Assembly (NCBI GenBank): GCA_000091205.1
Contig: AP006500.2
Reading direction: 5' to 3' (one strand)
DNA from: Cyanidioschyzon merolae
Lineage: Eukaryota
Length of the DNA stretch: 64,000 bases
The position numbers and the translations under genes are program-made. The notes under the pieces were generated by a model. That model worked only from the letters and a program-made list of their open reading frames with translations, did not search any database and had not been told where the DNA came from. Shown piece after piece: positions 1 to 64,000 of the stretch (positions within the stretch are counted from its first letter, which is position 1; each line of letters starts with the position of its first letter).

Positions 1-330
1 GCGGCGTCGAGACAATGCGGTGTCGCGTTTGGGCCTTGAGATGTAGCGAATGGCTGTTCCCGGATGTCGCTGGGCGATAGCGGTGCTCGCTTTTGCTGGC
101 TCCGCAAGGCATCCAGCTGCACTGCCATCCGCGAGAGATGTTCGCGGAGGACCTCGTTTTCCTGATGGGCGGCATCTAACTCCGCAAGAATGCGGGTAGC
201 ACCTGCTGGACTGCCCAAGGCCTCTGAAAGATCCGAAATCTGTGATTCCGATGCAGGCTCGGTTGGGGTATCCCTTGGTTTTGCTGGACGCCTCCTGCGG
301 ATGCCCCGCAGACGGCTGCCAGCGGCGAAG
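1..330 (-). CDS. Partial ORF running off the window start with no Met or stop inside the window. It encodes a low-complexity, coiled-coil-like segment '...RRRRPAKPRDTPTEPASESQISDLSEALGSPAGATRILAELDAAHQENEVLREHLSRMAVQLDALRSQQKRAPLSPSDIREQP...'. Product unknown.
   Basis: Manual reverse-complement translation of 1..330 gives an uninterrupted reading frame with protein-like composition. It is absent from the supplied Met-start ORF track. Confidence 0.2.
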
Positions 331-3300
331 CGGTGATGTGGCGGCATGCGCGGCCTCCGACGCTGCTCCACTGGGGCAGAACCCGGAAGGCCCCCGCTGA
401 TGGACTCCACTGCACGATGCAAGAGACCCCAAATGGGGCTCGAGGCATCTCTACCGATGAACGCTTGTGATGATATACTGAACGGCGATCTCGATAACTG
501 TTCTGAGCGGTCGTGTGGTACGAATCCAACACGACGCAGTCGTGACGCTATAATGCCATCATCTTTCGCGCGTCGGCGCCACACGGGCGCAGCAGCCGGA
601 CTTGTGAGTGGTATAAAAGAGGGTCCCAGCTGCTTAACAGGCGAGTGCGATGGGGAAGCGCTTCTCCTGGGCGTTTCATCAATCTGCATTCCGATTGTTG
701 ATGTACCAGGGATGCTACCGTCCGCTGGGATTGGTTCGTGCTCCAGATTCGGGTGCATCTGGGGGTTTCTGCTGAGCTTCTCGTGGGAGGCGTCAGTGCA
801 TCGCGTGTGCGGATGCAATAGAGGTCGTGTAGGCGCGGTAGACGTTTCGTCTGTGAACGCGCTGGGGTCCTCAAGCAGCCCACCGGCAAGCAAATTCACT
901 GTGGCATCATCGTTCGAGCGGTATTTCGACCGTTGGCCGGATGGACTCGGGCGTGAACTGAGCACCCCATGCTGGGTGAGGTCCTGTTCGAAGGCCCGTC
1001 TTTGAGACGTCGTTTGTCGATTGGGTTGCGGTGACGCTGCAGCGTTACAGGGTGAAGTTCGGTGCTTTGCTCGCTCCGTCTGCGACAAGCCTTGGCTGCC
1101 ACCAGTTAGGATTCGAGGCGCCTGACAAGGCACTGTGGTGGCCGCGAAACCTTCTCGGGAGGCGCTTTCAGCTTGGTCACATCCGCGTTCATCGCCACAG
1201 CGCTTTGGCACCCCGCCCAAGTGTTGCGACGCCAAGACTGTGGCCCGCCGATCTCGGTACGTTGGTGCTTGCAGCGGTGTCATGGCCGAAAGAGCCGGCG
1301 ACGCCTGGCTCCGCACACTGCCATTGTTCTGAGATATTCCTACGTCTGCTGTGGGCAGACGCTCTGCATCCCGTCGCGGTGTTCTGTCTGAAACGAACAC
1401 ATCGTCTTCTTTGGGAATTCGCTCTGCTTGTTCAACCGCCCGTTGCCAAGATGCTGCCCTTGGAGCGCTAAGGCGCTCAGCAAGCCCTGCACCAGCACTG
1501 CGTTGCGTAGCTTGGTTTCCAAGATGCTGTATAGATGGGGCTTGCTTCTTTGGGCTCAAGGCGGTGCTTCCTTTGGGAACCCCGCCATCCTTCAACTTTT
1601 TGAAGCTCCAGAAATAGTTGAAATCACTTAGTCCGGAACGATGGGGGGCTCGTGCATTTCGAGAGGGCGTACCCGGAGAGATGTTCGTGCAGGGCGACTG
1701 CACCTGAATCGCAGCAGGTGCCGCTGTTCCTGGGGAGCTCGTGTGCCGCAGCATCTGCACAGACTCCTCATCGGTCGTAGAATATGTTCTGATTCGTCTC
1801 TCGGTGACTAGCTTTTGCAGGACACGGTGTCGGGGGGACTGTCTTCCACTGAAAGCGTCTTCAGAGGAAGCAGCTTCGGGTAAAGGCGCGATAGGTATGG
1901 CGTCGTCACGGAGTTCGCCCTGTAGCACGGCACGAGGAACAAATTTTCTTTTCTTACGGGTCATTTGATCACCTCGAGGTGTTGCAGAACCGATAACGCC
2001 ACTATGGGTTTTGGATAGGGATGGCGTCAGCGGCTTGGCGTCAAAGCTCTCTGTGTGACGTCCATAGCGCTCCGCGTCGCTTTCCTGGGTGGGCAGCAGC
2101 CCCGTCTGCATTGCTGGTTCGCGAGCCTTTGCATACAGTTCGTGCTCGGCGTCAACTGCACTATCAGTTGAACCGTTAAACTGGGTGTCAACACGCCCTT
2201 TTTGAATCGCACTGTTTCTGCGCATGTATTCGCCAGGAGCCAGTTGGGGTTCGGTGTTAGATCGCACGCTCCGGAGTCGCGCAGGTTGTGAGCAGTTCCA
2301 CGCTTCGTTCTGAACAGACTGCGTAGCTTCTCGAGGACGTACGCCCGGGTCCGCTTCTTTCAAGTTAAAAGGATTCGCATCTTCGCTACTGTTCTCCCAC
2401 GGGGCGACACCCGCCTCCCGCCGTGGCAGACCCGGCGACCAGAGGCTCGCGAGCCAGACAACACCGCACCAACCTAACCATGTTCCCAACATAGAGAACG
2501 TGCCTCGAACCAGATTCTCCTTGAGTTGTCCTTCGCAGCAGGTCACTTGCGCTGCTTATCCCGACACGAAGTGCAGTATCGCGTAGCAACGGCTGGGAAG
2601 CACTCGCTATCGTGCTGGGGTTTCGCGCGTGGCGGGAACGCAGCATCGCAGCATTGCGGGAAATCTGACAGCTTAGTTTCGATTTCTAGAGAGCCATGTT
2701 AGAAAAAATGGGTCAGGTTTGCGCAGCGAACAGGAGCGTCCGCCTTACAGCTCGAGCGTCTCCTGAAGATCCTCAATGCCAGCCTTTTGCAGGCTTTTTC
2801 TGTCAACAGCTTCCTTTTTGTCTCTCTTATCTGGAGTCTGAAATACGCCGGTCTCTGTTTTCCCTTCTGCGGCGTTGCCAGCCTTTAAAGGACACGGATG
2901 GCAGCGGTACACCACCGATTTCGCTGCTTCCGGTCGTTGTCGACGAATTTCAAGTATAAGCGGTAGTTATGGTCTACATTTCGCATGTCATATTCATCTT
3001 CATTGTGTACAACCTTGTTGTGGCCTTGCCAGCCGTGACGCATGACAGTGTTCAGATCTTGCCATATGTCTACAATTAGTCCTCCTTCGCCTCCCTGAGG
3101 CGCCATGTGCCGCATGAAGGAAGGCTTTATCGCCCCGCACATGTCCTTGACGGGCACAGGAGGCTCGCGTTGGTGTCATGTTTCCTTGCAATCGCCGGTG
3201 AGGTACCCTGGGAGCACAAGTTTCTTCTGAGCAATCCACTCGGTAAGTACGCTGTCCGTTGCAAAAACAAGCGCATGTTGCTCCATTTAGTAGAGGATTT

Positions 3301-5174
3301 GTAGAACGCGATGCCGTAGATGATGAGTCATGATCTGTACGGGATACCAAGTCTGGAGATCAAGTGAAAAAATATGGATCCATCTACGCTGCCTTCGTGC
3401 GAATTCGTAACGTGCACTCCATTCGAAGCGAATACCGTGACGCCGCATGTCCGAGCCCATTGCTCTGTTCCATCGAAACAGAAGAGACGGGAATATCTGG
3501 GAGCATATCCCGTGAAAGATATCACGTTGGCATTGAACAAAGTCTCGTCGGTGGTCGGAAAGAGAGGAGGAATTTTCTTTCGAGCGTGATCGATCATTTG
3601 ATCTCAGAAGCTAAGTAGACTTTCGGCATGAGACTGTCAACAAGTAGCGAACGGTAGACGCCGGATTGGCGTCCTCGTCAATCCAGCGGTGCATATTGCT
3701 GCTCCTAAGATTTTCGTTGAAACAGCAAGATCGAGAACTTTAGGCTTACGTGATCCAAACAAGATACACGTCAACAAAGAAGAATCATGGAAGCTACTAG
3801 ATATGACTTGAATGACGATATCGGTCATTTTACGAACCGTTGTTCGAGGGCATTGCGAATCATTTCGACGCCCGCGACGTGACTAATCCTAGCGGCAAAG
3901 AGTCGAACGACACGATCTGGAAAGAGGACAGAAAATCCTCAAACTACGTAGCAACCCGTCGTCCGTTATTGCTATACTTCGAATGTAGAGGCTGTGCATC
4001 TAAAAAAATTTGGAACAAATCGCAGGGCAGTTCCAGTTTGAACGCTAAAGTGTTCCATTCTAATCTGACAAGGACGTAGAGCGCAGTCGGAGCATGGGAC
4101 ACTCGCGAATCGATCCAGTGCCGGCACCCGGTGCTGTGACAAAACGCGGCCATCAATGGTTGCGGCGCCCTTCATATATCCACGGCAGGTGGAAAATGCA
4201 TCGCAGAGCTAGGCGCAGATCGGCGCATATTTCGGAATGTACTCGACGACCTGCGAGTAAATCGCCTCGCGAAAGCTCCGGCAATGACAAGTCGCGATGG
4301 ATTCGCCAATAGACAGACGTCTCTGAATGAAGCCGCATGCGCGCTCAGCGCGGCAGGGTCCTGCGAATCAAGCGCAGATGCTTGCGGAGAGCTCGCTGCA
4401 CACCTATAATCGCGGATTGCCGGCTCCAGTACGTGCTCTTTCTGTATTCGAGGGCGGACGCCATCACCGCACCTCACCAGCGCCTGGAACCGACCCGATA
4501 CACTGGCACCGGTCCCGTGTCCGGCATCGGCTACCTCGAGCCGCTATCCGCGACGCAGTCTTTCGAAACTGATCAGGCTGCGAACGAGATGAGCGCGTCT
4601 TTGTAGCCTGAACCCGCTGCGTACGTGTTCCATGGATTCCGCACTGCTGGAGGATTGCATCCGAGCTGTTGGCAAAGTCGATAGCGAGTCGGGACTGTCC
4701 AAAAGAAACAAAAGAGGTCAGAGCTGGTATTGAAAAGCTGGCAGAGCAGACAGCCGGCCCCGTGCGACCGACGCCTTGGCCTCTACCTACTAGAAGATTG
4801 TCCTGATATTGCCTCCCGGGGCGACGTTGTGCACGGATACGTCTATTCTGCACGATCCCGAGAGCGCTTTGGTGCACTGCCCGATTCCCGCTCGTACATG
4901 CAACAGGGCAGGTCCAAAGCTTGACATTTTTGGATCAGAACAACAGACGCATCGGTGGCGCTCTGTGCATGCGCCACGTGACACCGAAACCTGGACGTCC
5001 AGATGCACTGCTGCACGAAATCGACGTGCGATCGAACGACCTGGGTATCGTTCGAACAATCGAAGCTGGTAACGTAGTTGCACTCAACGGTATGCTGGAC
5101 GTGGTGCAGTAGAGAACATGTTGACGAGAGTTTTATGTAACGAGCGGAATTGCCTTTAAAAGAAAAGGTTTCGT

Positions 5175-7643
5175 TTGCCGCTGACAGCGGAGTTTCTTCG
5201 CATCCTTTTCTACGCTACCCCAGCAAACGACAACTGCACTTCCACGTCGCGCCGTGAGGACGACTCCGCCGAACCGAGTACGTGCACGGGCGCGCACACT
5301 GAATCAGTCGCGATGGGCACTGATACCAATAGCGAGGATTCGGCGAAGCGGTTCCGGAGAGTACGGAGAGGTTCGGCTACTTTTGTCGAGCTGAACCTCG
5401 AGGATCTTCTAGAAGATCCCGGAGAACTTGTCTGCGATGAAGCCGGTTGTCCAGAAGAAGTCCTGTCAGAGCTTCAGACAGGATCTGAGGAGAATCTGGC
5501 TGATGACGTTGGCGAAACGCAAGAAAGCCCACAAGTTGGAGCTGAAGAGGAAAAGCGAAAGAGCACTGGTAGCCAGGGGTCTCGCACTTCGACGGATTCG
5601 GCTGCACTCCGCACAAGCAAGTCTGGCGAGATATCCTCAATGTCCACACAGGATGACTTGAGTACCAAACAGAGTGCCACATCGGCCCGCGGCTTGCGCG
5701 GATTGCCTCCTGCTAGTGGCAGATCAACTCCTTCACCACGGAATCAGAATGGAGTTCGCATCAGTCAGAGTCACGACGATCTCGCAACGAATAGCAGTCG
5801 TGGCGGATCGGGATGGCTTCTCAATGTCAACCGTGCGTCGCGCAACTCTGCGGACAGAGAACGCAGCTCGCATCCGATTACGGAGGCAGTTCGAAGCAAG
5901 TCAGGAGATAACCGTTTCGCGGATATTTTCCAACTGCCGCATACCCAGCGACTGGTTGATCACTTTAGCTGCGGTCTTCAGAAAGCAATCATTCTGCAGG
6001 GAACGCTTTATCTTTTCAAGGACTATGTATGTTTTCGAAGTATTGTCTTAGCGGGAACAAAAATTGTAATGCCTATTCGCGACATTGTTCGAATTCAGCG
6101 CGAACGCAATCTTCTTATAGACAATGCGATTCGTTTCACGTTGCAAGACGGGAGCAGTTATTTGTTCGTCTCTTTCTTGTTTCCGGCTCGCGTGTATCGC
6201 GAATTCAAAGAGAGCGGTTTGTTTGCTCCGGAGGTCTTTGAAGATCGTCCCGAGGCAGAGCGCAAGCCCATGACACGCTCTCCACGGGACCAACGCAGCA
6301 AGGATTCTGCGACCTCTGGATCCGCCTCTCCAGGAGATCAGCAGTCGGAATCCAAGTCTGGAAACAGCATCACAGATGAGGAGGATGAAGGCAGCGAAGA
6401 CGACGAGGAATACGCGCATTCCGTGGAACAGAGCATGGTGATTCGTCTGTTCGCGATCGGTAACTTGCCATACTACCCACACGGAAAGAAGCACCTGCTC
6501 CAGAGTGACCAGTCAGAAATGACCAAGGTTTGTTCCGTAACCTTGCCTTGCAACAATGCGCGTCTTTTCAGAGCCTTTTTCTTGGATTTGAAAGAAGAAG
6601 AGGCGCTGCATCAAAGTATCGGCTTGAACCAGATTAATGGCACCAATAGTGAATCAAAAGCAAACGGCACCAACAGCAAGTCTGAAATCCCAACCAAAGC
6701 CAAGGCCTCGGATTCTGGCCCCGGTAATGCTGCTTCCAGTGAAAGCCGTAGCTCAGAGTCAGACGCACTGGTCTTTAGTGCGAGGAATAATTTTTTGGCG
6801 TTTCAGGCGAAACTTGGGCATCAAGACATGCAGCTCGGCGAATGGCATTTGGATCCTGATCTAGGTTTCGTGCGCGAATTCCGATACCGGAAGCCGCTGG
6901 AGCCTGCGCCAATGAGCCCGAAAGAAACCTGGATGACGGAGCATATGCTATTCTATGTTTCCAAGCAGGAACGTGAGAAACTGCAAACCATTTATCTGGA
7001 AATCAAGGGCACTAGCCACGACGTGCCATTCGGTGACTCTTTTGTAGCCGAGCAGCTCTATGTGTTCCGGCCGGCATCCGAGAATGGACGATTTGAGTGT
7101 GAGTTAGAGATTTACGGTGGAGTTCATTTTTCGCGTTGGAATATGGTTGCCGGTACCATACGGAAACGCACCATTGCTGGTGTCGAACATACTGCCAACG
7201 TGTTCGTTCAAATGGCTCGCGAACTCTGCACAACTTCATTATGTCGCCGCGTGCGAGACCTAGATGCAGCGCGCTACCGGAAGGAAATTGGTGCGTCCGC
7301 CAAGGTGCTGGAAAAAGCAGATACGGCTCGCGAAGAAACCACGGAAGATACCTCGCCAACGGCTTCGGCGGAAATCAAGCCCGAATCTATTTCATTGGAA
7401 TCGCTGCCGCTGCCGACGCGCTACATGCTTCTGCCGTTTTACCGCATCGCACTGGTGGCGACGTCGGCAACTTGCTGGGATGCAACGCTTCTGTCTGCAT
7501 TTTTGATTCTCTGCATAACGCTGCTAACCTTGGTTGTTTTCCGTCTGTACTTGAATAACCAACAGATGACTGTAGAGCTTCGCCATGCCGAAGAACAGGT
7601 CCAGTTTTTACGGAGTCTTCTTAAGAATCATCTTGGCCCATAG
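5175..7643 (+). CDS. GRAM-domain plus VASt-domain membrane protein (LAM/Aster/GRAMD1-like sterol/lipid-transfer family). The true start may be an internal Met.
   Basis: 822-aa ORF. GRAM-like block: 'FADIFQLPHTQRLVDHFSCGLQKAIILQGTLYLFKDYVCFRSIV...KIVMPIRDIVRIQRE'. VASt-like block: 'LGEWHLDPDLGFVREFRYRKPLE...TIYLEIKGTSHDVPFGDSFVAEQLYVFRP...GGVHFSRWNMVAGTIRKRTIAGVEH'. C-terminal hydrophobic anchor: 'LLSAFLILCITLLTLVVF'. N-terminal low-complexity Ser/Asp-rich region. Confidence 0.6.
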   Translation: MPLTAEFLRILFYATPANDNCTSTSRREDDSAEPSTCTGAHTESVAMGTDTNSEDSAKRFRRVRRGSATFVELNLEDLLEDPGELVCDEAGCPEEVLSELQTGSEENLADDVGETQESPQVGAEEEKRKSTGSQGSRTSTDSAALRTSKSGEISSMSTQDDLSTKQSATSARGLRGLPPASGRSTPSPRNQNGVRISQSHDDLATNSSRGGSGWLLNVNRASRNSADRERSSHPITEAVRSKSGDNRFADIFQLPHTQRLVDHFSCGLQKAIILQGTLYLFKDYVCFRSIVLAGTKIVMPIRDIVRIQRERNLLIDNAIRFTLQDGSSYLFVSFLFPARVYREFKESGLFAPEVFEDRPEAERKPMTRSPRDQRSKDSATSGSASPGDQQSESKSGNSITDEEDEGSEDDEEYAHSVEQSMVIRLFAIGNLPYYPHGKKHLLQSDQSEMTKVCSVTLPCNNARLFRAFFLDLKEEEALHQSIGLNQINGTNSESKANGTNSKSEIPTKAKASDSGPGNAASSESRSSESDALVFSARNNFLAFQAKLGHQDMQLGEWHLDPDLGFVREFRYRKPLEPAPMSPKETWMTEHMLFYVSKQEREKLQTIYLEIKGTSHDVPFGDSFVAEQLYVFRPASENGRFECELEIYGGVHFSRWNMVAGTIRKRTIAGVEHTANVFVQMARELCTTSLCRRVRDLDAARYRKEIGASAKVLEKADTAREETTEDTSPTASAEIKPESISLESLPLPTRYMLLPFYRIALVATSATCWDATLLSAFLILCITLLTLVVFRLYLNNQQMTVELRHAEEQVQFLRSLLKNHLGP

Positions 7644-8117
7644 TCTGACGTCGGCAGAATCCGGAACGTCTCCAGAACGCGCCACTGGTACCCGTGGCGA
7701 CAACAGCGGCAGAGCAGGTGCGCTCTTGTGCAGACTGTTCAGTACCGCGGTCGCGATGCTACCGCTGGCGCTAGCCACAGGGTACCCATGTTCATTGAAT
7801 GGAATGAGGGCTTGCGGGCAGTCCTGGCGCCAACTGCCTGCAATCCGCAATGTCGGCTTCGTGCGCACGTATGTCACTTCATGTGCACGGCACGCATGCG
7901 GCCTATCGGCAGACGCGCGTTCTCTGTAGCGGCTCGCTGCCTCCGAAATCTAAAGCCCATGTTTTAGTTTACCTCAAATGATACATAGCTGTCGAGAATG
8001 CTGCGTACCGGAAACATCCAAGTACCTGGAGCGAAAGTCACGGAGCACGTCTTGCATCCCAGTGGCAACCTGGAAGCGTCAACTCCCAGGGGAAAAACCA
8101 CCACACGGGGCACACAC

Positions 8118-8353
8118 CATCACCGCCTTTCGAAAGTCGAACGGCAGCAGTGTACAGTAGTGGCGGCAACCGCGCCCTAGACGAAACGTCTCCAACCGAC
8201 GTGCAGACGCCTCCCGGTTTTTCTCGACCGAGCACCCACTACTGCTTCCAACTTCTTTTCATATAGTTCCACTTTGAAAGGTTATCCAATAAAGTTCTCT
8301 CTTGTCGACTCTGGAGGTCTCTTCTCCAGCACCGCACATTTCCTTATATTGAT
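8118..8353 (-). ncRNA. Candidate omegaRNA scaffold / right-end module of the Fanzor element. It overlaps the last ~23 codons of the nuclease ORF and ~165 bp downstream.
   Basis: A ~235-bp block conserved at roughly 85-90% by eye with 22601..22837; its core is conserved again at 28636..28674. It contains short perfect hairpins (ttcga-aag-tcgaa at 8129..8141; gacg-aaa-cgtc near 8181..8191). Its position relative to the ORF matches the TnpB/Fanzor omegaRNA architecture. Homology stops sharply at 8118 in both copies, as expected for an element end followed by the guide. Confidence 0.45.
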
Positions 8354-10540
8354 AGCGGCATTAAAGTCTCGGTTCACGAATTCCATCCGTTTCTTGCTAT
8401 CACTTGTTGTACTAACCAATGCAAGTAGCCCTCGCACTTTTGCCCTCCTCTCCATTTGCTCCTCCGTCAGCGGTCCGTACTTTGCTATTTCCTCAGGATT
8501 CCGCTGGCACTTTTCCATCCCGACCCTTCGAAGTGTACACCCCAGCTCGTGGTGTGTATAGGACGTTCGGAACTCATCCACAGGTATCGTAAAGAGACGC
8601 CTTGCGCACTCTTTGTACGCTCTCGTCGTTGGAGCTGGCGTAGTTCCTTTTAGGGTCTTCCATCGCCCTGCACCGTACGCTACTACGAGCCTCTGATTTT
8701 CATTCTCCTTGAGCGCGCTCAACTGATTGAAAAAGTTGGCGAACGCCCGCTGCCTCCCACCGTATAGATGCATACACAGACGAGCCCACCGGGGCTTGGT
8801 ATACTCCTCCCACAGCGCATCCCAATGGGCAACACGAACTCCCATGGATTTCCGGAAAGCTTCAAAGTCGGCTCCTCGGCTCGTCACCTCGCTCAACGCT
8901 TCCAGGTGATCCTTCATTCCTGAATTCCAAGTCTCGATTTCCTTCCTCGCATTCATGATTGCCGATTCTCGATAGTATCTCGCTCTCGAGAATCTCAACA
9001 GACGCATATCTTTCTGACGTAAGTTGCCGTCAGTACCATCTTCCGCACGCTTCGGTGCTGCGACGGCTATAATATTCGTATTTCCAGGGTCCGCGCCAAC
9101 GATAAAGTCGTTATCCTGCACTTTCTGCTTCTCAGAGCCCGCCTTGTTGTTTTCTTCATGCTTCGTCGCGTCTACGACAAGGTCGTTATCCTGCACTTTC
9201 TGTGTGGCAGGATCCGCATCCTTCTCATCTCCATGCTTCGTCACGTCAACGATAAAGTCGTTATCCTCCACCTCCTGCGTCGCAGGACCCGCCCCTTTGT
9301 TTTCTTCATGCTTCGCCGCGTCAACGATAAGGTCGTTGTCCTGCACCTCCTGCATCACAGGATCCGCCTCCTTGTTTTCTTCATGCTTCGTCACGAGCGC
9401 AGCCAAGGGCGGAACTGGACGATCTTTCTTCAACCGCCAATAGCGTATACACAAGGCTACTCCATCGGTTTCGATCAACCCAATGAATACCTTCTTCTTG
9501 CTCACTTTGAGACGTTTGAAATCGAAGATGCTCATCCAGTACGTCTCCCGGTTTTCGCCGGTGAAGTCCTCCCTGCTAAAATCGAACTCGGGACTGATCT
9601 CCCTCATGACGCCATGAAGGATTCTGGAGTCGATAGTCACAAAATGTGACTTGATGTTGCCCAACGGAACCACGTTGAAGCGCTTCCCCATTAGGAAAGC
9701 CTTCCGTCTCTCCCACTCTTCATTTGTCTCTTCACTCAGCATCACCTCTGCCTTGCGTTCGATGTCACGATCCAGAAACACGAAATACCGCAGGACGAGG
9801 CGATAGTATCTTTCCTTCTCTTTTTTCAACGCTAATATCTTGTCTGTTGGATTCACCAGCCCCAGTCCCGCACGATCCTCTTGTATAACCGCACGGATCG
9901 TAGAGGCTTCATTGGTGCTCACCTTTGACGTCGTCTTGTCGACAAATTCGACCTCATCTTCACGCTTGCGATCTTTCATGATGCCATTGATAATCGCCCA
10001 TTTCCCATTGCGAGAGATGCCCGAGTAGAGTGCAATCACAGCGCGTCTCATGAAACGTTCGAGGTTCACTGTCAAATGGTTCTTCAGATTCGTGATGTAC
10101 TTCATGGGCCTATATGTGTAAATATCCCGGTCACCCTTGTATCGAGTACCATTGAGGCTGTAAAAGGGATGTTTTTCGTGGAAGACATCCACCCGCTCAT
10201 TTTCCTCCCGCGCTTCCTCTGTACCAAGCGTCAGCTGACGAATAAAAATCTTGTCGAAAAACACGTGTGGAATCTCGACCGTTTCGATGGGCGTCACGTC
10301 GCGATACATCTCCCTCTCCAAATGCATCAGTCCTGACGACGCCTTGAAAATACTCTTGGAGTACGAGTCCACACGTTTTTTGATAGCGTCTCGCAACTTT
10401 TCCTTGTAGGGATCCTTGATATGTCCAAGAAGAAAGGTTTTCACAACCATCTCGTCGTACAGTTGTCTTTCTTGCCGCCTTCGACGTAGGGTATCCCCCT
10501 TTCGGTTCTTCTTCTCTTCCTTTTCTTCTGGACTAGACAC
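8282..10540 (-). CDS. Fanzor (eukaryotic TnpB-like, RuvC-fold RNA-guided endonuclease; OMEGA effector), Fanzor1-like. It has a long N-terminal extension and an internal acidic tandem-repeat insertion.
   Basis: 752-aa ORF. RuvC-I: '[18 protein letters not shown]'. RuvC-II: '[18 protein letters not shown]'. RuvC-III: '[18 protein letters not shown]', which matches the DxNAAxNI signature of TnpB/Fanzor. Spacing is I-to-II ~170 aa and II-to-III ~70 aa. The region between II and III has only 2 Cys (non-canonical zinc finger). It is embedded among eukaryotic housekeeping genes. Confidence 0.75.
9098..9396. repeat. Coding tandem repeat of 4 x ~75 bp inside the Fanzor ORF.
   Basis: Units begin 'acgataaagtcgttatcctgcac...'. 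They encode ~25-aa acidic repeats '[26 protein letters not shown] / [24 protein letters not shown] / [26 protein letters not shown] / [19 protein letters not shown]'. The last unit runs into the RuvC-I motif. Confidence 0.8.
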
Positions 10541-10760
10541 TGTTTTTTGTTTTTTCTGGCAGCCAGCGACACTGGGCCTCCAGGATCGTCGATTTGCTTT
10601 TTCATAACTTTCCTTTTTTTAGTTTTTTTGGAAAAGAACGCTCCCTCAACGCCTCTGATATAAACAGCGAAAGAAAACTTGAAAAAACTAAACTGAGGGT
10701 TGAAATATAACTGAACTGAAAAGTATACTCTGCTGTGACTTTAACGCAAATACAACGTGC
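10541..10760 (-). promoter_or_regulatory. AT-rich 5' flank, the putative promoter/5'UTR of the Fanzor ORF.
   Basis: The local AT content is much higher than the surrounding GC-rich sequence (poly-T/A runs and TATA-like 'ttatattt' on the sense strand). It lies immediately upstream of the ATG at 10540. Confidence 0.3.
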
Positions 10761-10940
10761 ACTTGAGAGCAACACGCTCAAGATCGCGATCCCGTTTCCC
10801 TTCAACAACGACATGCGCGTCGTATTTCATGCCTCCCAGATATGGAGGTGCGCGTATCGACCGCGATGCCCCCTGGCACTCGGACGTGAACTCCAAATAC
10901 CCTCAATAGAAGCATTAGCAGCAGGCTGCCGGGCACGCAT

Positions 10941-11708
10941 ATGGGCCAAAGGGCCCGCCATGCGCACCTGGTTCAGTCGGATTTTCATGCAGACCCCAAC
11001 GCACCGCAAGAACTCTTGGACGAAATCGACGCAGATTTGGCTGAAGCGCCTCTTAGGCGAAAACATTCTCCCCAATCGTTCCCCAGAAATATAGAAGGCT
11101 CCCGCCGCCTGAAGCGAACGGTCCAAACAACAGTACGGGAATGTAGACATGCAGTCAGTCGCGCGAGTAACGCCGGCTTGACTCTATACCGGAACTACAG
11201 CCTAGCCTGTTCATGCACGTACTGGTGGGAGGCGCTGGAGTTCACGGGACTTGCTCGAGGTACACAGTGGCTCGCCAAAATCCGCGTTGGTGGCTTCTGG
11301 CTACCAGCACCGGCTCTAAGCCGTATAGGAACACTGGAATCGCACTGGGAATCACACTGTCCCTGCTATCGAGACGAAATCCCCGAGACCCTGACATATG
11401 TAGGCGTACAGTGCCCGCGCTGGAAGCAGGAGCGCAGCGAGCTCCTTGAAGGACAGCAGCAGCTGGGCATCACCGTGATAGTCGAAGGCCGGACACTCAC
11501 TCTGAGTGTAGCACTGGCAACTGATGGTCCGCTAACCGAGCATCAGCGCTCATCAATGGCGAACAAACGCATATGCTACCTTCTAGGTGGAAGATCCAGC
11601 GGATCGGATGCGCACACGGGCTCAGTGCGCTCTCTGCGCCTACCTTCTGTGGTAGGTTTCAAGCACAAACCCGCATTGCCAACCGACAACAACGCATTCC
11701 ATGCATGA
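10941..11708 (+). CDS. Hypothetical ORF with a zf-RVT-like motif (CPxC...ET...CP...W), as found at the C-terminus of non-LTR retrotransposon ORF2 proteins. It is a possible decayed LINE fragment.
   Basis: Motif 'HWESHCPCYRDEIPETLTYVGVQCPRWKQERSEL'. No RT catalytic motifs were seen. It lies between the Fanzor start and repeat B on the opposite strand. Confidence 0.25.
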   Translation: MGQRARHAHLVQSDFHADPNAPQELLDEIDADLAEAPLRRKHSPQSFPRNIEGSRRLKRTVQTTVRECRHAVSRASNAGLTLYRNYSLACSCTYWWEALEFTGLARGTQWLAKIRVGGFWLPAPALSRIGTLESHWESHCPCYRDEIPETLTYVGVQCPRWKQERSELLEGQQQLGITVIVEGRTLTLSVALATDGPLTEHQRSSMANKRICYLLGGRSSGSDAHTGSVRSLRLPSVVGFKHKPALPTDNNAFHA

Positions 11709-11945
11709 TCACGAAGGAGAGAGGCGGCTCCCAGGATATATCCTAACAGCCAAGTTTCTCCAGCGTGTCGTGCAGCGAAGGCAAGCCTGCATCCGCAGAC
11801 TGTCCAAGCACAAACTGACGACGAGGCCCGATTCTACTTCAGGTGAAGTACGCCTCGAGCCGATGCCCTCTGGGGTATAGAAAAGCAGTTCTAGCTCTAT
11901 GAACTATCTGATCCAGCGGTACAGGTCCAAAGGTGGATACGGAAA

Positions 11946-12139
11946 GGCAGGTACTAGGCACACTCGATAGGACGTATGAAACGACCAGAACATCCGAGAT
12001 GAAGTATATGTACTGTAACTTGGAGGTAGGGTGTTTGATAGATACCTCACCGCGCTCTGAAAAAATATAAAGTAAGAAAAGAAAAATGCGCATAATCGGA
12101 GAACGCTGGCCCAAGTAAACGTCTTGTCAATGAAAAAAA
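11946..12139 (-). repeat. Repeat family B, copy 1. It is the reverse complement of the copy at 22838..23027 and a possible element left-end region.
   Basis: Roughly 85% identical by eye over ~190 bp to the reverse complement of 22838..23027. Homology extends through 'gtcaatgaaaaaaa' (12126..12139). The plus-strand TATA-like 'tataaag' (about 12066..12072) has no counterpart in copy 2. Confidence 0.6.
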
Positions 12140-12181
12140 CCCGCGCCGCCTGGCCGAGATTCATTGATTTTAGTCAGGGCG

Positions 12182-13612
12182 CTACTCGTATCGATAGGTT
12201 CGCTGTAGACGCTCGTGGAGCACCTGCGCTGCGGTGCGCGCGTTCAGTTCATCAACTATGGTTTCATCTAGCGGATGCACGAAGAGCGCTACGGAGAAGC
12301 GTTCTGCCGAATAACGAGCACCGCCTGGGCGGCCTGACAGTTTGGTTGCGTCGTTGCGTGCCGTCTGCTCCGGGCGAGCCACAACGCGGTGCTTTGTTGA
12401 TGAGATCCTGCCTCTGGTCCAGATGGAGAGTACGTCACCTGCATTAAACACGAGTCCCGGGGCACGCGTTGGATCGTGCTCAATGTCCACCCAGTGATCT
12501 CCGATCTTGAGCTGGAGACCACCAACTTCATCCTGGTAAAGCAGGGTGAACGTGCCATAGTCACTATGTGCTCCGGCGAGTACGATTTCGGAGGTTCTCT
12601 CGTTTGAGGTACCGCATGTTGCATGTGGCACCTGTGTTAGCGGAACTGGTGGGTAATGCAGCAGCCTCAGCGTCGTGGCGAGCACGGAGGGTGCTTTGTT
12701 TTCTTCGGGAGGGCCGCGCTCTCCCCGAGCGATGCCTGGTGGTAGCATAGCGCAGTCCAAGGCCAGATTCCGGGAGTCGCTATCCGAAATCTCTCGTATT
12801 TCGCAACCCCGATCAATGGTAGTATGTCCAGCTAGAGCAGGTTGTTTCATGCAGACTCGCAGGTCCGGCGAGACGGTGCCTTTGCTCGTTTGCGTCCGCG
12901 TCTCACGATCGCCTCCTGGCGCTGCCGGAATTTGTTCTTGACACGTCGAAAGCCGCATCATTTCCCCACGCTCCAGCGAACAGCGGGCACCAGCGTCAGG
13001 TGAGTGCTCATGCACCTTCATCAAGGGTGCTGCACTCCGAGCGCCTGTGTCCTCGGAACGCGTGCATCGCGACAAGTCGGGACAGGCGCAACGGTGCTCG
13101 GGTGTATGTCCAGCAGCAAGGTCTACGAATGCATGCGCCCTGCAAAACACCGTAGCAATGGGACCGCAGCCATGTCGCTCAAGCGCTGTGCCCAATCGTT
13201 GCACGAGAAGTGGTACTAACCTACGCAGAACAACACGATCGAAAGCGCGTTTCGCTGAAAGCAGACTGTGCGACAGCGATGCCTCCAACGGCTCGACTCG
13301 TGCCCCGTAGACGAAGTTCAGCGCTTCCTTTGGATCCGAGAGACCCGACTCGGGTGCCAGTGCTTCCACACCAACAGCTACGTATCCCGCGTTAGGAGCC
13401 AACCAGTTGCCGCGAGCGAGTTTGCTCCTGTCCGCTGCTGTTAGTTGACGAAAAAATTCTCGTGCCGCGTCAAGCACACTTTGAAACGCTTCGGTATATA
13501 CGGTCTCATCAGCGACAATATATGCAAAGCCCACTCCCTGTAACGCCTCGTACAAAGATGCACCACTCACGTCTCGCTCTACGTTGACTAGCGGAAGCCG
13601 GAGCTGCATCAA
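12182..13612 (-). CDS. 2-oxoglutarate/Fe(II)-dependent dioxygenase (isopenicillin-N-synthase-like 2OG-FeII_Oxy family) with a ~150-aa atypical internal segment (possible unspliced intron or insertion).
   Basis: N-terminal DIOX_N-like region. C-terminal 'RLLHYPP...GAHSDYGTFTLLYQDEVGGLQLKIGDHWVDI...STKHRVVA' carries the HxD...H iron-binding triad and the RxS motif. The middle 'EHRCACPDLSRCTRSEDTGARSAAPL...' is Cys/Arg-rich and unlike family members. Confidence 0.65.
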   Translation of the reverse strand: MMQLRLPLVNVERDVSGASLYEALQGVGFAYIVADETVYTEAFQSVLDAAREFFRQLTAADRSKLARGNWLAPNAGYVAVGVEALAPESGLSDPKEALNFVYGARVEPLEASLSHSLLSAKRAFDRVVLRRLVPLLVQRLGTALERHGCGPIATVFCRAHAFVDLAAGHTPEHRCACPDLSRCTRSEDTGARSAAPLMKVHEHSPDAGARCSLERGEMMRLSTCQEQIPAAPGGDRETRTQTSKGTVSPDLRVCMKQPALAGHTTIDRGCEIREISDSDSRNLALDCAMLPPGIARGERGPPEENKAPSVLATTLRLLHYPPVPLTQVPHATCGTSNERTSEIVLAGAHSDYGTFTLLYQDEVGGLQLKIGDHWVDIEHDPTRAPGLVFNAGDVLSIWTRGRISSTKHRVVARPEQTARNDATKLSGRPGGARYSAERFSVALFVHPLDETIVDELNARTAAQVLHERLQRTYRYE

Positions 13613-14206
13613 CAGCCGACCCGTAAACTCGTACCTGTCGTTGTCTTGCTGGGTATTGCGTAGAGCAGCGCGTGCCTCTCAGTCGCAACCTCTACACCTC
13701 TATACCTGTGGCCAGATCGGCGACACCAAAAACTCTCTCTGAAGCAGCTTTCAGGTGCTGCTTAAGCCTCCGTCCAGCGAATCGCGGCTGTGGAGCCTTT
13801 CGAGCACCAATTCTCATTGACGGAATCTCTGAATGAGATATATCGCTACAGTGCCAACGTTTGCGCACTCGCGTAGCGCTGTGTGCAGCTTGGCTTGCAG
13901 GTGAGGGTGCAGGTTTGTGTGCGTTTCCTTCGCTACGTCAAGGTAGTTGGTGTGTTGTATTTTGGAGAATACAAAAGCCATTGTGCTCTGCAGCTGGTGA
14001 GGATCGAAGCACTTCACCAGCTGGCACTCGTACAACGACTTTTTCCCACAGCATTTGTCGTGTTCCAAGAAAAGCTCTCGTGTACTTATAGACTACAGCA
14101 GCTGCGACTTTGGCGTGCTACAAGTTCGCAGTGCTGTGAGCACTCTTCGTGCTAACCCCGACTGGTGCGATTTCCGTAGAAAGCAGCGCTCGCACTCGCG
14201 TCTTGC

Positions 14207-14824
14207 GTGGCCGGGAAACGCATTCGTATGTCTTTGGACTGGCCGCCTGATATCCAGTTGTACCGCCACTTAGCCGCTCAGTCTGGTGTTCTTCTAGGGG
14301 ACTACATCTTGCTGCGGTTGCAAATTCAGGAAAGCAGCGGCTTTCTGGGTCGTGATCCGCACGCCGAACAAACTGTTGAAGAGGCGGTGCATCTGTGGGA
14401 GCGCTTGGAGAAATCCGTCGTGCTCTTGGGCCAGATAGTCGACAACGTTCATGGGGAAAGCACTCTGAAAGAGTCCCTGGTATTGGATCTTCGCAGCAAA
14501 CACAGTATTCTTGTCAACCTGAACCGTCTCTGGGACGATCCGCACCCTCAAGAGTGTGCACGGGTTCTACTGGAAGCGTGGAGCGGCTCCCTGTGGCTCG
14601 ATCCCGTCGCGAGCATTCTCTCTTCGTATCGTAGTTTGGTTGAGTCTGCCGACCGCGTATCTACGCCGCAGCGTTCAAAACGCCTAACCGCACCAACAAC
14701 ACCTTCTGCGAGAGCATCGGCATCCGACCTGAATGATTCGTCGAAACAGGCACCGCTGTGGAGTTACCTCCTGGACGACCATGGAACACGTCGTCGATCT
14801 GGCTCTCGAGCGCACCGGCCTTAA
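14207..14824 (+). CDS. Hypothetical protein (205 aa), no recognisable domain.
   Basis: Protein-like, non-repetitive composition: '...LGQIVDNVHGESTLKESLVLDLRSKHSILVNLNRLWDDPHPQECARVLLEAWSGSLWLDP...'. GC-rich codon usage resembles neighbouring genes. It overlaps an alternative minus-strand ORF at 14661..15341, so only one (or neither) is real. Confidence 0.25.
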   Translation: MAGKRIRMSLDWPPDIQLYRHLAAQSGVLLGDYILLRLQIQESSGFLGRDPHAEQTVEEAVHLWERLEKSVVLLGQIVDNVHGESTLKESLVLDLRSKHSILVNLNRLWDDPHPQECARVLLEAWSGSLWLDPVASILSSYRSLVESADRVSTPQRSKRLTAPTTPSARASASDLNDSSKQAPLWSYLLDDHGTRRRSGSRAHRP

Positions 14825-16504
14825 AACATCGTCGGCGTGAGAGAAGCAAAAGGTTGAGCGGCTCAAAAGCATCGAATCTGGTGGACACTTGCGCATTCAC
14901 TTCCCACAGTATGCGTTTGCATGCCGCAGGCGCCGCTGCAACAGTCAGAACTCGCATTTTTGCAGCCGCGTAATCGCTTCCATTTGGCGAATCCAACTTG
15001 ATTGTACCGGAAACCGGCACAGACCTGATTAGACCAGTGAACCTTGAAGATATCGTTCGTCGGAAGCCAGCATTTGCATCGCGATTCGTGTGGGAATGTG
15101 TTTGCTCATTCGCTGGCTCGATCATTCCAGTTAGAACAACGGCAACGACAACAACAGAAGTAGCCCCTGGCTTCTCATGGTATTGGTGATGGCAACGCAG
15201 ACACCGGATGCCGAGCTGCTTTCGCGCACAGTGTTCGTCGAAACGTGTTCCCTCGGCAACGGGACGACAAACGTCGTATCCCCAGGATGGTTGGAGCGTG
15301 ATGTCAGACTTACACGTTTCGTGCACAACTATGGTTTCCACAAAACAGCCCCCAGAACGAAGCAGAAGCCCTCGTCGATTCCGACTGCTCGCGCCTCTCC
15401 AATCGTCTGGTCGATGTGAACCCCACGTGTCACATCAAGATCCATGATATCGCAGGAGGCTCGTCTGCACTGTACGAGACGGCCTCCTCTGTGAGCTACC
15501 GCTGATCTCTGGGAACGAGTAGAACGCGTTCGAACAACATCGCGATAACGAGTAGCGGAGCTCGTTCCAAGCTGCTCGTATATAACGAAGAAATGCAAAG
15601 CAGTTTACGCGGACGAGAGAGTCCCGCGGAGTATCGGTCTGGATGCACTGTGTGTAAACGAGGACACATATCCAAGAGTCGTGCAGCGATGCTCATTTCC
15701 AACCGTTCAACGTAGGTCATGAGAGAGGCTTCGTGAGGCGCGTGAATCTCGCTTTGCAAGGCGTCATCGCTGTCGAAGCACTTCCACATCAGGAAGATGG
15801 AGCCAAATACCTAAACGGAAACCAGATGAAGCTGTTCGACTCTCACAGGCTCTGCTTCATCGAGAGTCGAACGTGATGATCGCCAGGATCGTTACGAAAA
15901 TGGAATAAAAGCGTTAGTGCCCGTCTTATCGTTCCAAGCGTCCTGTCGAGCAGCAAGGAAACGCGCTGCGCGCAACATTCAAAGCAAACATGAGCGTCCT
16001 AATGACTCAGACCGACGATTCCTGGGAAGCGTACATGAGGCTGCGCTGCTGTCGCCAACATATTCGGTCTCACGGAGGCAAGAGGCATGCATTCGCTAAC
16101 ATGCTCAATGATGCGGTTCACGACTTGTTCGGCAACCTATAACAGGGCGAAGTTCTCGCGACCGATGGGATGGCAAGCTGTGCGTCGCGCCAGTGGGGCA
16201 TGGCGTCCAAGCAACTGGGACCCATAGAATGTGCTTCGAATCTTGCACAGTATCAATGGAAAAACAGAAGCGCTTCATGAATCAGTCAGCAAAGGAGTAC
16301 CGCATTCGGATCTCCTCGCATCAGAATCGACTCCTTTCACCCCGCACACCAGTGAAACCCTGCGGTGCAGTGCTCGGGACTTAGCCGAGCCAGAAACCCC
16401 AACTCTTTGCTGTAAGACCTCACTGGCAATGTGCATATGCTGCATCTTGCGGGTCTCTGCATGATGCCGTCCCCGATACATGGAACAGATTGGTTAGCTT
16501 CTCT

Positions 16505-18130
16505 TCAGGTGGAGCGTTCGCCATAACCCATCAAAATGTACTTGAGGTTCGTGTAAGCATCGATACCATATTTGCTGCCTTCACGCCCGTATCCACTCTG
16601 TTTGACACCACCAAAAGGCATAGCCGCATTGCTGATCACGCCTTCGTTGACACCAACCATACCGCTCTCTAACTGCTTCGCACAACGAAAGGCACGACCT
16701 AAATCCCGGGTGTAGACGTAACTCGCAAGGCCGAACTCTGTAGCATTGGCGGCGCGAATGACCTCCTCCTCATCATCAAATACGAGCAGCGGAAGCACCG
16801 GACCGAATGTCTCCTCTCGACAGAGGAGCGCATCGGGAGGCACATCCCGCACCACGGTTGGTTCATAAAACAGTGGACCCAGTTCGGAGAGCACGCGGTT
16901 ACCGACGAGGACCTTGGCGCCTTTCTGAACGGCGTCCTGGACGTGTCGCTGGACTTTGTCAATAGCTGCCTGATTGATGAGTGGACCCACTTCGACTCCG
17001 GAATCGACTCCGGGCCCGACCTTGGCTCTCGACACACGTTTCGCCAGACGCTCCGCGAATGCGTCATAGATCGCTCGCTGGACGTAGATTCGGTTCGGAC
17101 AGACACAGGTCTGGCCGCTGTTTCGCATTTTCGCTGCCCAGAGCCCGGCTACTGCTGCGTCTAGATCAGTATCATCGAAAACAATGAAAGGCGCCAGACC
17201 TCCAAGTTCCATTTCTGTGCGCTTCACGGTGCTTGCACATTGACCCATCAGCAACCGGCCAACACGCGTGCTACCGGTAAACGAAAGCATACGCACATCC
17301 GGGTGTTGTGCTAGACCTTCGCCGAAAAGGCTCGGACGGCTTCCAGATATAACATTGAAGACACCAGCCGGTATACCTGCTTCCCGAGCGAGCTCTGCCA
17401 AAGCAATGGCGGACACCGGGGTCAGTTCACTGGGCCGAGCAACCACCGTGTTCCCGGTTGCGAGCGCTGGAGCAACCTTGCGCGTTAACATCGCTGACGG
17501 GAAGTTCCACGGTGTGATTGCAGCACAAACACCCAAGGGTTCACGAACGACCAGAGCTTGTCGTGGTCCACTGGTCGCTGGGATGACGTCTCCGTAGACG
17601 CGAGGCGCCTCACTCGCAAACCACTCTACGAAAGAGGCTGCGTAGCGCACTTCGCCGATAGCCTCTGAAAGTGGTTTACCGTTCTCGCGCGTGATGACGC
17701 GTCCGAGTGCCTCGCGTTTCTCGATGATGAGATCGTACCACCTGCGAAGAAGTCCAGCACGGGTTTGCGGCGATGTTTCCCGCCACGAAGCAAACGCACT
17801 TTTTGCGGCTTGCACCGCAGCCCCTATGGTTTGTTCGTCACCGTCGGCTACGAAAGCGACGGTCTGCCCATTTGCCGGATCCGTAACTTTGTAGTAAGAG
17901 TCCGAAGAAACCTGCTGTCCATTGATATAGTGTCCAAGGTACAGGTCTTCACCTGAAGGCTGTTCAACGCCAACCGCGAGCGCACTGCTCAGCTTCCCGC
18001 TCTGCAACGCGTGACTCACCGTGCTGCTCATGAGAAACCCGTTTCCCCTGTGCTCCCACACGTTTCCCCAGCGCTGCAATCGTTTCGTTTTCTGGTGTAT
18101 GGTGCGTTGCAGCAACCCGCACCAGTGCAT
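16505..18130 (-). CDS. Succinate-semialdehyde dehydrogenase (NAD(P)+; ALDH5/GabD-like aldehyde dehydrogenase). The true start is probably the internal Met 'MSSTVSHALQ' at ~18031.
   Basis: Full-length ALDH fold: 'ITPWNFPSAMLTRKVAPALATGNTVVARPSELTP', 'EMELGGLAPFIVFDD' (catalytic Glu), 'GQTCVCPNRIYVQ' (catalytic Cys) and 'MPFGGVKQSGYGREGSKYGIDAYTNLKYI'. Confidence 0.85.
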   Translation of the reverse strand: MHWCGLLQRTIHQKTKRLQRWGNVWEHRGNGFLMSSTVSHALQSGKLSSALAVGVEQPSGEDLYLGHYINGQQVSSDSYYKVTDPANGQTVAFVADGDEQTIGAAVQAAKSAFASWRETSPQTRAGLLRRWYDLIIEKREALGRVITRENGKPLSEAIGEVRYAASFVEWFASEAPRVYGDVIPATSGPRQALVVREPLGVCAAITPWNFPSAMLTRKVAPALATGNTVVARPSELTPVSAIALAELAREAGIPAGVFNVISGSRPSLFGEGLAQHPDVRMLSFTGSTRVGRLLMGQCASTVKRTEMELGGLAPFIVFDDTDLDAAVAGLWAAKMRNSGQTCVCPNRIYVQRAIYDAFAERLAKRVSRAKVGPGVDSGVEVGPLINQAAIDKVQRHVQDAVQKGAKVLVGNRVLSELGPLFYEPTVVRDVPPDALLCREETFGPVLPLLVFDDEEEVIRAANATEFGLASYVYTRDLGRAFRCAKQLESGMVGVNEGVISNAAMPFGGVKQSGYGREGSKYGIDAYTNLKYILMGYGERST

Positions 18131-20515
18131 AGCGTCCGGAAGCGCTGGCGTTGAGGCACCGGCTACGACGAAAGCGCTGGTCGTCTAAGCACAGCTCCTG
18201 TGCGAGATGCGCTTCTGTCTCGAGATATTTCCGAACTTTTTTCGATGCACAGTTTCGTCATGAGATTTGCAGCGATTACGGATTACACTTTCTAGATACA
18301 TATAGGATGCTCGGTCGTCTCTTCAGGATGGCGGTATCGACTCTTTGACGCTGGGATTCGGACGGTCCCTCGAAAAAAGAGATGATTTCAGGGGTCCTGG
18401 AACATGAGTTCGTAAAGCCTTCGATAGCATTATCCTGTGCTTGCGCACATGACTCCATTCTTTTCATATCGTTTCGTGTAGCATGCGAAAATCGCTTATG
18501 CTTCAACTGTTAGATCTTTCCGTTTCAGGGAAGCTCGAGGGCGAAGCGATTGACGCTGCCATGGTGCCGAGGAAAAAGTCTGAACGATACCTCTCGACGT
18601 ATTTTTCAGACGCTCGTGTCAAAAGTTATCTGAACTGGTTGCGTTCAATGATCGATACCGCTAGATAGACAAGTTCAGATCTATTTGTGGTCGTGGCAGA
18701 AAGAGTACACTACCGCAGCATGATATTTCGCATAGGGTATGGTTGCGGAGTCTCTCATTTCATCTGTTGCATAGAAAAAGGTGTTAAAGGCGGTCTTGAT
18801 TCATCGCAGCCATCGATCGCAGTGGAGAAAGTGTCACTGCTTTACGTGATGGTAGCGCAAACGGATCCAACTTGGCCGACTTGCTCCTCTACCTCGATTT
18901 TCCTTTCGGTACACGTGTTTATCATGGCATACATCGCGTTCCATAAATCGTCTATCGAATGGAACAGCAAGCCCTTGCGCGTACAGCAGACAGCGTATTC
19001 GATGCGAAGATTGCCTAGAGGAAACGCATGATCGTAAGGTACGGTGCAGGGCGCGGAAACAGATGAGAGTTCCCAAGGAAGACTTCTGTACCCGTCATGC
19101 GCGTAGATCATGCGATGAAGCTAACGTTCTCGCTCATCAGGGCGGTTCTCGGAAAAGGACGTGTGGTGGACGTACGGAAACCTGACCACAATCAAGTGCC
19201 ATCGCTACAAAGTACAACCGAGCGCCGTATATACAGAACGTGAAAATGGAACGCGAAGCCGAAATCGCAAAATCATTCTGTGCTGGAAATGCCTCGGCGA
19301 GAGCTGGAACCTACAAAATCGGGACTTTATGATTGCCTGCTGCATTCTTCGACCACTAAGAACACGGATTTAGACAAGTGAGAAAATGACGTGTTTAAAT
19401 CCGGAGATCAAACAGAAAAAAAAGCAGGCTTCGAAAAAGTCCGCAAAAACTGTTTATGAGAACAGAAAAACGGATCCAACTCTAGCGTACACGCACGAGT
19501 GAAAGAAATGGACAGATTTCATTTCTTTCTGACAGGAACACAGCTGAGCTTCCGCTGACGCGAAGCTTAATCATTTTCATGGGATTTGTCGGCTTTGCTG
19601 CAACCAAGGCATCCGCAGACAACAACAAGTGGTACGGATATAACTGGGTGCTTCGAGAACGGCAGCATCTCATAGAATATTTCGTACAACGCATTTGATG
19701 AGCGTTGCCCGGCAGCTAGGCGTGCTCTACGCCAAGGCGACGATGCACTGCCGCAACAGCATCGTCCAGGAAATGTTACCGCTTTTGCGAAGCACAGCAC
19801 CGACGTTGGATGCAGTTGCATGCTCATCCGATAGCATCATCGCTTCGCAATGTAGTTTAGATCTCAATGCTTCGTGTGACGTGCATAGATTGAGTTTCAA
19901 AGAGAGAATCGAGTGTGATTTGGTTTCGAGGCAATTATTAGAGAACGGGGTGTTCACGAGTTTCATAGCCGTACGCACGTAGTGCTGCGCCGCCCCCTTC
20001 ATGAACCATGCATGTCAAGCTTCTACTACAAAAGTGCGCCTTTTTGAGAAGTACAGACGTACCGCCGGTAAACCGCAGGAAGCATCGTGCTTCTCGCAGC
20101 GCGCCGCACGCAGCGCGCCAGTTTTTGCAGTACAAACAAAAGGTTTCAGTTCTGCACTCTTGCGCGCTGAATCGATCAGCACATCATTTCCAGCGTGCCC
20201 TGATGAATGCTCGACAACTGCAGGTCTGGAATCGTGTTTCCAGGGCAGGTCGGCTCGAGCCTCCTCAAGCTTCAAAGTGCTGCTCCTTCGACGTCGCGGA
20301 GCAGGTTTGCGTTGTTAACCGCGTAGCATGGCGGATGCATCATGGCGATGTCTCCGTGGAACGAACTCAAGTCCAGGGCTGCTGCAGATGCATTGTTCAC
20401 GTAGTGGGGCAGGCTCGTCTACGACATGGCCGGCGCTGGAGAACCCAACTCGCCTACTTAAACGGTTTTCCCTCGTAGAAGCTACACGAGTCTAGATTTG
20501 CTTCGGATGCATCCT

Positions 20516-21697
20516 TCACGTAATGGGGCAGGTTTGTCTACGAGATTGCCGTCGCTGGGGAACCGAGGATGCTTCCTGAACATGGGAACTCTTACTTGTG
20601 TGGTTGTGAAAGCGTCGATTCGCCATACAGGGAGGTTCATCCCGGGACACGTTGTCAGGGAAGTCCTTCAGTGGCTCTGGGGGGATTTTCGCGGTCCAAA
20701 CGCTATAGATATAGCCGTAAAAGTTGCCCAAGTGATATGTTCGGCGACTAGGTGCACATGACACACAACGGAAAGGGCCAAACCCTAGCAGCTGGCTCTC
20801 CGGCTTCAGGAGTCTAATATCCCAAAAGATGGCTCGCCCACGTACTGAGGTGGTCACAGCCCGTCGACCATCGGTGGCTAGGCCCCAGATAGAGTCCCGA
20901 TGCAAGCGAAACTCATACGCGGGTTTGTTGCCCACTCGGGCATCCCAGAGCCGAAGGACATGGTCTTCGCCTCCCGATAGGAACTCATTTCCGCTCTGGT
21001 TTGCGAGCACCTTGACGCAGCGCACTTCACCCTCAACGTCCTTGGAGAAGACGCTCACCGGTTCAGTAGAACCGTGACCCAGATCCCAGAGCTCCACGGA
21101 ACCCCGCTGTGTCGCTGCGATACCAAAGTGCAAACCCGAGCTAGTATATTGCATGAACTCTACATCGTAAACTTCGTTATGCAGGAGATCGCCATCTGGA
21201 GGGACCCTTTTCACGGTGTGTGTGCAACAACACGCCGCACATGACCAAACACGAAGTGTGCCGTCGCTGGATGCACTCAGGAGGCGCTCCTCTGCACGAT
21301 CCGCTGACAGCGCATAGACCGCACCTCGATGACCACGAAGTGTTTCCATGCGGACGCACGTCGTTGGGTCAAACAGCTGAATGGTGCGATCAATGCTACA
21401 AGAGGCAGCTAAACCTGGTCGCACTTCAACAACATCGTTTACGGCAGCTTTGTGACCCGAGAAAGACTGCTTTACTTCACCGGAAGTGAGATGTAGTACC
21501 TCAACATCCGCAAGAGAGCTGGCAAGAAGCGCCAAGCTTTCGTCCGCCTCGAGAATAGCAATGCTGTACGTCGTGGTTTCCCTGTCAAGGCGCACCACCG
21601 ATGAGGGGAACTCCACGGAATTGTCCCCCAGAACTGCCGGAATCGGAGTCTCTAACCGCGAGAGCGGTACGTGCTTCCCACTGATGCAGCATTGCAT
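20516..21697 (-). CDS. WD40-repeat protein. The C-terminal ~100 aa are of doubtful coding quality.
   Basis: Multiple WD-like repeats: 'GHKAAVNDVV...CSIDRTIQLFD', 'GHRGAVYALS...SASSDGTLRVWS', 'LSGGEDHVLRLWD', 'TTSVRGRAIFWDIR'. Confidence 0.6.
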   Translation of the reverse strand: MQCCISGKHVPLSRLETPIPAVLGDNSVEFPSSVVRLDRETTTYSIAILEADESLALLASSLADVEVLHLTSGEVKQSFSGHKAAVNDVVEVRPGLAASCSIDRTIQLFDPTTCVRMETLRGHRGAVYALSADRAEERLLSASSDGTLRVWSCAACCCTHTVKRVPPDGDLLHNEVYDVEFMQYTSSGLHFGIAATQRGSVELWDLGHGSTEPVSVFSKDVEGEVRCVKVLANQSGNEFLSGGEDHVLRLWDARVGNKPAYEFRLHRDSIWGLATDGRRAVTTSVRGRAIFWDIRLLKPESQLLGFGPFRCVSCAPSRRTYHLGNFYGYIYSVWTAKIPPEPLKDFPDNVSRDEPPCMANRRFHNHTSKSSHVQEASSVPQRRQSRRQTCPIT

Positions 21698-22600
21698 TCT
21701 CTTAGTAGTTTGGGCTGCCGCCCGATATCGAACTAGAGCAGAAAGTAGAAAAGCTGCAAGCTTTCGAAACTGTTCGTCCGACTAGGGACCACAGATGTGC
21801 TATCAAGGCAGGCGGCCGCGGAATCTACGCTAGCCAGCGCAGCGGAGCGTTGGCGCACGAGTTCCAACTGCTGGGCAGCAAGTCGAAGGTTATGGCGTTG
21901 ACGGCAACGCAATAGTGACCCAACCGCTTTGTGAATGGAGTGCATCGAAAAGCGTTCATGTCAGTATTCGCGCTGAGCGTGAATTGATTTCGGCTCGGTG
22001 CTGTGCTCTGGATCGAGAGCTGGTCGGTTGCTACGCGGCGAGGCAGCGCCTTGACGGATCTGGAGCGGGAGGTCCTGGTTTGAGTACCAAAGCAAGTTGG
22101 CGAAAGAAATAGGTAAAGTGGCCAAGGTTGTCGGACAGGATTGTGTGACGCGAAGAACAAGGTTGACTGAGCGGGTAGAGGTTGCGCTGCGATGAAGACG
22201 TTAACTTCGAATACAGAGAGTTCCTTGAACCTGTATGGTGCAAAGGCAGGCAGCTATTAGAGCGATCTTGCACGCGCTTGCGACCAGCTCGAGCGTGCGG
22301 TGCGCGTCTATCCGCGAATCGCTGGCTCAATCAGTCTCAATCTTTTGATGTGATGATCCGTGGATACAAATTGAATAGGTGACAGACCGTTATATCGTTT
22401 GCTGCGTGCAGTAGCTCCCGGGCATTGTACACGCAAGCCTGCACTAGGTGCTACAGTGATAAACAGATTCATCTTAGACGAGCATCATCCTCCAGATCAA
22501 TGCACATGCAGGCCTATCATAAAAGAAAAAAGGTGAACGCGCAGGGATTCCCCAGAAACTCCACCTACTGACAAGAAAATTCTGGACTGAAAAGGGTTCG

Positions 22601-23027
22601 CATCACCACCGCCGTTCGAAAGTCGAACGACAGCAGTGTGCAGTCGTGGCGACCGGCGCCCTAGACGAAACGTCTCCAACTGACGTGCAGACGCCTCCCC
22701 GTCTTTTTGGACCGGCCACCTTCTACTGCTTCCAACTTCTTCTCATATAGTTCGACTTTGAGAGGTTGTCCAACAAAGTTCTCTCTTGTCAGCTCTGGAG
22801 GTCTTCTCTCCAGCACCGCACATCTCCTGATACTGATTTTTTTCCATTGACAAAATGTTTACTTAGGCCAGCGTCCTCCGATTCTGCGCATTTTTCTTTT
22901 CTTACTTTTTTTTCAGTGCGCGGTAAGGTATCCATCAAACGCCCTACCTCCAAGTCATATTCCCTATACTTCGTCTCGGATATTCTGGACGTTTCATACG
23001 TCCTACCGTGTGTGCCTAGTGCCTGCC
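22601..23027. mobile_element. Solo composite remnant: module copy 2 (22601..22837, omegaRNA-scaffold/right-end homolog in the same orientation as locus 1) joined directly to repeat B copy 2 (22838..23027). It lacks a Fanzor ORF.
   Basis: The module homology ends at the position equivalent to 8353, inside the Fanzor ORF 3' end. The B homology begins at the very next base. B is inverted relative to its orientation at locus 1. Short overlapping ORFs here are just read-through of the repeat. Confidence 0.55.
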
Positions 23028-24275
23028 GAGAGCGATAGCAATGGCGCCTGTAGCCCCGGTGCGGTCGCTGCACGGAGACAGAACGGCGTTGCCGTACCAC
23101 ACAGAGGGCGTCTGCCCGAGGAAATTGCGGTGAGGACGAGATTCCAACTCGCGCGCTCAAAGAGCATATCCTTGGCAGGCACACCCGTTAACCATGGCGG
23201 TACTTCTGGTGCAGAGGTATCTCCGGCACCTCACCGGTAATCCCCTAGGAAATCCGATAGTTTGGCGATTCTCCTTCCTAAATTTTCGGTAATTTGTATT
23301 GTGTGCCAAGTGCACGAGCCTATCTCAAACCAAATGGATTCGGCTCTGGCTCGAATCCATGACGGTCGAGGGTTCCATCAGTTAGCAGTTCGGATGTTCT
23401 TCTTATTTGTTAGCATTCGTGATGCTAAAGTGGAAAGGCGTCGTGTTCTACGATGATGTGGAAAATGCTTTGCTTGTTCCGATGCCTATTTGCGCGGATC
23501 GTATCCAGCGGAATTTGGCAGGGATGCATAGAGTCTATATCGAGTGAACAAGTCTGCCGCTCGCCCGGTGAACGCCCGCCATCGAGTGATTGCCTTTGTG
23601 CGGAAACCATGGGCCGGCATTTTTCAGCCCATGGGATACGGGCACTCCGCAGAGTTTCAAGTCAGCTGCTGGCTACGCGCGCACGCAGTTCACCCTGGAC
23701 ACAGTCGAGACGACGACGCCCCATGCGGTGACGGACGGGGCGCTCGACAAGGTTTAAAAACGGTGCAGACCGCATGAGGTTTCATACGGACAAACTTTGG
23801 AGAATACAGCACGAAAAAGTCCCCAGAGCAGTGTCGTTCAAACAAGCCGAGCCTTTCCTGGGTGTACTCGTTCAGAAACGGTGCGTCCCAGCGCGTGCTC
23901 ACTCCCTACCCGCTTCCTCGCACGATCAGCCAGCTGTTGCTCCAGAGGCGGCACTGCGCAGATTTTTCCATCATTTTCAGAACTTTGATTGCCACTGTTT
24001 CACAAATGCGCAGAAACCAGCACTCGTAAAGCGCCACTTCGTTGCCATCGCTTCTGCACTTGAGCCCCTACTGCGCTGCAGAGTGGATGCCGGACGGCGC
24101 GGTGAGACGCGGAGCGCGCGTAAAGTACATAGTTCGATGATCAACTACGTTCTTTCATCAAGGCCAACAGTCAACTTCGCTGGTTTCCGGTCTAACTGTT
24201 TCTGAGTGCTGTTCAGAGCGATCATCCCTTGGGTAGCAGGAACTCGAGCAGTTCCCGAAATACAAGCCCTGGACG

Positions 24276-26492
24276 ATGCCAGGTGTCGGGTTTGTTCAAA
24301 TGGCCCCTGGGCGGGCGGCCGCTGCACCAACCCCGCAGCGACACAGTGTGTGCCCGCGTGCACCCTCGAAACGGGAACACGCGAAACTGTGTAGCTATGC
24401 TCTGTGGAACTCTCGTAAGTCAGAGGCAGCGAAAGGTGGGCGACCACGCTCTCGTGCGGCGCAGACGCTGGAGGCGCTCCAACTAGCCCGCCGCCAGTGG
24501 GAACATCAGACCTGGTCCGTTTCCTCACAATCGAATCGCGGACGACAGCGCCGACGAGAATCTTTGGTACTCGTTTTGTTGGCCCCTGGTGTGAACTTCC
24601 GGTTGGATGACAACACTGCCCTGATTGACGGCATCACTCGGGCTAGTCGGTACGGTTCACAGCTGGGCGTCGTGGTGCCGACGGCGGCCGTCGAGCGCTA
24701 CCCGGCGATGGTTCAGGACCTTTACGATCAAGTGCAAAAACGTGGCAGCCAGCTAGGAGTGATCGATAAAGAGCGACTCGCAAAACTTCGCGCAGGGCTA
24801 GGCGAAGGCTTTCCGATCGTCATTCAGGCATGCGTTGGCGCCGAACCCTTTCTTCAGGGACTGGCGCCCTGCCCGGTTTTTTGGAGCACGCCCACAAAAG
24901 CGGGTCAAGAGCCAGTGGATGCGCCCCGATGGATGCCTCCCGCACTTGTATCTCTTGAACCTTTAAAACTGCCGCTGACCCTAGCTAATGGAACCGAGCC
25001 GACGGAACCTGACTTTCGAGAACGCTCCGTATTGCGAGCATTGCGGGAAGCGGCACCCTCGCAGACCCTGCCTGCACTCGAGCAGTGTTTCAAATTGCCG
25101 TTAGAGCTCGCAGTACTTTCGAGGGTGCGGCTACGATTCGAGTGGGAGAAGATGCATCGCCCGCGAGAGCCTGGGCATCTGCAGGCCTGGCTCTGGGGTG
25201 GCGCGATCTGTGCGCGTCTACTCGCCAGGAGTCCCCCAGCGTGCCACGCGATCACCGTATACGATATCCATGGCAATCATATGCGCGAGTTGCGCTGGGA
25301 TAGCCAACATAACCGCTTCAGTTTCCGTGGACACAATGGAGATCATGACTACGAAGCGGCTTTTTGGAGTTTTGCGCGCCGCAAGTGGCTCTGGTTGAAG
25401 CAGTCTTTCATACCCGAGGATGTCACTGCTGACTACTACGAATTCGCCAAATGGCGAGTTTTTCAACGACTCATGTCGAGTACGGTTGGTGTCTTTGGGA
25501 CGCAGGCCCTGCTGCTGGCCCTGGGTATCAAAAGCGGCAACAAAATCAGTCAGGCTGCAACGATCAGTTGGGTCCTCAAAGACGGTCTCAGCCGAGTGGG
25601 TAAAATGCTCTGGGCGAGCCAGCTCGGGCGGGACATGGATGCAGATCCCAAACGCTTTCGATTCGGTAGTGCGTTGCTCTACTCACTGGGAAACGGTCTA
25701 GAAATTGCGACAAGAATCGTTCCGCAGTCTTTTCTCCTCGTGGCCACCTTGGCGAATACCGCAAAACTGTGTTCGATGTTAACGGCTTCTGCTACGCGGA
25801 ACGCCATGTATCGTTCGTTTGCGGACCGCAATGAGAACATCGCTGACATCACGGCCAAGGGAGAGGCACAAATAACAATCGCGGATCTCGGCGGGATGGC
25901 GCTTGGGATTCAGTTATCCAAGATCATTGGAACCTCGCGCCCCAAAGTTGTAGCAACGTACCTGATTCTGAGCACCATTGATCTGTATGCAATCTGGAAG
26001 GAACTTCGAGTGATCGAGTTCCGTACGCTGAACTTGCAACGGTCGTCACTGGTCATCGAGCATTACCTCAAAACGGGATGCGTCCCGACTCCGAAGCAGG
26101 TGAGCGCTGCGGAGCGGGTGGTGCTGCCCGAACCCATTCCCCGCCACGCTTTCGTTGCATTCTCGAAGCTAGTTCGCGACGAGCAGGAGGCCGAGCAGAT
26201 GATCAAACGCTATGGTTCAGCCAGGTTCCTGATGCGCTACGGCGAGGTCCACTGGCCGTGGACGTGCCTCCATTCGAGTCGTGGTGGCATCGTTCTTCAT
26301 CGAGATGCAGACCAACAAGATATCTTCCGGGCGATTCTTTGTTGGAATCTGCGCCGCTTAGGCATCGTCCAAGAAGAAGATGAGGTACTTGCTAGAGCGG
26401 ATGTGGTGATGGAGCCACTACTGAAAGCTGCTCGCGAAGCAGGCTGGCGAACCTTTGTGTACCCAAAGTTCAAGCATCGCGCGTTGTGGTAG
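24276..26492 (+). CDS. RUS (ROOT UV-B SENSITIVE) / DUF647 family protein. The N-terminal ~290 aa of the ORF are probably upstream read-through, with the real start internal (~25150..25250).
   Basis: DUF647-like core: 'FIPEDVTADYYEFAKWRVFQRLMSSTVGVFGTQALLLALGIK...ISWVLKDGLSRVGKMLWASQLGRDMDADPKRFRFGSALLYSLGNGLEIATRIVPQSFLLVATLANTAKLCSMLTASATRNAMYRSFADRNENIADITAKGEAQ...LSTIDLYAIWKELRVIEFRTLNLQRSSLVIEHYLKTGCVPTP'. Confidence 0.6.
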   Translation: MPGVGFVQMAPGRAAAAPTPQRHSVCPRAPSKREHAKLCSYALWNSRKSEAAKGGRPRSRAAQTLEALQLARRQWEHQTWSVSSQSNRGRQRRRESLVLVLLAPGVNFRLDDNTALIDGITRASRYGSQLGVVVPTAAVERYPAMVQDLYDQVQKRGSQLGVIDKERLAKLRAGLGEGFPIVIQACVGAEPFLQGLAPCPVFWSTPTKAGQEPVDAPRWMPPALVSLEPLKLPLTLANGTEPTEPDFRERSVLRALREAAPSQTLPALEQCFKLPLELAVLSRVRLRFEWEKMHRPREPGHLQAWLWGGAICARLLARSPPACHAITVYDIHGNHMRELRWDSQHNRFSFRGHNGDHDYEAAFWSFARRKWLWLKQSFIPEDVTADYYEFAKWRVFQRLMSSTVGVFGTQALLLALGIKSGNKISQAATISWVLKDGLSRVGKMLWASQLGRDMDADPKRFRFGSALLYSLGNGLEIATRIVPQSFLLVATLANTAKLCSMLTASATRNAMYRSFADRNENIADITAKGEAQITIADLGGMALGIQLSKIIGTSRPKVVATYLILSTIDLYAIWKELRVIEFRTLNLQRSSLVIEHYLKTGCVPTPKQVSAAERVVLPEPIPRHAFVAFSKLVRDEQEAEQMIKRYGSARFLMRYGEVHWPWTCLHSSRGGIVLHRDADQQDIFRAILCWNLRRLGIVQEEDEVLARADVVMEPLLKAAREAGWRTFVYPKFKHRALW

Positions 26493-27989
26493 TGTCAGCG
26501 CACGAGGAGCATTCACTTGGCAGCCACATGCTATGCTCTGTCTGGGATCACCGCCGATTCTTCAGAGTGTCTCATGTTCTGTAAATCTCGCTTTTCTAGG
26601 GTAAAGGTCGCCAGGGACGCCCACGAGGAGGCACAGGTTGCATCTGAGCTGACAGACGACCCGGATAGCGGCACGCTCGCTCGAGAGGGTGATACCGCTG
26701 ACAGGCGTCATGGTCGCAGAGTTGTCAGGTTTAAGCGCTGTTTCAATCTCGTGCAACTATAAAAGCGAACCGGAACGAGGGCTGGTGCATATCTGCAGCT
26801 CGGAACTGAAATATTTCATGTACAGAAATTTCGAGCTAAGCACACACACACAAAACGCACTGCATACTGCTCTGCCGAACAGTCATCTTGTTTTTCATCG
26901 AGCGGGGTCAACTAATGCACAAGCCATGGCGCCGTTCTGAGGCAGCGTCGTCGCTGCAGCGCCTGAATCGCTCTGGAGAACACCGGCAGACCAGACATCA
27001 TTGGAGAGCACTGGTGCATAGATCACACACGCATTCCTGCAAGACTCCAGCCAGATGAATGTTCCCGTGAGTACCTCGCACAATCATGTGACACTTTATG
27101 CGACTTTCGTTGCATCAGCCTGGTCCAACTAGCAGCATCGCGACCTGGCTTACAACACGCCCGCTATCATAAGTGTGGACGCTAACACCTGTGTCCAGCA
27201 GCCCAGTACAGATCAAACAAAGCCGAAACCGTATTGTCTCAAATCAGTTTTTGGCGCCAAATTGCCTGCGGAGCGCATGCGTGCCAGGCCGTTGTCAGCT
27301 CACGGTATTTCAGCTTAATTACGTTGCACCCGCGCTGCGGTGCATCGCAGAAGATCGAAAACCTTACGAAACGTATCGTATCCATCGTAGACGAATTGCC
27401 TGTAGGATTCATATTCTTTACTGAACAGTGCATGGAGGACTGCATTCCTCCTCCAGGTCATTCGTAGCTCAGTACTCAGATGCTTGAGGAACACTGAAAG
27501 AAAGAACTATATGCACTTTGCGCCGAAAGCTGGTATTTTTGAAGATTACTCGTTGTAAATTGTAGAAAACGGCCCGCTGATCTTCTTGGGAAAAGCGAAA
27601 TCGACGATATTAGCCGGCACAGATGACTCTGTATCTGACTGGCTTGTTCGTGTGGTCCAGAAATCACGGATATACAGTCGCCAAAAAAGATTCCTAGTTC
27701 AAGCACCGCCGTATTGCGCCGAAATCGAAACTACAACAAAGTTTCTTGAAAGTCACTATCGGTTTGAAGCAGAGGGACGTCGGTTTGTGCTGTCAGTCGA
27801 TGTGACTTGCTCCGGATGAAACGGTCGAAGCGTGTTTGGGTATTCGTATAGAGGGAGCCCGTTGTACGTACAATCGATCTCGTAGAGAACGATGACTTCA
27901 TATGTTACAGATGCAGTGGATTCATTTGGCGGCGTCAGTTTCGCTCGTAGAGGAGGCCCATGAAACAGCACCAACCTCTTTGTCGAATT

Positions 27990-28700
27990 ATTAAAGACTT
28001 TCCCATGATTTCCGGCGATGTCCTTCAACTGGACAGCTTCCCAATTCACCATTCCACTTGCGCTCGAGCTTCTCCCGATTTTGTTGGAGTAGAGCCACTT
28101 CTCATTCCGCCGTACACTCCGTGGGTGAACCGCATCTAAGAGAGAGTTTTCTATTGTGGAGCGCAATGGTCGCTGCACTCGGAGAATCCCTGTGCCATTC
28201 AGCAGTCAGCGACACCGAGACACTTGCCGTCTTTTTCCTGCAAGTCCTTCTTGCTCCGGGAAGGTTCTTACGTGGGGGCATAAGCATGTGCATTGATTTT
28301 CAAAATTAAAGACCCTAAGGCATGCGCCGAGTGTACAGTTCAGAACATCGTTATGGAGAGCAGGCAGCGGAGTGCTGAGGACATAGAAAAGCACGGAGAG
28401 CTGCCGGAGCACCAAACGGCACAGAGGGCGCGAGTTCTTGGACTCCTCGCACTGACCAGTTCAACCAATCGCAAGAAACACATTGAGTTCATGAACTGAG
28501 ACTTTACCGCCGCCATCAATATCAGGAGATGTGCGGCACTGAAGAAGAGACCCGCGGAGCTGATGCGAGCCAGCCTTGTCGGACAACCTCTCAGTGTCGA
28601 GGTGTATAGGAAAAAGCTGAGGCTGATAACAGACAGCCGGTCGAAAAAAAGCTGGGAGGCGTCTGCAAGTCGGTGTATGTATGTGCTCTATGATCGCGAA
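27990..28700 (+). pseudogene. Degraded Fanzor/TnpB-like paralog. It has frameshifts and an in-frame TGA before the RuvC-III motif, has lost its stop, and is followed by a partial copy of the omegaRNA-like module (core 28636..28674).
   Basis: '...TAQRARVLGLLALTSSTNRKKHIEFMN*DFTAAINIRRCAALKKRP...' aligns with the locus 1 C-terminus '[46 protein letters not shown]'. Upstream fragments 'SHFSFRRTL', 'IVERNGRCTRRIPVP', 'DTCRLFPAS' match 'AFANFFNQL', '[19 protein letters not shown]', '[11 protein letters not shown]' in shifted frames. Downstream, 'ccggtcgaaaaaaagctgggaggcgtctgcaagtcgg' matches the reverse complement of 8196..8232. Confidence 0.5.
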
Positions 28701-28741
28701 ACGTTTTATGCCCACCGAGAGGAGTAACGCAGCGTGACTGC

Positions 28742-31312
28742 ATGCGTGCAATGCGTAAAGCAACCGCTTCGCCGCAATCCTTCCATGCCCCACTTTCAAA
28801 ACAGATTCTTGTTGTTCTTATTCGAGGAAGCACTTTGGATCAAACATGCATGGGTGAAAGAGAGTCATATGCTTCGTCTGTACGACGTTGCTTTCACGGG
28901 GAGCCTGCAACTCGGCGACAAGTCTTGAAGCCTGGTTCGAATACGGGTCGCTTCTTTTGGGCCTGTGCTCGCACACTCCGCTCCGGACAGCGTTGCGCGT
29001 ACTTCGTCTGGGACAGCCACTCGGGTGTGTACGAAACAGTTCAGGCTGCGGATGGTGCACGTACGAGCCTTGGAGACCAGGTCCAAGCGGACCCGACAAG
29101 TAAGAAACTGGAGAGCACACGAGGGCGTGTGCCAGGAGCGGCGTCATCACGCACCTGCGGAAGCGGGCCGTTCTGGGAGGCCCTGCGAAACACCAAGCGC
29201 AGTGGAACGTCCCAAGATCAGTTGCCGCAGTTTTCATTGAGCAGTGATCCGCAAGCAGGCAGCGCAGCAATACGCGCTGGCAGTGGGCTGGAGAAGAGGC
29301 CGAGCAAGGAACGCGCCGGCACGCAGTGGCTAGTCGAGATCGGGGACGGAGAACATTTTCACCTCTGGCCTCAGAAGAATAGCGAGGCAAACGCATATAT
29401 GCTTTTTCAGCTTGCGCAGCGAGTTCCGGGTGCAGTGCTGGAACCCTCGAAGGAACGCCTTCGGATACCATTGTCTTCCTGGACTGCAACCTCTGCAGCT
29501 GTCGCAGCGCTTGAGGGAAGCATCCGTGGCCATCCACCGCAGCGGTTGATGCAAAACCTGGTGAATCTTCGCCGTCGGTTGGAGGACCGAAATGGGGAAA
29601 AACAATGCTTCGCGGAGGTCTTGGCCCATGCTCGCGCGTCCTTGGCGTCGATTCAGCTCTGGGAGCAGTTGCTACCTTTTCAACGGACTGGCGTTGAGCG
29701 CGCGATTGTCCAAGGCGGGCGCGTCCTTCTAGCCGATGAAATGGGCCTCGGAAAAACCATCCAAGCAATTGCCATCGCGTGGGTTTTGCGAAAGGACTGG
29801 CCGGTGCTCATTGTTTGTCCAAGTTCACTGCGAGGCGCCTGGTGTCGCGAGTGGAGAGACCGGTTAGCGGGCGCCTCGCTGACACCCTCCGATATTCATG
29901 TTCTGGAGACGGCCACCGACGCGGGAAAACCTCTTCGTGCGGTCAACATCGTGTCGTACGATTTGGTGGGCCGACTTGCCGACGCGCAGCTCCAGCGCGT
30001 CGGTGTCCTGATCCTCGACGAGAGCCATTATATCAAATCAGTGGATGCCAAACGGACACAATTCCTCTTGCCTTGGCTGAAACGGATACCGCGTGTGCTG
30101 CTGCTCACCGGCACCCCGGCGCTATCGCGACCGGCAGAGCTGTTCACGCAGCTACATGGTCTGGCGCCGTCCATATTTAGTGACTGGAAAGAGTTCGCGT
30201 ATCGGTATTGCGGTGCCCGAAGTACTCCGTGGAAAGCCTTGGACACGTCTGGCGCTACCAACCTGTCCGAACTTCATCGCATCTTGACGCAAACCGTTAT
30301 GATTCGCCGTCTCAAGGCGGAGATCCTGGATCAGCTGCCTCGGAAGGAACGCGGGGTCGCGTACGTGGAGCCTGCAGCGTCCACTCCAGAGCAGTTGCAT
30401 GCCGTGCTAGACGAACTCGCGGCGACTGAGCAGAAAGCTAGCACCGGCGATCAACAAGCAGCGAGCAAGGTGAAGGCGCTCATGAGCAAGGCATTCCACC
30501 TGACCGCTGTAGCCAAAGTGCCAGCCGTGCTGGCCCAGTGTGCAGACATTTGGCGAACTGGACACAAATTTTTGCTTTTTGCCTATCACGAACTCATGCT
30601 CGACGCTGTGGAAGGATGGCTACGCGAACAACAAGGTACCTGGATACGGATCGATGGCAAGACACAAGTTACAGAGCGCCAGGCGCTAGTGGATCGGTTC
30701 CAAGATGATCCTCAATGCCGTGTAGCGCTCTTGGCGTTGACAGCAGCCGGAGCTGGTCTCACGCTCACTGCAGCCCACGTGGTACTCTTTGCCGAGCTCT
30801 ACTGGAATCCAGGCACGCTGCGGCAAGCAGAGGATCGCGTTCACCGTATCGGCCAAAAGGAGTCGGTCTCTATCCGTTACCTGATCCTGCCTCGAAGCCT
30901 TGATGATCGCATGTGGCGATCCGTCCAGAACAAGCTCGATATCTTGCATTCATCCCTGGACGGTAAAATCGATCGCGAACGAGTCAATGTGGTGGCTGGA
31001 TCAGCCTGGAATGCCCCAGAGCCAGGCCCATTGGATCGTTTCTTCAAGCGTCGTAGCCAAGGAGTGGTGTCGTCCCCGGAACCAGGTGCAGATGAGCCCA
31101 CAAGCGTACGGAGCTCTTCCGTACCAGATGCATTCGAACAAGATCACGTCCCAGTGATCGAGTCGTTCGAACCAGAGGAACCACCGGAAATTCCGTCGTC
31201 TTTCTTGAATAGTGAGCTGGGCTCGGGATCAAACCGAACGCAATTTCAGCGAGAGGCACGGAAAAGGACCTTTCAGGAAATTGAGCCGAATAACGCTCTA
31301 CCTAGTTCTTAA
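28742..31312 (+). CDS. SMARCAL1-like SNF2-family annealing helicase with a HARP-like domain and an N-terminal GRF-type zinc finger.
   Basis: GRF-like zinc finger: 'CFHGEPATRRQVLKPGSNTGRFFWACARTLRSGQRCAYFVWD'. HARP-like: 'QWLVEIGDGEHFHLWPQKNSEANAYMLFQLAQRVPGAVLEPSKERLRIPLSSW'. SNF2 motifs: 'LLADEMGLGKTIQAIAIA', 'LILDESHYIKS', 'LLLTGTPALSRP'. Helicase-C: 'LLALTAAGAGLTLTAAHVVLFAELYWNPGTLRQAEDRVHRIGQ'. Confidence 0.8.
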   Translation: MRAMRKATASPQSFHAPLSKQILVVLIRGSTLDQTCMGERESYASSVRRCFHGEPATRRQVLKPGSNTGRFFWACARTLRSGQRCAYFVWDSHSGVYETVQAADGARTSLGDQVQADPTSKKLESTRGRVPGAASSRTCGSGPFWEALRNTKRSGTSQDQLPQFSLSSDPQAGSAAIRAGSGLEKRPSKERAGTQWLVEIGDGEHFHLWPQKNSEANAYMLFQLAQRVPGAVLEPSKERLRIPLSSWTATSAAVAALEGSIRGHPPQRLMQNLVNLRRRLEDRNGEKQCFAEVLAHARASLASIQLWEQLLPFQRTGVERAIVQGGRVLLADEMGLGKTIQAIAIAWVLRKDWPVLIVCPSSLRGAWCREWRDRLAGASLTPSDIHVLETATDAGKPLRAVNIVSYDLVGRLADAQLQRVGVLILDESHYIKSVDAKRTQFLLPWLKRIPRVLLLTGTPALSRPAELFTQLHGLAPSIFSDWKEFAYRYCGARSTPWKALDTSGATNLSELHRILTQTVMIRRLKAEILDQLPRKERGVAYVEPAASTPEQLHAVLDELAATEQKASTGDQQAASKVKALMSKAFHLTAVAKVPAVLAQCADIWRTGHKFLLFAYHELMLDAVEGWLREQQGTWIRIDGKTQVTERQALVDRFQDDPQCRVALLALTAAGAGLTLTAAHVVLFAELYWNPGTLRQAEDRVHRIGQKESVSIRYLILPRSLDDRMWRSVQNKLDILHSSLDGKIDRERVNVVAGSAWNAPEPGPLDRFFKRRSQGVVSSPEPGADEPTSVRSSSVPDAFEQDHVPVIESFEPEEPPEIPSSFLNSELGSGSNRTQFQREARKRTFQEIEPNNALPSS

Positions 31313-34300
31313 AGCGCAGTCAACTAGAGAGTAAAGTCGTCGGTTGCTGACACTCGTGTGGCACTCTGCAGAAAGATCCGCGAAGCACCTATCGCCTCGA
31401 TGACTCAAGTTGAGCTCGTATGGTGCCGCATGCGCTGCAGGAAGCTGACGCTGCATCAGCGTGGCCGGTGCTCTCCGCATCAACTCTCCGAAGCGAGCCG
31501 GATGCGTTGCGAACGAGGGTGCAAAGCAGCGCAGGGCACCACATGTGAGCGGGTGTTGCGATGCAAAGCTCGTAAAAGCCAAGACACCAGCGTCGAACCT
31601 AAAATGCCTCGGGCAGAACCTGCAGCCAAGTTCAGTCGTTGCGGGTCCAGAAACGCACATGGAAGCTGTGGCGTCAACACGTGGCCAACAAAGGGAAAAG
31701 TGGCATTTTCATTAGAGATGCGGTCAGCAACGACTGACAATGTCGGCTCGCTTGGGGCTTCGATTCCCTCCTCCAGTTGGATATTCTGCAAGAACTGGTG
31801 CGCCTCTGAACGCAGTCTCGCATACCTTTCTGGGCCTGCACGTCAGCGCTCAAGACCACCGCGAAAGTGTCCCAGGTTTCATATACTGCGTCCAGGGAGG
31901 CTCGGAGGTCGTCGTTGCCGCTGTCGGCCAGCATTCGTGCGCCTCTAGCCTGGCGCGCTGCTCCTCAAAGCGCGCGTCGCAGCGGAGTCCAGCAGGGCTC
32001 GATGGAGAACGCGCTGACATTCCGCTTCGACTTGGGTATCGTTCAAAAACTGGAGAGCTCGAAGCCTCCACGCATGCTTCTCATCCTCAACTGATTCAGC
32101 GATGAAACTCCATGGAAAACTGCTCAGCACTTTCCGACGCTGGTACCAGCCGGACGGTCGTGCAAACAGCTGCTTCCGGCGAGCACGAGCATCCATAGCC
32201 GCTGCAAAAGACTCGTTGAATGCCTTTTCACTTTTTGCGACACGTATGGACGATCGTATTCGCAACGGATTTTCTGCCCGTTTCCACCAAAGAACGCAAG
32301 GCGTTACCGGGCGTTGTCGTCAATAGATAGAAAAGTGTTCTGCAGCAGCTGATGCCCAATAAAGAGCAGGCATCGCGTAGGCAGCAAAGTCGAGAAATGC
32401 CCTGCTTCTGCTAGGTTCTCGTAGGGTACCCTTAGAACTGGGTAGCTCGTTTCCGCGTTTTTTCGATGCTTGTCTACGTCGAGCGGGGCGTCCACGATGC
32501 GGCGCTCGACGCGTTTGTGTTCAATTCAACTAGAGTCCTGAATGACTTGCTCTGTTCCTGCCTTTGTATATTTACAAGGACTTTTTTTAGAGGAAGATTG
32601 TCGACATTCGACGTTCAGCACTGCGGCCTTGCGCATTTATTCGTCGTTTCCGGATTCCTGGTCGTCTCTGTGGGGTACTTGTTCGACGCTTTGTGGCTGG
32701 ATTTGATGACATCATTGAAATCGAGATGTTTCGCGAATCTCTCTAAAAAGTTTCGTAATAGCCAACATTATGCTCGAGTTTATGCGTGCAAGCCTCGACT
32801 CCTTTCCTGTGGTATGTTGCATGTTCAAATCTCGCAAACTTTACGTTTTCGATCTTTCTGTTTCAAGGCAACTCATGGTTCGGCAATTACCGGGCTGCAT
32901 CGGCGCGGAAACCTTCTCGACGTCATCCTTTGACGACTTTTGCACAAGCTCACGCCGAAATCTCGACGAGACTGTCACGTGAACGAATGGATTCCATCCG
33001 AAGGACGAATGCGTCCCTCTGTGTGGCCATCAAACAGGAGGCGTTCCACAGCAGCATGATACCTCTCAGTGAAAACGTGCTCCAAGATGATCCAGTCTCT
33101 TTTGTTTGCACTGAAAGAGGTTTCGGACTCGGACCTAATGTGTAGCAGCGAACGCTTCCGGTACAACATGCGTTACCGCTTTTCGAGCACGCAGCGTCTA
33201 TGGTCTGGAATTTCTCTACTTGGTCTGCAACTTGAATTGGCCTCCCGGTACGCGTTTCCTCATGGAAGACACAACAGTCCACAAATCCGTTGTCCAGTGC
33301 AAGAGCGTGCGCTTGGGCATGCAGCATTCAGAGTACTCGCCGAGCGGATCGCCATGGAGAAGCCCTTGATCCTTGTGCATTGTGCTGGGAGCGGAAACAG
33401 CGACGAGCATGGAAAGTCGCATGCTGTGCCAGACAAGGGCATGTACGGAGCACTGAACCAAGCGTTCACTTGCCACATAGCGGTGCCCGATGGATGAAGA
33501 TGTTCAGCAGACATACGGGAACGCCGGAACACGTGACAAGCGCTCCGCACCGAAGCCGTGCACATAACTATGAAATCTTAATCGAAGCTCAGCTCACAAC
33601 TTCCAGCTGTGCGTGGAATGCGTCAACAATTACCGAAAGCTGCGAAATCGGGATGTGAACACCACCGTCATCATCTTTCGATTACTGGTACCGGAGCTGG
33701 GCGAACATGACAGAACACCGTATTTAGAGCCGGAGATAAACGGGTGAACAAGGAAGTAGTCACAGAAAAAAGACCCGCAAAGACTGCTTCATATGGCTAC
33801 GAGAAGCCAATACCTTTACGACATACGCCCCATTTAGCTAGCCGGAATCGTTCCATTCTATGCTGACATGCTTGAATTCCTTGAGGTTCTACGAGGAACC
33901 GCAGGCGCCCGGGCGATCATGGCGAGGAAACGTCCGCGGATACGCGAGTGCATCAAGTCGCTCTCGAGGCGACCTCAACTGCACTGCACACACACTTCAA
34001 CGTTCTTCCGCCCGCTTGAGACCAGATTTTGCGTTGGGTGTGAAGGCTCGATCCACTCGTATACTTCGTGGATACGAATCCAACCATAAACGACGCACGA
34101 GCACAGAACAGCTTGGCGTTAAACTCGCGGGCCGCGGCTCGAAGCAGCGCAGCTTTGCACCCGCTCCCCAACGCGCTCAGAGGTGGTACTGGTGGTGCTG
34201 GTTGCCAACGTCGTCGTCGTCGTTGTCGTTTGCGGAAGTGTGGAGGCACCTAAATCCCTGGAGCAAACTGATCCAACACGAGGACTTGTCATAATCAAAC

Positions 34301-34313
34301 AAAAAATCGGTTT

Positions 34314-34793
34314 GTGACGGCTTGCAAGCAGGGAGGCTTCCTAGTTTGCGCCCCGTCTTCAGCACTCCCAGTGAGGTCTCGGAAGAAGCGCACGCACCAG
34401 GGCAAGGCTCGCGGGCAGCACAAAGCGCTCATGCTTCGGGTGGTGGACGTCCTTACACCGGAACGAGTCCGGGCTAATCGGCAGCTATATACGGCCTATC
34501 TGCGCTGGGTCGCACGTTATCCGGTAGCAAAGCTGCGGTGCCAGCTGCGTCTCAATATCCAGGAGGCGTTTCGTTTACGACAGGCATATTTTCGAGCGCT
34601 CCTACGTGATGCGCTTCGTAGCCGTCATGCGAACGAGACGCGCATCCGCCAAGTACTCCATAATTTAGACGAACAGCTCCATGGAGAAGCGCGGCAGGCG
34701 CTAGATGCCTTGGAACGCTTTCGTCTCGAGCTGAAGCAGCTACCTGCATGGTCTGCAGACAAACAAGTTGCCGACGACGACCGCGTGCGGTAA
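34314..34793 (+). CDS. Small hypothetical protein, possibly a LYR-motif (Complex1_LYR-like) family member. The start is possibly the internal Met 'MLRVVDVL'.
   Basis: 'RANRQLYTAYLRWVARYP...IQEAFRLRQAYFRALLRD' resembles the LYR/K...(I/V)R..FR signature. Weak. Confidence 0.3.
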   Translation: MTACKQGGFLVCAPSSALPVRSRKKRTHQGKARGQHKALMLRVVDVLTPERVRANRQLYTAYLRWVARYPVAKLRCQLRLNIQEAFRLRQAYFRALLRDALRSRHANETRIRQVLHNLDEQLHGEARQALDALERFRLELKQLPAWSADKQVADDDRVR

Positions 34794-34843
34794 ACCGCGG
34801 CAAGACATTGCCAGTTTCGGCGCTAGTCCGGATGTTGCTCCAT

Positions 34844-35800
34844 CTAGGGGTCCTTGGGAGTTCCCGTCAACGTCATACGCGGTCGATCCATTAGAAGACT
34901 CTTGGTGGCCTCGTAGCCGCCGAAAAAAAGCGCTCCGCCCAGCGAAATCCAGAGAATGCGTGGCGTCGTCCCGCTGAACAGTGTTCCGATGCCCTCTTCA
35001 CGTGCTATCTGTTGCATGGTTCCCCAGATTCCTTGCTGTGTGGCTGCACTAGCTGATCTCGTCATTAACCGAGTCTTGACAACGTCCAGTGGTGTGGTGC
35101 AAGCCGCAGCGATACCGCCTGCTGCGCTACCACACAAAGCGGACTCCCAGGTTTCTAGCGCACGACCTTTGCGTCGGGACCATATCTTTTTAAACGCTTC
35201 GTAGAGGGGAAATTCAAGGATATCGAAAGGCACCTCACGAGCGATCAGTGAGCCCCATCCGCGATACAGGCCGCGAATACCCTCCTTCGAAACGATGGCG
35301 CTTACAGCGTCCACAGAACTTCGATAATAGCCCGCTTGAAGATTCTGCTTCACCACCTCGAAGGGCACCCGCATGAAGGAGCCCGCCAGGTCACCACCAA
35401 CGGCAGCCACCATATGGACCAGCGGCGGTGCACTCTGCGGAAAATTTATCGTGAGGGTTTTCTTCAGCCAATCGTAAGTACCGAAAAATGCCGCAGCTGC
35501 GGGTGCCGATGCAACAATAGCCGGAAGTATACCGTTGTATATGCCCCGAAAGGTCTGAGCACCAAGGCGCGAGCCCGGAACCTGAAGTCTTGTTTTCAGT
35601 GTGTCAAGCGGGAACAAGACCAGGTCAGCGATGGTGCCAGCAGCGGCCCCCGAGATCAGACCAACTCTAAAAGACTCACTCGGCGGTAAACTCCGCTCTG
35701 TTGTACGATGCTTTTTTGGATCATTAGTGCGTGTCTCGTTCATGACAACAGTGATGCTGTAACGACGCCGACAACAACTCGCTAAGCAACGTCGACGCAT
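34844..35800 (-). CDS. Mitochondrial carrier family protein, S-adenosylmethionine carrier-like (SAMC/SLC25A26/Pet8-like). The start is likely the internal Met 'MNETRT' at ~35743.
   Basis: Three carrier repeats with 'LFPLDTLKTRLQ', 'PFEVVKQNLQ', 'TPLDVVKTRLM'. Close resemblance to SAMC 'FPLDTIKTRLQ...GIYAG...AAAFF'. Confidence 0.8.
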   Translation of the reverse strand: MRRRCLASCCRRRYSITVVMNETRTNDPKKHRTTERSLPPSESFRVGLISGAAAGTIADLVLFPLDTLKTRLQVPGSRLGAQTFRGIYNGILPAIVASAPAAAAFFGTYDWLKKTLTINFPQSAPPLVHMVAAVGGDLAGSFMRVPFEVVKQNLQAGYYRSSVDAVSAIVSKEGIRGLYRGWGSLIAREVPFDILEFPLYEAFKKIWSRRKGRALETWESALCGSAAGGIAAACTTPLDVVKTRLMTRSASAATQQGIWGTMQQIAREEGIGTLFSGTTPRILWISLGGALFFGGYEATKSLLMDRPRMTLTGTPKDP

Positions 35801-38035
35801 TGGAGAAGCAGGTGTGGGCGCAGACCTAGCGGTACCAGTGAACGCTTCTCGGTTTGTCCGTATACCTTCAGTTAGTTAGATTGCAGTTGTTGCACGCGAC
35901 AGCGCAGAACAGGTCGCAGTCAACGACTCCGGGTCGCCGGGCGAGACTCGACACCAGCTGCTAAGCGATACGCCCACCTGTACACGCCTTCCAAAAGTGA
36001 GCCCACAAGCGCTGCCGAATAGAACGCGCCGTTCAACCTCAAACTGCAAGATCGCGTCGCAACCCTAAACACTAGGCCTGTTAGAGGTCAAATGCAAGTT
36101 GCAACGTCACCGAGGTCAACGCTGTCGAAGAGGCTCCGAGCTCCGAGTCATTGGCCAAGCACGTCGTCGCCGTCGACGGCCGCTTCTGGGTATCTCCGAA
36201 TGGGAGAAGCGATCGCTGCTGAGGTTATTGCTTCCCCATTATTGCCATCTAGGGGCGTCTGTGAGGGGCTCTTCGGGCTTCCTCTTCCCAGGTCACGTGC
36301 GGCGATGACGTCTCTGGAAGCGTCTGGTTAGATTTTGGGATACTATAGGACTCGTTGGAACCTGGAAGTATTTGCGAATGAACTGACGACTTGACAGTCG
36401 ACGAGAGGTTATCACGCCGACGCCCTAATGTGCGCAAGGTATGTCCCTGGGGGGTTCATTCGCTTACTTCCGTGAAGTGTGGATATTCATCGTGCATCTA
36501 CGAAGCATTGGGTTTTGTGGTTTGTGGACGGGGCTTGATAAGGCCAGTGCCCGTCAAACAAGGTTTCCTGAAAGGCCATAAACCTACATGGTGTCATCGC
36601 TGGGGTTGCACGGGTGTGTGAGCCGCAGAACGCCGCGGCCACGGGTGTCGACGAGCAACCAGCTTGGGCAGGGCTTGTTCAGCGGCTCTGCAGCTGCGTT
36701 TGTTCGGGAATAGCGGTGCATCAGCACCAGTCCTTTGTCTGCGTTTGCCAGTGAATGCCGTTGCACGTAGGGCCGTAGCTGCTGCACGAACTCGTGCCTA
36801 GCGGCTAGCCGGCGGGCAACGGGCAGGTAGCCTCACCGGTAGTATCCAGCTTCTATCCGTGGATACGGCTATGGTGGCAATAGACCGGGTAAGTGTCGAT
36901 GAAAACGTGACGTTGACAGGTCAGGCACTGCCAGCGGACGGACGTCCGGGACGGGTACCCGCTTCCCTGTACCGATTCGAGACCGTAAAGAATCCGTCAG
37001 TCAGACTGGAAAAAAGCGTTCGTAGCATTGAATCCAGTATTTCATGCTTGTTGTCGATAAGATGCGCTCTGCGTCATGAGCATCACGCACGTCCGTTTCA
37101 TCGTATCTGAAGGACGGAGGCGACACCTGGGCCTAGTAGAGAACGCTGCTAGAGGAGCAGGCTGGCTGTATAACTGGTTTAATTTACCCGTTTACAGCGC
37201 ATAGCGTAGAAGTAGCCCCATGCTAAAGGACGCCTCGACATGACTACTGAAAGGATACCACTTCAAGCCAAGCGTATTGGATTGTTCAGTTGTAGAGGTC
37301 TTGGTGAATCCAGACAGATTGATCAAGAGTCTCGTGTGCGACTGAACAGTGTAACATTTATAGAGAGATCCTTTCACAACCCGCGGCTGCGGTATGGCAG
37401 GCATGCAAATAAGCTGGAACCCAAACGAAGGCACAGCAGTGCGCTGATTGGCTCTCATTCGTCCCAATGAGTGATCTGTGACTTTTCACCACGCAGCCTT
37501 GATCCGGTACCGGTAATAAAGCGCGGAGTTCCAGGCGTTTCTGGTCGAGTGTTGCGCTGCGGTACAGGAGGGCGATCTGCGCTCCAGTTACCGCTCGCTT
37601 TACAGAGCAGGATCGCTGAATCCAATCAGATTCTCCTGGAGGCTCCATTGCTGCCGCCAAAGATGCAATAGACCCATTTACTATGCAAGCGCTGCTGCCT
37701 TGCATCAACCAGGTGCGACCGATCGATTCTCGAATGAACGATTGTACAACTACATGAATGCATCTATGAAGGACTGCACAAACTGAGTCCACGCGCGCAG
37801 CCAACGCAAGTGTTTTACAGCTGGACGGCGCTTGGTCGTTCTTAAAAGTCGTTCAGGGTGACGTTCCTCGTCGTGCAGCGCTTTAACCGCGGTTCCAAAG
37901 CGGGTACCTACCCATCGAGCCGCAGCTCGGATTTTAGGCGGTTATCGAGCGCACGGTGCCTTGGTACGGGTGTGACAGCGCACTATCAACGAGTGCGCTC
38001 ACGGACGCCAAAGCAAGTTCTCTCAAACTGAAGCT

Positions 38036-39310
38036 GTGGGTGCAGGTTCCCAGACAGAGAGCCAGTCGAGGCTGCGTTCAATTGTGCTGTGTTGCACTCG
38101 CCGTCGACGCTCTACGGCTAGAGACGTAGCGTTCGTGTTCATGCACGATCCTGTGTGCTTCATACAGCATCCCGCGGCACGAACGGTGCGGCATGCTCTG
38201 TACCAGCGACCCGCTTCTGGTGCGCTGCCGAGGGCGACCCGCTGCTACCGGTGCCGCTCAGTCGTGCGTTACGGCTGGCTGAGGGCCTCCAGTGAGCACT
38301 CGTCGGAGCGACACGTCCTCGTTACTGGTGTGGCGGGTTTTCTGGGTTTCCACGCGGCCCTAAAACTTGCCACCCGAGGCGATCGGATCACTGGTATCGA
38401 CAACTTCAATGCGTACTATGACCCGAGCCTCAAACGAGACCGAGTGCGCTACCTGATGCGGCACGCTCCTGCTATACGCATCATCGAGTTAGACTTGGCG
38501 GATCAAAAAGCTGTCGATGAACTGTTCGCATCGCATCGCTTTACCCATGTGCTCCACTTGGCTGCGCAGGCCGGCGTACGACACTCTATCTCGCACCCGC
38601 ATTGTTATATCCAGAGCAACTGCGTTGGCTTTCTTCACATCCTAGAGGGCGTCCGAAATCACCGCCCGCAGCCACCGGTTCTAGTGTATGCATCCTCGTC
38701 GTCGGTGTACGGCCTGGAGACGCAGCTGCCGTTTCGCGAGTCAATGACCGCCGATGCACCAGCGTCTCTCTACGCAGCCACAAAACGCGCCAACGAACTC
38801 ATGGCTTTCACGTATCATCATCTGTACGGTATCAAGACGACGGGTCTCCGATACTTTACAGTCTATGGCCCGTGGGGTCGACCCGATATGGCCTACTACG
38901 CGTTCGCGAATGCGATGCATTCTGGCAAGCCGATTACCCTCTACCGATCGGGGTCAGCGGAGCCCTCTCGGGATTTCACGTACGTTGATGACGCGATCGA
39001 TGCAACTGTAGCTGCACTTGATCGCGCATATCCGTGGGAAGTTTTCAACGTGGGGAATCATCGCATGGAGCCGCTCAGTGCCCTGGTTACCAGTCTGGAA
39101 GAAGCGTTCGGCATTGAGGCGCTAAAGCAACATACCGGGCTGCAGTCAGGAGATGTACCTGCGACCTATGCTGATATTGGCAAGGCGAAAGAGTTGCTCG
39201 ACTATGATCCGAAAACGAGTCTTCGCGAGGGGATCAAGAAGTTTGCCGCCTGGTATCAGTGGTACCATGTGGAGAACCGGCATGCCGTGGAGGCAGGTCT
39301 GGGAATCTGA
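38036..39310 (+). CDS. UDP-glucuronate 4-epimerase (GAE-type NAD-dependent epimerase/dehydratase).
   Basis: Near-collinear with plant GAE: 'VLVTGVAGFLGFH', 'DNFNAYYDPSLKRDR', 'THVLHLAAQAGVRHS', 'ASSSSVYGLETQLPFRE', 'PASLYAATKRANELMAFTYHHLYGIKTTGLRYFTVYGPWGRPDMAYYAF', 'SRDFTYVDD'. N-terminal extension with a putative signal/anchor. Confidence 0.85.
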   Translation: MGAGSQTESQSRLRSIVLCCTRRRRSTARDVAFVFMHDPVCFIQHPAARTVRHALYQRPASGALPRATRCYRCRSVVRYGWLRASSEHSSERHVLVTGVAGFLGFHAALKLATRGDRITGIDNFNAYYDPSLKRDRVRYLMRHAPAIRIIELDLADQKAVDELFASHRFTHVLHLAAQAGVRHSISHPHCYIQSNCVGFLHILEGVRNHRPQPPVLVYASSSSVYGLETQLPFRESMTADAPASLYAATKRANELMAFTYHHLYGIKTTGLRYFTVYGPWGRPDMAYYAFANAMHSGKPITLYRSGSAEPSRDFTYVDDAIDATVAALDRAYPWEVFNVGNHRMEPLSALVTSLEEAFGIEALKQHTGLQSGDVPATYADIGKAKELLDYDPKTSLREGIKKFAAWYQWYHVENRHAVEAGLGI

Positions 39311-41371
39311 GATGAGTCTCGAGTGCGCTGTCGACAGGGGTTGTGCGATGATGGAACACGGACCTGCTGGCTCTGCTCCTGCATTGCGGTTTTAGTTCCG
39401 AATTTTTATTAGACGAAAAGCGTCGATATTCGAGGGGCAGCAACAGGAACGCACAGATTCACACATCGTTTTAGGATTCTCGGTCGTCTTTCGGGAATGG
39501 GTTACGGTTACGTGAATCGAGATGATTCGGTGCGCTCTAAAACAATTGTCCGTAAAATATCCGATATCATCATCCAGTTTGTATGTGAGAACTTATACGC
39601 TTCTGCTTTCCTTAGGCATTGCATGTTCTGTTCATTCATTCTTCAAGTTTTGGATCAGTCTGCTTCAAGGTAACTGGTGCGCGGACTCTTGTATGCCATT
39701 GGATGGACGAGGAAACGAACTCAACATGGCACCGGAACGACTTGTTCGCGAGCTCTGGCCGAAAGTTCACTGAACTCGTCACCCCTCAACTAATCGATTC
39801 CTTACGAAAGACGAATCCAGTTCTCTGTGTGGCACGCGACCATGCGGCATTCCGCAGGAGCATGATAGCGAGCATGCGCTATGGTACCAGAGGCATCCGT
39901 GCCTTCTGTTTTTGCATGGAAAAGGTTCCTGGACCCGGACTCGAGTCATCACAGCGATTGCTTCGACTAGAGCATGCGTTATTGCCGTATACGATTGAGC
40001 TTCATCAAATCAAAAATGTGCAACTTGCTTTTCTGCCTGAATTTTCGTCGGGTGCTCGTTTTACCTAGGACAAGATTGAATTCGGCAAGTCCCGTACCGA
40101 ATGGAACAGCGTGCGCTTGCAAGTGTAGCTGCCAGACCACTCAACGACTGGGTAGCCCAGAGGATGCCTGTGATTCCAGGGGACGGCATCGGGCGCGGAT
40201 TCAGAGGAGGGCATCGAGTGGGGCGCTCGGTACCCATCGGCGGCATGTATCGAGCGATAAAGCGCGCCTTTAAGCATCATCGAGTTGCCCTCAGAGGCGA
40301 AGCAGGTGCAATGGACATACCTGGGAACACCTGAACACATAAGGGTGTCACCGCTGTACGGGTCGCACCAACGCTGCATAGAAGCTCGATGAAAGTGACG
40401 AGCGATGCGTCGATCGCATGTTGCATTGGGGCATGGAACATGTCGACAACAGCCAGCAACAGCGGCCCAGGGACTTTACCACTACCATCAACATCCTTCG
40501 ATGACTGACCACGGTGCTGGAGAGGCAACATAGACTAGCAGATGTAAACCCTCAGCTAAGAGCGTGGAAAATGGAACAGCAAAACAACAAGCGTGCAAAG
40601 GCTGGTGTTGGCGTCAATGCGAAGAGACCCAGACTTCAGTGTATACGCCCGAGTTCGAGGGCCTGTCCCATATCGTTGTGTCACGGGTGTAACTGTGTTC
40701 TCGTTTATCGCGAGCCTATCCATGGAAACTGCTTTGCCTTCCAAGTCTAGCTGCAAAAGTCGTTGCTGGATGGAAGAGCCCAGACCGCGGCGCCCTCAAG
40801 ACAAAGCCCCAGTCGTTATCGTGTCCATGGATGGAACGACAGCGAAAGCGTGCGACAACATGAGCAGCGGCTGCGCTGAGTGTTTCGGTATCAGCATTTG
40901 CAGCGCCGCGTTGACGACATTAGCGCATCAGTGGTTTCAGTCAATGGAGAGTGTGCATGCCCGGCAGTGTTTGCTCCCCGTAGCCACTGCTTTCTAACTG
41001 GGCACTGATCATTACTAATGATGTATTGGCTTAGTCGCTCACCAACCTGGATGCGATGCGATGCGATGCGCAGCATGTCGTGACGGGATTCGTACCTGAA
41101 ATGCCGCGAGGTCCCGAGCTCGCTTCGCACTTTGAGCAGGTGAACGCAAGTGTACGCCGAGTGTGTCACGTCCAAAACTGATAAGCGAGTGACCGTCGCG
41201 ACTCGGGCGTACCACAAGCAACCGCCGATGAATGAGCGCTCGTCAGCAGCAGGAACCGAGTCAGAGGTCTCGTAACCGTCTGCATACGGGATGTCATCTC
41301 TAAATCGGGTTATATCCGAATGCGTCGCCCACACATACTTGATCTCCAGTCCGAGGTGCCCCGAGACTCTG

Positions 41372-42403
41372 TCAGGATCCCGCTGGAAGCCGCTCTGTAG
41401 ACGTCCGTGCTGCCGATCGAAAAGGAATCAAGATACCGAACGGAATGTGCTGGATAACGGGGAGCTTCGACCATACCTCCGCTTTGTACATTCGCAACAG
41501 ACCAGCGTTGATCCGTGACCAGTTTTCTAGACCGCTGATGTCGTACAAGGTTGGCGAATGTTCCGCAAATGGACCTCTCTTCGTTTCCAGGATGAAGCGG
41601 ATCGTGTCAAAGTACAAATACTTCGGTGCGAGTTCGAGCACCAGCTCTCGGTCGCGAGCTGCCACTGGTGGTACCTCCGTATCTTTTCCGATCAGCTGCG
41701 AAGAACCAAACAAGAACGGAAGGAAAACGTAGTCGTCAAGTCCCCATACGCCGTGCGATCCTGCGGGCTCCAGGGTAAAGCGCTGCTGAAGGTACCGCGT
41801 CGTGGCTAGATACGCAGGGAATACACTGAGCACCAGTTCGGGAAAGTCCTCAGCTCGGAAGAGATGCAGACGGTGCAGACAGAACATAAACAGCAGAAAA
41901 GAGGCCTCGTGTCCTGTGCCATAATCTATTCGCATCGGGTCCCCGAACGCGCCCAAAAAGTATGCTTGCAGGTCGGGGCCGTATCGTTTGGTTTGATCGC
42001 TTTTGACAAGCAGCTCTTCAGTAAAACGCGGCGTACGCTCCTGCAGCTGTGAAAACCACGTCCGAAAAGCTCGGTTTCCGAAGCGTCCAGTTTCCGCCGG
42101 AAGCAGTTCAACCTCCGCTGCTAACTCTTTCAAAGCAGCGAGCTCCGCGGTAACCAGGCTAGTGGCCGGAACTCGGGGCCCGGCTAGGGCGTCCCCCGAG
42201 AGACCACGAACGCTGCAGTTCAGTCGTTCTACAAAGTCCCAGATGTCTTGGAATGCAGATGACTCCAAAAACTCGGCCAGATCTTTGTGGTCGTAGATCT
42301 GGCGTACTGGCTCAGACTCGTCCATGTTTCCGGGAAGAAGACCTCTCGGCAAAGGTAGAAATGCACGCGCCACGCTCAAATGTGCGGTGTTGACGGCGCG
42401 CAC
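41372..42403 (-). CDS. PTPA: Serine/threonine-protein phosphatase 2A activator (PTPA; phosphotyrosyl phosphatase activator).
   Basis: Signature 'GSHGVWGLDDYVFLPFLFGSSQL', 'HEASFLLFMFCLHRL' and other PTPA-conserved blocks. Confidence 0.85.
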   Translation of the reverse strand: MRAVNTAHLSVARAFLPLPRGLLPGNMDESEPVRQIYDHKDLAEFLESSAFQDIWDFVERLNCSVRGLSGDALAGPRVPATSLVTAELAALKELAAEVELLPAETGRFGNRAFRTWFSQLQERTPRFTEELLVKSDQTKRYGPDLQAYFLGAFGDPMRIDYGTGHEASFLLFMFCLHRLHLFRAEDFPELVLSVFPAYLATTRYLQQRFTLEPAGSHGVWGLDDYVFLPFLFGSSQLIGKDTEVPPVAARDRELVLELAPKYLYFDTIRFILETKRGPFAEHSPTLYDISGLENWSRINAGLLRMYKAEVWSKLPVIQHIPFGILIPFRSAARTSTERLPAGS

Positions 42404-43703
42404 CTGCTTCGCATCGCAGAGACATCAAAGAGTACAGTTCACGACACGCCCCATGATCGAGACGTCCAGGAAATCATTTGCAGTGGAGGATCCATGAGTC
42501 GAAGCAGACGATTCCAGAACGCTGAACGCTGCCTCGTGACGATCATATTTCTCGACTTATCTCGCGACTTCTGTGACATCGCATCGCCTCGAGAATGCTG
42601 CTTTTGCGTACAGCAAAAGCGTGGTCGATCTCGCTGCTTCTCAGGCTCCCAGTTGATCCATAATTTTTTTATACAGGCGTTGACGAGCGTAGATTTGTAA
42701 AATGCTCCGGTTTTACCGCGCACTCGGTGGCGTGTACCCTGATCAAGTCCATAAGCCACGCAGATGTTCTGCTCTGCACAGCGCTGTGAACGCAACTCGC
42801 CGGCCGCTCGCGCCACATCGGTAGAGTCAGCATCCGTTTTCTGAGCAATTTTCTGGAGGTATGCAACAACGTTCACATTCTAGTGTATTCCAAGCTGGGT
42901 AGCAAGGCGCCACCGCAATTTCTCTTCCTTTGTGAGCGGAGATATCACGATGCGAACCAGAATTGCTCATGTGTCGTTCCAGATGACATGCTTATTGGAC
43001 AAGGCGCTGGCATGATTTTGGGATAAATGCTATGCATGAACGCCGCACCAAACTCGGGTCGCATGTCGCCAAGTGATGAGGCAGCAGATATCCACTCACG
43101 CACAGACAAAGCAGAAAGAATCTGTACTGTGGTAACATATGCAATTCTTGAACGATTCATATGGGCAACAATGCACATGATCTTCGCCCGCGCGACGTCG
43201 CTTCGAGGAGGCGAACATGCTGCCCGTGCCATCTGCTGCTGACGAACGCCAGCCATGCAGCAGCTCGCCATTGCTCGCCCTATGCGAACTCTTACCCCTC
43301 GGATACACGTAAAAGCTCTGCACCAAATACTTCGCGGACGTGTAGAAGCAACGCAGGTGCGGTACCTCGAGAGACAGACAGACAGAAAGACAGAGAAAGA
43401 GACCCCGTCAGCATGCACGTATCCCAGGAGCCCGCTGCCGACGTGTCCATCGATCCTGCGTGTCCATGGACGCACACAACACGCACACATTCGAGCATCA
43501 AGAAGAGCGCGCTCCGTGCAATCGCACAGGGTTGCGTCTAGTTCTGTACTACAAGTTCTAGTTTCTAGAAGATGCGTGCATGCATGCAGCAATCGAATGC
43601 GTGCGTCACACGCGTCAGACGGATCCAGAGGGAAGCGCTGGTTAGCGCCTTCCCTGCTATCCGCCTGCGTCTACGACTTTGGACCCGTAACTTGCGTTTC
43701 TAG

Positions 43704-46700
43704 GTGGACGCGTGCGGTCGGAACGTTGGTCAAATTTGGTTTTGGGGTTGTTTGGCTCCGGGAACGCTGGTGTTCATGGAGGACGAACATCCTGCGCCTA
43801 ACTCGGATCGCACCTATGCCAGCGACTTGGAGCAGGGGAACGTTTTCGGGAGCAGCCCCTCCGAGCGACACAGTTTCAGCCGCCTTGATGGCAACCGAGC
43901 GGGTTCCATTGGGGATGAGATGGATAGTGATGTAGCTGTTGATGAAGAGGACCGGAATGCGGGTATGGAGGTACTCGGGTTGTTCTCAGTCAGGGCGCGC
44001 TCTCGGGCTCGAGTGCGCAGCGATAACCGCGACGGCAGTGACAGTGGTAGTGCTCTTGACGAGGGCGTCGACGACAACAGCGACGATCATGGCGATGATA
44101 TTGCTGGATTCGGTGAGAGCGACGATCTATCGGGAGACGTGGACAGCAGTGATTGCGGTTTTGAAGACGACCAAAACACCGATGTCGACGCCGCTGGAGA
44201 GAGCGACCTGGAAGAGTTTCCGGACCCAGCTGAAGGAGAGCTGGACTCGTTTCGCCACGACGTGGATGCCACCGATGATGACTTGGGAGAAGAAAACGCC
44301 TCTGATGCGGACGCTTCAACCTTTGGCGATGGCATGGATCACGACGACGACGACGAAGACGAAGACAACGACGACGATGATGATGACGAGGGCGAGGACG
44401 ACGACGACGACAACGATAACGTTGACGAAGAGGAAGACGACGGCGACGACATGCCAAGTGATGATGAGGATGCTGAGTATTCTCAATTTTTCGGCGTTGA
44501 ACAGGAGATGCTTTCCCTCATGGAGCAGCGCGGATCTGCCTGGATGGAGGGTATGCCGGCAGCGCACCTCCAAGCATTGCGCAGAGCCGACATCCAGGCT
44601 CAACGTCTTATGCAGCGCTTTCGGAATGCCGATGATGACATGGAAGTGTTCGTGGTCTGGCGTAATGGACAGGAAGCTGGCGAAATACTCGCAGATCGCG
44701 ATGAGGATGCTTCTCTACCTGGTCTAGGTATACATTTTCTTAACATGACCAACGAACAGCCAGACTGGGCTGAAGGTTTCGGTCTGGGAATCGCCGCAGC
44801 GAATGCGATGTTGCTTAGCGACCCGAGCAGCGAAGCGTTGCGGCCATACGCGCCTGCGCGGCTAGAGCTACCGCAACCGCCGCGCGTTGAGAGCGATTCG
44901 CGATCACCGTCCGAACGTAACTTGTCGGTCGCAGGCAACGTGCTGGACGGCTTGGGCAGTCGCCGACACAGCCCGGGCGCGACTCTGGGCAACATCTTGT
45001 TGTACGGTTCGGGTGCACACTGCCAAAGTTGCCCGAGATCAGCGCGCGAGGCGCTCTCAGCGCTTTGCCGTTCTGACGGCTTGCGCGCCCTGCTGGCGTC
45101 GAGCTCGGCGGTTGCACCGACCGCACTCATGATGCGACGCAATATCAGTTGTGGGGACTGCGGTCTCCGCAATGCGGCGGACGCTCGAATCCATGATTTC
45201 GCGGATCTCGTACTGCGAAGTCCAGCGTTCACAGAGAACCTTGGCCACGGCATCGCAGCTGCATATTTGGTCAGCAAAATGAATCCGCCTCCAAAGGAAT
45301 CCGAGCAGCTGTGGGATCTTGCATCCCTTGGAACCGTGCTCGCTGGAGCGCATTTTCATCCACTCTTTTGGGACGGCGCTCGCGGCAAGAGTTCCGAGTC
45401 GCCACTGCCGGGCTTGTATCGCGCACCACCTGCGCTGTCGATTCGGTTCTCTGAGGATTTGTTGGAAGCGCTGCTGGGGCTGCCTATTGGTCCACTGCTG
45501 GGCATCGATCGTTTCGGAACGCTGGCGGTCACCGGGACGCGCCAAAGGCGGCGAGATGTGCTGCGTCTGTATCGCGCGTTTGGCAGCTGCTCGCTGCGGC
45601 GTGGCGCACCGTACGATGCGCTCAGTGGCCTCGATACCCATGCACGTCATCTGGATACCCAGCAGAAGCGCTTCGCAGCGCTCCACGAGGAAATGCGAAC
45701 ACTCTGGCGCGATGAGCGCGTCCGTAGGGAGCGAGCCCAACTTGACGACGAGTACCGCCGTCTCGTTGACGAAGAGCAAGCGCAGGCCTCGGAATCCTGT
45801 GCGAATGGCAGGCAGGGCGAGCCCGACGTGCCCATGGAACGCTCAGAGCAGCAGGAGCAGGAGCAGGTGCTGCCAGCACCTGGCACGGAGATGGAGGCCG
45901 CTAGCTCATTGACTGGTTCGCTTCTGGAGCATGCGTCTGCTGCGAGTCCGTCACACCCAGCCAGCAGCGGTATGCTTACGGGAGCTGCGGAGACATCAGA
46001 CTCGGCCGTTGTGCTGTCTATGCAAATCGACGATTTGCCGGGCGCTACTCAAGTGCTGGGTCCCGACGCACCTGAACCTGCAGCGAGCGGTGCAGTCGAG
46101 CTCAGTTCGGACGCCGAAGTGCGAGCGCCGCCTGTATCGGACTCTACGACCGATCAAGAGGCAGGGACGCGTTCCATCACCGAGTCCGATATGGAGCACG
46201 TGGCGCGCACTGTCGGCATTGACCCCACGGTGCTCGTCGAGTTACCTCCAGATCTCCGACGAGAAGTCATTCAGCAAAACCTCGCCCAGATTCGGAGCAA
46301 CCCAGCATTTCTGAGCTACCTGCCGGTGAATGTGCGACAGGAAGTTGAGGAGGCAGCTGCCCAGCTTGATCGCCTTCGTGGCTCCGCAGCCGAGATGGAT
46401 AACGCTTCCTTTTTGGCAACGTTGCCCACTGCGCTGCGCGAAGAGATCTATCTAACCTCAGACGAATCGTTTTTGCAGTCATTGCCGCCGCACTTGGCGG
46501 CCGAAGCTCGCGCAGTCCGCGATCGTCGGCGATCATTATCATCAGCATCAGCAGCAGCAGCAGCTGCTGCTGCTTCGGCGTCGTTTCTTGGACCCAATGA
46601 TCTCACTTCTGGTGCGAGCGAAATTTCAGCGCTCATGTCAACGCCGCAAGTCAGCGCGCGAAAAAGCTGTGGCCTTGTCCTGGTCACGCAGTTGGATGTG

Positions 46701-48965
46701 CTGGAGAAGGCGCTGCGCTCGCCCGGAGTCTGCTGCCCGCTGCTCGCGAATACCGTGCGTCTGCTTTGTTACGAGCCAACGACACGGATGCGCATCATTC
46801 GACTAGCCTGGCGGCTCGTGGAATGCCAGCGCCCAGACGATGCGAGCACCGCTGGAAGAAGTGCAGAGCTCGTGGGCAGCTTGCTGCGCTTTAGTCCAAC
46901 GATAGCGCTAGATCTGGTCGCCGCCGATGGCGATCAGCCGTTGATGCACCTGCTCCAGAGCATTCCCAAGGCTGTTCGATTCGGCGGACGCCATTGCCAC
47001 CGTCTGCTGGAGGTGCTGCTTGCGACGACCAGCCTCTTCGTACAACTGTTACGAGGCCAGGTTCCACAGCGTGGTCTGCAATTGGAACCCGCCCAGCCGG
47101 ATGCCTCGATGACGTTGCCAGTCGTTCCGCCGGTGGTCGCTCCGGGGGTGCTCAACGACCTGGCGATTGCCTTGCAGGTTCCGGATCTATCTGCTCGCTC
47201 CTGGGACCGTTTGCTCTCCATCTACGAGTACCTCTATGGCGAAGAGCAGAATCGTGATACTGTCATCCAGTGTCTCGTTCAGATTGCGGGAGCGCTAATC
47301 GAACCGGTGTGTGCTGCCATTCGCGAAGAGCCCGGCTTACGGCCGTGTGAGAGCTTCTTCGTCCAGACAGTGAAGAGTGTTGCGCAGCTGGTGCGTCCGC
47401 ATCTCGAGTGCCTGCAGGTGCTGGAGCCGGTATGGACGTGCCTCGAGGAGCAGTTGGCCGCGGGCGCAGGTGCGGGTCCACCGGTGCGCCTCTCGCGTCT
47501 CATTGAGTGCTACCTTCAGGCGCACAGTATCCGCTTGCCGGACCTGTTAGCGGATCTCAACCAACCGCCAGTGCTGGAGAGCAACCCCTCGCTGCTGGCG
47601 CGTTCGGAGTCTGCGTCAACGTTGCGCTCGTCGACAACGACAACAACAACAACAACGACAAATGGCGTTACGCTGCCCGAGTCGGTCATGGCGATCGACC
47701 GTGAACTCGCAAGCTTCCTGGAGCGGCACACGCTGCAGATCAATCAATTACTGCAATTGAATCCGGCCCTGTTTCGTCAGGGATTTCAATCGACGCTCTT
47801 GCATGCCCGCTTTCTGGAATTCGAAAACAAGAAAGTGTTCTTCCGGCACGTTATCCAGGAACAGCGACGCGCGAGTCGACAATCGCCCGTGCGTCTGCTC
47901 GTGCGCCGCGACTGCGTTTTCGAGGACAGCTATCATCAGTTACGGCCGCGCAGCGCTGCGGAGCTTCGTGGAACCCTCACCGTCCAGTTCGTTGGCGAGG
48001 AAGGCATCGACGCCGGTGGACTTTTGCGCGAATGGTACGTGATCCTGGCTCGCAAGATCTTCGACGAGAATTACGCGCTCTTTCGCCGTTGCGTCGGCAA
48101 AAGCGCTGCATACCATATCAACGAATGTTCGTATATTAACGAGGATCATCTGGGCTTTTTCAAGTTCATCGGACGCTTCATCGGCAAAGCGCTCTGGGAC
48201 GGTCAACTCCTGGATGCCTATTTCGCTCGCTCCGTTTACAAGCACATGATCGGCATAAGGCCTTCGTACCACGATATTGAAGCGATCGACCCGGAATACT
48301 ACGCCAGTCTGGTGTGGATGCTCGAGCATAACATCGCTCACGTGCTGGACTTGACCATGGCGGCGGAGCTGGACCAGTTCGGAGAGCTCAAAGTCGTGGA
48401 TCTGGTACCCGGCGGCCGCCATATTCCCGTAACCGAGGAGAACAAATGGGAATACGTACGACTCATTACCGAACTCAAAATGACCAAAGCCGTGGAGCCC
48501 CAGTTGCAGGCGTTTCTCGAAGGGTTTCACGAAATGGTACCGCGCTCACTCATTGCCATGTTCAGCGATTACGAACTGGAGTTGCTTATCTCCGGTCTGC
48601 CCGAGATCGATACCGCTGATCTCAAGATGCATACCACGTACAGCGGCTACCGACCGTCGAGCCCACAGATCCAGTGGTTCTGGCAAGCGGTTGCCGAGAT
48701 GGATCGTGACGATCGCGCACGTCTCGTGATGTTCGTCACCGGCAGCAGCAAGGTACCGCTGGGCGGCTTTGCGAACCTCCCCGGTATGAATGGCGGTGTT
48801 CAGCGCTTCCAGATCCATCGCGTTGCTGGTGATACCGATCGTCTGCCGAGTGCACATACCTGCTTTAATCAACTTGATCTCCCTGAGTATAGCAGTTATG
48901 AAAAGCTTCGCGAACGCTTATTGACAGCAGTTCGTGAAGGCAACGAGGGTTTCGGGTTTGGTTGA
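43704..48965 (+). CDS. HECT-domain E3 ubiquitin ligase, HUWE1/UPL1-like (UBM-type repeats plus C-terminal HECT). It contains long acidic and low-complexity tracts.
   Basis: HECT: 'LTVQFVGEEGIDAGGLLREWY...', 'YHDIEAIDPEYYASLVWMLEHNI', 'PLGGFANLPGMNGGVQRFQIHRV...LPSAHTCFNQLDLPEYSSYEKLRERLLTAV' (catalytic Cys in 'HTCFNQL'). UBM-like repeats: 'LVELPPDLRREVIQQNL', 'YLPVNVRQEVEEAAAQL', 'FLATLPTALREEIYLTS'. Poly-D/E coded by (GAC/GAT)n at about 44337..44452; poly-T coded by (ACA)n at 47634..47660. Confidence 0.85.
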   Translation: MDACGRNVGQIWFWGCLAPGTLVFMEDEHPAPNSDRTYASDLEQGNVFGSSPSERHSFSRLDGNRAGSIGDEMDSDVAVDEEDRNAGMEVLGLFSVRARSRARVRSDNRDGSDSGSALDEGVDDNSDDHGDDIAGFGESDDLSGDVDSSDCGFEDDQNTDVDAAGESDLEEFPDPAEGELDSFRHDVDATDDDLGEENASDADASTFGDGMDHDDDDEDEDNDDDDDDEGEDDDDDNDNVDEEEDDGDDMPSDDEDAEYSQFFGVEQEMLSLMEQRGSAWMEGMPAAHLQALRRADIQAQRLMQRFRNADDDMEVFVVWRNGQEAGEILADRDEDASLPGLGIHFLNMTNEQPDWAEGFGLGIAAANAMLLSDPSSEALRPYAPARLELPQPPRVESDSRSPSERNLSVAGNVLDGLGSRRHSPGATLGNILLYGSGAHCQSCPRSAREALSALCRSDGLRALLASSSAVAPTALMMRRNISCGDCGLRNAADARIHDFADLVLRSPAFTENLGHGIAAAYLVSKMNPPPKESEQLWDLASLGTVLAGAHFHPLFWDGARGKSSESPLPGLYRAPPALSIRFSEDLLEALLGLPIGPLLGIDRFGTLAVTGTRQRRRDVLRLYRAFGSCSLRRGAPYDALSGLDTHARHLDTQQKRFAALHEEMRTLWRDERVRRERAQLDDEYRRLVDEEQAQASESCANGRQGEPDVPMERSEQQEQEQVLPAPGTEMEAASSLTGSLLEHASAASPSHPASSGMLTGAAETSDSAVVLSMQIDDLPGATQVLGPDAPEPAASGAVELSSDAEVRAPPVSDSTTDQEAGTRSITESDMEHVARTVGIDPTVLVELPPDLRREVIQQNLAQIRSNPAFLSYLPVNVRQEVEEAAAQLDRLRGSAAEMDNASFLATLPTALREEIYLTSDESFLQSLPPHLAAEARAVRDRRRSLSSASAAAAAAAASASFLGPNDLTSGASEISALMSTPQVSARKSCGLVLVTQLDVLEKALRSPGVCCPLLANTVRLLCYEPTTRMRIIRLAWRLVECQRPDDASTAGRSAELVGSLLRFSPTIALDLVAADGDQPLMHLLQSIPKAVRFGGRHCHRLLEVLLATTSLFVQLLRGQVPQRGLQLEPAQPDASMTLPVVPPVVAPGVLNDLAIALQVPDLSARSWDRLLSIYEYLYGEEQNRDTVIQCLVQIAGALIEPVCAAIREEPGLRPCESFFVQTVKSVAQLVRPHLECLQVLEPVWTCLEEQLAAGAGAGPPVRLSRLIECYLQAHSIRLPDLLADLNQPPVLESNPSLLARSESASTLRSSTTTTTTTTTNGVTLPESVMAIDRELASFLERHTLQINQLLQLNPALFRQGFQSTLLHARFLEFENKKVFFRHVIQEQRRASRQSPVRLLVRRDCVFEDSYHQLRPRSAAELRGTLTVQFVGEEGIDAGGLLREWYVILARKIFDENYALFRRCVGKSAAYHINECSYINEDHLGFFKFIGRFIGKALWDGQLLDAYFARSVYKHMIGIRPSYHDIEAIDPEYYASLVWMLEHNIAHVLDLTMAAELDQFGELKVVDLVPGGRHIPVTEENKWEYVRLITELKMTKAVEPQLQAFLEGFHEMVPRSLIAMFSDYELELLISGLPEIDTADLKMHTTYSGYRPSSPQIQWFWQAVAEMDRDDRARLVMFVTGSSKVPLGGFANLPGMNGGVQRFQIHRVAGDTDRLPSAHTCFNQLDLPEYSSYEKLRERLLTAVREGNEGFGFG

Positions 48966-49120
48966 GGCGTATCGAAAGCGTATGTGTTCGGTCTTTGGAA
49001 GCACGTCTCGCTTGAAAGCCGTTGCGAACGGTTATGCCTAGCAGTTCGTAAAGGCAACGAGGCTTTCGGGTTTCGTCCGTAGCGCACCAAAAGCGTACTC
49101 TGGAGCACGTCGTACCCGGT
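48928..49120. repeat. Tandem duplication (~90 bp x2, period ~113 bp) spanning the HECT gene stop codon.
   Basis: Copy 1 (48928..49017) 'gcagttcgtgaaggcaacgagggtttcgggttt...' encodes the last residues 'AVREGNEGFGFG*'. Copy 2 (49041..49120) 'gcagttcgtaaaggcaacgaggctttcgggttt...' is diverged. Confidence 0.6.
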
Positions 49121-50257
49121 CATCTTTTCGTCGGTTCAAACGGAACCGTGTCCCGTAAAGAACGCGAGCACTTGTAGTCGTGAACAAAAAGACGCTGTAC
49201 GCAAACACAAACACACACACCTGCACCTGCACCCCGCTTGACCTGGTCTGCCGGCACTCACACTATCACCAGAAGAGTCACGTTTCAGAAAGTGTCCACT
49301 GGGTTCATGGAGTGGTTGCGTAGCGCACCTGCACCAGAGCGCAACGAACGACGACAGGCGTTCTGGGAAGCTCTCCGCGAACGCCGGACCTACAGCGATG
49401 CCTCTCTACAATGCTGACACGTCCACGCGGCATCAGAGTAGCTGAAGCGTATGCTTCAAGTCTGAGTAGACGCGTCGAATGAAGCTGAACGGTACTAGAG
49501 AGGCGTTATCGTACGCGCAACGCGAACATGGTATCCATGGACTAGGGTCTGCATAGACAAGTACAGACGAGGAAGAAGATCGTGATTTACGGTAGGGGAG
49601 GTCGGAAACCGATAATTGTCGTACGGAATCGCAGAACGCAGGTCATGAGAAACGATCCTGCACCTGGATGTGGAGAAACGAAGCGGACTAGCCAGTGAAA
49701 CGCTATGGAAAGGCGCGTATTCCCCGCTAGCCGCCACAGCACACACATAAGACACGGACACGGACGCAGCGCTGAACCTGCACCCGAGTCCACGAACACC
49801 ATATGTTCATGGGATCTGGGCTGTGCACCATGAACGTATTCGGGTCACTGTTTCGACTCTATCCGTATCTCGATGGTGTCCACTTGATGAACGGAGTGTG
49901 TTTACGGGTGCCTGCGTTGCCTGGTCATGTACAGACACCTGGGCTGGTACCTGTTCAAGCGTTTCTGGCGTGTGGTCTAGCGCGATACACGCAGGCACTG
50001 CACTCGGGCGCAAGCGAATCCAGGATAAACGAAATTGTTACGGGAAGAGGTACGGCTGGTTCTGGTTTCGTGGTCGAAAAGCGCAGCACCGTATTACCAG
50101 TCTGGGACAAGGCATCAGGCGGGTCCATGTCCGTCCAAGTACTTGCCGCTGAACTGCAGCCGTGCTCATGGAGCGCTCACGAACGGGATGCAGGCACCGT
50201 TCGACGCACCGGTACTGGCGTGCATTCTCCTCGGCGATGAGCCGTGACATCGGGATC

Positions 50258-50258
50258 C

Positions 50259-50291
<33 letters not shown>
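50258..50291. repeat. (CAG)11 microsatellite in the 3' flank of the giant minus-strand gene.
   Basis: Perfect cagcag... run. The corresponding protein-coding (CTG/TTG)n at 51727..51780 encodes polyQ inside the giant ORF. Confidence 0.8.
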
Positions 50292-50478
50292 CGACTCGCA
50301 CGAATGCCTTGTGCTGTCCACTCGGTGCAGCACGATCAGTCACAGTCATGTGCCGCGATTCCGCGAATGAATAGAACGGATCAAGCCGCGTTCCGTAACG
50401 CTCGCGGCTACACGATGGCACCCTGCACCCATTCGTGACGTCTCGCGTGCTGTGAATGCTGGAGCGTATCTGAACCCG

Positions 50479-53400
50479 CTAAAATGACGGCGAACGCGAT
50501 ATCGTTTCCTCTGCGTCATCGGTATCCGCAGAGCGCTTGCGTTCAAGCGCTGCGCCAGACCAGGACAGCTCCTGGTTTGGCTCCAACATCGACTCCGGGT
50601 CCAGCACCGGCTCCGGGAGCCGAGCGCGCCCCAGTGCACCCAGCAGGGGTGCATAGTCGAATAGGTCGCTCTTCACGCTCGGCAGACTGCGCAGAAGCTC
50701 ACGCAAGCGATGCGCCTCGAGTGCCGCTCCGTTCTTGAGCAATGGATAGCGACCGGTGCGATCGGGGCCGTACTGCAAGAGGCCCGGCCCGTAGAACACC
50801 GCCAGCTGATACAAACACTCGAGCAGCGTGTTCGCTTGTGTTGGTTCCTGGAAACTGCTTCCGTACAGTTCAAGCAGCAGGTTGGATCCCCCGGTCGTAG
50901 CCATCTGTCGATGAGCGTCGTGCACGACCAGTCGCGTCGTCAATGACGCAAGACGGGCGATGGACTGGGGGCGCTCATGCGTCGCCGTCGACGTCAAAAC
51001 GGCTTCGCTGCGCACACTGACGCCCTCGAAAGCCTGCAGGTCGCGCCAGCGCTGAAGCGCTTCCGTCCAGAGCTCCAGCGCCAGTGCTTGCGGCTCACCA
51101 GCATGGGCGCTCAATTGCACCACAAGCGCCCGAGCGCTTAGATAGCGCCAGTCCACCGCACTTAGAGGATCGGCGGCACCCGCCGCAACGGACGCTTGCA
51201 TGTTTGGTGCCTGGGCGGCCAAGCAGCGCACCAACCAGTCCCGATAACTGGCCGCAGAGGGGCGACGAAGCACGCGCGTGAGCGCCGTCGCAAAGGGTGC
51301 GCCAAACGTGCTCATGCAGCTAGCTAGCGCCCAAACCAGACCCGGCTCCTCGTGACTCATTAACAGCGTCAGCAGATTGCCATCAACTCGGACGGTCTCG
51401 ATCGACGGACAATCGCTATTCAGCTGGTAGCGCGGTTCAGCGCGGCGGTCACGCGTCGCATCCACAGGCCGGAGGCAGCGCATGAGCGAAACGCTTAACG
51501 CCATTGGATGCAGGGCCTGGAGCCGCTCCAGCACTGGATTCAGCGATGCCGCAGTCACAGTGTGCTGATGCTGACCGCTTTGACTGAGGGACTCACGGAA
51601 CGCCTCGCGCAGCACGCGATCAAACGCTGAAATCACCAGTCCAATATCGTGCTCGTAAAAGGCGATGCGAACGTATTCGGCAAGCAGGAGCCAGGCGTGC
51701 AGCATCCGCGCCACCAGAGGCGCTACCTGCTGCTGCTGTTGTTCTTGTTGTTGTTGTTGTTGCTGCTGCTGTTGCTGCTGCGCTCGCAGCGCGTCTATAT
51801 GGCGCTGCATGCGCAAAAACGCCTGCAAAACGGCAGCCGGCGTCGGCGCTGCAACCCGCACCTGCGCATGCGCTGCAGCAACAACCGCCTCCAGGGCACT
51901 CAACTCTAAATCCAATAGCGCCAACCGCTGAGAAGGTTCAGCGGAAGCAGCACCCGCAACCTGATGCGCTTCTATCCAATCCCATAGCGGCCGAATGACG
52001 CCCAGCATTTGTTCGAGCACCGTCGGCAAACGTACCCGCTTCCATCGATACTGCCATAGCGTCCCCAGCGCCTGTCGAGCCAGGAACCGCGGTAAATGAG
52101 CGGTCAGTACACCACGCGGTATATACGGTACCGTCGTTACATAGGACGGTCGTTCAGCAATGCGCCCGGTTGGCTGCGTGGCCCCCGCAGCCGGCTCATG
52201 CACCGAGTGCGCCGTGATCACACGCAGCAGCAGCGCGTAGAGCATCAGGTACGCGGGCATGCGTGCATCCTGCGGAGGACACGTGTCCAGCGAAGCTTCC
52301 AGAATCTCGGCAAGGACACGCAGCATCGACACGCTCGTATCATGGAAGCCGAGGCGTGCGATCCAGTGTACTGCCACAGCCGGTGCCCGCACGACCAGGC
52401 TAGCCAAGGGATGCTCATCGAGAGGGCGTGTTCGTGACGTGCCCGTTGCGTCCATTTGACGGGATGAAAGCAGCGACTTGTCTTCGAGCCATGTCGTCGG
52501 TGGTAACAGACTCCAACACTCAGCAACGAGCGCAGTGTCGAGCGTTTCAGGCGGCGCGCTGAATAGGCGATGCAGCGCTTGTTCCCGTACCCATTTCCGG
52601 AGTTGTTGCTGAAAACTGATCCAGTCCAGCTGCGGCATCCGTTGTCGTCGATGACCAACTTGCAAGAGGCGCAACAGTCGACGACTCCAGGGCAGGAGCA
52701 CATCAATGCGCGCCGGGCGTAGCGGGAAACTGCTGCCTTTGCCGTATGTGTCCACGAAGCGTTCCAAAGCTTCATCCGAATCGAGTAGCAAGTCGGGATG
52801 ACGGTGCATGGGTGCCCGCTCCGAAGATCTCCACCTCAGACCGGCTTCGAGGCCAGCCACGGGCGGTGCTGCGCCGCCGCCACTAGCTAGTAGTGATGAT
52901 GGTGCTGGTGCTGGTGGCGATGCATCCACGGCAAGCAGCAGTCGTACCAGGTTCAGTAGACGGAATACGAACAGACGAGGCCATTGCGACCAGTCGTGCT
53001 CAAGAAGTCGACGCACAAGCACGCTTACCAGTGCCAAATAGGATGTCCGCGTTGCCTGCTCCGCATTCCACGCGTCGTTCGGCGACGCTGCCGCTGCCAT
53101 CGTTGTTGTTGTTGTTGGTGGTGGTGTTGTAGCTGCAACTGCAGATGAACCGCCGCTCATGCCAAAAGCCGCTGCAGTCATCCGCGTCGCAGCGTCGCTG
53201 TCACGTCGCGAGCGCGTTTCGACGCCGACCGCATCCCCAGCAGGTGCCAGACGCGCTGCGGTCGCTTCGCGGCGCTCCGAGCTTGGTGTCGCGTCGCCTA
53301 GCGCTAGGTCTTCGGCGAGCAGCGCAACGACCAACAGGTCAAGCAGTGCATCCAGAGCTCGGCAGGTGTCCAGCGAGACCGGCGGTACCAGCTGACGCAC

Positions 53401-56400
53401 CAGACGAAACAACTCCACTGGCCAGCCGCGAGCGTACAACACCGTCAATAGGCGACGCGCTGTGCGTCGCGGCAACGACGACTCTTGGAGCAGCGCTCGC
53501 AGAGACGAAACCAAGCCCACCAGATAGATACACTGTGCTGGCTCCAGATGAGCGGTTGTCGGTCGTTGCACCAGCTCCCATACGTCCCCCGTGAACAGCG
53601 TCTCGCAGGCAGCCCAGTGACCAACAAGCACGTCAGCTAGGGTGATGTCCAGTTCACTCTCCTGGAGCACACACTGGTAGAATGGACGAACATTCACCCC
53701 GAATATAGCCAAAGCGCGTGCAACGCCAAACACCTCGGTAACATTCTGCTCGGCACGTTCACTGCTCCACTGCATCGTATCGGTTGCCGGGGATGAAGCA
53801 GCCTGCGCCGTACCACCGGAACGCCAGGGCGGTGACTGCAGCGGCCTCGAAGGCACCGCTCTGGTAGCGTTCGACAGTCGACTGGTACGATCCGCCGCGG
53901 TGGACGCTTGCTCAATCATTACCACCTCGATTTCCAGGGATCTCTTCGCTGGAAGCGCGACTGGATACACTGTAACTGCTTCGAAGGCACACTGGGCAAG
54001 CGCGAAACGAGCCAGTCGCTCTAAGCACCCGACTGCCTGCAGAAGCGTTCCGTCGCCTACTGCAGTGTCCGTAGCGGCAGACGCAGCTGCAGCTCTGCCG
54101 CCACTCATACCACGGAGACGAAACTTGTGCTTCAGCTGTTGACCCCAGAGCGCGAGCAGCATCAGAAGCGTTCCGAGTTCACTGGCCAGAGAGAGCGTCT
54201 GCGGCCAGTCAGATTCGAGTATTGCTTCGAAAAGCGGCGGTGCTCGCTGGGCATTGCGACTTGCGTGCGTCGATAACGATGACGATGACGCTCGTTGTGA
54301 GCCAATGGATGACGCTCGGATTCGTGTGCAATGCACCGGGGAGACCTGGTTCAGCACCAGCGGTAGCGCTTGGGCAAGACGCTGGCCAAGCATGGCGCGT
54401 ACACGAGCGGCCTCGATCACCATGCCAGCTCGCAACGCCTGACGACGTACCGATTCCGTCACTTGGATTAGTTGACGAACGCTCGGAACCGCTCGATCTT
54501 CATTCGAGCTGAGCAGGTACAACCCCAGCGGAACAAACAGCGAACGCAAAGCCTCCAGCCACAGCGCGGCCTGCAACTCCTCAAGTCGCTCCCGTGTGAG
54601 TGCAGCAACGCGTCGCTCAGCGGACTGGCGCGATGTAGCAAGCAACGCCTTGCGTAGCAACTCGCAGAACATCATCGCGCTATCCAAGGCAAGCAGCTCT
54701 TCCGTCCGCTGCACCACGAGTACCTCGAGTGATGCACCCGCAGAGGCCGCAGCGCTCTCGTCCACATTGTCGTTCGTGGTGCTAGCGCTGAGTGCTTGAT
54801 GCTGGTCGCGCTCGCGGAGCCAGCTTTGTAGTTCACTGAGCACCACTTGTTCAAAAATCGTCTGCACTGTTGGGCCGCGTTTCCACAGGCCCCTAATGAA
54901 ACTCAAGTCGTAGCCCGAGTGGAATCGAGCACGAGATAGCGCAGGTCGATAGAGCATCACTCGCACGAGACAAGACAGCATACGTCCGAGAATTGAGCTG
55001 GGCGTTGGCCCCGGTCGCAACTGCCCCAACGGGGCTGTTGGTACCTCAGCCAGCTCCGTGCACGTCGATTCCACGGGTTGAAGCAAAGCCTCCAGCTGTT
55101 CCCGTCGGATGCAGAGAGCATCTAGCGCATGCCAGGCGGCTATGTATGCTTCTGCTGTCGCCGGGAGGTCCATCGATGTCGACTGCTCCGCCGCCAGCAC
55201 AGCCAGTAATCCGTCGATGGTGTGTTCCTCCCAGAAAACTGCTGCATTGGCGGGATCATCGTTCATTGCCAAGGCCAAGGTCTGCGTTGCGACGCTCCAG
55301 ACAGCACCACCAAACAGTCTCGGATGGCGCAGGACTTGCTCCAGCAAGTGTCGAATCACAGGTTGATGTAGGGTCAAGGGCTCCGCCGGCGTTCCGGCAG
55401 CAGCGGTAGCATTCCCACCAGAGGTTGCCGGGCCCGAGTGCGCACCTGTCGCTTGCGCGCGTTCTGAAGGTAACCACGCCGTTGGACCAGTTGTGCTCGC
55501 AGCTGGCATCGTACCGGAGAGTGTCGGTGATGCATTCCGTATCAAAGAGGCAGCAGCGGGAGTCCCGTTACCGTTCGATTGACTCTCGTAGCGTAACAGC
55601 AAAAAGTGCCAAGCGATGCGCATCCAGGTGCTCTCCAGCAGCGTCAACGTTCCAAACGTTTCCGAAAGTGCCTCGGCTGCGTCATGGTGTGCCCAGGGGT
55701 ACGCCCGGATGCGTTCTAGGTAGCGTTCGTGTTCCCGATGAGCAGCGGACCTCTCAGAAACGTGCCCGATGAGGTATTGCAGCTGTGCGAGTAGCATCTG
55801 CTGGACGTATGCCATTTCGTGGCGAAGCAATCCGAAAAAAGAGTCATCAGAGCGCGTTTGACGAAACACCATCGTCCAGAACTGCAATGCCCATAGCGAC
55901 AGCAGTGAAGCTGGGGCAACCGCCCCCAGTACACCGGTCAGTTTTTGAAACAAACCCACCAGTTGCAGTTGTAAACGCCCATCGAGATGCTGGAGACGTC
56001 GCTCCCGCCGCAGTAGTCGACTCATGGTGCTCAGATAGAGCTCCAGCCGCTCGGCGTGACTAGAGGATGCATCATTGGGCGTTTCCTGTTGCGTCTGGAG
56101 TGCAGTACACACCGCCTGGAACAGCCAACTGGCTCCGCGGCCATGTAGCATCGATGTGAGCAGCGGTTTCTCCCACTTCCACGTCGCTGCAGCAACAGCT
56201 AGCAGACGCAGCGACGCACGCTCGACAAGAGCCCTGACACTGGGGTGGAGCTCGACGCTCACTGCGTTTCGCGCTCCGTTAGCCAGCGCCGGGCGTTGAC
56301 TGGTTTGAAAGAAGGCACCCCGCAGAGTATCGATCACGTCCTCCCAAAAGTGTGGTTCGCTCATCAACAACTGCTCCAGAGATACTCGCGCCGTGCCCGA

Positions 56401-57594
56401 GCTCGACAGCAGCACCGCCATGGCCTCGAAACGGACCGCCAGACGCAAGAGGCCCCACTCGAGCCGGAAACGACACCAGTGACGCAAGTTCGTTCGTTGC
56501 GAGCGTCGCTGACCCCGTGCAGCATTCACAGTGCTCGCTTTTGGGCACGCTTGGACTCGTTGCTCCGGCGCTGTACGCTCATGATGGATGCTTGCTCGCC
56601 AGTGAGGTGCAAAAGCGTCCTGCAGTGACGCCCACTGGAGCACATCCAAGCAAGGACTTGATCCCTCCGTATCAGGGCGTGTTCGTAGCGCATGAAAAGC
56701 GCTTCTGTAAGCACCGGCTTCGGATGCTGAGTCCAGTGGACTGGTGCGGCACCAGGCGCATGACCTTGAGGCCGCACTAATGTTCTCCTCGAGCGCAGCG
56801 GGAACCACACGATCCCCGGCATTCTCCGCAACGCTCTCTATTTCCATGGACGAATCCGGTGAGCTACGACTTTCCCAGCGCGTAAACTCAAGTCCACTAC
56901 CCGAGAGAGACTGCTCGTCGGTGCTGGTATCGGTGCACGAGGCCACTGCAACCGTCTCGGTGACTGGCTCGGCGGCAGCCTGCGTACGAGCACGCAGAGC
57001 CCGGAACAAGTCATCATAAACAGGATCGTGTCTGCAGAGTTCCAGGAGAGAATCCACGAGACGAGGTCCCAACCAGGCTGCGTCGGCACTCAAGGGTGCG
57101 TAAGCAGCCTCGCTCAGGAACGGCACCCGTGCTACCTGCCACCAAACTTCAAGAGCCTGGATCACAAGAACGAGACAGTCGGTTTCCAATATCTCTTGCA
57201 TAAGATCAAAAGGAAGCACCGACTGGCGGCATTCGGGTGCGAGTTGCGCAGCCAGCCAACCGAGCTTCGTGAGGTCTACCGCCAGTTCGCGGAATACACC
57301 GTTTCGTGCACCAGTCTGTCCAGCTTCGGCGACATCAGCGTCTCTAGTCGATAACGCCCTCATTGCGCGCAAGTTCCGTTCAATCGAAGCCCAAACTTGC
57401 TCAATCCAACCCTTCCACGGAGACGCTAGGCGAAGTAGCGGGTACGTGAGCCACGGACTCGGAGCCGCTGCTGTCACCTTCCAGGTTGTTCCCGTAGGGG
57501 CAGTGCCGGCCTGTGTACCCGTCCAAACACGCTCGAGCCAAGAGTCGAGCTGATCAGGATCAAACCCGAACCAATCATTCGTCTCGTACTCCAT
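50479..57594 (-). CDS. Very large hypothetical protein (2371 aa), no identifiable catalytic domain. It contains polyQ, polyA/T and Ser/Ala-rich low-complexity tracts and is probably a helical-repeat scaffold.
   Basis: Single uninterrupted 7.1-kb ORF with GC-rich codon usage like its neighbours. 'AQQQQQQQQQQQQEQQQQQ', 'TTPPPTTTTTMAAAAS'. Long Leu/Ala-rich predicted helical stretches. Confidence 0.7.
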   Translation of the reverse strand: MEYETNDWFGFDPDQLDSWLERVWTGTQAGTAPTGTTWKVTAAAPSPWLTYPLLRLASPWKGWIEQVWASIERNLRAMRALSTRDADVAEAGQTGARNGVFRELAVDLTKLGWLAAQLAPECRQSVLPFDLMQEILETDCLVLVIQALEVWWQVARVPFLSEAAYAPLSADAAWLGPRLVDSLLELCRHDPVYDDLFRALRARTQAAAEPVTETVAVASCTDTSTDEQSLSGSGLEFTRWESRSSPDSSMEIESVAENAGDRVVPAALEENISAASRSCAWCRTSPLDSASEAGAYRSAFHALRTRPDTEGSSPCLDVLQWASLQDAFAPHWRASIHHERTAPEQRVQACPKASTVNAARGQRRSQRTNLRHWCRFRLEWGLLRLAVRFEAMAVLLSSSGTARVSLEQLLMSEPHFWEDVIDTLRGAFFQTSQRPALANGARNAVSVELHPSVRALVERASLRLLAVAAATWKWEKPLLTSMLHGRGASWLFQAVCTALQTQQETPNDASSSHAERLELYLSTMSRLLRRERRLQHLDGRLQLQLVGLFQKLTGVLGAVAPASLLSLWALQFWTMVFRQTRSDDSFFGLLRHEMAYVQQMLLAQLQYLIGHVSERSAAHREHERYLERIRAYPWAHHDAAEALSETFGTLTLLESTWMRIAWHFLLLRYESQSNGNGTPAAASLIRNASPTLSGTMPAASTTGPTAWLPSERAQATGAHSGPATSGGNATAAAGTPAEPLTLHQPVIRHLLEQVLRHPRLFGGAVWSVATQTLALAMNDDPANAAVFWEEHTIDGLLAVLAAEQSTSMDLPATAEAYIAAWHALDALCIRREQLEALLQPVESTCTELAEVPTAPLGQLRPGPTPSSILGRMLSCLVRVMLYRPALSRARFHSGYDLSFIRGLWKRGPTVQTIFEQVVLSELQSWLRERDQHQALSASTTNDNVDESAAASAGASLEVLVVQRTEELLALDSAMMFCELLRKALLATSRQSAERRVAALTRERLEELQAALWLEALRSLFVPLGLYLLSSNEDRAVPSVRQLIQVTESVRRQALRAGMVIEAARVRAMLGQRLAQALPLVLNQVSPVHCTRIRASSIGSQRASSSSLSTHASRNAQRAPPLFEAILESDWPQTLSLASELGTLLMLLALWGQQLKHKFRLRGMSGGRAAAASAATDTAVGDGTLLQAVGCLERLARFALAQCAFEAVTVYPVALPAKRSLEIEVVMIEQASTAADRTSRLSNATRAVPSRPLQSPPWRSGGTAQAASSPATDTMQWSSERAEQNVTEVFGVARALAIFGVNVRPFYQCVLQESELDITLADVLVGHWAACETLFTGDVWELVQRPTTAHLEPAQCIYLVGLVSSLRALLQESSLPRRTARRLLTVLYARGWPVELFRLVRQLVPPVSLDTCRALDALLDLLVVALLAEDLALGDATPSSERREATAARLAPAGDAVGVETRSRRDSDAATRMTAAAFGMSGGSSAVAATTPPPTTTTTMAAAASPNDAWNAEQATRTSYLALVSVLVRRLLEHDWSQWPRLFVFRLLNLVRLLLAVDASPPAPAPSSLLASGGGAAPPVAGLEAGLRWRSSERAPMHRHPDLLLDSDEALERFVDTYGKGSSFPLRPARIDVLLPWSRRLLRLLQVGHRRQRMPQLDWISFQQQLRKWVREQALHRLFSAPPETLDTALVAECWSLLPPTTWLEDKSLLSSRQMDATGTSRTRPLDEHPLASLVVRAPAVAVHWIARLGFHDTSVSMLRVLAEILEASLDTCPPQDARMPAYLMLYALLLRVITAHSVHEPAAGATQPTGRIAERPSYVTTVPYIPRGVLTAHLPRFLARQALGTLWQYRWKRVRLPTVLEQMLGVIRPLWDWIEAHQVAGAASAEPSQRLALLDLELSALEAVVAAAHAQVRVAAPTPAAVLQAFLRMQRHIDALRAQQQQQQQQQQQQEQQQQQVAPLVARMLHAWLLLAEYVRIAFYEHDIGLVISAFDRVLREAFRESLSQSGQHQHTVTAASLNPVLERLQALHPMALSVSLMRCLRPVDATRDRRAEPRYQLNSDCPSIETVRVDGNLLTLLMSHEEPGLVWALASCMSTFGAPFATALTRVLRRPSAASYRDWLVRCLAAQAPNMQASVAAGAADPLSAVDWRYLSARALVVQLSAHAGEPQALALELWTEALQRWRDLQAFEGVSVRSEAVLTSTATHERPQSIARLASLTTRLVVHDAHRQMATTGGSNLLLELYGSSFQEPTQANTLLECLYQLAVFYGPGLLQYGPDRTGRYPLLKNGAALEAHRLRELLRSLPSVKSDLFDYAPLLGALGRARLPEPVLDPESMLEPNQELSWSGAALERKRSADTDDAEETISRSPSF

Positions 57595-57920
57595 AATGCA
57601 GACGAAACGGTAGTTGCTCTATCAGCAACGCTGAACAGTGCGCGAAAAGCAACTGTGTTTGCGCGCAGGTCCGCTCGCGAAGCCAGACGCCGCAGGCTAT
57701 ACCTTTCCGCAGAACGCGACTTTCGATAACACCTTCCTAGTGCTGTTTGGTACAGCAAAACTGTCCAAGGAATCCAAGAAGCTTCACAGTCCAGTGCCTG
57801 CAGTTGACGCAAACATAACCCCGCACCGTATCGGTCGTGAACACAATGCCTTACGTCCGCAGCTCAAGCGAGCACGCTTTGGGTTCTAGGTATAGGAAGC
57901 GCTTCGCCCTGCATTGTATT

Positions 57921-58440
57921 ACGCTATGAAGTGTTGGATTGTAGTACACTAGGATTTGTTATATAGTTTTACGCTATGAAGTGTTGGATTGTAGTACACT
58001 AGGATTTGTTACATTATTTTACGCTATGAAGTGTTGGATTGTAGTACACTAGGATTTGTTACATTATTTTACGCTATGAAGTGTTGGATTGTAGTACATT
58101 AGGATTGGTTACATTATTTTTAAGCTATGAAGTGTTGGATTGTAGTACATTAGGATTTGTTACATTATTTTTAAGCTATGAAGTGTTGGATTGTAGTACA
58201 CTAGGATTTGTTACATTATTTTACGCTATGAAGTGTTGGATTGTAGTACATTAGGATTTGTTACATAGTTTTACATAATAAAGTGTTGAATTTTAGTACA
58301 CTAGGATTGGTTATATCGTTTTACATTATAAAGTTTTGGATTGTAGTACATTGCACTGCATTGCTTTCATTTGTCACATCGCTTTACACGATGATGTTAT
58401 GGACTGTAGTTCATTGCACTGCATTGCTTTGATGTGCGCG
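57921..58440. repeat. AT-rich minisatellite: ~9 tandem copies of a 50-52-bp unit ('acgctatgaagtgttggattgtagtacactaggatttgttacattatttt'), followed by 2 copies of a related ~50-bp unit ('cattgcactgcattgcttt...').
   Basis: Period read directly from 57971/58021/58071/58122/58174. It lies in the divergent intergenic region between the giant gene (start 57594, minus) and the cyclophilin gene (plus). Confidence 0.85.
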
Positions 58441-59498
58441 ATGTACCGTCGAGCGTAGCACTGGCGTCGACGGCGCCTGCTACGAGTACGGCTCGAGGGC
58501 TGGTTTCGTTGCGCATTCGCCACGTGCTCGGGAAACGGTGCCGGGTCCACAGGTTAGGTCTGAGACGACTGGAAACCTGTCTAGGTTAGAGGGGCGTTCA
58601 TCAAGTACTACTACGTAGGCAACAGGAAGCCGTCGTTCCAGGCGTGAACGGTGTCGCGGGAATAGTCAGCGTGGTGCAGCGCGGGCAAGTTGCTGTACGC
58701 GAGTACGCGCGGCGTTTTTATCCCGGTTTGCAACGCGGCTGCTGCCAGCGTCTGTACCTACACTTTGCCAAAAAAAGCAATTTCCAGATTTTCGGTCACC
58801 TGGAAGGGTTTTATCTGAGCACTACGGACCACACGCCGTTCGGCTATGCTGGCTGCCACCGCATGGAACAGCACACTGCACGGAGAGGCTCCAGCGAGCA
58901 CTTGAGCCGTTCTCGGGGCGTGCGAGCAACAGCACGCAACGCTACGTCCATAAATGGAAACGAGGGTTTTTATGCAGCTACTTGGAACGTCGTCGTGGTG
59001 TGCAAGCGGGTGCCAGTGCCGTGTGCATCAGCTTTGAGCAACTTATGTTGGATTTCACAGCCGCGGCTTTGGATTCAAAGCCACAGCAGCAATCGCGGCT
59101 TTGGCGCGTCCGTTTGCACCCAACCAACGGGCGAGAATCGACATGTGCGCTCGAGTACGCATCCCATGGACTACTGGCTTCGTACTAGGACACATTGCCG
59201 CCAGACTCGGAGGCGTTCCCGCAATCGCGCTCGTTTTCGCGTAGGCGCTGAACCTTTAGCAACCCCAACTCCAAATCGTCAAACTACTCTGTACGGGAGA
59301 TGTGGATGGCAGTGGGCGCATGGGAGCTTCCAGCGCGTTCGAGCTACAAAATTCCAGACCCTGGGCGAGAGCACCTGCCGTTTGGTGCTGGCAACTGACG
59401 GCGATGGACGACCAAAACGATCGCCCTGCCATTGGCAACGAATGCGAATGCTCGGAGAGCCCGCTTCGAAAGGATGCACAGCCGCTGAAACTAGCAGA

Positions 59499-60965
59499 AT
59501 GGGAAGCTTGATGCGGCACTCGCTGACAAACTTGCGGCTCGATGTTCCCAGCCTTGTCGATACTGGTGTGCGCTGGGCATGCGCGCTGGTGATATCCGCC
59601 GGTGTCACCCTCTGTGGTGTCCATCCGGATAGCGTGGCTGTTGGTCGCGCGTCTGCAGCAGAAGGCGCTTCCGACTCCATTGCAGACTTTGCACGAACTG
59701 TTGGTGCTGCCCAGCCACGAACCAGCATCGATCGATTTGGGAACCCGCTGCTCCGTCGATACGTTTCAACGGATGGAGCGGCAGTTTTGCGGTGGTCGCT
59801 CCCGTTGCCAGAAGACTCCCCTTTTTGGGAGATTCAACGCCAGCTAGAACAGGTGGACGTCGAATTGAGCTTACGCGGAAGCTTCCGCCGCGGTCTGCGT
59901 GAGGCGCTGAAGAGTGCTCGCCAGGCGCTCGCTGCTCTGCAACGAGAGCGTCTCGATATTCTGCTCGATGTTGGCCGTGAACAAGTTGTCGTTGACACCC
60001 TCCGAAGAACGGAGCAGGAAATCACCCATCTTGTCGAGTCTCTGGAGCAACTAAACGCGTTGGGCCCGGGCTCAACGCAGCCGACGATACGCAGCGTGGC
60101 GGCAGCCGTGCGAGCGGAAGCATCCGCGTCCCGCTCGGGGGCCTTGGCGGAGCTCGCTCGCCTCGAGGAGGCCAGCATACGCCGTGTGCCTTTTCGCATT
60201 CCTCGTCGATACGATGACGAGGCGCGGCTGCGAGGCCGAGCGCTGGTACGACTCTACCTGGAAGCGCCGAAGACGACCGCCGGCGCTCGCCCAGCCCGCA
60301 GCGATACGGGGCAAACGCGCGGAACACCTGCACCTTGTGTGCTGCAGGTCGTGGTAGACGGCTGGAACGCCCCGCTCACATCCGGCAACTTTGTTCGGCG
60401 AGTGCTTGCCCATGAATACGACGGCATGCCGCTCATCGCGGAAGAGCAGGGCTCCTTCGTTTTCTTCAGCGAAGCCGCGAACGACGGCAAGCCTGCTGAC
60501 ACCGAGCATCTGCTTCCGCTGGAGATCCTGCTCGAGGGCGAGCCCGCTCCCCTGTACGGCGAGTCGATCGATACGGCTATGGTGGCAACCCAGCGGCAGC
60601 CGCCGGTGCTGCCAGTTGGCCCTTTCGGAACCCTGGCAATGGCACATTCCACCGAAGATGTCAACGATGCGCAGCGCGCTTTCTACATCTTTACTTTTGA
60701 TAAGCGATCGCTGGCTGCGAATAATCCCACCGGCAACGCCTTTACTGGCACCGTAGCAGTTTTCGGGTACCTTCCGGATGCATCTTCATTACAGTGCCTC
60801 GCAAATTTGCATCCAGGGTATCGGATTCGAACAGCTGAACTGGTGTACGGCAGGGAACGTTATTTTGGCAATGCTGCCGAGGAAGCGCGAGTGCTTGGCC
60901 CAGCGGGTAGCTTTCCAGATGAAATGCGTTTGGCGCTTCTGGAGCGTCGGCAACCTGAAACCTAA
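59499..60965 (+). CDS. Thylakoid-lumen cyclophilin-type peptidyl-prolyl isomerase (CYP38/TLP40-like), with a helical N-domain plus a C-terminal cyclophilin-like domain. The ORF is open from 58644, but the start is placed at Met 59499 preceding a putative bipartite transit/lumen-targeting peptide.
   Basis: The C-terminal 'VVDGWNAPLTSGNFVRRVLAHEYDGMPL...LPLEILLEGEPAPLYGES...PFGTLAMAHSTEDVNDAQRAFYIF...GTVAVFGYLPDASSLQCL' is collinear with the plant CYP38 '[28 protein letters not shown]...VPLEIMV...PFNAFGTMAMAREEF...GRYAVFGYVTD'. N-terminus: 'MGSLMRHSLTNLRLDVPSLVDTGVRWACALVISAGVTLCGVHPDSVAVGRASAAEG', a hydrophobic stretch followed by AxA. Confidence 0.8.
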   Translation: MGSLMRHSLTNLRLDVPSLVDTGVRWACALVISAGVTLCGVHPDSVAVGRASAAEGASDSIADFARTVGAAQPRTSIDRFGNPLLRRYVSTDGAAVLRWSLPLPEDSPFWEIQRQLEQVDVELSLRGSFRRGLREALKSARQALAALQRERLDILLDVGREQVVVDTLRRTEQEITHLVESLEQLNALGPGSTQPTIRSVAAAVRAEASASRSGALAELARLEEASIRRVPFRIPRRYDDEARLRGRALVRLYLEAPKTTAGARPARSDTGQTRGTPAPCVLQVVVDGWNAPLTSGNFVRRVLAHEYDGMPLIAEEQGSFVFFSEAANDGKPADTEHLLPLEILLEGEPAPLYGESIDTAMVATQRQPPVLPVGPFGTLAMAHSTEDVNDAQRAFYIFTFDKRSLAANNPTGNAFTGTVAVFGYLPDASSLQCLANLHPGYRIRTAELVYGRERYFGNAAEEARVLGPAGSFPDEMRLALLERRQPET

Positions 60966-63900
60966 AGTCTGATATTTTGAGCACCCGAGGACAGCGTCGG
61001 TAAACTTGCTTGAACGTATCCCTGGGAGTCATGCAGAGAGGTGTGCGAAGCGGAGAGAGAGCGACAGGTGCATGCAGGCAATTGAGATGCACGACCCGTT
61101 CAGGCTGTTAAGCAGCATTCTCGAATCGTTTTATATGGTGATCGTTCTGGACCCAGGCAGGAAAATCGTTGCTGACGCATCTGCATGTACAAATGGGGTG
61201 CTCCAGGCATGTAGTGTGCTGAATGGACCAAACTTGTGCCTTGATCCGGTCGGGAAACGAAAGCTCCCTCTTTGTCGCTGAGTTTGCTTTCCGAAAGTCT
61301 CGAACGTAGCAGCGAAATGCCTAGACCGAGTTTGGAAGGATATTCTAAACAGCGTTGCTCGACTTGAAACCGCTGGACGCTCCAGAAGCACAAGCGATTC
61401 CCGACTGTTATTCGAGGTGTTCAAGTCTCGATTTCGAGAGTGCTTGAGCAAATGGCGGCCTGTTGAAGAACACCAAAGCGCAAGCGTCTCATTTTCGATT
61501 ACCTCGTCATCTGATGACCGCTTCATTTACAGTACTCCATCTGACGGAAACGAATCTATTTCACGTTCAGATTTTACACTTATTCCAAGGTGTACTCGTG
61601 CTCGCGATACGTCAATGTCGTCTTGACTGCATCGATGAGCATCGTCGCAAGTCAATTTCTGCAATTGTTCTGCTCTCCGGGTGAAGGAGCAGAAGTGCAG
61701 GCCTTGCGCGCTGCAGCACCTCCAGGCCCATGGGGTACTCCATCAAACGATGCGGGTCATCGGTCATTTGGATTTCGAACTCATGGAACAAGATGGACAA
61801 TGCATGCATCCTTCCTTTGAACAAGCGAAACTGTTGGCGTACCTTGCTGAGTCTCATGTATGCTCGGCACAGGTCCTCTTCGAGAGCCATTTGGACGTTC
61901 GCGTACGCTCACTACAGGAGAAATTCGAAGCATTCGCTTCTTTGCCCAGTGTGGTGCTCAGCGCGTCGAGAATGGTACGGATGCGGTCACGCTGCTTGCT
62001 GGCCTCCATCATGCCCTACTCTTGAAATGAGGACGGGAAGGCGCACGGATTCGGGGCGTCCGCTCTGCGCTGTGGGGCGCTGTTCAGGAACACGTGGCAG
62101 CGCAAGATGCAAAAAAAGTGCAGGGATCACGTTGCACCCAGCCTTTGATGAAGACGTTTGCTGGTCCGAGGCCCGATATCAACTCCATGAGCTTGGGCGC
62201 TCTGGAGTGTCACTTGCCCACGGGCCAAGATCGCTTCCGAACTCGCAAGCACCTCGGTACCTTCCGCCACCAACTCGTCATTTGCCTCCATCGGTATGGT
62301 ACACCAAGAACTCCTTCCATCATTCCCACCTTTTATAGGGCAGTAGGCTAAGCCTTCACCAAGTTCAGCGGCAAAAGGGTACACCTCGTGAAGCGCTCAA
62401 CATTGATTCACATTCGGATTTCGCTTTTGAGCTTGGTTTGATACTTTTGGGCACCTGTGCTGTGTTTAGTATCGTTCCAGCGACGAGGCGCCGCTTCATT
62501 TCCTGGTATGCTGGCGGTCGTCCGTGCAAATCTCTTATCCTGCGAACACGCCGTACCAAATGTAGTGTTCTGGGTACCAGTTGTGTTGTTGCACAACTAT
62601 TGGATAGAAATATCCAGAGGAATATAGACAGCTGGTAGCCGTGCCTCCGGAAACTCTGTGCACCCTTGCTCGGCGTCGTGTCTCGGGACAAGTGAAGCGA
62701 TGCGATCCCTAATAGCGTCCTGCGTCTCTCGGTGGCATCGATGCGAACAACTCGTCTATGGATTCGTGAGTTTCGGAACGATGTTTGACACCAGAAACGA
62801 CACCTTCGTCTGCATTGAACCGGGGAACCTCGGCAGGCACAAACCGCAGCTCCATGGAAACCTCAGCTGCGTACGCCTTTTCGCTTTTGTGCGATCGAAT
62901 GCAATAATGTCCAACAGAGCGACACAAGCATCTGGGATGGAGAAGCCACCAGGAGCGCTTTCATGAAGTATGAGGTGCTGAACGAGCCTGTCCCTACGGT
63001 GATTTACGGATGGTCATTCGATGAAATCACCGCTGGCGCTGACGTACACGGAATGCTCACTTGCCACAACCGTAGGGAGAGCGTTATACCCCTGTTCGAG
63101 CACTCGTATATATCTACCATTCAACTGTTCACAAAGTCTCATCGATTGAGACGAACATCCGTCCATTACGTCATAAGCGTTCGCGTTTTAGTATGGAATC
63201 GATGAAGCCGTGTTCAGCGCGCAACGTGCTCCCGTAAAAGCGCGTGCTTTCTGTGCCCGTCCGTGTCGTTGCTCACCATTCCTATCTCTAGTACAGAAAC
63301 AGCACATCTTTCGACTTGCTCAGCGATATTCATGAGAGCGCGTATCGAGTGGGACGGAGTGACGACGAGACAGTCATATGGACAGTATTTGAAAGGTTTT
63401 GGGTGGCTAACCAACAGAACAAGGTCTAGAAAGCGGCCTCGTCATTCACTTGAACATCGTGGAATACGTGAAATATCTGAGTGAAAACGTTTTGTTGCGT
63501 GACTCCAGTGACAGCATCTGGTCTTTCCGCGACATTGCTCTAATTTTCGGGATACACTGCTCTTGCCGACACCTGCGAGAACGACAATCAAGAACAAAAA
63601 GTGTGTGCTGGTTCAGGCGTTCGCAAATTTACTACTCTGAGATGAACACAACGCCCTGGTCATCTCTCGATGCGTCTGTAAAAACGCGATTTCTCGCTCC
63701 GGAAGGAGCACGCCTCGCACAGCCGTGCGACGCCCCCAAGAACGTTGACAGGAAACGGGATCACTTTCATGACAGCATTCAGCATTCCGTTCCTGCGCGG
63801 CAACAACCAGCCAACCTATCAACCTACCTGCTTGCCTGCCTGCCTCGTCGTCACCAATTGGTGCCAGAGCGGTAGACATAGTGCCTGCCGGACATCTGAG

Positions 63901-64000
63901 CAGGCGCTGCAGTTGCATCCTGATCATCCCCCAGTCCTGCATGAGCGATTGCTTAACGTGTTTCCGGCTCGCTCAGCATTGGCAACCAAGCTACAAGCAG

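Follow-up and report, generated by a model that had tools for sequence, protein, structure and literature searches.

[quoted passage not shown] The window analyzed here is a stretch of 64,000 nucleotides of contig AP006500.2 (assembly GCA_000091205.1), for which an earlier note had proposed a TnpB/Fanzor omegaRNA, with a scaffold read from the 3′ end of the open reading frame (ORF) and the right end of the element, and a guide read from the flanking DNA. We call the ORF-bearing locus copy 1; the features discussed below are collected in Table 1.

The nuclease and its transposon family

The identification of the ORF as a Fanzor nuclease was borne out. As a single sequence it matched nothing in Pfam or PDB; family profiles succeeded, and a 68-sequence profile searched against PDB matched Fanzor1 chains only (PpFz1, E = 8.6e-24; SpuFz1, 4.1e-18; GtFz1, 6.7e-12). 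The RuvC triad is split, with an RD motif near the C-terminus, and its catalytic residues D484 (GADPG), E656 (VDEFRTS) and D725 are intact and invariant across the 68 sequences. By profile and motif, the window ORF is assigned to the Fanzor1 nucleases. An AlphaFold2 model built from 12 sequences had a mean pLDDT of 51 and a pTM of 0.36, a quality too low for a fold search. The copies are mosaics in their N-terminal region, and the ORF of copy 1, which starts at GTG, is without the 34 C-terminal residues of the consensus.

Four proteins of the window have identical counterparts in C. merolae 10D (BAM82340-42 for three of them and BAM82337 for the fourth). The element is a copy of CMe-1A, a Fanzor1 family already described by Bao and Jurka in 2013, an assignment made from the host genome and from the match to the published description in PMC3627910. 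According to that description, about 150 copies of about 3 kb are present in the C. merolae genome, about 80% identical to their consensus, without terminal inverted repeats (TIRs) and with TSDs undetermined, and some of them are intact (PMC3627910). The element is identified as CMe-1A because the published copy number, identity, length, lack of TIRs and scarcity of intact ORFs match our own data. The copies compared here, including about 45 further copies out of Yellowstone metagenomes, have identities of 78-88% and share a core of 2.75 kb, plus upstream sequence; nearly all are pseudogenes with many stops and frameshifts, and some retain coding capacity despite about 20% divergence (also PMC3627910). 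CMe-1A is a multicopy, non-autonomous transposon family carrying Fanzor1, and its copies are old. The discovery of omegaRNAs postdates the paper on CMe-1A, which does not give the 3′ boundary, terminal hairpin, coding tail or flank bias described here (PMC3627910), and C. merolae goes unmentioned in the Saito 2023 supplements searched.

No terminal inverted repeats were found between the ends of CMe-1A, and neither end resembles the TIRs of two distant relatives, L082 (28-nt TIRs) and L083 (34-nt TIRs with a DDE_3 domain). A carrier of the Tc1/mariner type, with TIRs and a DDE transposase, was rejected for CMe-1A on these features. TSDs were absent from the full-length copies inspected, and a search for an empty site by way of the neighbouring VASt gene found no record.

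At the 5′ end of the shared core the junction is always A|T[CA]GCGC, followed by a near-terminal hairpin that reads GCGCTC-GGT-GAGCGC in most copies and CGCG-N7-CGCG in copy 1. The sequence upstream of this junction falls into at least three nested repeat groups. The 255-aa ORF of the adjoining repeat X had no Pfam match, and a likeness of the end of X to the TIRs of L082 and L083 was discarded as below the set alignment-score cutoff.

Table 1. Window coordinates of the CMe-1A copies, their parts and the adjoining repeat.
Feature	Position	Strand	Details
Candidate guide template, copy 1 (corrected)	8102..8121	-	GAUGGUGUGUGCCCCGUGUG; start uncertain by up to ~7-11 nt
Terminal hairpin	8122..8148	-	11-12 bp, one mismatch; 3′ arm ends at element boundary
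Non-coding right end	8122..8176	-	55 nt; from per-site diversity; covariance-model matches in 43 copies end there
Family consensus stop	8177..8179	-	TAG; TAG or TAA in 28/43 copies, CAG or CAA in 8/43
Former coding tail	8180..8281	-	34 codons, PFKVELYEKKLEAVVGARSRKTGRRLHVGWRRFV; from translation
Stop codon of copy 1	8282..8284	-	TAA; premature for the family, private to this locus
Fanzor1 ORF of CMe-1A copy	8285..10540	-	752 codons from GTG; 722 from first ATG at 10450
Stem-loop in ORF	8311..8329	-	CTGGAG-N7-CTCCAG, 6 bp; predicted in 39-40 of 51 single-sequence folds
5′ part of shared core	10541..10869	-	Homology of many copies starts at 10860-10869
Repeat X, LINE-like	10870..12139	+	Adjoins Fanzor core; terminates in GTCAATGAAAAAAA; 5′ starts of its copies variable
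Candidate guide template, copy 2 (corrected)	22588-22607	-	GGUGAUGCGAACCCUUUUCA
Copy 2	22608..22837	-	Last 230 nt of CMe-1A element; blastn, tblastn
X-type repeat, 3′ end with A-tail	22838..23027	-	Joined directly to copy 2, same orientation
Copy 3	28331..28674	+	Diverged C-terminal Fanzor fragment; corresponds to 8540->8195

Repeat copies and the coding tail

The repeated block reported at two loci is real: positions 8115-8353 and 22601-22837, on the same strand, are 87% identical over 239 nt (E = 2e-79). Its extent is likewise as claimed, the last 23 codons of the ORF and 164 nt past the stop, because the TAA lies at 8284-8282 on the minus strand. Besides these 23 codons, copy 2 has the tail frame intact and retains both right end and hairpin; it matches the covariance model with 135 bits and has a fold z-score of -2.25. 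It had been described as a place where no ORF exists, which is wrong in one respect, since the frame is open there, with CAA in place of TAA, and runs for 34 more codons to the shared TAG. The third copy, reported earlier by its core at 28636..28674, is also present, inverted on the opposite strand and spanning 28331-28674. It is 70% identical at the DNA level, includes a degraded Fanzor C-terminus of 85 codons that is 53% identical in amino acids, and is without the family's terminal 70 nt, and its match to the covariance model is weak (21.5 bits, E = 0.023). Position 8353, read earlier as an inner edge of the element, is instead the point at which the A-tail of a LINE-like repeat truncates copy 2, and 22838-23027 is the reverse complement of 11946-12139.

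The same comparison changes the reading of the sequence past the stop. At the codon aligned to the TAA, 35 of 43 copies have CAA, two have CAG and one has TAA, and the proteins P0006 and P0007, like window copy 2, have Q at this position. The tail is coding in 35/43 copies, its diversity by codon position (0.186/0.150/0.256) resembles that of the ORF body, and it contains a highly conserved motif, GGGAGGCGTCTGCAC, at 8215-8201. About 105 of the roughly 165 bases past the stop are thus a C-terminal coding tail, cut off in copy 1 alone by a CAA>TAA change, and native protein probably requires 34 C-terminal residues beyond those that copy 1 encodes. The supposition that this part is non-coding throughout fails for the ~105 bases with coding-type periodicity, and the real non-coding end measures about 55 nt.

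Nor does the conservation of the block mark it as an omegaRNA, as had been argued. Third-position diversity is 0.18-0.26 within it vs 0.17-0.32 elsewhere in the ORF, and extra synonymous-site conservation is absent from the ORF 3′ end, so that what was seen is ordinary identity between transposon copies, no better than that of the ORF body.

The right-end boundary and its flank

In sense order, the right end consists of GGCG (8176-8173), a variable loop, CGCC (8165-8162), the conserved CGCCACTACTGTACAC (8165-8150) and the terminal hairpin. Per-site diversity is lowest in the stems and in ACTACTGTAC and reaches 0.4-0.6 in the loop. The homology of about 45 copies ends at 8110-8124, and two copies, L027 and L041, agree at 99% as far as GGCGTT and have unrelated sequence beyond it. 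In the alignments the last bases of the element are GGCGGT, ending at 8122; the true edge could lie up to ~7-11 nt further out. The sharp right-end boundary of the earlier proposal recurs in about 45 independent copies, at 8122 and not at 8118. One ORF-less copy (L050:178-298) retains only 8214->boundary.

With the boundary at 8122, the predicted guides shift by 4 and 7 nt. The 20-mers proposed before were out of register by 4 nt at locus 1 and by 7 nt at locus 2, and they are replaced by candidate guides that begin GAUGGUG... (copy 1) and GGUGAUG... (copy 2). Among 42 independent 3′ flanks, 18 have GGTG within 0-4 nt of the boundary, against a background of 2%. Given this bias, either the 5′ end of the candidate guide is not free sequence or the boundary lies a few nucleotides further out. 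The bias covers the first 4-7 nt of the flank and blurs the exact place where scaffold passes into guide.

The terminal hairpin and other structures

The short stem-loop ttcgaaagtcgaa is present at 8129-8141, where it forms the tip of the terminal hairpin; gacgaaacgtc at 8180-8190 and the GC-rich ccgacgtgcagacgcctccc at 8196-8215 are also present as located, the latter falling in none of the helices tested. The terminal hairpin is found in most copies, and at least three independent variants swap the stem sequence and keep the hairpin, also in a different register. In an alignment fitted to the model, nine of its ten pairs changed on both sides. The covariation score was 0.190 vs 0.122 for shuffles, a value that none of 500 shuffles reached, and the signal came almost wholly from this hairpin; in an unfitted alignment, covariation was no higher than in shuffles. 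The hairpin is also asymmetric between the strands: the last 36 nt folded with a mean energy of -11.5 kcal/mol in sense vs -8.9 kcal/mol in antisense (p = 5.5e-8), because of G-U pairs.

Elsewhere in the block, the three counted helices upstream of the terminal hairpin were conserved without covarying: the pairs in which both sides had changed numbered 2, 0 and 0. Among the helices, as judged from the alignments, covariation support appears to be limited to the terminal hairpin; compensatory changes, which the earlier note had proposed to look for among the copies, emerged there and not in gacg-aaa-cgtc. A long-range helix of 9-10 bp between CAGTAGTGG (8244-8236) and CCACTACTG (8163-8155), which about half of the single-sequence folds contain, was rejected, its variation being uncompensated and its 5′ strand missing from the ORF-less copy. 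In the stem-loop at 8311..8329, the stem columns, four-fold degenerate sites included, are at least 90% conserved and the loop is variable; by inspection, outside the pair counts, the changes in the alignment are all disruptive and none is compensatory. This stem-loop could be the 5′ stem of a longer scaffold. The 7-bp SL1, the one stem that solved Fanzor1 omegaRNAs share (PMC11423790), has no consistent counterpart here; the nearest candidates, a 6-bp stem at 8329-8311 and a 5-bp stem at 8190-8180, both lack covariation. The region does not stand out thermodynamically (z = -0.3 over 79 nt and -2.1 over 129 nt), RNAalifold, run on the raw alignment of 51 sequences, found 9 pairs at -4.1 kcal/mol, and a search of Rfam returned no match.

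A candidate guide RNA

Fanzor1 systems that have been characterised take their omegaRNA from the 3′ end of the locus and the guide from the flank (PMC10432273, PMC11423790). Known Fanzor1 omegaRNAs are 75-150 nt long and lie at or overlap the ORF 3′ end (PMC11423790, PMC10432273), and in our own reading of the GtFz1 and PpFz1 sequences the 3′ arm of a stem stands directly before the guide (PMC11423790 Table S3; PMC10432273). The block forms the right (3′) end of CMe-1A and comprises, on the minus strand in sense order, the last 23 nuclease codons, the lost 34-codon tail and about 55 non-coding nt ending in the terminal hairpin at 8122. Taken with these systems, our analysis suggests that it probably templates a sense-strand Fanzor1 guide RNA, a function proposed because of homology with SpuFz1, GtFz1, PpFz1 and TnpB. 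We infer the following arrangement. A sense-strand RNA would be made from the block and would end a few to ~20 nt past the boundary. Its scaffold, which at a minimal guess would extend over 8215->8122 (~94 nt) and may reach upstream to the stem-loop at 8329-8311, would be bound by the Fanzor1 protein, and the flank-derived 3′ tail from 8121 on would serve as guide. Copy 1 itself may be active.

What survives of the proposed TnpB/Fanzor layout is the 3′ boundary with an abutting hairpin that is strand-asymmetric and compensated; Rfam offered no match, and the boundaries and guides were off. An omegaRNA at this locus is expected by homology and would fit the layout, and apart from the corrections to the coordinates, the tail and the guides, the result is what would be expected for any Fanzor locus. 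Should the RNA exist, CMe-1A, a Fanzor1 family already known, would gain its missing guide RNA. The genome of C. merolae is small and almost devoid of introns, and the alga is open to genetics by homologous recombination and grows at about 42 °C. The role of a eukaryotic Fanzor should therefore be testable in it, and the enzyme may be heat-tolerant.

Alternative explanations

The hairpin and the conserved 55 nt might instead be DNA transposition signals only, forming a single-stranded DNA end for a rolling-circle (HUH) transposase supplied in trans and having no RNA role, on the model of Helitron2 or IS200/IS605 ends. We consider this unlikely, although several observations fit it well: the hairpins at both ends, the lack of both TIRs and TSDs, the invariant 5′ junction A|T[CA]GCGC and the frequency of 5′-truncated copies that keep a 3′ end (window copies 2 and 3, L050:178-298, L069:1586-1729 and several other loci). 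The non-random 3′ flank also suggests target-site choice or a terminus a few nucleotides past the hairpin, and the Fanzor1 elements CRe-1/2/3, which ride on Helitron2, have hairpins at both ends, an overabundance of 3′ ends and captured 5′ sequence (PMC3627910). However, the 5′ end showed no complementarity of the asymmetric-TIR kind to the sequence upstream of the 3′ hairpin (4.34 vs 4.28 for shuffles, 16 copies), there is no CTRR terminus, and the long window ORFs scanned, all host genes, included no gene of the RepHel type. Of the features that characterize Helitron2, CMe-1A has hairpins at both ends and a 5′ T, and asymmetric TIRs are absent. The G-T/G-U pairs of the hairpin favour one strand, which is no less compatible with RNA than with DNA. 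An IS200/IS605 end, moreover, is both a DNA signal and the template of an omegaRNA, so that a DNA signal here may exist alongside the RNA role instead of taking its place.

This dual use leads to a more speculative extension, which is rather improbable in our estimate, that CMe-1A may move as its bacterial IS200/IS605 ancestors do. The ends of IS200/IS605 elements are hairpins, with neither TIRs nor TSDs, as the background section of PMC3627910 likewise states. CMe-1A may correspondingly combine hairpin ends and the lack of TIRs and TSDs with insertion beside a GGTG-type motif, one hairpin acting both as DNA end signal and as guide-proximal omegaRNA stem, and ORF-less ghost modules of about 95 nt, such as L050:178-298, may be mobilised alongside. 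If true, this would allow, in a genetically tractable alga, a direct test of the role that Fanzor has for its transposon and would provide a heat-tolerant Fanzor1.

It is very doubtful that the locus is without function, with the likeness of the window copies being the inherited identity of a decaying old transposon and the hairpins its relics. The stops and frameshifts in nearly all copies, a block conserved no more than the ORF, the premature stop in copy 1 and the fragmentary state of copies 2 and 3 speak for this reading. However, the hairpin has been kept through replacement of its sequence in several subfamilies, the stems are the least diverse positions while the loops vary, and some copies have kept their coding capacity at about 20% divergence (PMC3627910). 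Scarcely credible, finally, is the idea that the 3′ module is a reverse-transcriptase recognition structure and that Fanzor 3′ ends spread by target-primed reverse transcription with some template switching to X: intact-3′, truncated-5′ copies are frequent, and the A-tailed 3′ end of X is fused to Fanzor in the same orientation at four different positions (equivalent to 8353 in copy 2, 10814 in L032/L033, 10867 in L081 and ~10870 in L066), but most copies reach a common 5′ core end, the Fanzor element ends in neither an A-tail nor a microsatellite, TSDs were not seen, X has no recognisable reverse-transcriptase domain in the window, and nested insertion in a repeat-rich region accounts for the junctions more simply.

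Comparison with known systems

The guide-RNA reading can be set against four known cases. SpuFz1 of the Spu-1 element in Spizellomyces punctatus is also a Fanzor1, and Spu-1 copies are about 82% identical (PMC10432273). Its ORF-less ghost loci keep the omegaRNA region (PMC10432273), and the ORF-less L050:178-298 resembles them. Spu-1 differs in its 30-nt inverted repeats and in the conserved CA beside its left end; CMe-1A ends in a hairpin and is free of inverted repeats. In GtFz1 of Guillardia theta, the omegaRNA overlaps the C-terminal coding sequence (PMC10432273, PMC11423790), and by our own reading of Table S3 the 3′ arm of a ~10-bp stem directly precedes the guide (PMC11423790). On this comparison, the CMe-1A scaffold could plausibly exceed 100 nt. 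GtFz1 also has a 7-bp SL1 near the RNA 5′ end and a TTAA-type TAM, neither of which was identified in CMe-1A.

The omegaRNA (reRNA) of the ISDra2 TnpB takes its scaffold from the ORF 3′ end and the right end of the element and its guide from the flank. ISDra2 is bacterial and has a Y1 TnpA transposase and a defined left-end TAM, whereas CMe-1A is not known to have either a transposase of that kind or a TAM. The Chlamydomonas elements CRe-1/2/3, in which Fanzor1 is carried by Helitron2 (PMC3627910), differ from CMe-1A in their asymmetric terminal inverted repeats, which were not found in CMe-1A; truncated CMe-1A copies showed no TSDs, and an autonomous Helitron partner was not found among the long window ORFs scanned. 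CRe-1/2/3 and CMe-1A are alike in that each end carries a hairpin, the first base at the 5′ end is T, one group of copies has T-rich sequence next to that end, copies truncated at the 5′ end with the 3′ end preserved are frequent, and foreign sequence is present at the 5′ end.

A repeated block at the right end of a Fanzor1 transposon

The repeated segment at the 3′ end of the Fanzor ORF, which the earlier note proposed as an omegaRNA module, forms the right end of elements in an already known family of Fanzor1 transposons. As a single query, the ORF gave nothing significant in Pfam or PDB; a profile of 68 relatives, in which D484, E656 and D725 are invariant, matched only Fanzor1 structures in the PDB (PpFz1, 8.6e-24; SpuFz1, 4.1e-18; GtFz1, 6.7e-12). 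Three neighboring ORFs are identical to C. merolae 10D BAM82340-82342, on a chromosome of 1,253,087 bp, which also carries BAM82337, an exact match to the VASt-domain gene upstream. For this genome, Bao and Jurka reported a single Fanzor1 family, CMe-1A, with ~150 copies each ~80% identical to the consensus, some ORFs still intact, and a consensus of ~3 kb without TIRs, leaving TSDs and class undefined (PMC3627910). Our ORF and copy data fit this description.

A metagenome scan yielded more than 513 relatives; the 80 loci fetched from these are 78-88% identical in protein sequence, and one source metagenome, Ga0078972, is from Yellowstone (PMC8986864). Almost every copy is a pseudogene, the window copy being the least damaged of ~45. 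The start codon listed for its ORF (10538-10540) is GTG, the codon also found at this position in the family consensus; an ATG first appears 30 codons downstream (10448-10450), and the sequence upstream of 'ERQLY' is unlike between the otherwise similar copies L027 and L043. The N-terminus may therefore differ from the listed one or come from a 5′ exon. The ORF also contains, just upstream of the RuvC-I motif, three tandem 75-nt units (9094-9393, minus strand) encoding a 25-residue repeat whose unit number varies among family members in the protein alignment. Elsewhere, 15834-16109 (plus strand) weakly matches Fanzor residues 515-605 by tblastn (30% identity, E=4e-5) and may be a further, very old Fanzor fragment.

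Features of CMe-1A copies and of repeat X (positions in the window)
Feature	Coordinates	Strand	Remarks
Fanzor1 ORF	8285-10540	minus	752 codons; TAA stop at 8284-8282
Candidate guide template, copy 1	8121->8102	minus	GAUGGUGUGUGCCCCGUGUG; corrected
Candidate guide template, copy 2	22607->22588	minus	GGUGAUGCGAACCCUUUUCA; corrected
Repeat X	10870-12139	plus	ends in GTCAATGAAAAAAA; 255-aa ORF

A sharp 3′ boundary shifts the candidate guides

Homology to the window ends at 8110-8124 in almost every copy, and two fetched copies that are 99% identical over the last kilobase (L027 and L041) are unrelated directly after ...ACGGCGTT. The same end point is shared by all 43 matches that a covariance model of the last 132 positions gave in the distinct loci searched, and by the allelic duplicates, except for three loci cut at the contig end. 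The sharp right-end edge seen previously thus recurs across copies, but its position is 8122 (after GGCGGT) rather than 8118, and 22608 in copy 2; the guides proposed from it start 4 nt (copy 1) and 7 nt (copy 2) too far out. Of 42 independent 3′ flanks (those in the window include 8121-8112 and 22607-22598), 18 have a GGTG that begins 0-4 nt from the boundary, compared to a background of 2% (p=7e-20), often within G[AT]TGGTG[CT]G, and some subfamilies share 11-13 nt past the hairpin among their members. Either a few extra element bases follow a variable spacer, or such sites are preferred for insertion.

The model scored 142 bits on copy 1, 135 bits on copy 2 and weakly on copy 3 (21.5 bits, E=0.023), with no other matches in the window. 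The fetched loci include one inverted 5′-truncated copy (L069:1586-1729) and one ORF-less copy (L050:178-298), which keeps only 8214->boundary (~95 nt), GGAAGCGTCTGCAC through the hairpin, and follows unrelated sequence with a 10-bp perfect hairpin (AATAACGTAG...CTACGTTATT). The latter suggests a minimal module of ~94 nt (8215-8122), kept without the ORF much as the omegaRNA region is in S. punctatus 'ghost' loci (PMC10432273).

A terminal hairpin under apparent selection on the sense strand

Positions 8148-8122, the final 27 nt, fold into an 11-bp hairpin with a single mismatch; its tip is the ttcga-aag-tcgaa stem-loop of the earlier note. In most copies a hairpin ends 0-2 nt from the boundary, although its stem is not always the same: one type is GTCGTTCGA/TCGAACGGC, a second, shifted in register, is AACGTTTTTC/GAAAAACGTT; the 13-bp GC stem of L072 is unrelated, and L027 carries a clean G-C to U-A exchange. 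Covariation showed no excess on a plain MAFFT alignment with a single fixed register (0.117 vs 0.117 in shuffles), and reached 0.190 vs 0.122 on a model-fitted alignment, which is biased towards the model (0/500 shuffles as high); there, 9 of the 13 pairs changed on both sides lie in the terminal 10-pair helix. Compensatory change of the kind that the earlier note proposed to look for was found in the terminal hairpin and in none of the upstream helices tried.

On average, the last 36 nt fold at -11.5 kcal/mol on the sense and -8.9 kcal/mol on the antisense strand (paired p=5.5e-8), against -6.2 for random genomic 36-mers, and many hairpin pairs are G-U on the sense strand. This strand preference, together with the G-U pairs, argues for a selected hairpin that acts on the sense strand. 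The main rival to an omegaRNA, a purely DNA-level role of this hairpin, appears unlikely to us as the whole explanation, and such a role could also coexist with one in RNA.

Upstream, the lowest diversity level is found in a GGCG/CGCC pair (8176-8173 with 8165-8162) enclosing a variable loop, in the stretch CGCCACTACTGTACAC and in the coding-tail motif GGGAGGCGTCTGCAC. Stability z-scores were unremarkable (-0.3 to -2.3), and the 7-bp SL1, the sole stem common to the three solved Fanzor1 omegaRNAs (PMC11423790), was not found.

Most of the block is coding sequence in the family

The block (8115-8353) recurs on the same strand at 22601-22837 (87% over 239 nt, E=2e-79), while copy 3, at 28331-28674 on the plus strand, corresponds to 8540->8195 at 70% identity and translates as residues 668-752 at 53% identity. 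The three-copy repeat of the earlier note and the positions of its three quoted motifs hold, but the third copy is inverted. In an alignment of ~45-50 distinct copies, the codon at the window TAA is CAA in 35/43, and the frame stays open beyond it for 34 more codons (consensus GQPLKVELYEKKLEAVVGGRSKKTGRRLHVSWRRFV) before a TAG at 8179-8177. Because this frame is also kept in window copy 2 and in proteins P0006 and P0007, with ORF-like diversity by codon position (0.186/0.150/0.256, vs 0.147/0.127/0.231 in the ORF body), we read ~105 of the 165 bases as coding sequence disabled in the window locus alone; all 165 do follow the window TAA, but the real non-coding end spans only 8176-8122 (~55 nt). 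The 8353 inner edge does not belong to the element: there, copy 2 is fused to the A-tail of a different repeat (22838-23027, ending ...GTCAATGGAAAAAAA), which is the reverse complement of 11946-12139.

At third codon positions, diversity ranges over 0.17-0.32 across the ORF as a whole and over 0.18-0.24 in its last 120 nt. With the block conserved no better than the rest of the gene, its conservation loses its value as an omegaRNA sign, and the likeness between copies is ordinary transposon-copy identity, not evidence for a non-coding RNA. Segmental duplication of the whole region was rejected as its source because the flanks are unrelated.

Homology and layout nevertheless favor an omegaRNA with a scaffold to ~8122 and a flank-derived guide, which we regard as the most likely function and a fairly probable one. 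What survives of the original proposal is its layout, homology and sharp boundary, without the conservation argument, the 8118 and 8353 edges and the guide registers. We infer that the RNA exists, where its 5′ end lies, and that the window copy, with its shortened tail and GTG start codon, is active. The analysis adds a candidate guide RNA to an already described family, CMe-1A, with slightly more significance given a tractable, heat-loving host.

Repeat-rich surroundings and transposon architecture

CMe-1A copies are located in repeat-rich islands. Copies of X have a common end and variable 5′ start points and appear LINE-like; its ORF had no Pfam match. The A-tailed X end is joined directly to CMe-1A, in the same orientation, at four different Fanzor positions (window copy 2, L033, L081 and L066), and these junctions could be nested insertions or template-switch chimeras. 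Another ~1 kb repeat (L012:1-966, L053:3702-4661, L066:1-457) lies upstream of some CMe-1A copies and, in others, inverted ~50 nt downstream of the Fanzor 3′ end. Upstream of a CYP38-like cyclophilin ORF (58644-60965), the window carries a tandem array at 57869-58402, seen as eight overlapping 182-nt matches with a 25/50-nt period.

The core common to CMe-1A copies begins at A|T[CA]GCGC near 10869, and a hairpin lies close to this end. Upstream of it are at least three repeat groups, which probably include the TE-N2_CMe part noted by Bao and Jurka (PMC3627910). No TIRs, TSDs or asymmetric TIRs were found for CMe-1A copies. Distant relatives (33-46% identity) lie inside TIR-flanked elements; L083:550-3589 and L082:3-3456 have related 28-34 nt TIRs (..AATAATGAAACACC), and L083 has a DDE_3 transposase gene upstream of the Fanzor gene. 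In its hairpins at both ends, its many 5′-truncated copies with complete 3′ ends and its foreign 5′ sequence, CMe-1A recalls the Helitron2-borne Fanzor1 elements CRe-1/2/3 (PMC3627910), and its end hairpins, 5′ truncation and foreign 5′ sequence are also reminiscent of bacterial IS200/IS605.

Follow-up and report, generated by a model that had tools for sequence, protein, structure and literature searches.

Does a chromosome of Cyanidioschyzon merolae carry the gene of a working Fanzor nuclease? The question was raised by an open reading frame in a 64,000-nucleotide stretch of contig AP006500.2 (the window), which an earlier note had read, from the sequence alone, as an intact and potentially active Fanzor/TnpB-like gene. 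Fanzors are eukaryotic RNA-guided nucleases that are being developed as compact genome editors, and C. merolae serves as a model alga that is thermo-acidophilic and amenable to genetics. A native C. merolae Fanzor would suit the in vivo study of what Fanzors do for transposons and might be a source of a heat-tolerant enzyme. The reading that we favor, at a probability of about 0.75, is that the locus is one copy of CMe-1A, a non-autonomous transposable element family that carries Fanzor1, and that this copy is a recently inactivated relic.

The frame is present as described, at 8282-10540 on the minus strand, where 752 codons followed by TAA form the Fanzor1 coding core and carry the three motif strings. 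RuvC-I (GADPGNTNI) was located at 9071-9097 (residues 482-490), with the codon of the catalytic D484 at 9089-9091; RuvC-II (VDEFRTS) at 8561-8581 (residues 654-660), with the E656 codon at 8573-8575; and RuvC-III, a block of ten residues, at 8345-8374 (residues 723-732), with the D725 codon at 8366-8368, all on the minus strand. Each of D484, E656, and D725 is invariant in 70/70 relatives in the family alignment, and the profile alignment places them on D383, E541, and D606 of SpuFz1. In the AlphaFold (AF2) model, D484 ends the strand 479-485, E656 lies in the loop following the strand 650-654, after beta5, and D725 starts the helix 724-737. By alignment and predicted structure, the three motifs are the RuvC-I, RuvC-II, and RuvC-III catalytic positions in canonical secondary-structure placement, and the triad occurs in the TnpB/Fanzor order that the note had recognized.

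The note had suggested a profile search and would have taken the lack of significant similarity to TnpB/Fanzor profiles as evidence against its reading. The outcome depended on the kind of search. Single-sequence searches of Pfam, NCBIfam, and the PDB (phmmer) with the window protein returned no significant match; the best Pfam match was PF07282 (TNB), with E=0.25 over 11 residues. Taken at face value, these searches would wrongly speak against the Fanzor identity, so profiles are needed. The 70-member family profile, submitted against the whole PDB, matched only PpFz1 (1.6e-24), SpuFz1 (7e-19), and GtFz1 (1.6e-13). A word-indexed profile search counted at least 153 relatives, and an exhaustive HMM search at E<=1e-3 resulted in 3,882 cluster representatives (50% identity clusters); given these numbers, the open frame and its motifs are far beyond chance. 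In Pfam, the family is tagged DUF8286, not TnpB.

The structural comparison, likewise suggested by the note, agreed with its reading. The AF2 model reached a pLDDT of 83 and a pTM of 0.81, and its top seven Foldseek matches were all Fanzor1 structures, aligned over the full length with E 1e-14 to 1e-16 and TM 0.71, whereas Cas12/Fanzor2 and TnpB/Cas12f-type structures appeared only at E>=0.01 with partial alignments. The predicted fold consists of a WED domain, an extended REC, and a RuvC domain with a TNB insert. The flanking genes are eukaryotic, as had been noted: Mito_carr, PTPA, SNF2+GRF, WD40, CYP38-like, GRAM/VASt, and HECT (43704-48965, plus strand), four of which exactly match C. merolae 10D proteins in BAM82340-BAM82345, which identifies the window as strain 10D. 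On the evidence of sequence profiles and the predicted structure, the gene encodes a Fanzor1-type, TnpB-related RuvC nuclease in a eukaryotic chromosome; the view that it is a eukaryotic effector, not a bacterial IS element, was upheld.

The full-length fold match to SpuFz1 (PDB 8GKH, 9CEU-9CEZ) had a Foldseek E of 2.5e-16 and a TM of 0.71 normalised to SpuFz1, although the sequence identity is only 14-15%. Both proteins share the domain order WED-REC-RuvC-TNB and the D/E/D triad, and both genes are the only ORF of a multicopy element; however, SpuFz1 has a CCCC zinc finger in NUC/TNB and inverted repeats on its element, and the window copy has neither. For SpuFz1, the TAM and the ωRNA, which joins a 75-nt scaffold to a 15-nt guide, were defined experimentally, whereas those of the window copy are predicted. 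PpFz1 (9CF0-9CF3), the best profile match, shares the IDEFRTS and DPGR motifs and differs in having a zinc finger and a large insertion in RuvC (FRI domain). GtFz1 (9CER-9CET) shares GCDPGKRDI, but its third catalytic position is N, where the canonical D is retained in the window protein. ISDra2 TnpB, IS200/IS605, and Cas12f show the same split RuvC chemistry with an RDxNAAxNI-type RuvC-III block, and the window element resembles IS200/IS605 in having hairpins near both ends and neither terminal inverted repeats (TIRs) nor target-site duplications (TSDs). TnpB, however, is prokaryotic, measures about 400 aa, and has both a zinc finger and a TnpA (Y1 HUH) partner, whereas the proteins here have 630-750 aa and no zinc finger, no TnpA-like gene is seen in the unit, and the structural similarity to TnpB/Cas12f is weak. 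The Fanzor2 protein ApmFz2 (9b0l) matched only at E 0.02, with TM 0.16-0.25 over 280 columns, and no serine recombinase gene, as in the Fanzor2/IS607-type context, was seen in the Fanzor unit.

The length of the frame had been attributed to a long N-terminal extension, which our results do not support. Typical relatives have a median of 630 aa, and the excess over them is an internal tandem repeat of 4 x 75 bp, detected by TRF at 9092-9392 (minus strand), whose in-frame 25-aa units span residues ~384-483 in the linker from WED to RuvC-I; the N-terminal part is an ordinary Fanzor1 WED/REC region. Relatives carry 0-4 copies of this unit, and the linker is predicted to be disordered (pLDDT <50 for residues 384-469). 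All conserved columns are kept in the window protein, the catalytic triad included. The zinc-finger segment from RuvC-II to RuvC-III contains two Cys and no CxxC, and in the clade 56 of 70 members have at most two Cys in this segment and only 6 of 70 have any CxxC. The canonical C4 zinc finger, which belongs to the motif of Bao & Jurka, is lost clade-wide, and the fold match is unaffected.

The gene lies in a repeat unit of ~2.75 kb (8122-10869, minus strand). Comparison by blastn with independent copies placed the 5' end at 10865-10869 and the 3' end at 8113-8124, and junction alignments concurred; sequence conservation among copies collapses at ~8121. In total, 71 related loci with common boundaries were found. 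The window copy is 91% nucleotide-identical to the consensus of 31 copies, and for the 32 copies compared the identities differ from this figure by no more than a few percent. Terminal inverted repeats were searched at the unit ends and none were found, the search for target-site duplications, including around 5'-truncated copies, yielded nothing convincing, and the 5' flanks showed no evident shared motif. The unit starts at its 5' side with a small hairpin (10851-10865, minus strand), judged by eye without statistics, that reads CGCG-GTCGATA-CGCG here and GCGCTC-GGT-GAGCGC in most copies, and the 3' end carries a terminal hairpin with a G/T-rich tail of 12 nt that may belong to the element or to the target. 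The 5' regions are modular: subsets of copies carry a module of ~610-635 bp, presumably TE-N2_CMe, whereas the window copy is without it and abuts a truncated RT repeat instead. If the RT fragment had split a longer element, the class A upstream motif might lie elsewhere in the window; it was sought there, with 0 matches.

The Fanzor family of C. merolae is already known, since CMe-1A was published in 2013 as a Fanzor1 family of ~150 copies, some of them still intact (Bao & Jurka 2013, Mobile DNA 4:12; PMC3627910). We infer the identity of the window unit with CMe-1A from species, copy number, size, divergence, and structure relative to the published description. The two agree in the species, in a single-ORF Fanzor1 element of ~3 kb with high copy number, in the lack of TIRs and of determinable TSDs, in having a few copies with long open frames, and in the modular 5' region. 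New here are the exact lesions, the 3' terminal hairpin and G/T-rich tail, the internal tandem repeat, the zinc finger loss, and the neutral drift at the orthologous locus. With the family in the literature since 2013 and the copy damaged and unconstrained, the added knowledge is modest. It comprises a precise description of how the copy and the element ends are built, a repaired consensus ORF that could be synthesised, a very large clade without the TNB zinc finger, and clues to element copying from the 3' hairpin, the G/T tail, the 5' modularity, and the solo 3' ends. The window frame is the only long ORF of its family in the data examined.

The claim that the gene is intact stood only in part. 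The catalytic residues and the core are without lesion; however, the start is frameshifted and the last 34 codons are lost, and the window copy holds no uninterrupted ORF from the family start codon to the native stop. An alignment of 43 copies placed the conserved family ATG at 10603-10605 (minus strand), out of frame with the ORF due to a 1-nt deletion in the A6 run at 10550-10555 (minus strand; consensus A7). The A7 version puts this ATG in frame and gives a peptide of which the first 33 residues were read. The GTG start of the ORF is an ORF-finder artefact, as GTG is not a eukaryotic start codon. The only plausible start in this copy is the first in-frame ATG at 10448-10450 (minus strand), Met31, just ahead of the invariant K34 of the first WED strand, for a product of 722 aa. 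At the other end, the alignment of 43 3' ends showed that the TAA at 8282-8284 (minus strand) is a derived premature stop where the consensus has CAA (Gln); there, P0007 and distant homologs read on without a stop. This C-to-T nonsense mutation strips the last 34 native codons, and the native TAG follows at 8177-8179 (minus strand), 34 codons past the premature stop.

The A6 run sits in a 0-frame heptamer, A AAA AAC, at 10550-10556. A conserved -1 recoding signal at this site was considered and rejected, because the run length varies among copies, from 6 to about 10. In a lesion census anchored on the window copy (the gapped-consensus version was scrambled by the tandem repeat), the core had 0 lesions here and 1-11 (median 5) in the 31 other copies. 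The window copy is the least damaged of the 32 non-redundant copies compared, and it is not intact.

The consensus built from 31 copies has no interruption of its frame, and dN/dS against it is 0.35 over all copies; in these two features the family's sequences retain the mark of past purifying selection. The value for the window copy is no different from that of obviously dead copies. The orthologous locus is present in two environmental strains, L001 and L005, with 99.5% identity across 11 kb. L001 differs from the window copy by five nonsynonymous and no synonymous changes, and L005 by eight nonsynonymous changes, including Q472*, and one synonymous change. In all, there are 11 distinct substitutions, of which 10 are nonsynonymous and 1 is synonymous; under neutrality, a ratio of ~3.6:1 would be expected. 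On these 11 substitutions only, purifying selection is not seen at the orthologous locus, which appears to be evolving without constraint.

These results bear on what the gene is now. That it is no Fanzor, and instead a bacterial TnpB that arrived by a recent transfer or as contamination, a Cas12-like protein, or a chance resemblance of motifs, is hardly tenable: the insignificant single-sequence searches, the DUF8286 tag, and the missing C4 zinc finger of the classical TnpB/Fanzor motif would fit such a protein, but the profile and structure matches are strong and exclusively to Fanzor1, TnpB and Cas12f aligned poorly, and the gene lies inside a C. merolae chromosome among bona fide eukaryotic genes. 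A non-Fanzor RuvC protein was rejected at the level of the profile and structure searches. Domestication by the host, with the gene serving a cellular function at a fixed chromosomal position, is very improbable. The position is conserved between 10D and L001/L005 and the frame is the sole long one of its family in the data examined; yet no purifying selection is seen between the orthologues, one of which carries a stop codon, and the gene itself has a frameshifted start and a shortened C-terminus. Its dN/dS relative to the consensus is that of dead copies, and the element termini are still present. Moreover, no exact match for the ORF was found in the protein collection, and the gene thus seems unannotated in 10D.

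A more serious alternative, although an unlikely one, is that the copy still makes a functional Fanzor1 nuclease, from Met31 or from the conserved ATG by a -1 slip on A AAA AAC, with a 3' ωRNA and tolerance of the lost tail. All motifs of the 722-aa product, including K34, are retained from Met31, so residual activity is possible, and conservation is lowest in just those parts of the protein that are lost, the N-terminal 30 residues and the C-terminal tail. In the same direction point the 752 codons free of stops and frameshifts, where the 31 other copies have 1-11 lesions, the intact triad and conserved columns in a confident fold, the in-frame heptamer at which a -1 shift would restore the consensus peptide, and the intact CMe-1A copies reported by Bao & Jurka (PMC3627910). 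However, only 1 of the 11 changes among the orthologues is synonymous and one strain has acquired a nonsense codon, the A-run varies from 6 to about 10 as in plain homopolymer decay, and a Met31 start drops the basic N-terminal segment, a putative nuclear localisation signal. With ~150 copies and over-dispersed lesions, one lesion-free core is unsurprising by chance. Given the damaged start and end and the unconstrained orthologues, the suggestion of a potentially active gene is not supported as stated. Among the copies examined, the one in the window is the best preserved, but it is most likely a recently inactivated relic, as its start is frameshifted, 34 C-terminal codons are lost, and the sister-strain locus is unconstrained. 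For this locus, homology, fold, catalytic conservation, repeat nature, boundaries, and past purifying selection on the family all have direct support.

By analogy with the position of the SpuFz1 ωRNA (PMC10432273), a candidate ωRNA scaffold region was placed at 8122-8300 (minus strand), overlapping the 3' coding end, with the flank below 8122 as the presumed guide; in IS200/IS605, the guide RNA likewise comes from a 3' end overlapping the ORF end, which would be expected here too. The region contains the hairpins H2 (8179-8191), H3 (8162-8176), and the terminal H4 (8124-8146), all on the minus strand. They fall in the last ~80 nt of the unit, which has a sharp boundary. In 35 copies, the hairpins are conserved, with 79% paired positions versus 33-48% in slid controls, and their covariation, by pair counting, was not above shuffles. 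The MFE z-score of the 3' end is -1.5, the Rfam gathering scan of the window gave 0 hits, and RNAalifold returned almost no structure on the 3' end due to indels that de-register the hairpin arms. An ωRNA at the 3' end is accordingly termed putative.

The ancestral protein would have combined a WED/REC lobe, a split RuvC with the D-E-D triad, and a TNB/NUC insert lacking a zinc finger. By homology with SpuFz1, GtFz1, and PpFz1, its partner would be an ωRNA that is made from the element's 3' end and whose guide would be the host sequence just past the terminal hairpin. Such a complex would cut matching DNA adjoining a short TAM, and cutting guided in this way may help the element to persist or spread. 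Here the ωRNA, the TAM, and the element's biological role are all proposed by analogy.

A wider and rather doubtful reading joins three proposals: that the zinc-finger-less Fanzor1 lineage (DUF8286, 3,882 representatives) is large and uncharacterised, that its carrier is a hairpin-ended element and no TIR transposon at all, and that the copy yields a Met31 or -1 slippage product. Copying of this element, which has neither TIRs nor TSDs, may be one-ended and begin at the 3' end, by a mechanism that is HUH/rolling-circle-like or RT-assisted. One-ended copying would account for a 3' terminus that stays constant and bears a G/T-rich tail, for 5'-truncated copies and gene-less ghost 3' ends, and for the several alternative 5' modules.

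The window contains other repeats. A 5'-truncated RT-type repeat, R, lies at 10873-12128 (plus strand), abutting the 5' end of the Fanzor unit in divergent orientation and containing an ORF at 10941-11708; a longer copy of R with RVT_1 is present in L003. Retroposition of the Fanzor unit by R was rejected, because the A-rich tail of R does not resemble the 3' end of the unit. A solo 3'-terminal Fanzor fragment at 22601-22837 (minus strand) is 87% identical to 8115-8353, and on the same strand the 3' end of R (22850-23121) precedes it. An older 3'-terminal fragment at 28331-28674 (plus strand) has 53% aa identity to residues 668-752, and an ancient internal fragment at 15834-16109 (plus strand) has 30% aa identity to residues 515-605 (E 4e-5).

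The minus-strand open frame at 8282-10540 (752 codons and a TAA) carries the three motif strings that the earlier note had listed: RuvC-I (GADPGNTNI, residues 482-490), RuvC-II (VDEFRTS, residues 654-660), and RuvC-III (residues 723-732). GC skew is strongly negative across 8-10 kb, and base composition is otherwise unremarkable. As a single sequence, the protein gave no match in NCBIfam or in a phmmer search of PDB, and its best Pfam match was PF07282 (Cas12f1-like TNB; E = 0.25, 11 residues); from these searches alone, likeness to TnpB/Fanzor would have been denied. The family profile, in contrast, recovered it. A nine-sequence profile already matched the solved Fanzor1 proteins SpuFz1 of Spizellomyces punctatus (8e-8) and GtFz1 of Guillardia theta, and a 70-sequence profile against PDB matched PpFz1 of Parasitella parasitica (1.6e-24), SpuFz1 (7e-19), and GtFz1 (1.6e-13), with no further match at E ≤ 10.

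The AlphaFold2 model built from the 70-sequence alignment was confident (pLDDT 83, pTM 0.81), and its sole long disordered stretch, residues 384-469, corresponds to an in-frame tandem repeat (4 x 75 bp, 9092-9392, minus strand) directly upstream of RuvC-I. The 25-aa units lie in the WED-to-RuvC linker, and their product is acidic/lysine-rich and predicted to be disordered; the window has four units, close relatives one to three, and distant ones none. The top seven Foldseek matches in PDB were Fanzor1 ribonucleoprotein structures (E 1e-14 to 2.5e-16; TM 0.71 normalised to SpuFz1, about 760 aligned columns), followed by Cas12 variants and Fanzor2 only at E ≥ 0.01. Profile and predicted structure thus make a strong case for TnpB/Fanzor likeness.

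All 70 diverse relatives compared (26-40% identity) have D484, E656, and D725 unchanged, as well as G486, R724, and N727. In SpuFz1, two Mg2+ ions are held by D383, N385, E541, and D606 (PMC10432273). In the HMM alignment, D777, E935, and D1000 of chain 8gkh_P, an MBP fusion numbered +394 relative to SpuFz1, fall exactly under the profile D (iDPGr), E (vdEFrTs), and D (nRDlNAA). The canonical pattern of Xu et al. places the first D on a beta-strand, E on the beta5-to-TNB loop, and the second D on the following helix (PMC11423790); the modelled D484 lies at the end of strand 479-485, E656 comes after strand 650-654, and D725 sits at the start of helix 724-737. Since the HMM alignment and the modelled secondary structure agree, the earlier note's placement of these residues on RuvC catalytic positions holds, and its recognition of a Fanzor1 gene from sequence alone is borne out by the profile and fold matches.

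The CCCC zinc finger between RuvC-II and RuvC-III is part of the motif definition of Bao and Jurka (PMC3627910) and is found in TnpB, SpuFz1, and PpFz1, whereas this segment of the window protein has two Cys and no CxxC. At most two Cys were counted in 56 of the 70 clade sequences, and any CxxC in only 6, so the zinc finger, as judged from the alignment, is lost clade-wide.

The sequence search found 37 relatives and the profile search at least 153, and an exhaustive library yielded 3,882 cluster representatives with E ≤ 1e-3, among which 502 reached E ≤ 1e-30. Members of full length typically have 600-650 aa. For many relatives, the precomputed Pfam assignment is PF26935 (DUF8286), which means that the family is filed elsewhere than under TnpB. 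Full-length relatives of the zinc-finger-less clade, 600-700 aa long (P0034-P0037, P0124-P0142), are almost confined to very short contigs of metagenome or SRA-assembly origin (2.7-4.5 kb). Neither the GTG-started nor the Met31-started form of the ORF had an entry in the protein collection, and the ORF therefore appears to be unannotated.

Four flanking ORFs exactly match Cyanidioschyzon merolae 10D proteins (BAM82340, 82341, 82342, 82345; chromosome of 1,253,087 bp). For C. merolae, Bao and Jurka (2013) listed one Fanzor1 family, CMe-1A, with about 150 copies that each share ~80% identity with its consensus, which is about 3 kb long, has no TIRs and no determinable TSDs, and is identical over its 5' 635 bp to another repeat, TE-N2_CMe (PMC3627910). 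Our literature search for Fanzor in C. merolae found no other paper. The window gene is most likely a member of this published family; the zinc-finger-less clade, the 3'-anchored element architecture, and the tandem-repeat insertion add some novelty, and none changes the classification.

The earlier note had called the gene intact, and this did not hold. In an alignment of 43 copies, the ATG at window position 10605 is conserved and is in frame given an A7 run; the window has A6, which puts this ATG out of frame. The GTG listed as the ORF start is an artefact; Met31 is the first ATG in frame. The frameshift site (10550-10556, minus strand), phased with the conserved ATG (0 frame), reads A AAA AAC, a classical sequence for -1 slippage, and slipping by -1 there would restore the consensus protein. 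Since the A-run varies from 6 to about 10 across copies, the site is most likely ordinary homopolymer decay. At the C-terminus, the consensus GGA CAA CCT is followed by 34 codons to a TAG at 8179-8177, whereas the window reads GGA TAA CCT and stops 34 codons early. Counted on the window frame with the tandem repeat left out, core stops and frameshifts numbered 0 in the window and 1-11 (median 5) in the other 31 non-redundant copies, and an ORF scan of all loci found the three motifs in one frame of >600 aa at the window locus only. The window copy is the least damaged rather than intact. It is probably a recent pseudogene, and residual activity from Met31 is unlikely.

A fully open frame runs through the majority consensus of 31 copies, and dN/dS against this consensus was 0.35 both for the window and, as the median, for the others, which indicates that purifying selection was acting on active lineages when most of the family divergence arose, as Bao and Jurka suspected (PMC3627910). 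The window copy itself is not specially constrained. The orthologous locus in two environmental strains (L001 and L005) is 99.5% identical over 11 kb, with ORF differences from the window of 5 nonsynonymous and 0 synonymous in L001, and 8 nonsynonymous (including Q472*) and 1 synonymous in L005. The distinct changes amount to 10 nonsynonymous versus 1 synonymous, where neutrality would give a ratio of ~3.6:1; in these small numbers from two strains, nothing points to constraint at present.

Blastn comparison with L002, L003, and 71 metagenomic loci as independent copies delimited a shared unit of about 2.75 kb, from ~10869 (5') to ~8122 (3'). The 3' junction is sharp: every copy ends alike in ...GGAGAC-N5-GTCT-AGGGCG..CGCC-ACTACTGTACAC..CGTCGTTCGA-CTT-TCGAACGGCG-TT, and unique host DNA follows. 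The 12 nt past the terminal hairpin (window 8110-8121 and equivalents, 29 loci) are G/T-rich and A-poor (T127 G122 C68 A31) and often (TGN)n-like in independent insertions, e.g., GTGATGGTGTGTG, GTGGTGGTG, and GCTGCTGCTGCT; they represent either a degenerate element tail or a target-site preference. No TIRs or TSDs were found at the unit.

Upstream of ~10869, the copies split by differing conserved sequence, with at least four classes of 5' flank in L005-L075. Class A includes GGACACGTGTCC and, internally, a copy of the Fanzor 3'-end motif; class B, ~610 bp in both orientations, is presumably TE-N2_CMe; classes C and D are the two orientations of the reverse-transcriptase-type repeat R, with C running in the direction of the Fanzor gene. 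In the window, a 5'-truncated, inverted R (10873-12128, plus strand; ORF 10941-11708) abuts the unit. R abuts the same point in the opposite orientation in L016, L022, L025, and L033, its A-rich 3' end touching the unit, and a longer copy with RVT_1 occupies L003 1-3395. These classes may reflect composite elements, an insertion hotspot, or read-through capture.

Truncation at the 5' side with an intact 3' end occurs in several copies. The window also harbors a solo 237-bp Fanzor 3' end (22601-22837, minus strand; 87% identical), which shares the 3' boundary and the hairpins and is directly preceded by an R 3'-end fragment (22850-23121, minus strand); this is the class-C arrangement, in which the R 3' end precedes the Fanzor unit, minus the Fanzor body. 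The solo end calls to mind the 'ghost' ωRNA loci without a gene in S. punctatus (Saito et al.). By analogy, the unit's end, truncations, and solo 3' end recall both these loci and the one-ended, 3'-anchored copying of Fanzor-bearing Helitron2 elements in Chlamydomonas described by Bao and Jurka (PMC3627910). An older 3'-terminal fragment (28331-28674, plus strand) has 53% aa identity to residues 668-752 and ends about 70 bp upstream of a SNF2/GRF-finger gene (28742-31312). An ancient internal fragment (15834-16109, plus strand), located between an unassigned ORF and the succinate-semialdehyde dehydrogenase gene, matches residues 515-605 at 30% aa identity (tblastn E 4e-5) and suggests repeated waves of Fanzor elements.

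The SpuFz1 ωRNA comprises a 75-nt scaffold and a 15-nt guide from the transposon end (PMC10432273). By analogy, a candidate ωRNA may lie at the element 3' end; its scaffold would occupy the final 100-200 nt and overlap the end of the ORF, and the guide would start below 8122. Conserved hairpins at 8179-8191, 8162-8176, and 8124-8146 are 79% paired versus 33-48% in slid controls, and the MFE z-score was -1.5. RNAalifold found little structure at the 3' end, Rfam gave no match, and hairpin covariation did not exceed shuffles (261/500); given that almost every copy is dead and drifting, one would not expect covariation in either case.

The flanking genes are typically eukaryotic (Mito_carr, PTPA, SNF2+GRF, WD40, CYP38-like, GRAM/VASt, and HECT). 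The HECT ubiquitin ligase (43704-48965, plus strand; 1753 aa) has HECT and UBM domains, and a larger ORF (50479-57594, minus strand; 2371 aa) matched DUF913 only, a domain of the N-terminal part of HUWE1-type ligases. These two large, convergent ORFs lie side by side and are possibly HUWE1-related.

Follow-up and report, generated by a model that had tools for sequence, protein, structure and literature searches.

The window is a 64,000-nucleotide stretch of DNA from Cyanidioschyzon merolae (GCA_000091205.1 AP006500.2), and all positions given here are counted from its first letter. Its minus strand carries an open reading frame (ORF) of 752 codons at 8282–10540, which encodes a protein of the Fanzor1 type and lies inside an element that we assign to the family CMe-1A. 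Within this ORF, four 75-bp units stand head-to-tail at 9092–9391. The array shares the frame of the ORF, and each unit encodes an acidic peptide of 25 residues. The features of the locus are as follows:

8124..12113, minus strand: CMe-1A copy, approximate extent; the 3′ end at 8124 is the last base of the published consensus.
10603..10605, minus strand: canonical ATG of the family, put out of frame by the loss of 1 nt from an A-run that lies about 50 nt further down the gene.
8282..10540, minus strand: Fanzor1 ORF of the CMe-1 type, 752 codons from a GTG, without annotation in the C. merolae 10D gene set.
9392..9475, minus strand: last WED strands (predicted strands 351–358 and 361–368) and the non-repeated part of the linker.
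9317..9391, minus strand: repeat unit 1, 25 codons (Tandem Repeats Finder and unit alignment).
9242..9316, minus strand: repeat unit 2 (same evidence); most similar to unit 3 of paralogue L005 (93%).
9167..9241, minus strand: repeat unit 3 (same evidence).
9092..9166, minus strand: repeat unit 4, the probable original unit; it ends in FIVGA, with which RuvC strand β1 begins (DSSP strand, residues 479–484; aligned with NVVVIDP of SpuFz1).
9089..9091, minus strand: codon of D484, the RuvC-I catalytic aspartate (GADPGN), aligned with IDPNK of SpuFz1.
8573..8575, minus strand: codon of E656, RuvC-II (VDEFRTS), aligned with LDEYKTS of SpuFz1.
8366..8368, minus strand: codon of D725, RuvC-III, aligned with NRDM of SpuFz1.
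8282..8284, minus strand: premature TAA (CAA in the consensus), with loss of the last 35 residues; the tail past the stop is readable in frame.

A preliminary description of this DNA had reported four in-frame 75-bp tandem repeats, translated into acidic 25-residue peptides, immediately N-terminal to the RuvC-I motif of a nuclease. This anatomy stands. Tandem Repeats Finder returns 9092–9392 with a period of 75, 4.0 copies, 79% matches, 0% indels and a score of 378. In an ungapped comparison, self-identity at lag 75 reaches 79.6% over 225 nt at position 9091, against a background of 26.4 ± 4.4% across the window (z = 12) and a next-best value of 48% elsewhere. The last unit abuts the RuvC-I aspartate directly (D484-P-G-N), and the 100 residues of the array carry a net charge of −16. 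The repeats had also been called near-perfect, which overstates their similarity: pairs of units are 76–87% identical in DNA and 52–68% identical in protein. Tandem Repeats Finder also proposed a higher-order period of 150 bp, which is unconvincing, as unit pairs 1–3 and 2–4 (81–83%) are no closer than pair 1–2 (87%). Both strands are open over the array; the ORFs on the plus strand are limited to the repeat, and its composition accounts for them.

The ORF is a Fanzor1 by profile comparison, fold search and identity with the CMe-1 consensus, in line with the earlier assignment to a TnpB-like nuclease. Scans of Pfam and NCBIfam with the single sequence returned nothing above threshold, and a PDB search with it was uninformative. 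A profile built with four distant homologues matches SpuFz1 of Spizellomyces (8GKH) with E = 4.6e-8 and GtFz1 of Guillardia (9CER) with E = 1.1e-3. A Foldseek search of the PDB with a low-confidence AlphaFold model gave seven best matches that are all Fanzor1 structures (SpuFz/GtFz/PpFz; best E = 8.9e-7), and TnpB and Cas12 ranked below them. A second, word-indexed protein search with the ORF profile returned almost solely CMe-1-family proteins again. The D-E-D triad of the split RuvC domain is intact, and D484 and P485 are invariant in homologue alignment A1. Between RuvC-II and RuvC-III, the Pfam family Cas12f1-like_TNB matches short of the cut-off (E = 0.25); this region contains an H-H...C...C pattern without paired CxxC.

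CMe-1A is one Fanzor1 family of C. merolae 10D. According to Bao & Jurka 2013 (PMC3627910), it is an old family without TIRs, and its roughly 150 copies each share about 80% identity with a consensus of about 3.2 kb. The Additional files 1–3 of the same paper give a CMe-1A consensus of 3169 bp and a CMe-1 protein consensus of 734 residues. The consensus DNA is 85–89% identical to window 8142–10865; by segments, consensus 648–2196, 2122–3145 and 84–270 align with the window at 84.7%, 89.2% and 77.6%. At the protein level 533 of 677 aligned residues (79%) are identical, and the sole gap is one of 75 residues, exactly three units. Judged by these identities, the element that carries the array is a copy of this already published family. 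Its 5′ end was extrapolated from the alignment of consensus 84–270 to 12030–11839, and about 975 bp of the window copy (10866–11838) are absent from the consensus. The ORFs that flank the element are exact matches to two consecutive C. merolae 10D proteins, BAM82337.1 and BAM82338.1. The 3′ end of the element is conserved up to ...TTTCGAAAGGCG and is a candidate ωRNA region. Single-sequence folds predict a terminal hairpin there in most copies, in two stem variants, and RNAalifold gives a weak consensus structure (−9.1 kcal/mol) with little covariation.

The window copy shows clear signs of decay. The long ORF opens with GTG, and its first in-frame ATG is M31 (10448–10450). Because of the frameshifted start and the premature stop, the copy is probably non-functional, and its nuclease ORF is most likely a relic despite the intact RuvC triad. 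All of the 28 paralogous arrays examined lie in ORFs that are broken by stops or frameshifts somewhere, and the longest open stretch among them is that of the window copy (778 codons from stop to stop).

The array occupies a position where Fanzor1 proteins generally have a linker. SpuFz1, GtFz1 and PpFz1 (8GKH, 9CER, 9CF0; PMC10432273, PMC11423790) share with the window ORF the order WED-REC-WED-RuvC-TNB-RuvC, as judged for the latter by the sequence profile and the fold search, with a TNB domain that is putative in the window ORF. Common to all of them is a variable linker from the last WED strand (xTDG) to RuvC β1 (xDPx). In the three solved proteins this linker measures about 45–55 residues and is non-repetitive, unlike the window array, and in GtFz1 it is acidic too. 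Two further differences concern the proteins themselves. The CxxC zinc-finger cysteines look degenerate in the window ORF compared with the solved Fanzor1s, and ωRNA-guided cleavage has been shown for SpuFz1, GtFz1 and PpFz1, as distinct from the CMe-1 proteins.

An exhaustive profile search collected 4260 representatives at E ≤ 1e-3, and the linker could be measured in 127 of the best 147. From xxTDG to DPG these 127 Fanzor1-like representatives have a median of 41 residues (interquartile range 37.5–48), compared with 128 residues in the window copy. Two others among the 127 have linkers of at least 100 residues (P0237, 100; P0269, 144); an apparent value of 379 residues came from a mis-anchored motif. 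Charged low-complexity insertions account for several of the longer linkers, and one linker contains a weak SAP-like match at the WED-to-RuvC site. Since long linkers recur at this junction, it is a recurrent insertion-tolerant site. A tandem array at the junction was found only in the CMe-1 family among the 127 measured representatives. A search of the literature on Fanzor proteins with tandem repeats, on disordered linkers and on Cyanidioschyzon found no description of the array, and the text and searched passages of Bao & Jurka 2013 (PMC3627910) make no mention of the repeat or its variability. Within this known element, the array seems to have gone unremarked.

Structure prediction had been proposed as a check on whether the repeats are disordered, and they are indeed predicted to be unstructured. 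AlphaFold2 was run with a 35-sequence alignment and gave a mean pLDDT of 44.8 (60–85 for the RuvC half alone); we used this model solely for secondary structure and relative confidence. Residues 369–478 have no secondary structure and a pLDDT of 24–31, the minimum of the model. Because the model is poor overall, this low confidence is weak evidence for disorder. Of the four units in the model, solely the last contributes to the RuvC sheet, with FIVGAD; the others are coil. A charge-hydropathy plot puts the repeats, with H = 0.343, deep in the disordered range, for which the boundary lies at 0.474; this measure discriminates weakly, as parts of the RuvC domain fall marginally on the disordered side too. 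Comparison of the repeat region with Pfam and the PDB gave no credible match; the best one, to a designed alphaRep protein (E = 0.029), was taken as compositional.

The number of units varies widely within the family. A scan of metagenome contigs yielded 71 related loci, and both anchors, IETDG (the last WED hairpin) and DPGN, could be located in 41 sequences; grouping these at 97% flank identity leaves 27 distinct loci. The distances between the anchors fall into classes separated by 75-nt steps (147/159, 222/234, 309–314, 372–384, 447–459 and 533/534 nt). These classes correspond to 1–6 units across the 27 paralogous loci, and gene-called proteins with open arrays likewise contain 1–6 units. 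Paralogues are not the only source of variation. The contigs L015 and L016 are orthologous, with 99.1–99.4% identity over 10 kb, of which 4 kb at either end belong to the host flanks. What sets them apart is a 147-bp insertion that adds two units (5 versus 3); the rest of the array has no mismatch. This difference between two alleles demonstrates that the minisatellite still changes in situ, independent of transposition. The window locus itself is present in two independent metagenome assemblies (L001 and L003; 99.4–99.5% identity over 7–20 kb). Both contain the same four units as the window copy, and there is thus no variation among the three sequences of this locus. Neighboring units with 91–95% identity in L007 and L024 are recent within-array duplicates, and near-identical runs of units also occur in P0006 and P0127. 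The duplicates and runs in these four sequences record other recent expansions. By its head-to-tail units, with a length that falls within 10–100 bp and is a multiple of 3, and by its copy-number variation, the array is a coding minisatellite or VNTR. The tree of copies is star-like with unit numbers interspersed over it, and because of this shape neither the ancestral unit number nor the count of independent changes can be resolved.

In the window, the array had been taken for a recent expansion. This part of the preliminary description did not hold. Its units differ from each other by 13–24%, and each is closer to a unit of another paralogue (87–93%) than to most of its neighbors. Across the family, just 6 of 58 units have their most similar unit in their own array. 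It follows that multi-unit arrays are older than much of the diversification of the family, and to judge from these unit identities the window array is not a recent expansion.

The origin of the unit can be traced more directly. It consists of exactly the 25 codons that precede the codon of the catalytic aspartate, that is, the acidic end of the linker and the first residues of β1 (DNDFVVGA). The published CMe-1A consensus contains one such unit, AKHEEKKEADPATQEVQENDFVVGADPGN, with the junction AKHEEKKEADPATQEVQENDFVVG-ADPGN, compared with four units in the window copy and 1–6 in other copies. The single-unit state also occurs in several copies. Homologues at 31–46% identity (P0034–P0037) have linkers of 40–46 residues without repeats and have in common the motif xxDDFVVGxDPG. 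These comparisons support the idea, already put forward in the preliminary description, that the repeats arose when a segment next to RuvC-I was duplicated; the segment comprises the 25 codons in front of the catalytic aspartate. The similar strings GTGGCG and TTGGCG, which bracket the single unit of the consensus, could have seeded the first slippage.

We then considered what kind of selection the repeats have experienced. Among paralogues, the ratio of diversity at third codon positions to that at first and second positions is 2.1–2.3 in RuvC and 1.3–1.4 in WED/REC, from which it follows that purifying selection on the protein accompanied most of the divergence of the family. The ratio falls to 1.04 in the repeat units. 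It is 1.02 for first units and 1.34 for last units, which include β1. Diversity at all three codon positions of the units amounts to 0.19–0.23, which is near the 0.24–0.27 at third positions of RuvC. Within the window array, pairs of units differ by 8–12 non-synonymous and 1–4 synonymous codon changes. By the ratio of 1.04 and the mostly non-synonymous differences, no selection for particular residues can be detected in the internal units.

Composition gives a different picture. We simulated drift that starts from the unit consensus and introduces as many changes, with the same share of transitions, as were observed, a null model limited by its use of a majority consensus as ancestor, by uniform site rates and by the non-independence of units. 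The simulation produced 0.31 stops per unit, compared with 0.05 observed, and a net charge near −4 per unit, compared with about −6 observed. In a bootstrap over 14 arrays the excess negative charge was 1.06 per unit (95% CI 0.36–1.79) and the stop deficit held. Relative to simulated drift, K+R are lower, D+E are higher and hydrophobics are slightly commoner (z = 2.6). A hydrophobic triplet is retained in most units, with L/F at 50–83% and V at 60–100%. These observations fit an array that was translated within a protein under selection and whose composition stayed acidic, as is typical of disordered linkers. Retained acidity together with the slight hydrophobic excess would fit a function at the level of composition rather than pure neutrality.

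The best explanation for this body of evidence, to which we give a probability of about three in four, is a coding minisatellite within the Fanzor1 gene of a CMe-1A copy in C. merolae 10D. In an ancestor of the CMe-1 family, a 75-bp segment that covers the acidic end of the WED-to-RuvC linker and the start of β1 would have been duplicated in tandem. The last unit alone would retain the original role and lead into the catalytic D-P-G, and the units upstream would be extra linker. Units would then be gained and lost by unequal exchange or replication slippage, and the frame would never be broken because a unit measures 3 × 25 nt. As a flexible loop that accommodates insertions, the site may let the protein tolerate 1–6 units. 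This tolerance would apply to the active enzyme, and stops or frameshifts occur in every copy examined, so that no copy, at any unit number, demonstrably encodes an active one. The units, and probably the length of the array as well, would evolve at a near-neutral rate, kept open and modestly acidic as long as the family was selected for a working nuclease. The array therefore looks like a tolerated coding minisatellite rather than a new functional module.

Intragenic minisatellites are known from other genes, for example from the cell-wall adhesins of yeast. There, too, units with a length that is a multiple of three stand head-to-tail, copy number shifts by recombination or slippage and creates length variants of the protein, and the units are of low complexity or disordered. 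The present case differs from the adhesins in that the host gene is a transposon-borne homologue of an RNA-guided nuclease with many decaying copies, and in that no phenotype is tied to the length of the CMe-1 array. A second analogy concerns the acidity. The acidic tail of HMGB1 is a D/E-rich disordered segment that competes with nucleic acid in a DNA-binding protein. The CMe-1 array is likewise D/E-rich, predicted to be unstructured and tethered beside a basic nucleic-acid-binding surface; this resemblance is compositional only.

This analogy leads to an alternative that we regard as unlikely but worth spelling out. The acidic repeats could form a disordered anionic tether of tunable length beside the RuvC site, with a number of units that sets the activity or specificity of the nuclease. 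By competing with DNA or RNA over the positive channel, such a tether would act through autoinhibition or as a nucleic-acid mimic; mimicry of DNA was a possibility named in the preliminary description. The composition of the units speaks for it. Internal units carry about −6 each, roughly one charge more negative than under simulated drift, with K+R below and D+E above the simulation, and the depletion of stops suggests translation of the array at a time when selection acted on the family. Other Fanzor1s, among them GtFz1 and P0213, likewise have acidic or charged linkers at this position. However, the units show no constraint at the residue level, which speaks against a specific fold or motif, the published consensus makes do with one of them, and the retention of acidity is modest and derives from a crude null model. 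Unit numbers from 1 to 6 without pattern on the tree, and a linker of about 41 residues that suffices for most Fanzor1 relatives, argue against a required function. The strongest form of the idea, namely that the array is a rheostat in which an anionic tether at the mouth of RuvC damps or sharpens Fanzor1 cleavage according to unit number, is a long shot on the present sequence evidence. If it were true, rapid and frame-safe changes in copy number would allow transposon lineages, or a recombining host, to tune the toxicity of the nuclease.

The other readings have still less in their favor. The repeats might act as DNA or RNA, by providing binding sites for transposition proteins or RNA structure, and translation would then be incidental. 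Repeated DNA in a mobile element could in principle be cis-acting, and both strands are open across the array. Yet the array lies in the middle of the ORF, about 1 kb or more from either end of the element, its period is exactly 25 codons, and the unit is plainly derived from sequence that codes for the linker and β1. Stops are depleted in the sense frame, the charge of the encoded peptide is retained, and the plus-strand ORFs stay within the repeat and follow from its composition. We thus judge this reading very improbable. Slightly less credible again is a role of the internal units as decoy strands. These units contain copies of the β1 start (DND-hydrophobic-V-V) without the D-P-G, and such copies might swap into the RuvC sheet to form catalytically dead conformers. 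The hydrophobic triplet preserved in most units and the hydrophobic content slightly above drift (z = 2.6) would agree with this idea; but in the AlphaFold model FIVGAD of the last unit alone joins the sheet and the other units are coil, constraint on residues is undetectable, and common descent can explain the retention, given that units diverge from their consensus by about 14%. Finally, the array could have been collapsed or expanded during assembly, a concern that the preliminary description had raised and that applies to tandem repeats in general. We can eliminate this concern almost completely. Units that differ by 13–24% are individually distinguishable, the same four units are present in the two independent orthologous assemblies (99.4–99.5%), and multi-unit arrays recur in dozens of independent contigs.

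As a coding minisatellite, the array is an otherwise ordinary feature, a tolerated repeat in a dying transposon copy. Its wider interest lies in the protein family and in the population. Fanzor1 proteins are under engineering as compact eukaryotic genome editors, and in the CMe-1 family the WED-to-RuvC junction can take 25–150 extra residues with the ORF open. This junction is a candidate place to insert tags or effector domains. The CMe-1 arrays provide a natural series for asking whether an acidic tether affects activity. For genome biology, the result is a minor correction, in that the one-unit CMe-1 consensus hides a length-polymorphic coding minisatellite that is still changing in situ in natural Cyanidioschyzon populations.

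The number of 75-bp units in the acidic WED-to-RuvC linker of Fanzor1 differs between two orthologous copies of CMe-1A. Loci L015 and L016 represent the same insertion of this transposon in two samples (metagenome contigs Ga0080006_1165521 and Ga0078972_1000507, respectively). The only difference between them is that one contains two additional repeat units (72 + 75 bp), and these units are exact hybrids of their neighbors. From this comparison we infer a recent expansion in situ, with unequal exchange as the probable mechanism.

The Fanzor1 copy in the window lies between BAM82337 and BAM82338 and is not annotated in C. merolae 10D. It contains the longest open stretch among 28 compared copies, and carries the following lesions:

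10603-10605 (-), family ATG, out of frame
about 10556 (-), 1-nt deletion in an A-run
8282-8284 (-), nonsense codon, CAA to TAA

The deletion in the A-run is responsible for the displaced reading frame of the family ATG, and the nonsense codon removes 35 C-terminal residues. The 5' non-coding region of the element includes approximately 975 bp (10866-11838) that are missing from the published CMe-1A consensus and are common to only two to four other loci. This stretch, perhaps a nested insertion or else a 5' region particular to a subfamily, contains an ORF without any Pfam match:

10941-11708 (+), ORF of 255 aa

At the 3' terminus (window 8125-8145, -), conservation extends to ...TTTCGAAAGGCG, as judged with the 3' ends of loci L004-L071. 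A terminal hairpin is predicted here in most copies. Its stem occurs in two versions, CGTTCGA/TCGAACG and CGTTTTTC/GAAAGGCG, which look compensatory. Directly upstream is a second inverted repeat, GCCGCCA-N14-TGGCGGC, with the variant TCGCCA/TGGCGA. RNAalifold did not confirm a hairpin structure for the CMe-1A 3' ends. These putative hairpins could represent an omega-RNA scaffold or an HUH-type subterminal hairpin. The 10-15 nt of host sequence past the 3' end of many copies are G/T-rich and alike between copies (TTYGNTG..., GTGGTGGTG...; about 8110-8123 in the window). This similarity suggests either a target-site preference or a true CMe-1A end a few bases past that of the published consensus.

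Three further pieces of CMe-1A were found in the window:

22628-22837 (-), solo 3'-terminal 212 bp, 90.6% to consensus
22943-23123 (+), adjoining fragment, matching the 5' part of CMe-1A that is common to TE-N2_CMe
28331-28674 (+), C-terminal coding region, 344 bp, 76%

The window also contains a separate tandem array at 57919-58350 (50-bp unit, 8.6 copies, 91% matches, TRF score 650) and a GAC/GAT/GAA-rich trinucleotide tract at 44337-44451 (period 3, approximately 37 copies, higher period of 39 bp). If coding, this tract probably encodes a poly-Asp/Glu stretch.

The Fanzor1-like protein P0269 carries a 144-aa insertion at the WED-to-RuvC junction, between xTDG and DPG. This insertion contains two SAP-like motifs, for which the Pfam SAP match is below cut-off (E = 0.0021). 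Judging from this protein sequence, the junction may accommodate other inserted modules in other lineages.

Follow-up and report, generated by a model that had tools for sequence, protein, structure and literature searches.

At TnpB and Fanzor loci, the scaffold of the omega-RNA overlaps the 3′ end of the ORF and extends to the right end of the transposon. The omega-RNAs of such loci are said to have been treated in Karvelis 2021, Altae-Tran 2021 and Saito 2023, and the entry 8gkh is a structure of SpuFz. Two kinds of retroelement behaviour are also relevant to what follows. LINE/SINE pairs of the stringent type, for instance UnaL2/UnaSINE1, have a common 3′ tail, and template switching by reverse transcriptase (RT) yields chimeric retrocopies, with U6/L1 chimeras, R2 template jumping in vitro and L1 twin priming as examples.

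The described family closest to the element studied here is CMe-1A, a Fanzor1 family of Cyanidioschyzon merolae, with elements of ~3 kb, no terminal inverted repeats (TIRs) and an identity of ~80% between the copies and their consensus (Bao and Jurka 2013, PMC3627910). The CMe-1A elements are the WSV486-like interspersed repeat of this alga, of which 253 copies of 3.2 kb, occupying ~5% of the genome, were reported (Nozaki et al. 2007, PMC1955436). Retroposon junctions and a copy consisting of the 3′ end only are absent from the descriptions of CMe-1A in PMC3627910 and PMC1955436.

We analysed a 64,000-nucleotide stretch of C. merolae DNA (the window), in which an earlier note had singled out two loci that have a short ‘module’ and a second repeat, B, in common. 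Our analysis indicates that locus 2 is very probably the meeting point of two mobile-element families that are unrelated to each other and reside in a cyanidialean red alga, namely the 3′ end of a Fanzor1 element and the 3′ tail of a retrotransposon in the form of a ~284-nt SINE-like copy. The host is a hot-spring red alga, and the window has a G+C content of 55% and long intron-free ORFs.

The two similarities on which the comparison of the loci is based were readily reproduced. The module at 22601-22837 (locus 2) matched 8115/8118-8353 (locus 1) on the same strand with 87.0% identity over 239 columns (E=1e-79 in the 64-kb window), and repeat B at 22838-23027 matched 12139-11946 in reverse complement with 87.1% identity over 194 columns (E=9e-64 in the 64-kb window). 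Both are far above chance for a window of this size. At locus 2 the two parts abut with an ambiguity of at most 1 nt, so that the base-to-base joining of module and B, as well as the inversion of B relative to locus 1, stand as they had been described. Two independent metagenome contigs, L100 and L128, carry the composite with 99% identity, which excludes an assembly artefact.

To define the Fanzor element, we examined 17 loci around homologues of the 752-aa ORF of locus 1 (8282..10540, minus strand), which contains four 75-nt in-frame tandem repeats at 9094-9393. All of the 37 ORF homologues that we found were in JGI, ENA or Logan metagenome assemblies. In at least six gene neighbourhoods, homology to the window was confined to the interval between ~8114, the right end, and ~10841-10868, the left end. 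The right end was common to ~19 unique copies with unrelated flanks; the left end was likewise common among copies, but the upstream partners differed. These results show that Fanzor1 is a multi-copy mobile unit with defined ends and varied genomic contexts, the complete CMe-1A-type copy of locus 1 occupying 8114..10868 on the minus strand by these limits of homology. The module and B are thus not the two flanks of a single 4-kb element at 8118..12139, as had been proposed. Terminal inverted repeats were looked for in the Fanzor element, and none were present. The module, which at locus 1 (8118..8353, minus strand) comprises the 3′ end of the ORF and all non-coding sequence between it and the right end, was present after every Fanzor ORF examined.

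Pfam and PDB searches with the single ORF sequence returned nothing. A profile built from the homologues had a sole match, to the Guillardia theta Fanzor1 (9cer; E=0.005), located at the DPG RuvC-I motif. An AlphaFold model of the ORF, although of low confidence (pLDDT 51), had Fanzor proteins as all of its seven best Foldseek matches in the PDB (E=1.5e-8 to 5e-6), these being SpuFz, PpFz and GtFz, followed by Cas12 and TnpB. On the strength of the profile match and this predicted structure, we regard the ORF as a Fanzor with a TnpB/Cas12-type RuvC fold.

The 5′ partners of the Fanzor subfamilies were of several kinds (a retroposon tail ending in A7/8, an inverted LINE, a 235-nt unit and a second retroposon type), and the 3′ end was fixed. 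Short 3′-end relics of Fanzor were common. One of them lies in the window itself, at 28331..28674 on the plus strand; this third and older relic covers element positions 2329-2674, that is, the last 85 codons and part of the module (70% over 348 nt by blastn and 53% over 85 aa by tblastn), and it lacks a retroposon tail. Variable GT-rich runs or subfamily-specific extensions of 16-20 nt were seen after the right end. The fixed 3′ end with varied 5′ partners, the short relics and the right-end extensions would fit RNA-mediated copying of the family as a whole, with other explanations possible. A candidate 8-bp target-site duplication around the copy L011 (GCGGTGCA) was discarded, as the motif proved to be internal to a longer 5′ extension, the element reaching 235 nt further upstream as in L023, L097, L109 and L102.

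The sequence between the Fanzor left end and 12139 belongs to another family. The segment 10873-12139 was colinear with retrotransposon copies and was 89% identical to positions 1-399 of L004 (window 10873-11275). L004 continues into frameshifted ORFs, among which 814-1536 on the minus strand matched RVT_1 (E=2.3e-21), and the window ORF 10941-11708 (plus strand) is the C-terminal remnant of the RT-bearing protein (ORF2). As its RT ORF is colinear with the repeat, this retrotransposon is a non-LTR retrotransposon (LINE); all copies read were frameshifted. The locus-1 copy (10873..12139, plus strand) is 5′-truncated, has a length of 1.27 kb, lies on the strand opposite to the Fanzor element and corresponds to positions 3026-4288 of the LINE reference. 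It ends with ...AAACGTCTTGTCAATG-A7 at 12139 (A7 at 12133-12139), where dozens of other copies also end in the alignment, and its SINE-equivalent tail (see below) is at 11853-12139 on the plus strand. Thus, the plus strand of locus 1 reads flank, antisense Fanzor (right end 8114, left end 10868), sense LINE (10873-12139) and flank, with the truncated 5′ end of the LINE head-to-head against the Fanzor left end. The part of the LINE that touches Fanzor is an arbitrary internal position (3026), not B. A 2OG-oxygenase gene beside locus 1 ends at 12182.

We collected further copies of the retroposon tail using a degenerate pattern derived from four tails, which locally matched only those tails. At least 120 metagenome stretches contained the pattern. 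Among the matches listed, most tails ended with ...TTTTGTCAATG(G)A7-8 at one aligned position and were followed by unrelated DNA; these matches included 31 unique 3′ flanks, the first base of which was T in 23 and the first two bases of which were TC in 14. The start positions of LINE copies varied from 1 to 4095, and ordinary copies had target-site duplications of 10-20 bp, such as TGCAAAGCAGCCG in L068/L119 and TCGAAAGAGTAT in L108/L136. The constant A-rich 3′ end, the variable 5′ truncation and the duplications of variable length are those of a LINE. One contig, L128, was considered as an alternative allele of locus 1, in which LINE 3729-4288 is joined to LINE 74-672. Its flanks are 99.6% identical to locus 1; the mismatches mount gradually inside the LINE. 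This join, which most likely reflects gene conversion or a jump of the assembly from one LINE copy to another, was left out of the analysis.

The retroposon of locus 2 is a short relative of this LINE. The segment 22838-23027 matched LINE reference positions 4095-4288 at 87%; many other copies also match the locus-1 reference only over 4095-4288 because the subfamilies diverge upstream. The repeat does not end there, however: 23028-23122 matched the sequence upstream of the tail in ~60 loci (77-93%; among the matches listed), and the 5′ start of the locus-2 unit, CCTCGGGCAGACGCCC at 23121, aligns with the start common to at least nine unique copies of ~285-300 nt, which begin with C(C)CTCGAGCCGACGCCC and have unrelated DNA upstream. 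In other loci, the sequence continues through this start into LINE sequence. The inner edge of B (23027 at locus 2, 11946 at locus 1) is therefore no element boundary, since the repeat goes on to 23121 at locus 2 and the retrotransposon carries on back to ~10873 at locus 1; B had been given these limits because only this part aligns with the different subfamily present at locus 1, where B′ (11946..12139, plus strand) is the best-conserved 194 nt of the retrotransposon 3′ tail. The full-length ~284-nt unit at 22838..23121 (minus strand), of which B is the 3′ two-thirds, ends with ...TTTTGTCAATGG-A7, the A-run at 22837-22843 appearing as a T-run when seen from the opposite strand. B is ‘flipped’ relative to locus 1 because the two retroposon copies are separate insertions in different orientations.

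A short non-coding unit with a discrete 5′ end and a 3′ tail in common with a partner LINE is SINE-like, and the third of the options offered earlier, in which B is a SINE/MITE-like repeat in its own right that occurs together with the Fanzor family, was essentially right. ARAGORN detected no tRNA in the unit and Rfam gave no match at E≤1; a tRNA-, 5S- or 7SL-derived head with a pol III promoter, as expected of a SINE, was not found. Rather than a true SINE, the unit may be a product of the tail only whose 5′ end is discrete. For cyanidialean algae, we found no description of such a ~290-nt SINE-like unit.

At locus 2, the minus strand reads flank, the SINE-like unit (23121-22838) ending with A7, Fanzor positions 2516-2754 (22837-22601) and flank. 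The 3′-terminal 237 bp of Fanzor1 at 22601..22837 (minus strand) contains the last ~23 codons, the non-coding 3′ region and the right end. The junction falls at codon ~730 of the 752-aa ORF (after codon ~729), and tblastn matched residues 730-752 at 22837-22769 with 78% identity, in accordance with the claim that it lies inside the 3′ end of the ORF. The locus also proved to be ORF-less, as had been said: the Fanzor ORF is absent and only incidental short ORFs are present. The composite, which has no coding capacity, is probably inert. It is ~13% diverged, hence old, and lies within a 2.6-kb intergenic region, flanked by a WD40 gene (20516-21697) and a UVB_sens gene (24276-26492). An internal-deletion (MITE-like) derivative, which requires both termini, was rejected for locus 2, where only positions 2516-2754 are present and the left end is lacking; the note had also argued against simple internal deletion. 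True deletion derivatives of Fanzor, such as L023 (positions 3-338 plus 2448-2553) and L118, occur elsewhere and differ from locus 2. The breakpoints proposed from the comparison of the two loci were borne out in part: 12139/12140 is a true element end, that of the A7 of the retrotransposon, whereas 8353/8354 is discontinuous at locus 2 only and continuous at locus 1.

Target-site duplications were sought both around the full-length SINE-like unit and around the whole composite of locus 2, and in neither case was the best match better than in random controls. Since the composite is ~13% diverged, a duplication could have eroded. For an empty-site comparison, the only syntenic locus found was the diverged L138 of Cyanidiococcus yangmingshanensis, in which a flanking-gene ortholog has 71% amino acid identity; Fanzor and LINE are absent between the same genes there, at a divergence too high for exact breakpoints.

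Direct junctions between the retroposon tail and Fanzor recurred at other loci. We sampled junction loci from mixed-strain metagenome assemblies, the set of tails being the matches listed (at least 120). Among these matches, 5-6 of the 31 unique tail ends run straight into Fanzor and 25-26 do not. In most Fanzor copies, the module is free of a tail. All of the junctions among the matches listed have the same orientation and involve only four positions of the Fanzor element: position 2 (L026; L033/L051; L038/L047/L130), position 55 (the L035 group), position 2516 (window/L100/L128; L116) and position 2644 (L030/L043). Against the 2.5% expected per orientation, the excess has a binomial P of ~1e-3; with only four independent events and 5% expected from genome coverage, P = 0.07. 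Copying of whole composites could make these events dependent on one another. The earlier note had reasoned that B would be an unrelated repeat if copies of the module and B were never associated elsewhere, and here the outcome is divided: most copies are unassociated, yet direct tail-to-Fanzor junctions exceed the expectation for random insertion. The parts themselves represent two known kinds of mobile element, and only the recurrence of such junctions is unusual.

Some of these junctions could be compared in detail. The junction A7|TCAGT(A/C)TCAGGA is identical at locus 2 and at the unrelated locus L116, which has different genes and a different right-end flank. In L116 the place of the bare SINE is taken by a LINE of 2.1 kb that has undergone an internal deletion and is joined to the SINE start. 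Neither locus 2 nor L116 has Fanzor sequence on the 5′ side of the retroposon. At position 2, upstream parts of both LINE and SINE length are joined to Fanzor copies that do not cluster together. In addition, LINE 5′ ends lie head-to-head with the Fanzor left end in two structures, the window and L003/L004/L098. Identity matrices of the module and the left end were star-like and uninformative as to common descent of the junction classes.

The module has features that bear on the position of the locus-2 junction. RNA of the locus-2 module is predicted to fold with -94.7 kcal/mol (z = -4.2 vs shuffles), and the consensus fold across 17 copies has 32 predicted pairs, its first helix starting 15 nt downstream of position 2516. 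Covariation for this fold did not exceed the controls, 112 of 500 shuffles reaching the observed level, and neither Rfam nor a tRNA scan had a match for the module. In most copies the ORF reaches further into the module than at locus 1, and the first ~140 nt of the module are coding in most family members. From its position, and by analogy with TnpB and Fanzor loci, we infer that the 3′ region of the module, which extends to the right end, would encode the omega-RNA scaffold, with a putative RNA 5′ end at 2516.

We favour, tentatively and at a little below even probability, the interpretation that the junction was formed in reverse transcription, by template switching or co-retroposition. The RT of the retrotransposon would copy an RNA ending at the Fanzor right end, reach the 5′ end of this RNA near position 2516 and jump to the 3′ A-run of a SINE or LINE RNA. 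In an equivalent route, a SINE-started read-through transcript of the composite would be retroposed as a unit. Either route would produce SINE-A7 and the Fanzor 3′ end in one piece, and the head-to-head layout of locus 1 would fit a twin-priming-like version. We prefer this interpretation because the SINE is full-length without a duplication, because 5′ Fanzor sequence is lacking, and because the junctions are discrete, recurrent and of the same orientation; a template switch would fuse two RNAs at their ends, and the A7|2516 junction of two unrelated loci, together with those at positions 2, 55 and 2644, fits this. Several points count against it: the Fanzor right end has neither an A-tail nor clear similarity to the LINE tail, which makes RT priming hard to explain; no duplication flanks the whole composite; the junctions come from mixed-strain assemblies and may be dependent on one another; and the omega-RNA role of the module and the 5′ end at 2516 are putative, with non-significant covariation. 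The discarded duplication around L011 would have spoken for retroposition.

A nested insertion followed by loss is a serious, though less likely, alternative. According to this explanation, a SINE-like retroposon entered a Fanzor copy at position 2516 by target-primed reverse transcription and the upstream 2.5 kb was then removed, either in an insertion-associated target deletion or by later decay. Some nested insertions are to be expected in a genome of which Fanzor repeats make up ~5% (PMC1955436). The bases after the A7, TCAG, fit the flank preference of the tails (T in 23 of 31, TC in 14 of 31, among the matches listed), a missing target-site duplication is the expected outcome of a deletion at the 5′ junction, and the locus is old (13% divergence) and situated in a 2.6-kb intergenic region. 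However, as the same junction occurs at the unrelated L116, again with no upstream Fanzor, either two deletions or later copying of the composite would be needed. The junctions, moreover, are in one orientation and at four positions, at least three of them being at the exact left end, and a tail with contiguous Fanzor on both sides was not seen among the matches listed. We therefore favour RT-mediated joining over nested insertion plus deletion, without regarding it as proven.

That the composite spreads as one non-autonomous mobile unit (the first option of the earlier note) appears improbable; the SINE would then contribute a promoter or 5′ end, and the Fanzor right end the 3′ end. In a variant of this idea, the composite might be an orphan gene for an omega-RNA that Fanzor proteins use in trans. 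Locus 2 and L116 have, besides the junction, a derived AGT (AAT in others) 4-5 nt away; their modules are mutual nearest or near-nearest relatives (82%), the locus-2 module keeps a stable fold (z = -4.2), and Fanzor subfamilies have been co-amplified with different 5′ partners (for instance, L003/L004, L006/L024 and L011/L023/L102). Against these points, only two loci among the at least 120 tail-bearing stretches have this junction, they differ in upstream extent, the module identities are star-like and flanking duplications are absent. As for the remaining option, in which B is an orientation-independent terminal or recombination sequence and locus 2 a rearranged Fanzor element, B-family sequence does adjoin Fanzor in both orientations within the window and LINE sequences abut the Fanzor left end at several other loci, but the idea is scarcely credible given that L011, L014 and L102 are Fanzor copies without B at either end, that B is colinear with an RT-encoding retrotransposon, that dozens of Fanzor-free loci have B with its constant A7-8 end, target-site duplications and unrelated DNA beyond it, that 25-26 of the 31 unique tails (among the matches listed) have no Fanzor at the A-tail, and that the Fanzor contact at locus 1 is the internal LINE position 3026.

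Two corrections to the annotation follow: the limit of the Fanzor element moves from 12139 to 10868, and B belongs to a retroposon family of its own, which includes the ~290-nt SINE-like unit and should be masked as such. RT-mediated joining, our preferred explanation for the junction, has a wider extension, namely that the CMe-1A-type Fanzor1 family is copied through RNA by the RT of the resident LINE, the 3′ end of the copies being fixed at the Fanzor right end. We consider this extension doubtful. If it were true, the junctions would mark the 5′ ends of Fanzor RNAs, with mRNA starts at positions 1-2 and 55 and processed omega-RNA at ~2516 and 2644; locus 2 would be a retro-copied omega-RNA fused to a SINE; and the varied 5′ partners, the excess of short 3′-end relics and the right-end extensions would be footprints of retroposition. 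The pattern of junctions offers a cheap and testable handle on the movement of Fanzor1 families that have neither TIRs nor duplications, as well as on the start of the omega-RNA. Should the junctions indeed coincide with RNA 5′ ends, relics of this kind would allow the limits of omega-RNAs to be located from genomic sequence.

Each part of the composite can be set against a known system. Compared with U6/L1-type chimeras, locus 2 likewise consists of two RNA-derived segments in the same orientation, the exact 3′ end of one being joined to a discrete position of the other, and the head-to-head variant of locus 1 resembles the inversion produced by L1 twin priming. The arrangement differs in that the LINE of U6/L1 chimeras forms the 3′ part and carries poly(A), whereas here the LINE or SINE comes first and the 3′ part, the Fanzor end, lacks an A-tail; also, no flanking duplication was detected here. 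The module resembles the omega-RNA genes of TnpB and Fanzor loci in its position relative to the ORF and the element end, in its length of ~240 nt and in its strong predicted folding; it differs from them in that its covariation is not significant and that it has no Rfam family.

The retroposon pair resembles pairs of the UnaL2/UnaSINE1 type in two respects. The short non-coding unit has the same sequence as the final ~290 nt of an element that encodes an RT, and the pair combines a fixed short 3′ A-run and variable duplications of 10-20 bp with 5′-truncated long copies. In contrast to those pairs, the unit has no tRNA, 5S or 7SL head and no recognisable pol III promoter. The Fanzor1 element itself is matched by the published description of CMe-1A: it is ~2.75-3 kb long, has one TnpB/Fanzor-like ORF and exists in copies that are ~75-87% alike; like CMe-1A, it has no terminal inverted repeats and no clear target-site duplications, and it is present in many copies in a cyanidialean red alga, with some of the ORFs still intact.

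A comparison of right ends across about 19 Fanzor copies (e.g. window 8100–8125, and positions 11690–11720, 10540–10570 and 7100–7130 of the comparison loci L006, L035 and L102, respectively) revealed the conserved terminal sequence ...GAA(A/C)GGCG(G/T)T. Beyond it lie, depending on the copy, variable runs of GT-rich triplets (GTG/GAT/GTT) or extensions of 16–20 nt peculiar to a subfamily, such as GTTCGCAGCCGCTTCG in L102, L135 and L051, and unique DNA starts only past these runs or extensions.

The Fanzor ORF itself varies among copies. The TAA stop codon of the window's Fanzor1 element at locus 1 (8282–8284) corresponds to CAA at 22766–22768 in locus 2 (the SINE-like unit joined to a Fanzor 3′ region) and also in most family members (alignment columns ~96–100). 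Thus, the family ORF normally extends further into the module, the 3′ region of the element, and the locus-1 ORF may end prematurely. Four in-frame tandem repeats of 75 nt each, encoding 25-amino-acid units, lie within the locus-1 ORF (9094–9393). The number of these units differs among homologues, which in large part accounts for the spread of ORF lengths from 582 to 752 amino acids.

Genuine internal-deletion derivatives of the Fanzor element were found at L023 2210–2780 (also in L097 and L109) and at L118 6114–6836. These derivatives retain the left end (element positions 3–338 or 2–75) and the C-terminal/module region (~2450–2590), with a short residual ORF. A different rearrangement is seen at L002 1464–6390, where one Fanzor copy meets another head-to-head at 3935/3936. 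The pair forms an inverted duplication whose two arms differ in 5′ truncation point (element positions 395 and 136).

One LINE family with an internal deletion is represented by L037 12720–14445, L105 123–1530 and L116 12043–14158, in all of which the fusion joins LINE reference position 1833 precisely to the SINE-like unit at its canonical 5′ start. This start is therefore a recurrent breakpoint even where no Fanzor sequence is involved. Upstream of the LINE 5′ end in L116 (~14158–14185, sense view) stands ...CTTGTCAAAAAAAAA-GG, which looks like a further short piece of tail with two additional G residues and may have arisen by serial template jumping or by chance. When L128 13639–14798 was compared with window 11580–12139, the flanks were 99.6% identical and mismatches built up within the LINE, the L128 contig running on into LINE positions 672–74; this discrepancy probably reflects gene conversion, or else an assembly that switched from one LINE copy to another.

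The window contains further Fanzor remnants. A third relic (28331–28674, plus strand), truncated at both ends, comprises the last 85 codons (53% amino acid identity) and part of the module (70% nucleotide identity), with no retroposon tail attached. Adjoining the aldehyde dehydrogenase gene, 15834–16109 (plus strand) weakly matches Fanzor residues 515–605 (tblastn, 30% identity, E = 4e-5) and may represent a fourth relic of much greater age. The window shares its gene order (2OG-oxygenase, aldehyde dehydrogenase, WD40, UVB_sens) with Cyanidiococcus yangmingshanensis (JANCYV010000002.1, 117209–139422), and neither Fanzor nor LINE sequence was detectable at any point along the 22 kb of that syntenic region. 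Separately, the window carries at 57869–58402 a tandem array with 25/50-nt spacing (eight overlapping copies of a 182-nt register), which is unrelated to the Fanzor/retroposon junction.

Fanzor left ends also have repeat partners. A second retroposon-like repeat, lacking an A-tail, lies head-to-head with the left end in two different copies (L006 8225–8880 and L024 2295–2860), and its tail resembles B, the conserved 3′ tail of the LINE/SINE-like family, at 70–76%. In one subfamily, a unit of ~235 nt precedes the left end (L011 780–1014, L102 9885–10119 and L023 1977–2210); this unit may be related to TE-N2_CMe, which Bao and Jurka (PMC3627910) describe as a repeat with the same sequence as the 5′-terminal 635 bp of CMe-1A.

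Follow-up and report, generated by a model that had tools for sequence, protein, structure and literature searches.

The ωRNAs of characterised Fanzor1 nucleases come from the segment that runs from the 3' end of the nuclease ORF to the right end of the transposon, with the guide taken from the flanking DNA, and in the case of GtFz1 the ωRNA overlaps 17 codons of the ORF (PMC10432273). Fanzor1 ωRNAs are 75-150 nt long; their first stem-loop, of seven base pairs, is conserved, and the remainder of the scaffold varies (PMC11423790). In viral and algal Fanzors a conserved 3' non-coding structure has been reported to extend into the ORF (PMC10530073), and in ISDra2 the TnpB ωRNA (reRNA) overlaps the 3' end of tnpB and runs to the right end, imposing a dual constraint on the last codons (PMC10432273). 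Also, 'ghost' Fanzor loci consisting of the ωRNA only, from inverted repeat to inverted repeat, have been described (Saito et al. 2023, Extended Data).

The stretch of DNA analysed here (64,000 nucleotides, referred to as the window) carries three Fanzor-related loci, the features of which are as follows.

8115..10869, minus strand: locus 1 (L1), a nearly full-length copy of a Fanzor1 transposon family; the unit common to other copies
8282..10540, minus strand: the locus 1 ORF as it stands, 752 aa, a Fanzor1 nuclease
8301..8319, minus strand: inverted repeat CTGGAG-N7-CTCCAG in the coding sequence, nearly invariant, at which codon periodicity is first lost
8177..8284, minus strand: premature TAA of locus 1 (8282-8284), the ancestral last 35 codons, translated as QPFKVELYEKKLEAVVGARSRKTGRRLHVGWRRFV*, and the family stop TAG (8177-8179)
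8196..8232, minus strand: locus 1 copy of the 37-nt module, whose core (8196-8215) reads GRRLHVG in the ancestral frame
8115..8176, minus strand: 3' untranslated end of the element, with a GGCG...CGCC hairpin and a terminal hairpin CGTTCGA-CTT-TCGAA (from the family alignment and fold z-scores); presumed 3' part of the ωRNA scaffold and transposon right end
22601..22837, minus strand: locus 2 (L2), a 5'-truncated copy consisting of the 3' end only, with the last 58 codons, the module (core 22680-22699) and the 3' end
28331..28674, plus strand: locus 3 (L3), with the last ~108 codons and the module (28636-28674; core 28654-28673)
28675..28715, plus strand: tail of locus 3 after the module, GTGTATGTATG...GAAACGTTTT, unrelated to the tail of the main family

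Since a Pfam search of the locus 1 ORF returned nothing beyond a sub-threshold TNB-domain match, and a single-sequence search against the PDB gave no match, profile search and structure prediction were needed to establish the identity of the protein. A profile of the locus 1 protein and its relatives matched 8GKH (SpuFz1, the Spizellomyces Fanzor) with E=7e-6 and the Guillardia Fanzor1 with E=0.005. The AlphaFold model (pLDDT 65, pTM 0.55), compared with the PDB by Foldseek, was closest to SpuFz (E=7e-17, TM 0.51-0.67), PpFz (1e-14) and GtFz (2e-13), with values from 7e-17 to 4e-13 across these structures and Cas12 proteins far behind, and the predicted fold is the TnpB/Cas12-like RuvC-WED-REC fold of the solved Fanzor1 structures. 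A RuvC-III motif (xRDxNAAxNI type) is present in locus 1 and invariant in its relatives, and the D in GADPG is a plausible RuvC-I residue; the rearranged RuvC glutamate was not located in the protein. The family to which locus 1 belongs is Fanzor1.

All close homologs of the locus 1 Fanzor come from JGI metagenomes. When metagenome contigs were scanned with the C-terminal 207 residues of the protein, a query from which the module was deliberately left out, at least 404 related stretches with differing flanks were recovered, 80 of which were retrieved as loci (45 non-redundant at 97%). Blastn comparison of locus 1 with the 80 related loci places the beginning of the shared unit at ~10869 and its end between 8109 and 8124, mostly with ...GATGGTG at 8115. 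This 3' boundary is sharp: conservation runs ~165 nt beyond the ENF(I/V)G codons and then ceases abruptly, pairwise diversity rising from 0.33 to 0.72 past the end, where the copies are unrelated. Neighbouring genes in the window are eukaryotic (HECT ligase, GRF-zinc-finger SNF2 helicase, GRAM/VASt), and its aldehyde dehydrogenase (ALDH) is 82% identical to that of Cyanidiococcus yangmingshanensis and 67% to that of Cyanidium caldarium. The family is a multi-copy mobile Fanzor1 unit in the genome of a eukaryote, a cyanidiophycean red alga of hot springs. It resembles SpuFz1, GtFz1 and PpFz1 in that the nuclease fold matches the solved Fanzor1 structures and in being a multi-copy mobile unit of a eukaryotic nuclear genome, and differs from them in its cyanidiophycean host and in that the ωRNA, TAM and guide are putative here. 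No paper devoted to Fanzor in Cyanidiophyceae came up in the literature that could be searched.

Within the 2.75-kb unit neither a transposase gene nor, by inverted-repeat search, terminal inverted repeats were found. A Helitron-like 3' hairpin was considered as an identity for the terminal stem and set aside, the end of the element (…GGTG) being unlike CTRR. One distant relative (P0026, 35% identity; L084 588-1466) lies directly 3' of a DDE_3 (Tc1/mariner-type) transposase gene. A motif akin to the 3' core, GGTGAGGCGTCTCGCGCGGTGCAC, occurs ~30 nt upstream of the point matching 10869 in L010, L015, L019, L026, L048, L060 and L063, and several copies bearing it (L019, L048, L060, L063) have >400 nt of extra 5' sequence in common, so that the full mobile unit may exceed the 2.75 kb of locus 1. 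Within the Fanzor ORF itself, four tandem 75-nt (25-aa) repeats (9092-9395, minus strand) fall in a disordered insert of the model (residues 372-472, pLDDT<50), and the number of repeats seems to depend on the paralog.

The module had been described as a non-coding element accompanying the nuclease gene, but the family consensus ORF spans it and ends …GGRSKKTGRRLHVSWRRFV*, with the TAG lying within GTCTAGGGCG (window 8177-8179). It appears non-coding only because of the premature TAA of locus 1, which stands 35 codons early and is CAA in the family consensus and in locus 2. Locus 2 and many paralogous proteins carry CAA/Q at this position and read through it (e.g. …GQPLKVELYEKKLEAVVGGRSRKAGRRLHV…), and 17 of 26 non-redundant copies, among those without a stop before the ENFVG codon, are open past GRRLHV. 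Locus 1 also has no in-frame ATG at the family start (10541-10640), its first Met being residue 31. The metagenome contigs L001-L003, 99% identical to it, share both lesions, so that to call this gene an intact Fanzor was an overstatement; locus 1 is a prematurely terminated copy in the course of decay. The ORFs of distant Fanzor1 relatives (31-46% identity) stop ~20-25 residues sooner, which makes the C-terminal tail a lineage-specific extension, and the core motif is absent downstream of the distant relatives P0025, P0026 and P0028.

The two sequences on which the original prediction was based are present at 28636..28674 and 8196..8232, and their similarity, given there as about 33 of 37 positions, is real and reflects homology, global alignment of loci 1 and 3 yielding 32-34 matches out of 37 in the module and 19 out of 20 in the core. 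The 20-mer core, GGGAGGCGTCTGCA(C/A)GTC(G/A)G, has three sites in the window, every one at a Fanzor 3' end: 8196-8215 and, with one mismatch, 22680-22699 on the minus strand and 28654-28673 on the plus strand, compared to 0.02 expected by chance in dinucleotide shuffles. An nhmmer profile of the motif retrieved these three core sites only within the window, so that the motif is not a generic repeat, a possibility that the original prediction had itself raised. Its occurrence beside Fanzor ORFs extends to the related loci, 66 of 79 having the motif 55-85 nt past the ...ENF(I/V)G codon with three mismatches or fewer in the core; the remaining 5 motif matches among the 79 loci fall where second Fanzor copies occur.

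Locus 2, whose reading frame is open across the module, is 87% identical to locus 1 over 239 nt (blastn) and 83% over 58 aa (tblastn), and it starts about where codon periodicity disappears. It is a candidate solo or 'ghost' ωRNA locus: like the ghost loci described elsewhere it lacks the nuclease gene, having retained no more of the element than its final 239 nt, where the ωRNA is presumed to be encoded, and unlike them it looks like a simple 5' truncation adjoining another repeat. The adjoining sequence belongs to a second repeat family (22838-23027 versus 11946-12139, 87% over 194 nt) and has the opposite orientation to the copy near locus 1. In L087, too, a sequence similar to this repeat comes after the relic.

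Locus 3, a relic, belongs to a diverged subfamily, although it is less diverged than had been reported: where weak, frame-shifted similarity of roughly 30% was described, tblastn aligns it with residues 668-775 of locus 1 in a single frame (28332-28652) at 52% identity and 71% positives over 108 aa. Its lesions are an in-frame TGA (28500-28502) and a +1 indel in an A-run inside the module, and this 1-nt indel is its first frameshift. The DNA of its coding part is 68% identical to locus 1 and 73% to the family consensus, and identity at codon positions 1, 2 and 3 is 71%, 75% and 60%. Two further diverged relics were found with the locus 3 translation, namely L085 (by way of P0031) and L087 (by way of P0030), and the frame of the core differs in both locus 3 and L085. 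Truncation of locus 3 exactly at the module end (28674) was entertained and is probably wrong, since its tail resembles, weakly and by eye, that of L085. Other Fanzor traces in the window are a decayed remnant at 15834-16109 on the plus strand (30% aa identity with stops, E=4e-5) and a weak RuvC-III-like match at 61329-61433 on the minus strand (E=0.27). A tandem array with a period of ~100 nt and 77-90% identity (57912-58415) lies beside or inside the large ORFs 50479-57594 and 58644-60965.

The central claim of the original prediction, that the module is conserved better than the protein it accompanies, is not supported as it was stated. The module is indeed the best 37-nt window in the comparison of loci 1 and 3 (34 matches), but the RuvC-III block reaches 32 of 37 (Fisher p = 0.44 for module versus block), and when columns are shuffled at 70% overall identity, the best 37-nt window reaches 34, 33 or 32 matches or more in 6%, 21% and 51% of cases. 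The excess of the locus 3 module (32-34/37 versus 68-73% overall) is not significant after window choice (p ~0.06-0.2), and its unusually good match lies inside the range of sampling noise. Identity in the CDS, the 37-mer, the core and the RuvC-III block is 73%, 86%, 90% and 83% for locus 3, compared to 67%, 68%, 65% and 80% for L085 and 66%, 59%, 55% and 76% for L087, so that locus 3 alone shows an excess of the module over the CDS. With 68-73% identity in its coding part, locus 3 is not uniformly ~85% identical either, yet the contrast between module and coding sequence is much smaller than described. Across 45 family copies, diversity is 0.20 in the 37-mer, 0.16 in the upstream CDS, 0.11 at codon positions 1+2 and 0.28 at 4-fold sites. 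The 37-mer thus varies significantly more than codon positions 1+2 do (p=5e-6). Compared to 4-fold sites, its lower variability is not significant in these 45 copies (p = 0.11), and that of the core is borderline (p = 0.065). In two strain contigs that cover locus 3 the relic differs at 2 positions and the module at none, at an overall identity (99.3%) that leaves the comparison without power to show current constraint.

Much of this would suit an account in which the module is ordinary transposon sequence under no special constraint, and the high identity seen in a relic of 344 nt, locus 3, arose by sampling noise or through a small patch of gene conversion. The shuffles, the equally conserved RuvC-III block, the behaviour of L085 and L087 and the comparison with 4-fold sites all lean that way; we nevertheless regard this account as unlikely, given the retention of the core in 66 of the 79 loci, the folding of the terminal 135 nt and the pattern of substitution in the core. 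As measured against the consensus, pN/pS is 0.19 upstream, 0.25 in QPLKVELYEKKLEAVV, where codon periodicity persists, 0.63 in the 19-codon tail and 1.34 in the GRRLHV core, and the shift in the synonymous/non-synonymous ratio is highly significant. Protein-type constraint thus fades exactly at the module. Synonymous change is low in the core at the same time, with a divergence of 0.071 (upstream, 0.277), and only one of 140 six-codon windows ranks lower; a trough of the same depth occurs far upstream, at AKYGPL (8468-8485, minus strand; pS 0.067). The 12-nt AGGCGTCTGCAC shows about equal conservation at all three codon positions. The CTGGAG-N7-CTCCAG repeat may mark the upstream edge of nucleotide-level constraint: it corresponds to helix 1, 90% paired in the structure-pair count, and the alignment region that holds it (273-329) has a diversity below that of 4-fold sites (p=0.0025). 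The same substitution pattern bears on the idea that the module acts at the protein level only, encoding a functional basic C-terminal tail, GRSKKTGRRLHV (e.g. a nuclear localisation signal or an RNA-binding tail), without an RNA role. A tail of this kind would agree with an ORF that is open across the module in many paralogs and with K/R-rich sequences in which substitutions often keep the charge (RSKKTGRR, RSRKPRKR, RSKRTRRR), but it is difficult to reconcile with the rise in pN/pS, the loss of codon periodicity and the unusual conservation of synonymous sites in the core. Moreover, the tail is entirely missing in distant Fanzor1 relatives and the relics locus 3 and L085 have the core in another frame, and we judge an exclusively protein-level role to be quite improbable.

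As regards folding, the 135-nt stretch that begins with the module and closes the element has a mean z of -1.93 in 45 copies, 47% of which fall below -2, clearly unlike the controls (mean z of 0.04 and 0.19 in two equal-length CDS windows and 0.09 in the flank). A window restricted to the module has only a weak fold (mean z = -0.84), and the fold of locus 3 is less stable than that of its shuffles (z = +1.5); locus 2 folds best of the three window copies (z = -3.95 for the 3' 233 nt, compared to -1.65 for the 3' 233 nt of locus 1). The terminal hairpin has alternative sequences in some copies. Covariation is at shuffle level in the three module helices, i.e. the closing stem (CAGUAGUGG/CCACUACUG, also given as CAGTAGTGG/CCACTACTG), the core hairpin (GAGGCGUCU/AGACGUUUC) and an alternative helix (UAGGUGGCC/GGCGUCUG), and the whole fold derived from locus 2 has 79.4% paired cells, equal to the shuffled mean, in a family whose copies are too alike, and many of them too decayed, for such counts to decide on a structure. 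The RNAalifold consensus on 46 sequences is weak (-2.6 kcal/mol) and without compensatory pairs. The 3' region of locus 1 has no sequence similarity to known RNA families, Rfam 15 giving no match with E<=1 in 7900-8700, although Rfam may contain no Fanzor ωRNA models. The functional structured-RNA segment that had been proposed is, in sum, partly supported as a guide-RNA-like element, on grounds other than those first advanced: its position, the fading of protein-type constraint, the low core pS and the terminal fold argue for it, while the conservation argument, covariation and the Rfam search do not.

Conservation at the nucleotide rather than the amino-acid level would fit equally well if the core were a DNA signal of the transposon end, such as a subterminal transposase binding site or another cis element, and not part of an RNA. 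The core does lie ~100 nt from the right end, beside the terminal hairpin, and the similar GGTGAGGCGTCTCGCGCGGTGCAC motif is found near the 5' side of some copies; this 5' motif is missing from locus 1, however, and as a shared 9-mer it could be due to chance. With neither a transposase gene nor a terminal inverted repeat found in the 2.75-kb unit, and with known Fanzor right ends doubling as ωRNA templates, we consider a purely DNA-level signal very unlikely. Because of this double use of Fanzor right ends, the DNA-signal and ωRNA readings are not mutually exclusive.

We consider it somewhat probable that the module is the 5' part of an ωRNA scaffold located at the right end of a Fanzor1 element and overlapped by an extended ORF. 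The nuclease ORF, ~20 codons longer than that of distant relatives (…VVGGRSKKTGRRLHVSWRRFV*), would by this extension enter the ~120-nt terminal segment that is presumed, from its position and by analogy with characterised Fanzor1 loci, to encode the ωRNA scaffold, and the guide would be taken from the DNA immediately past 8115. Intact copies translate the A-rich half of the module together with the GGGAGGCGTCTGCAC core, and these codons evolve as though the constraint on them were exerted mainly at the nucleotide level. The core itself may form one strand of an ωRNA stem, for which GAGGCGUCU:AGACGUUUC and UAGGUGGCC:GGCGUCUG are candidates, with AGACGTTTC as the proposed pairing partner. The comparisons show that the nuclease is a Fanzor1, where the shared unit begins and ends, that the ORF reads through the module, and that protein constraint relaxes there with little synonymous change in the core; transcription of the segment into an ωRNA, and any particular fold of it, are inferred.

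The arrangement agrees with that of Fanzor1/ωRNA systems in that conservation beyond protein-type constraint continues past the ORF 3' end and ceases sharply at the right end, and 118 nt separate the start of the module from this end (8115), a distance that falls in the 75-150 nt range of Fanzor1 scaffolds (PMC11423790). Compared to the 17-codon overlap of GtFz1, the overlap would here be at least 20 codons and achieved through a lineage-specific ORF extension. As in ISDra2 TnpB, the nuclease gene contains at its 3' end a guide-RNA scaffold (presumed in this case) that reaches the right end; ISDra2 is, in contrast, a bacterial IS200/IS605 element with TnpA and without detectable sequence relation to the family described here, whose protein has ~750 aa and Fanzor1 architecture. 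The element belongs to a known type, Fanzor1 with an ORF-overlapping ωRNA region, and the module needs no new category. A more far-reaching version, in which the GGGAGGCGTCTGCAC core is a strand of the conserved first stem-loop, the ORF overprints the ωRNA gene by ~20 codons, so that the last residues of the nuclease are a by-product of selection on the RNA, and the family is active and of very high copy number in a thermoacidophilic genome that is otherwise streamlined, locus 2 being an example of its solo ωRNA loci, is conceivable but in our opinion doubtful.

The case illustrates how the premature stop of one copy can disguise a presumed RNA region that overlaps the ORF as a separate non-coding module. 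If the preferred reading, that of an ωRNA scaffold overlapped by the nuclease ORF, is correct, the elements would constitute a previously undescribed Fanzor1 family of thermoacidophilic red algae (Cyanidiophyceae), together with its right end and a candidate ωRNA region, and its hundreds of natural variants would be useful raw material for defining an RNA-guided nuclease of eukaryotic origin that tolerates heat, along with the scaffold of its guide.
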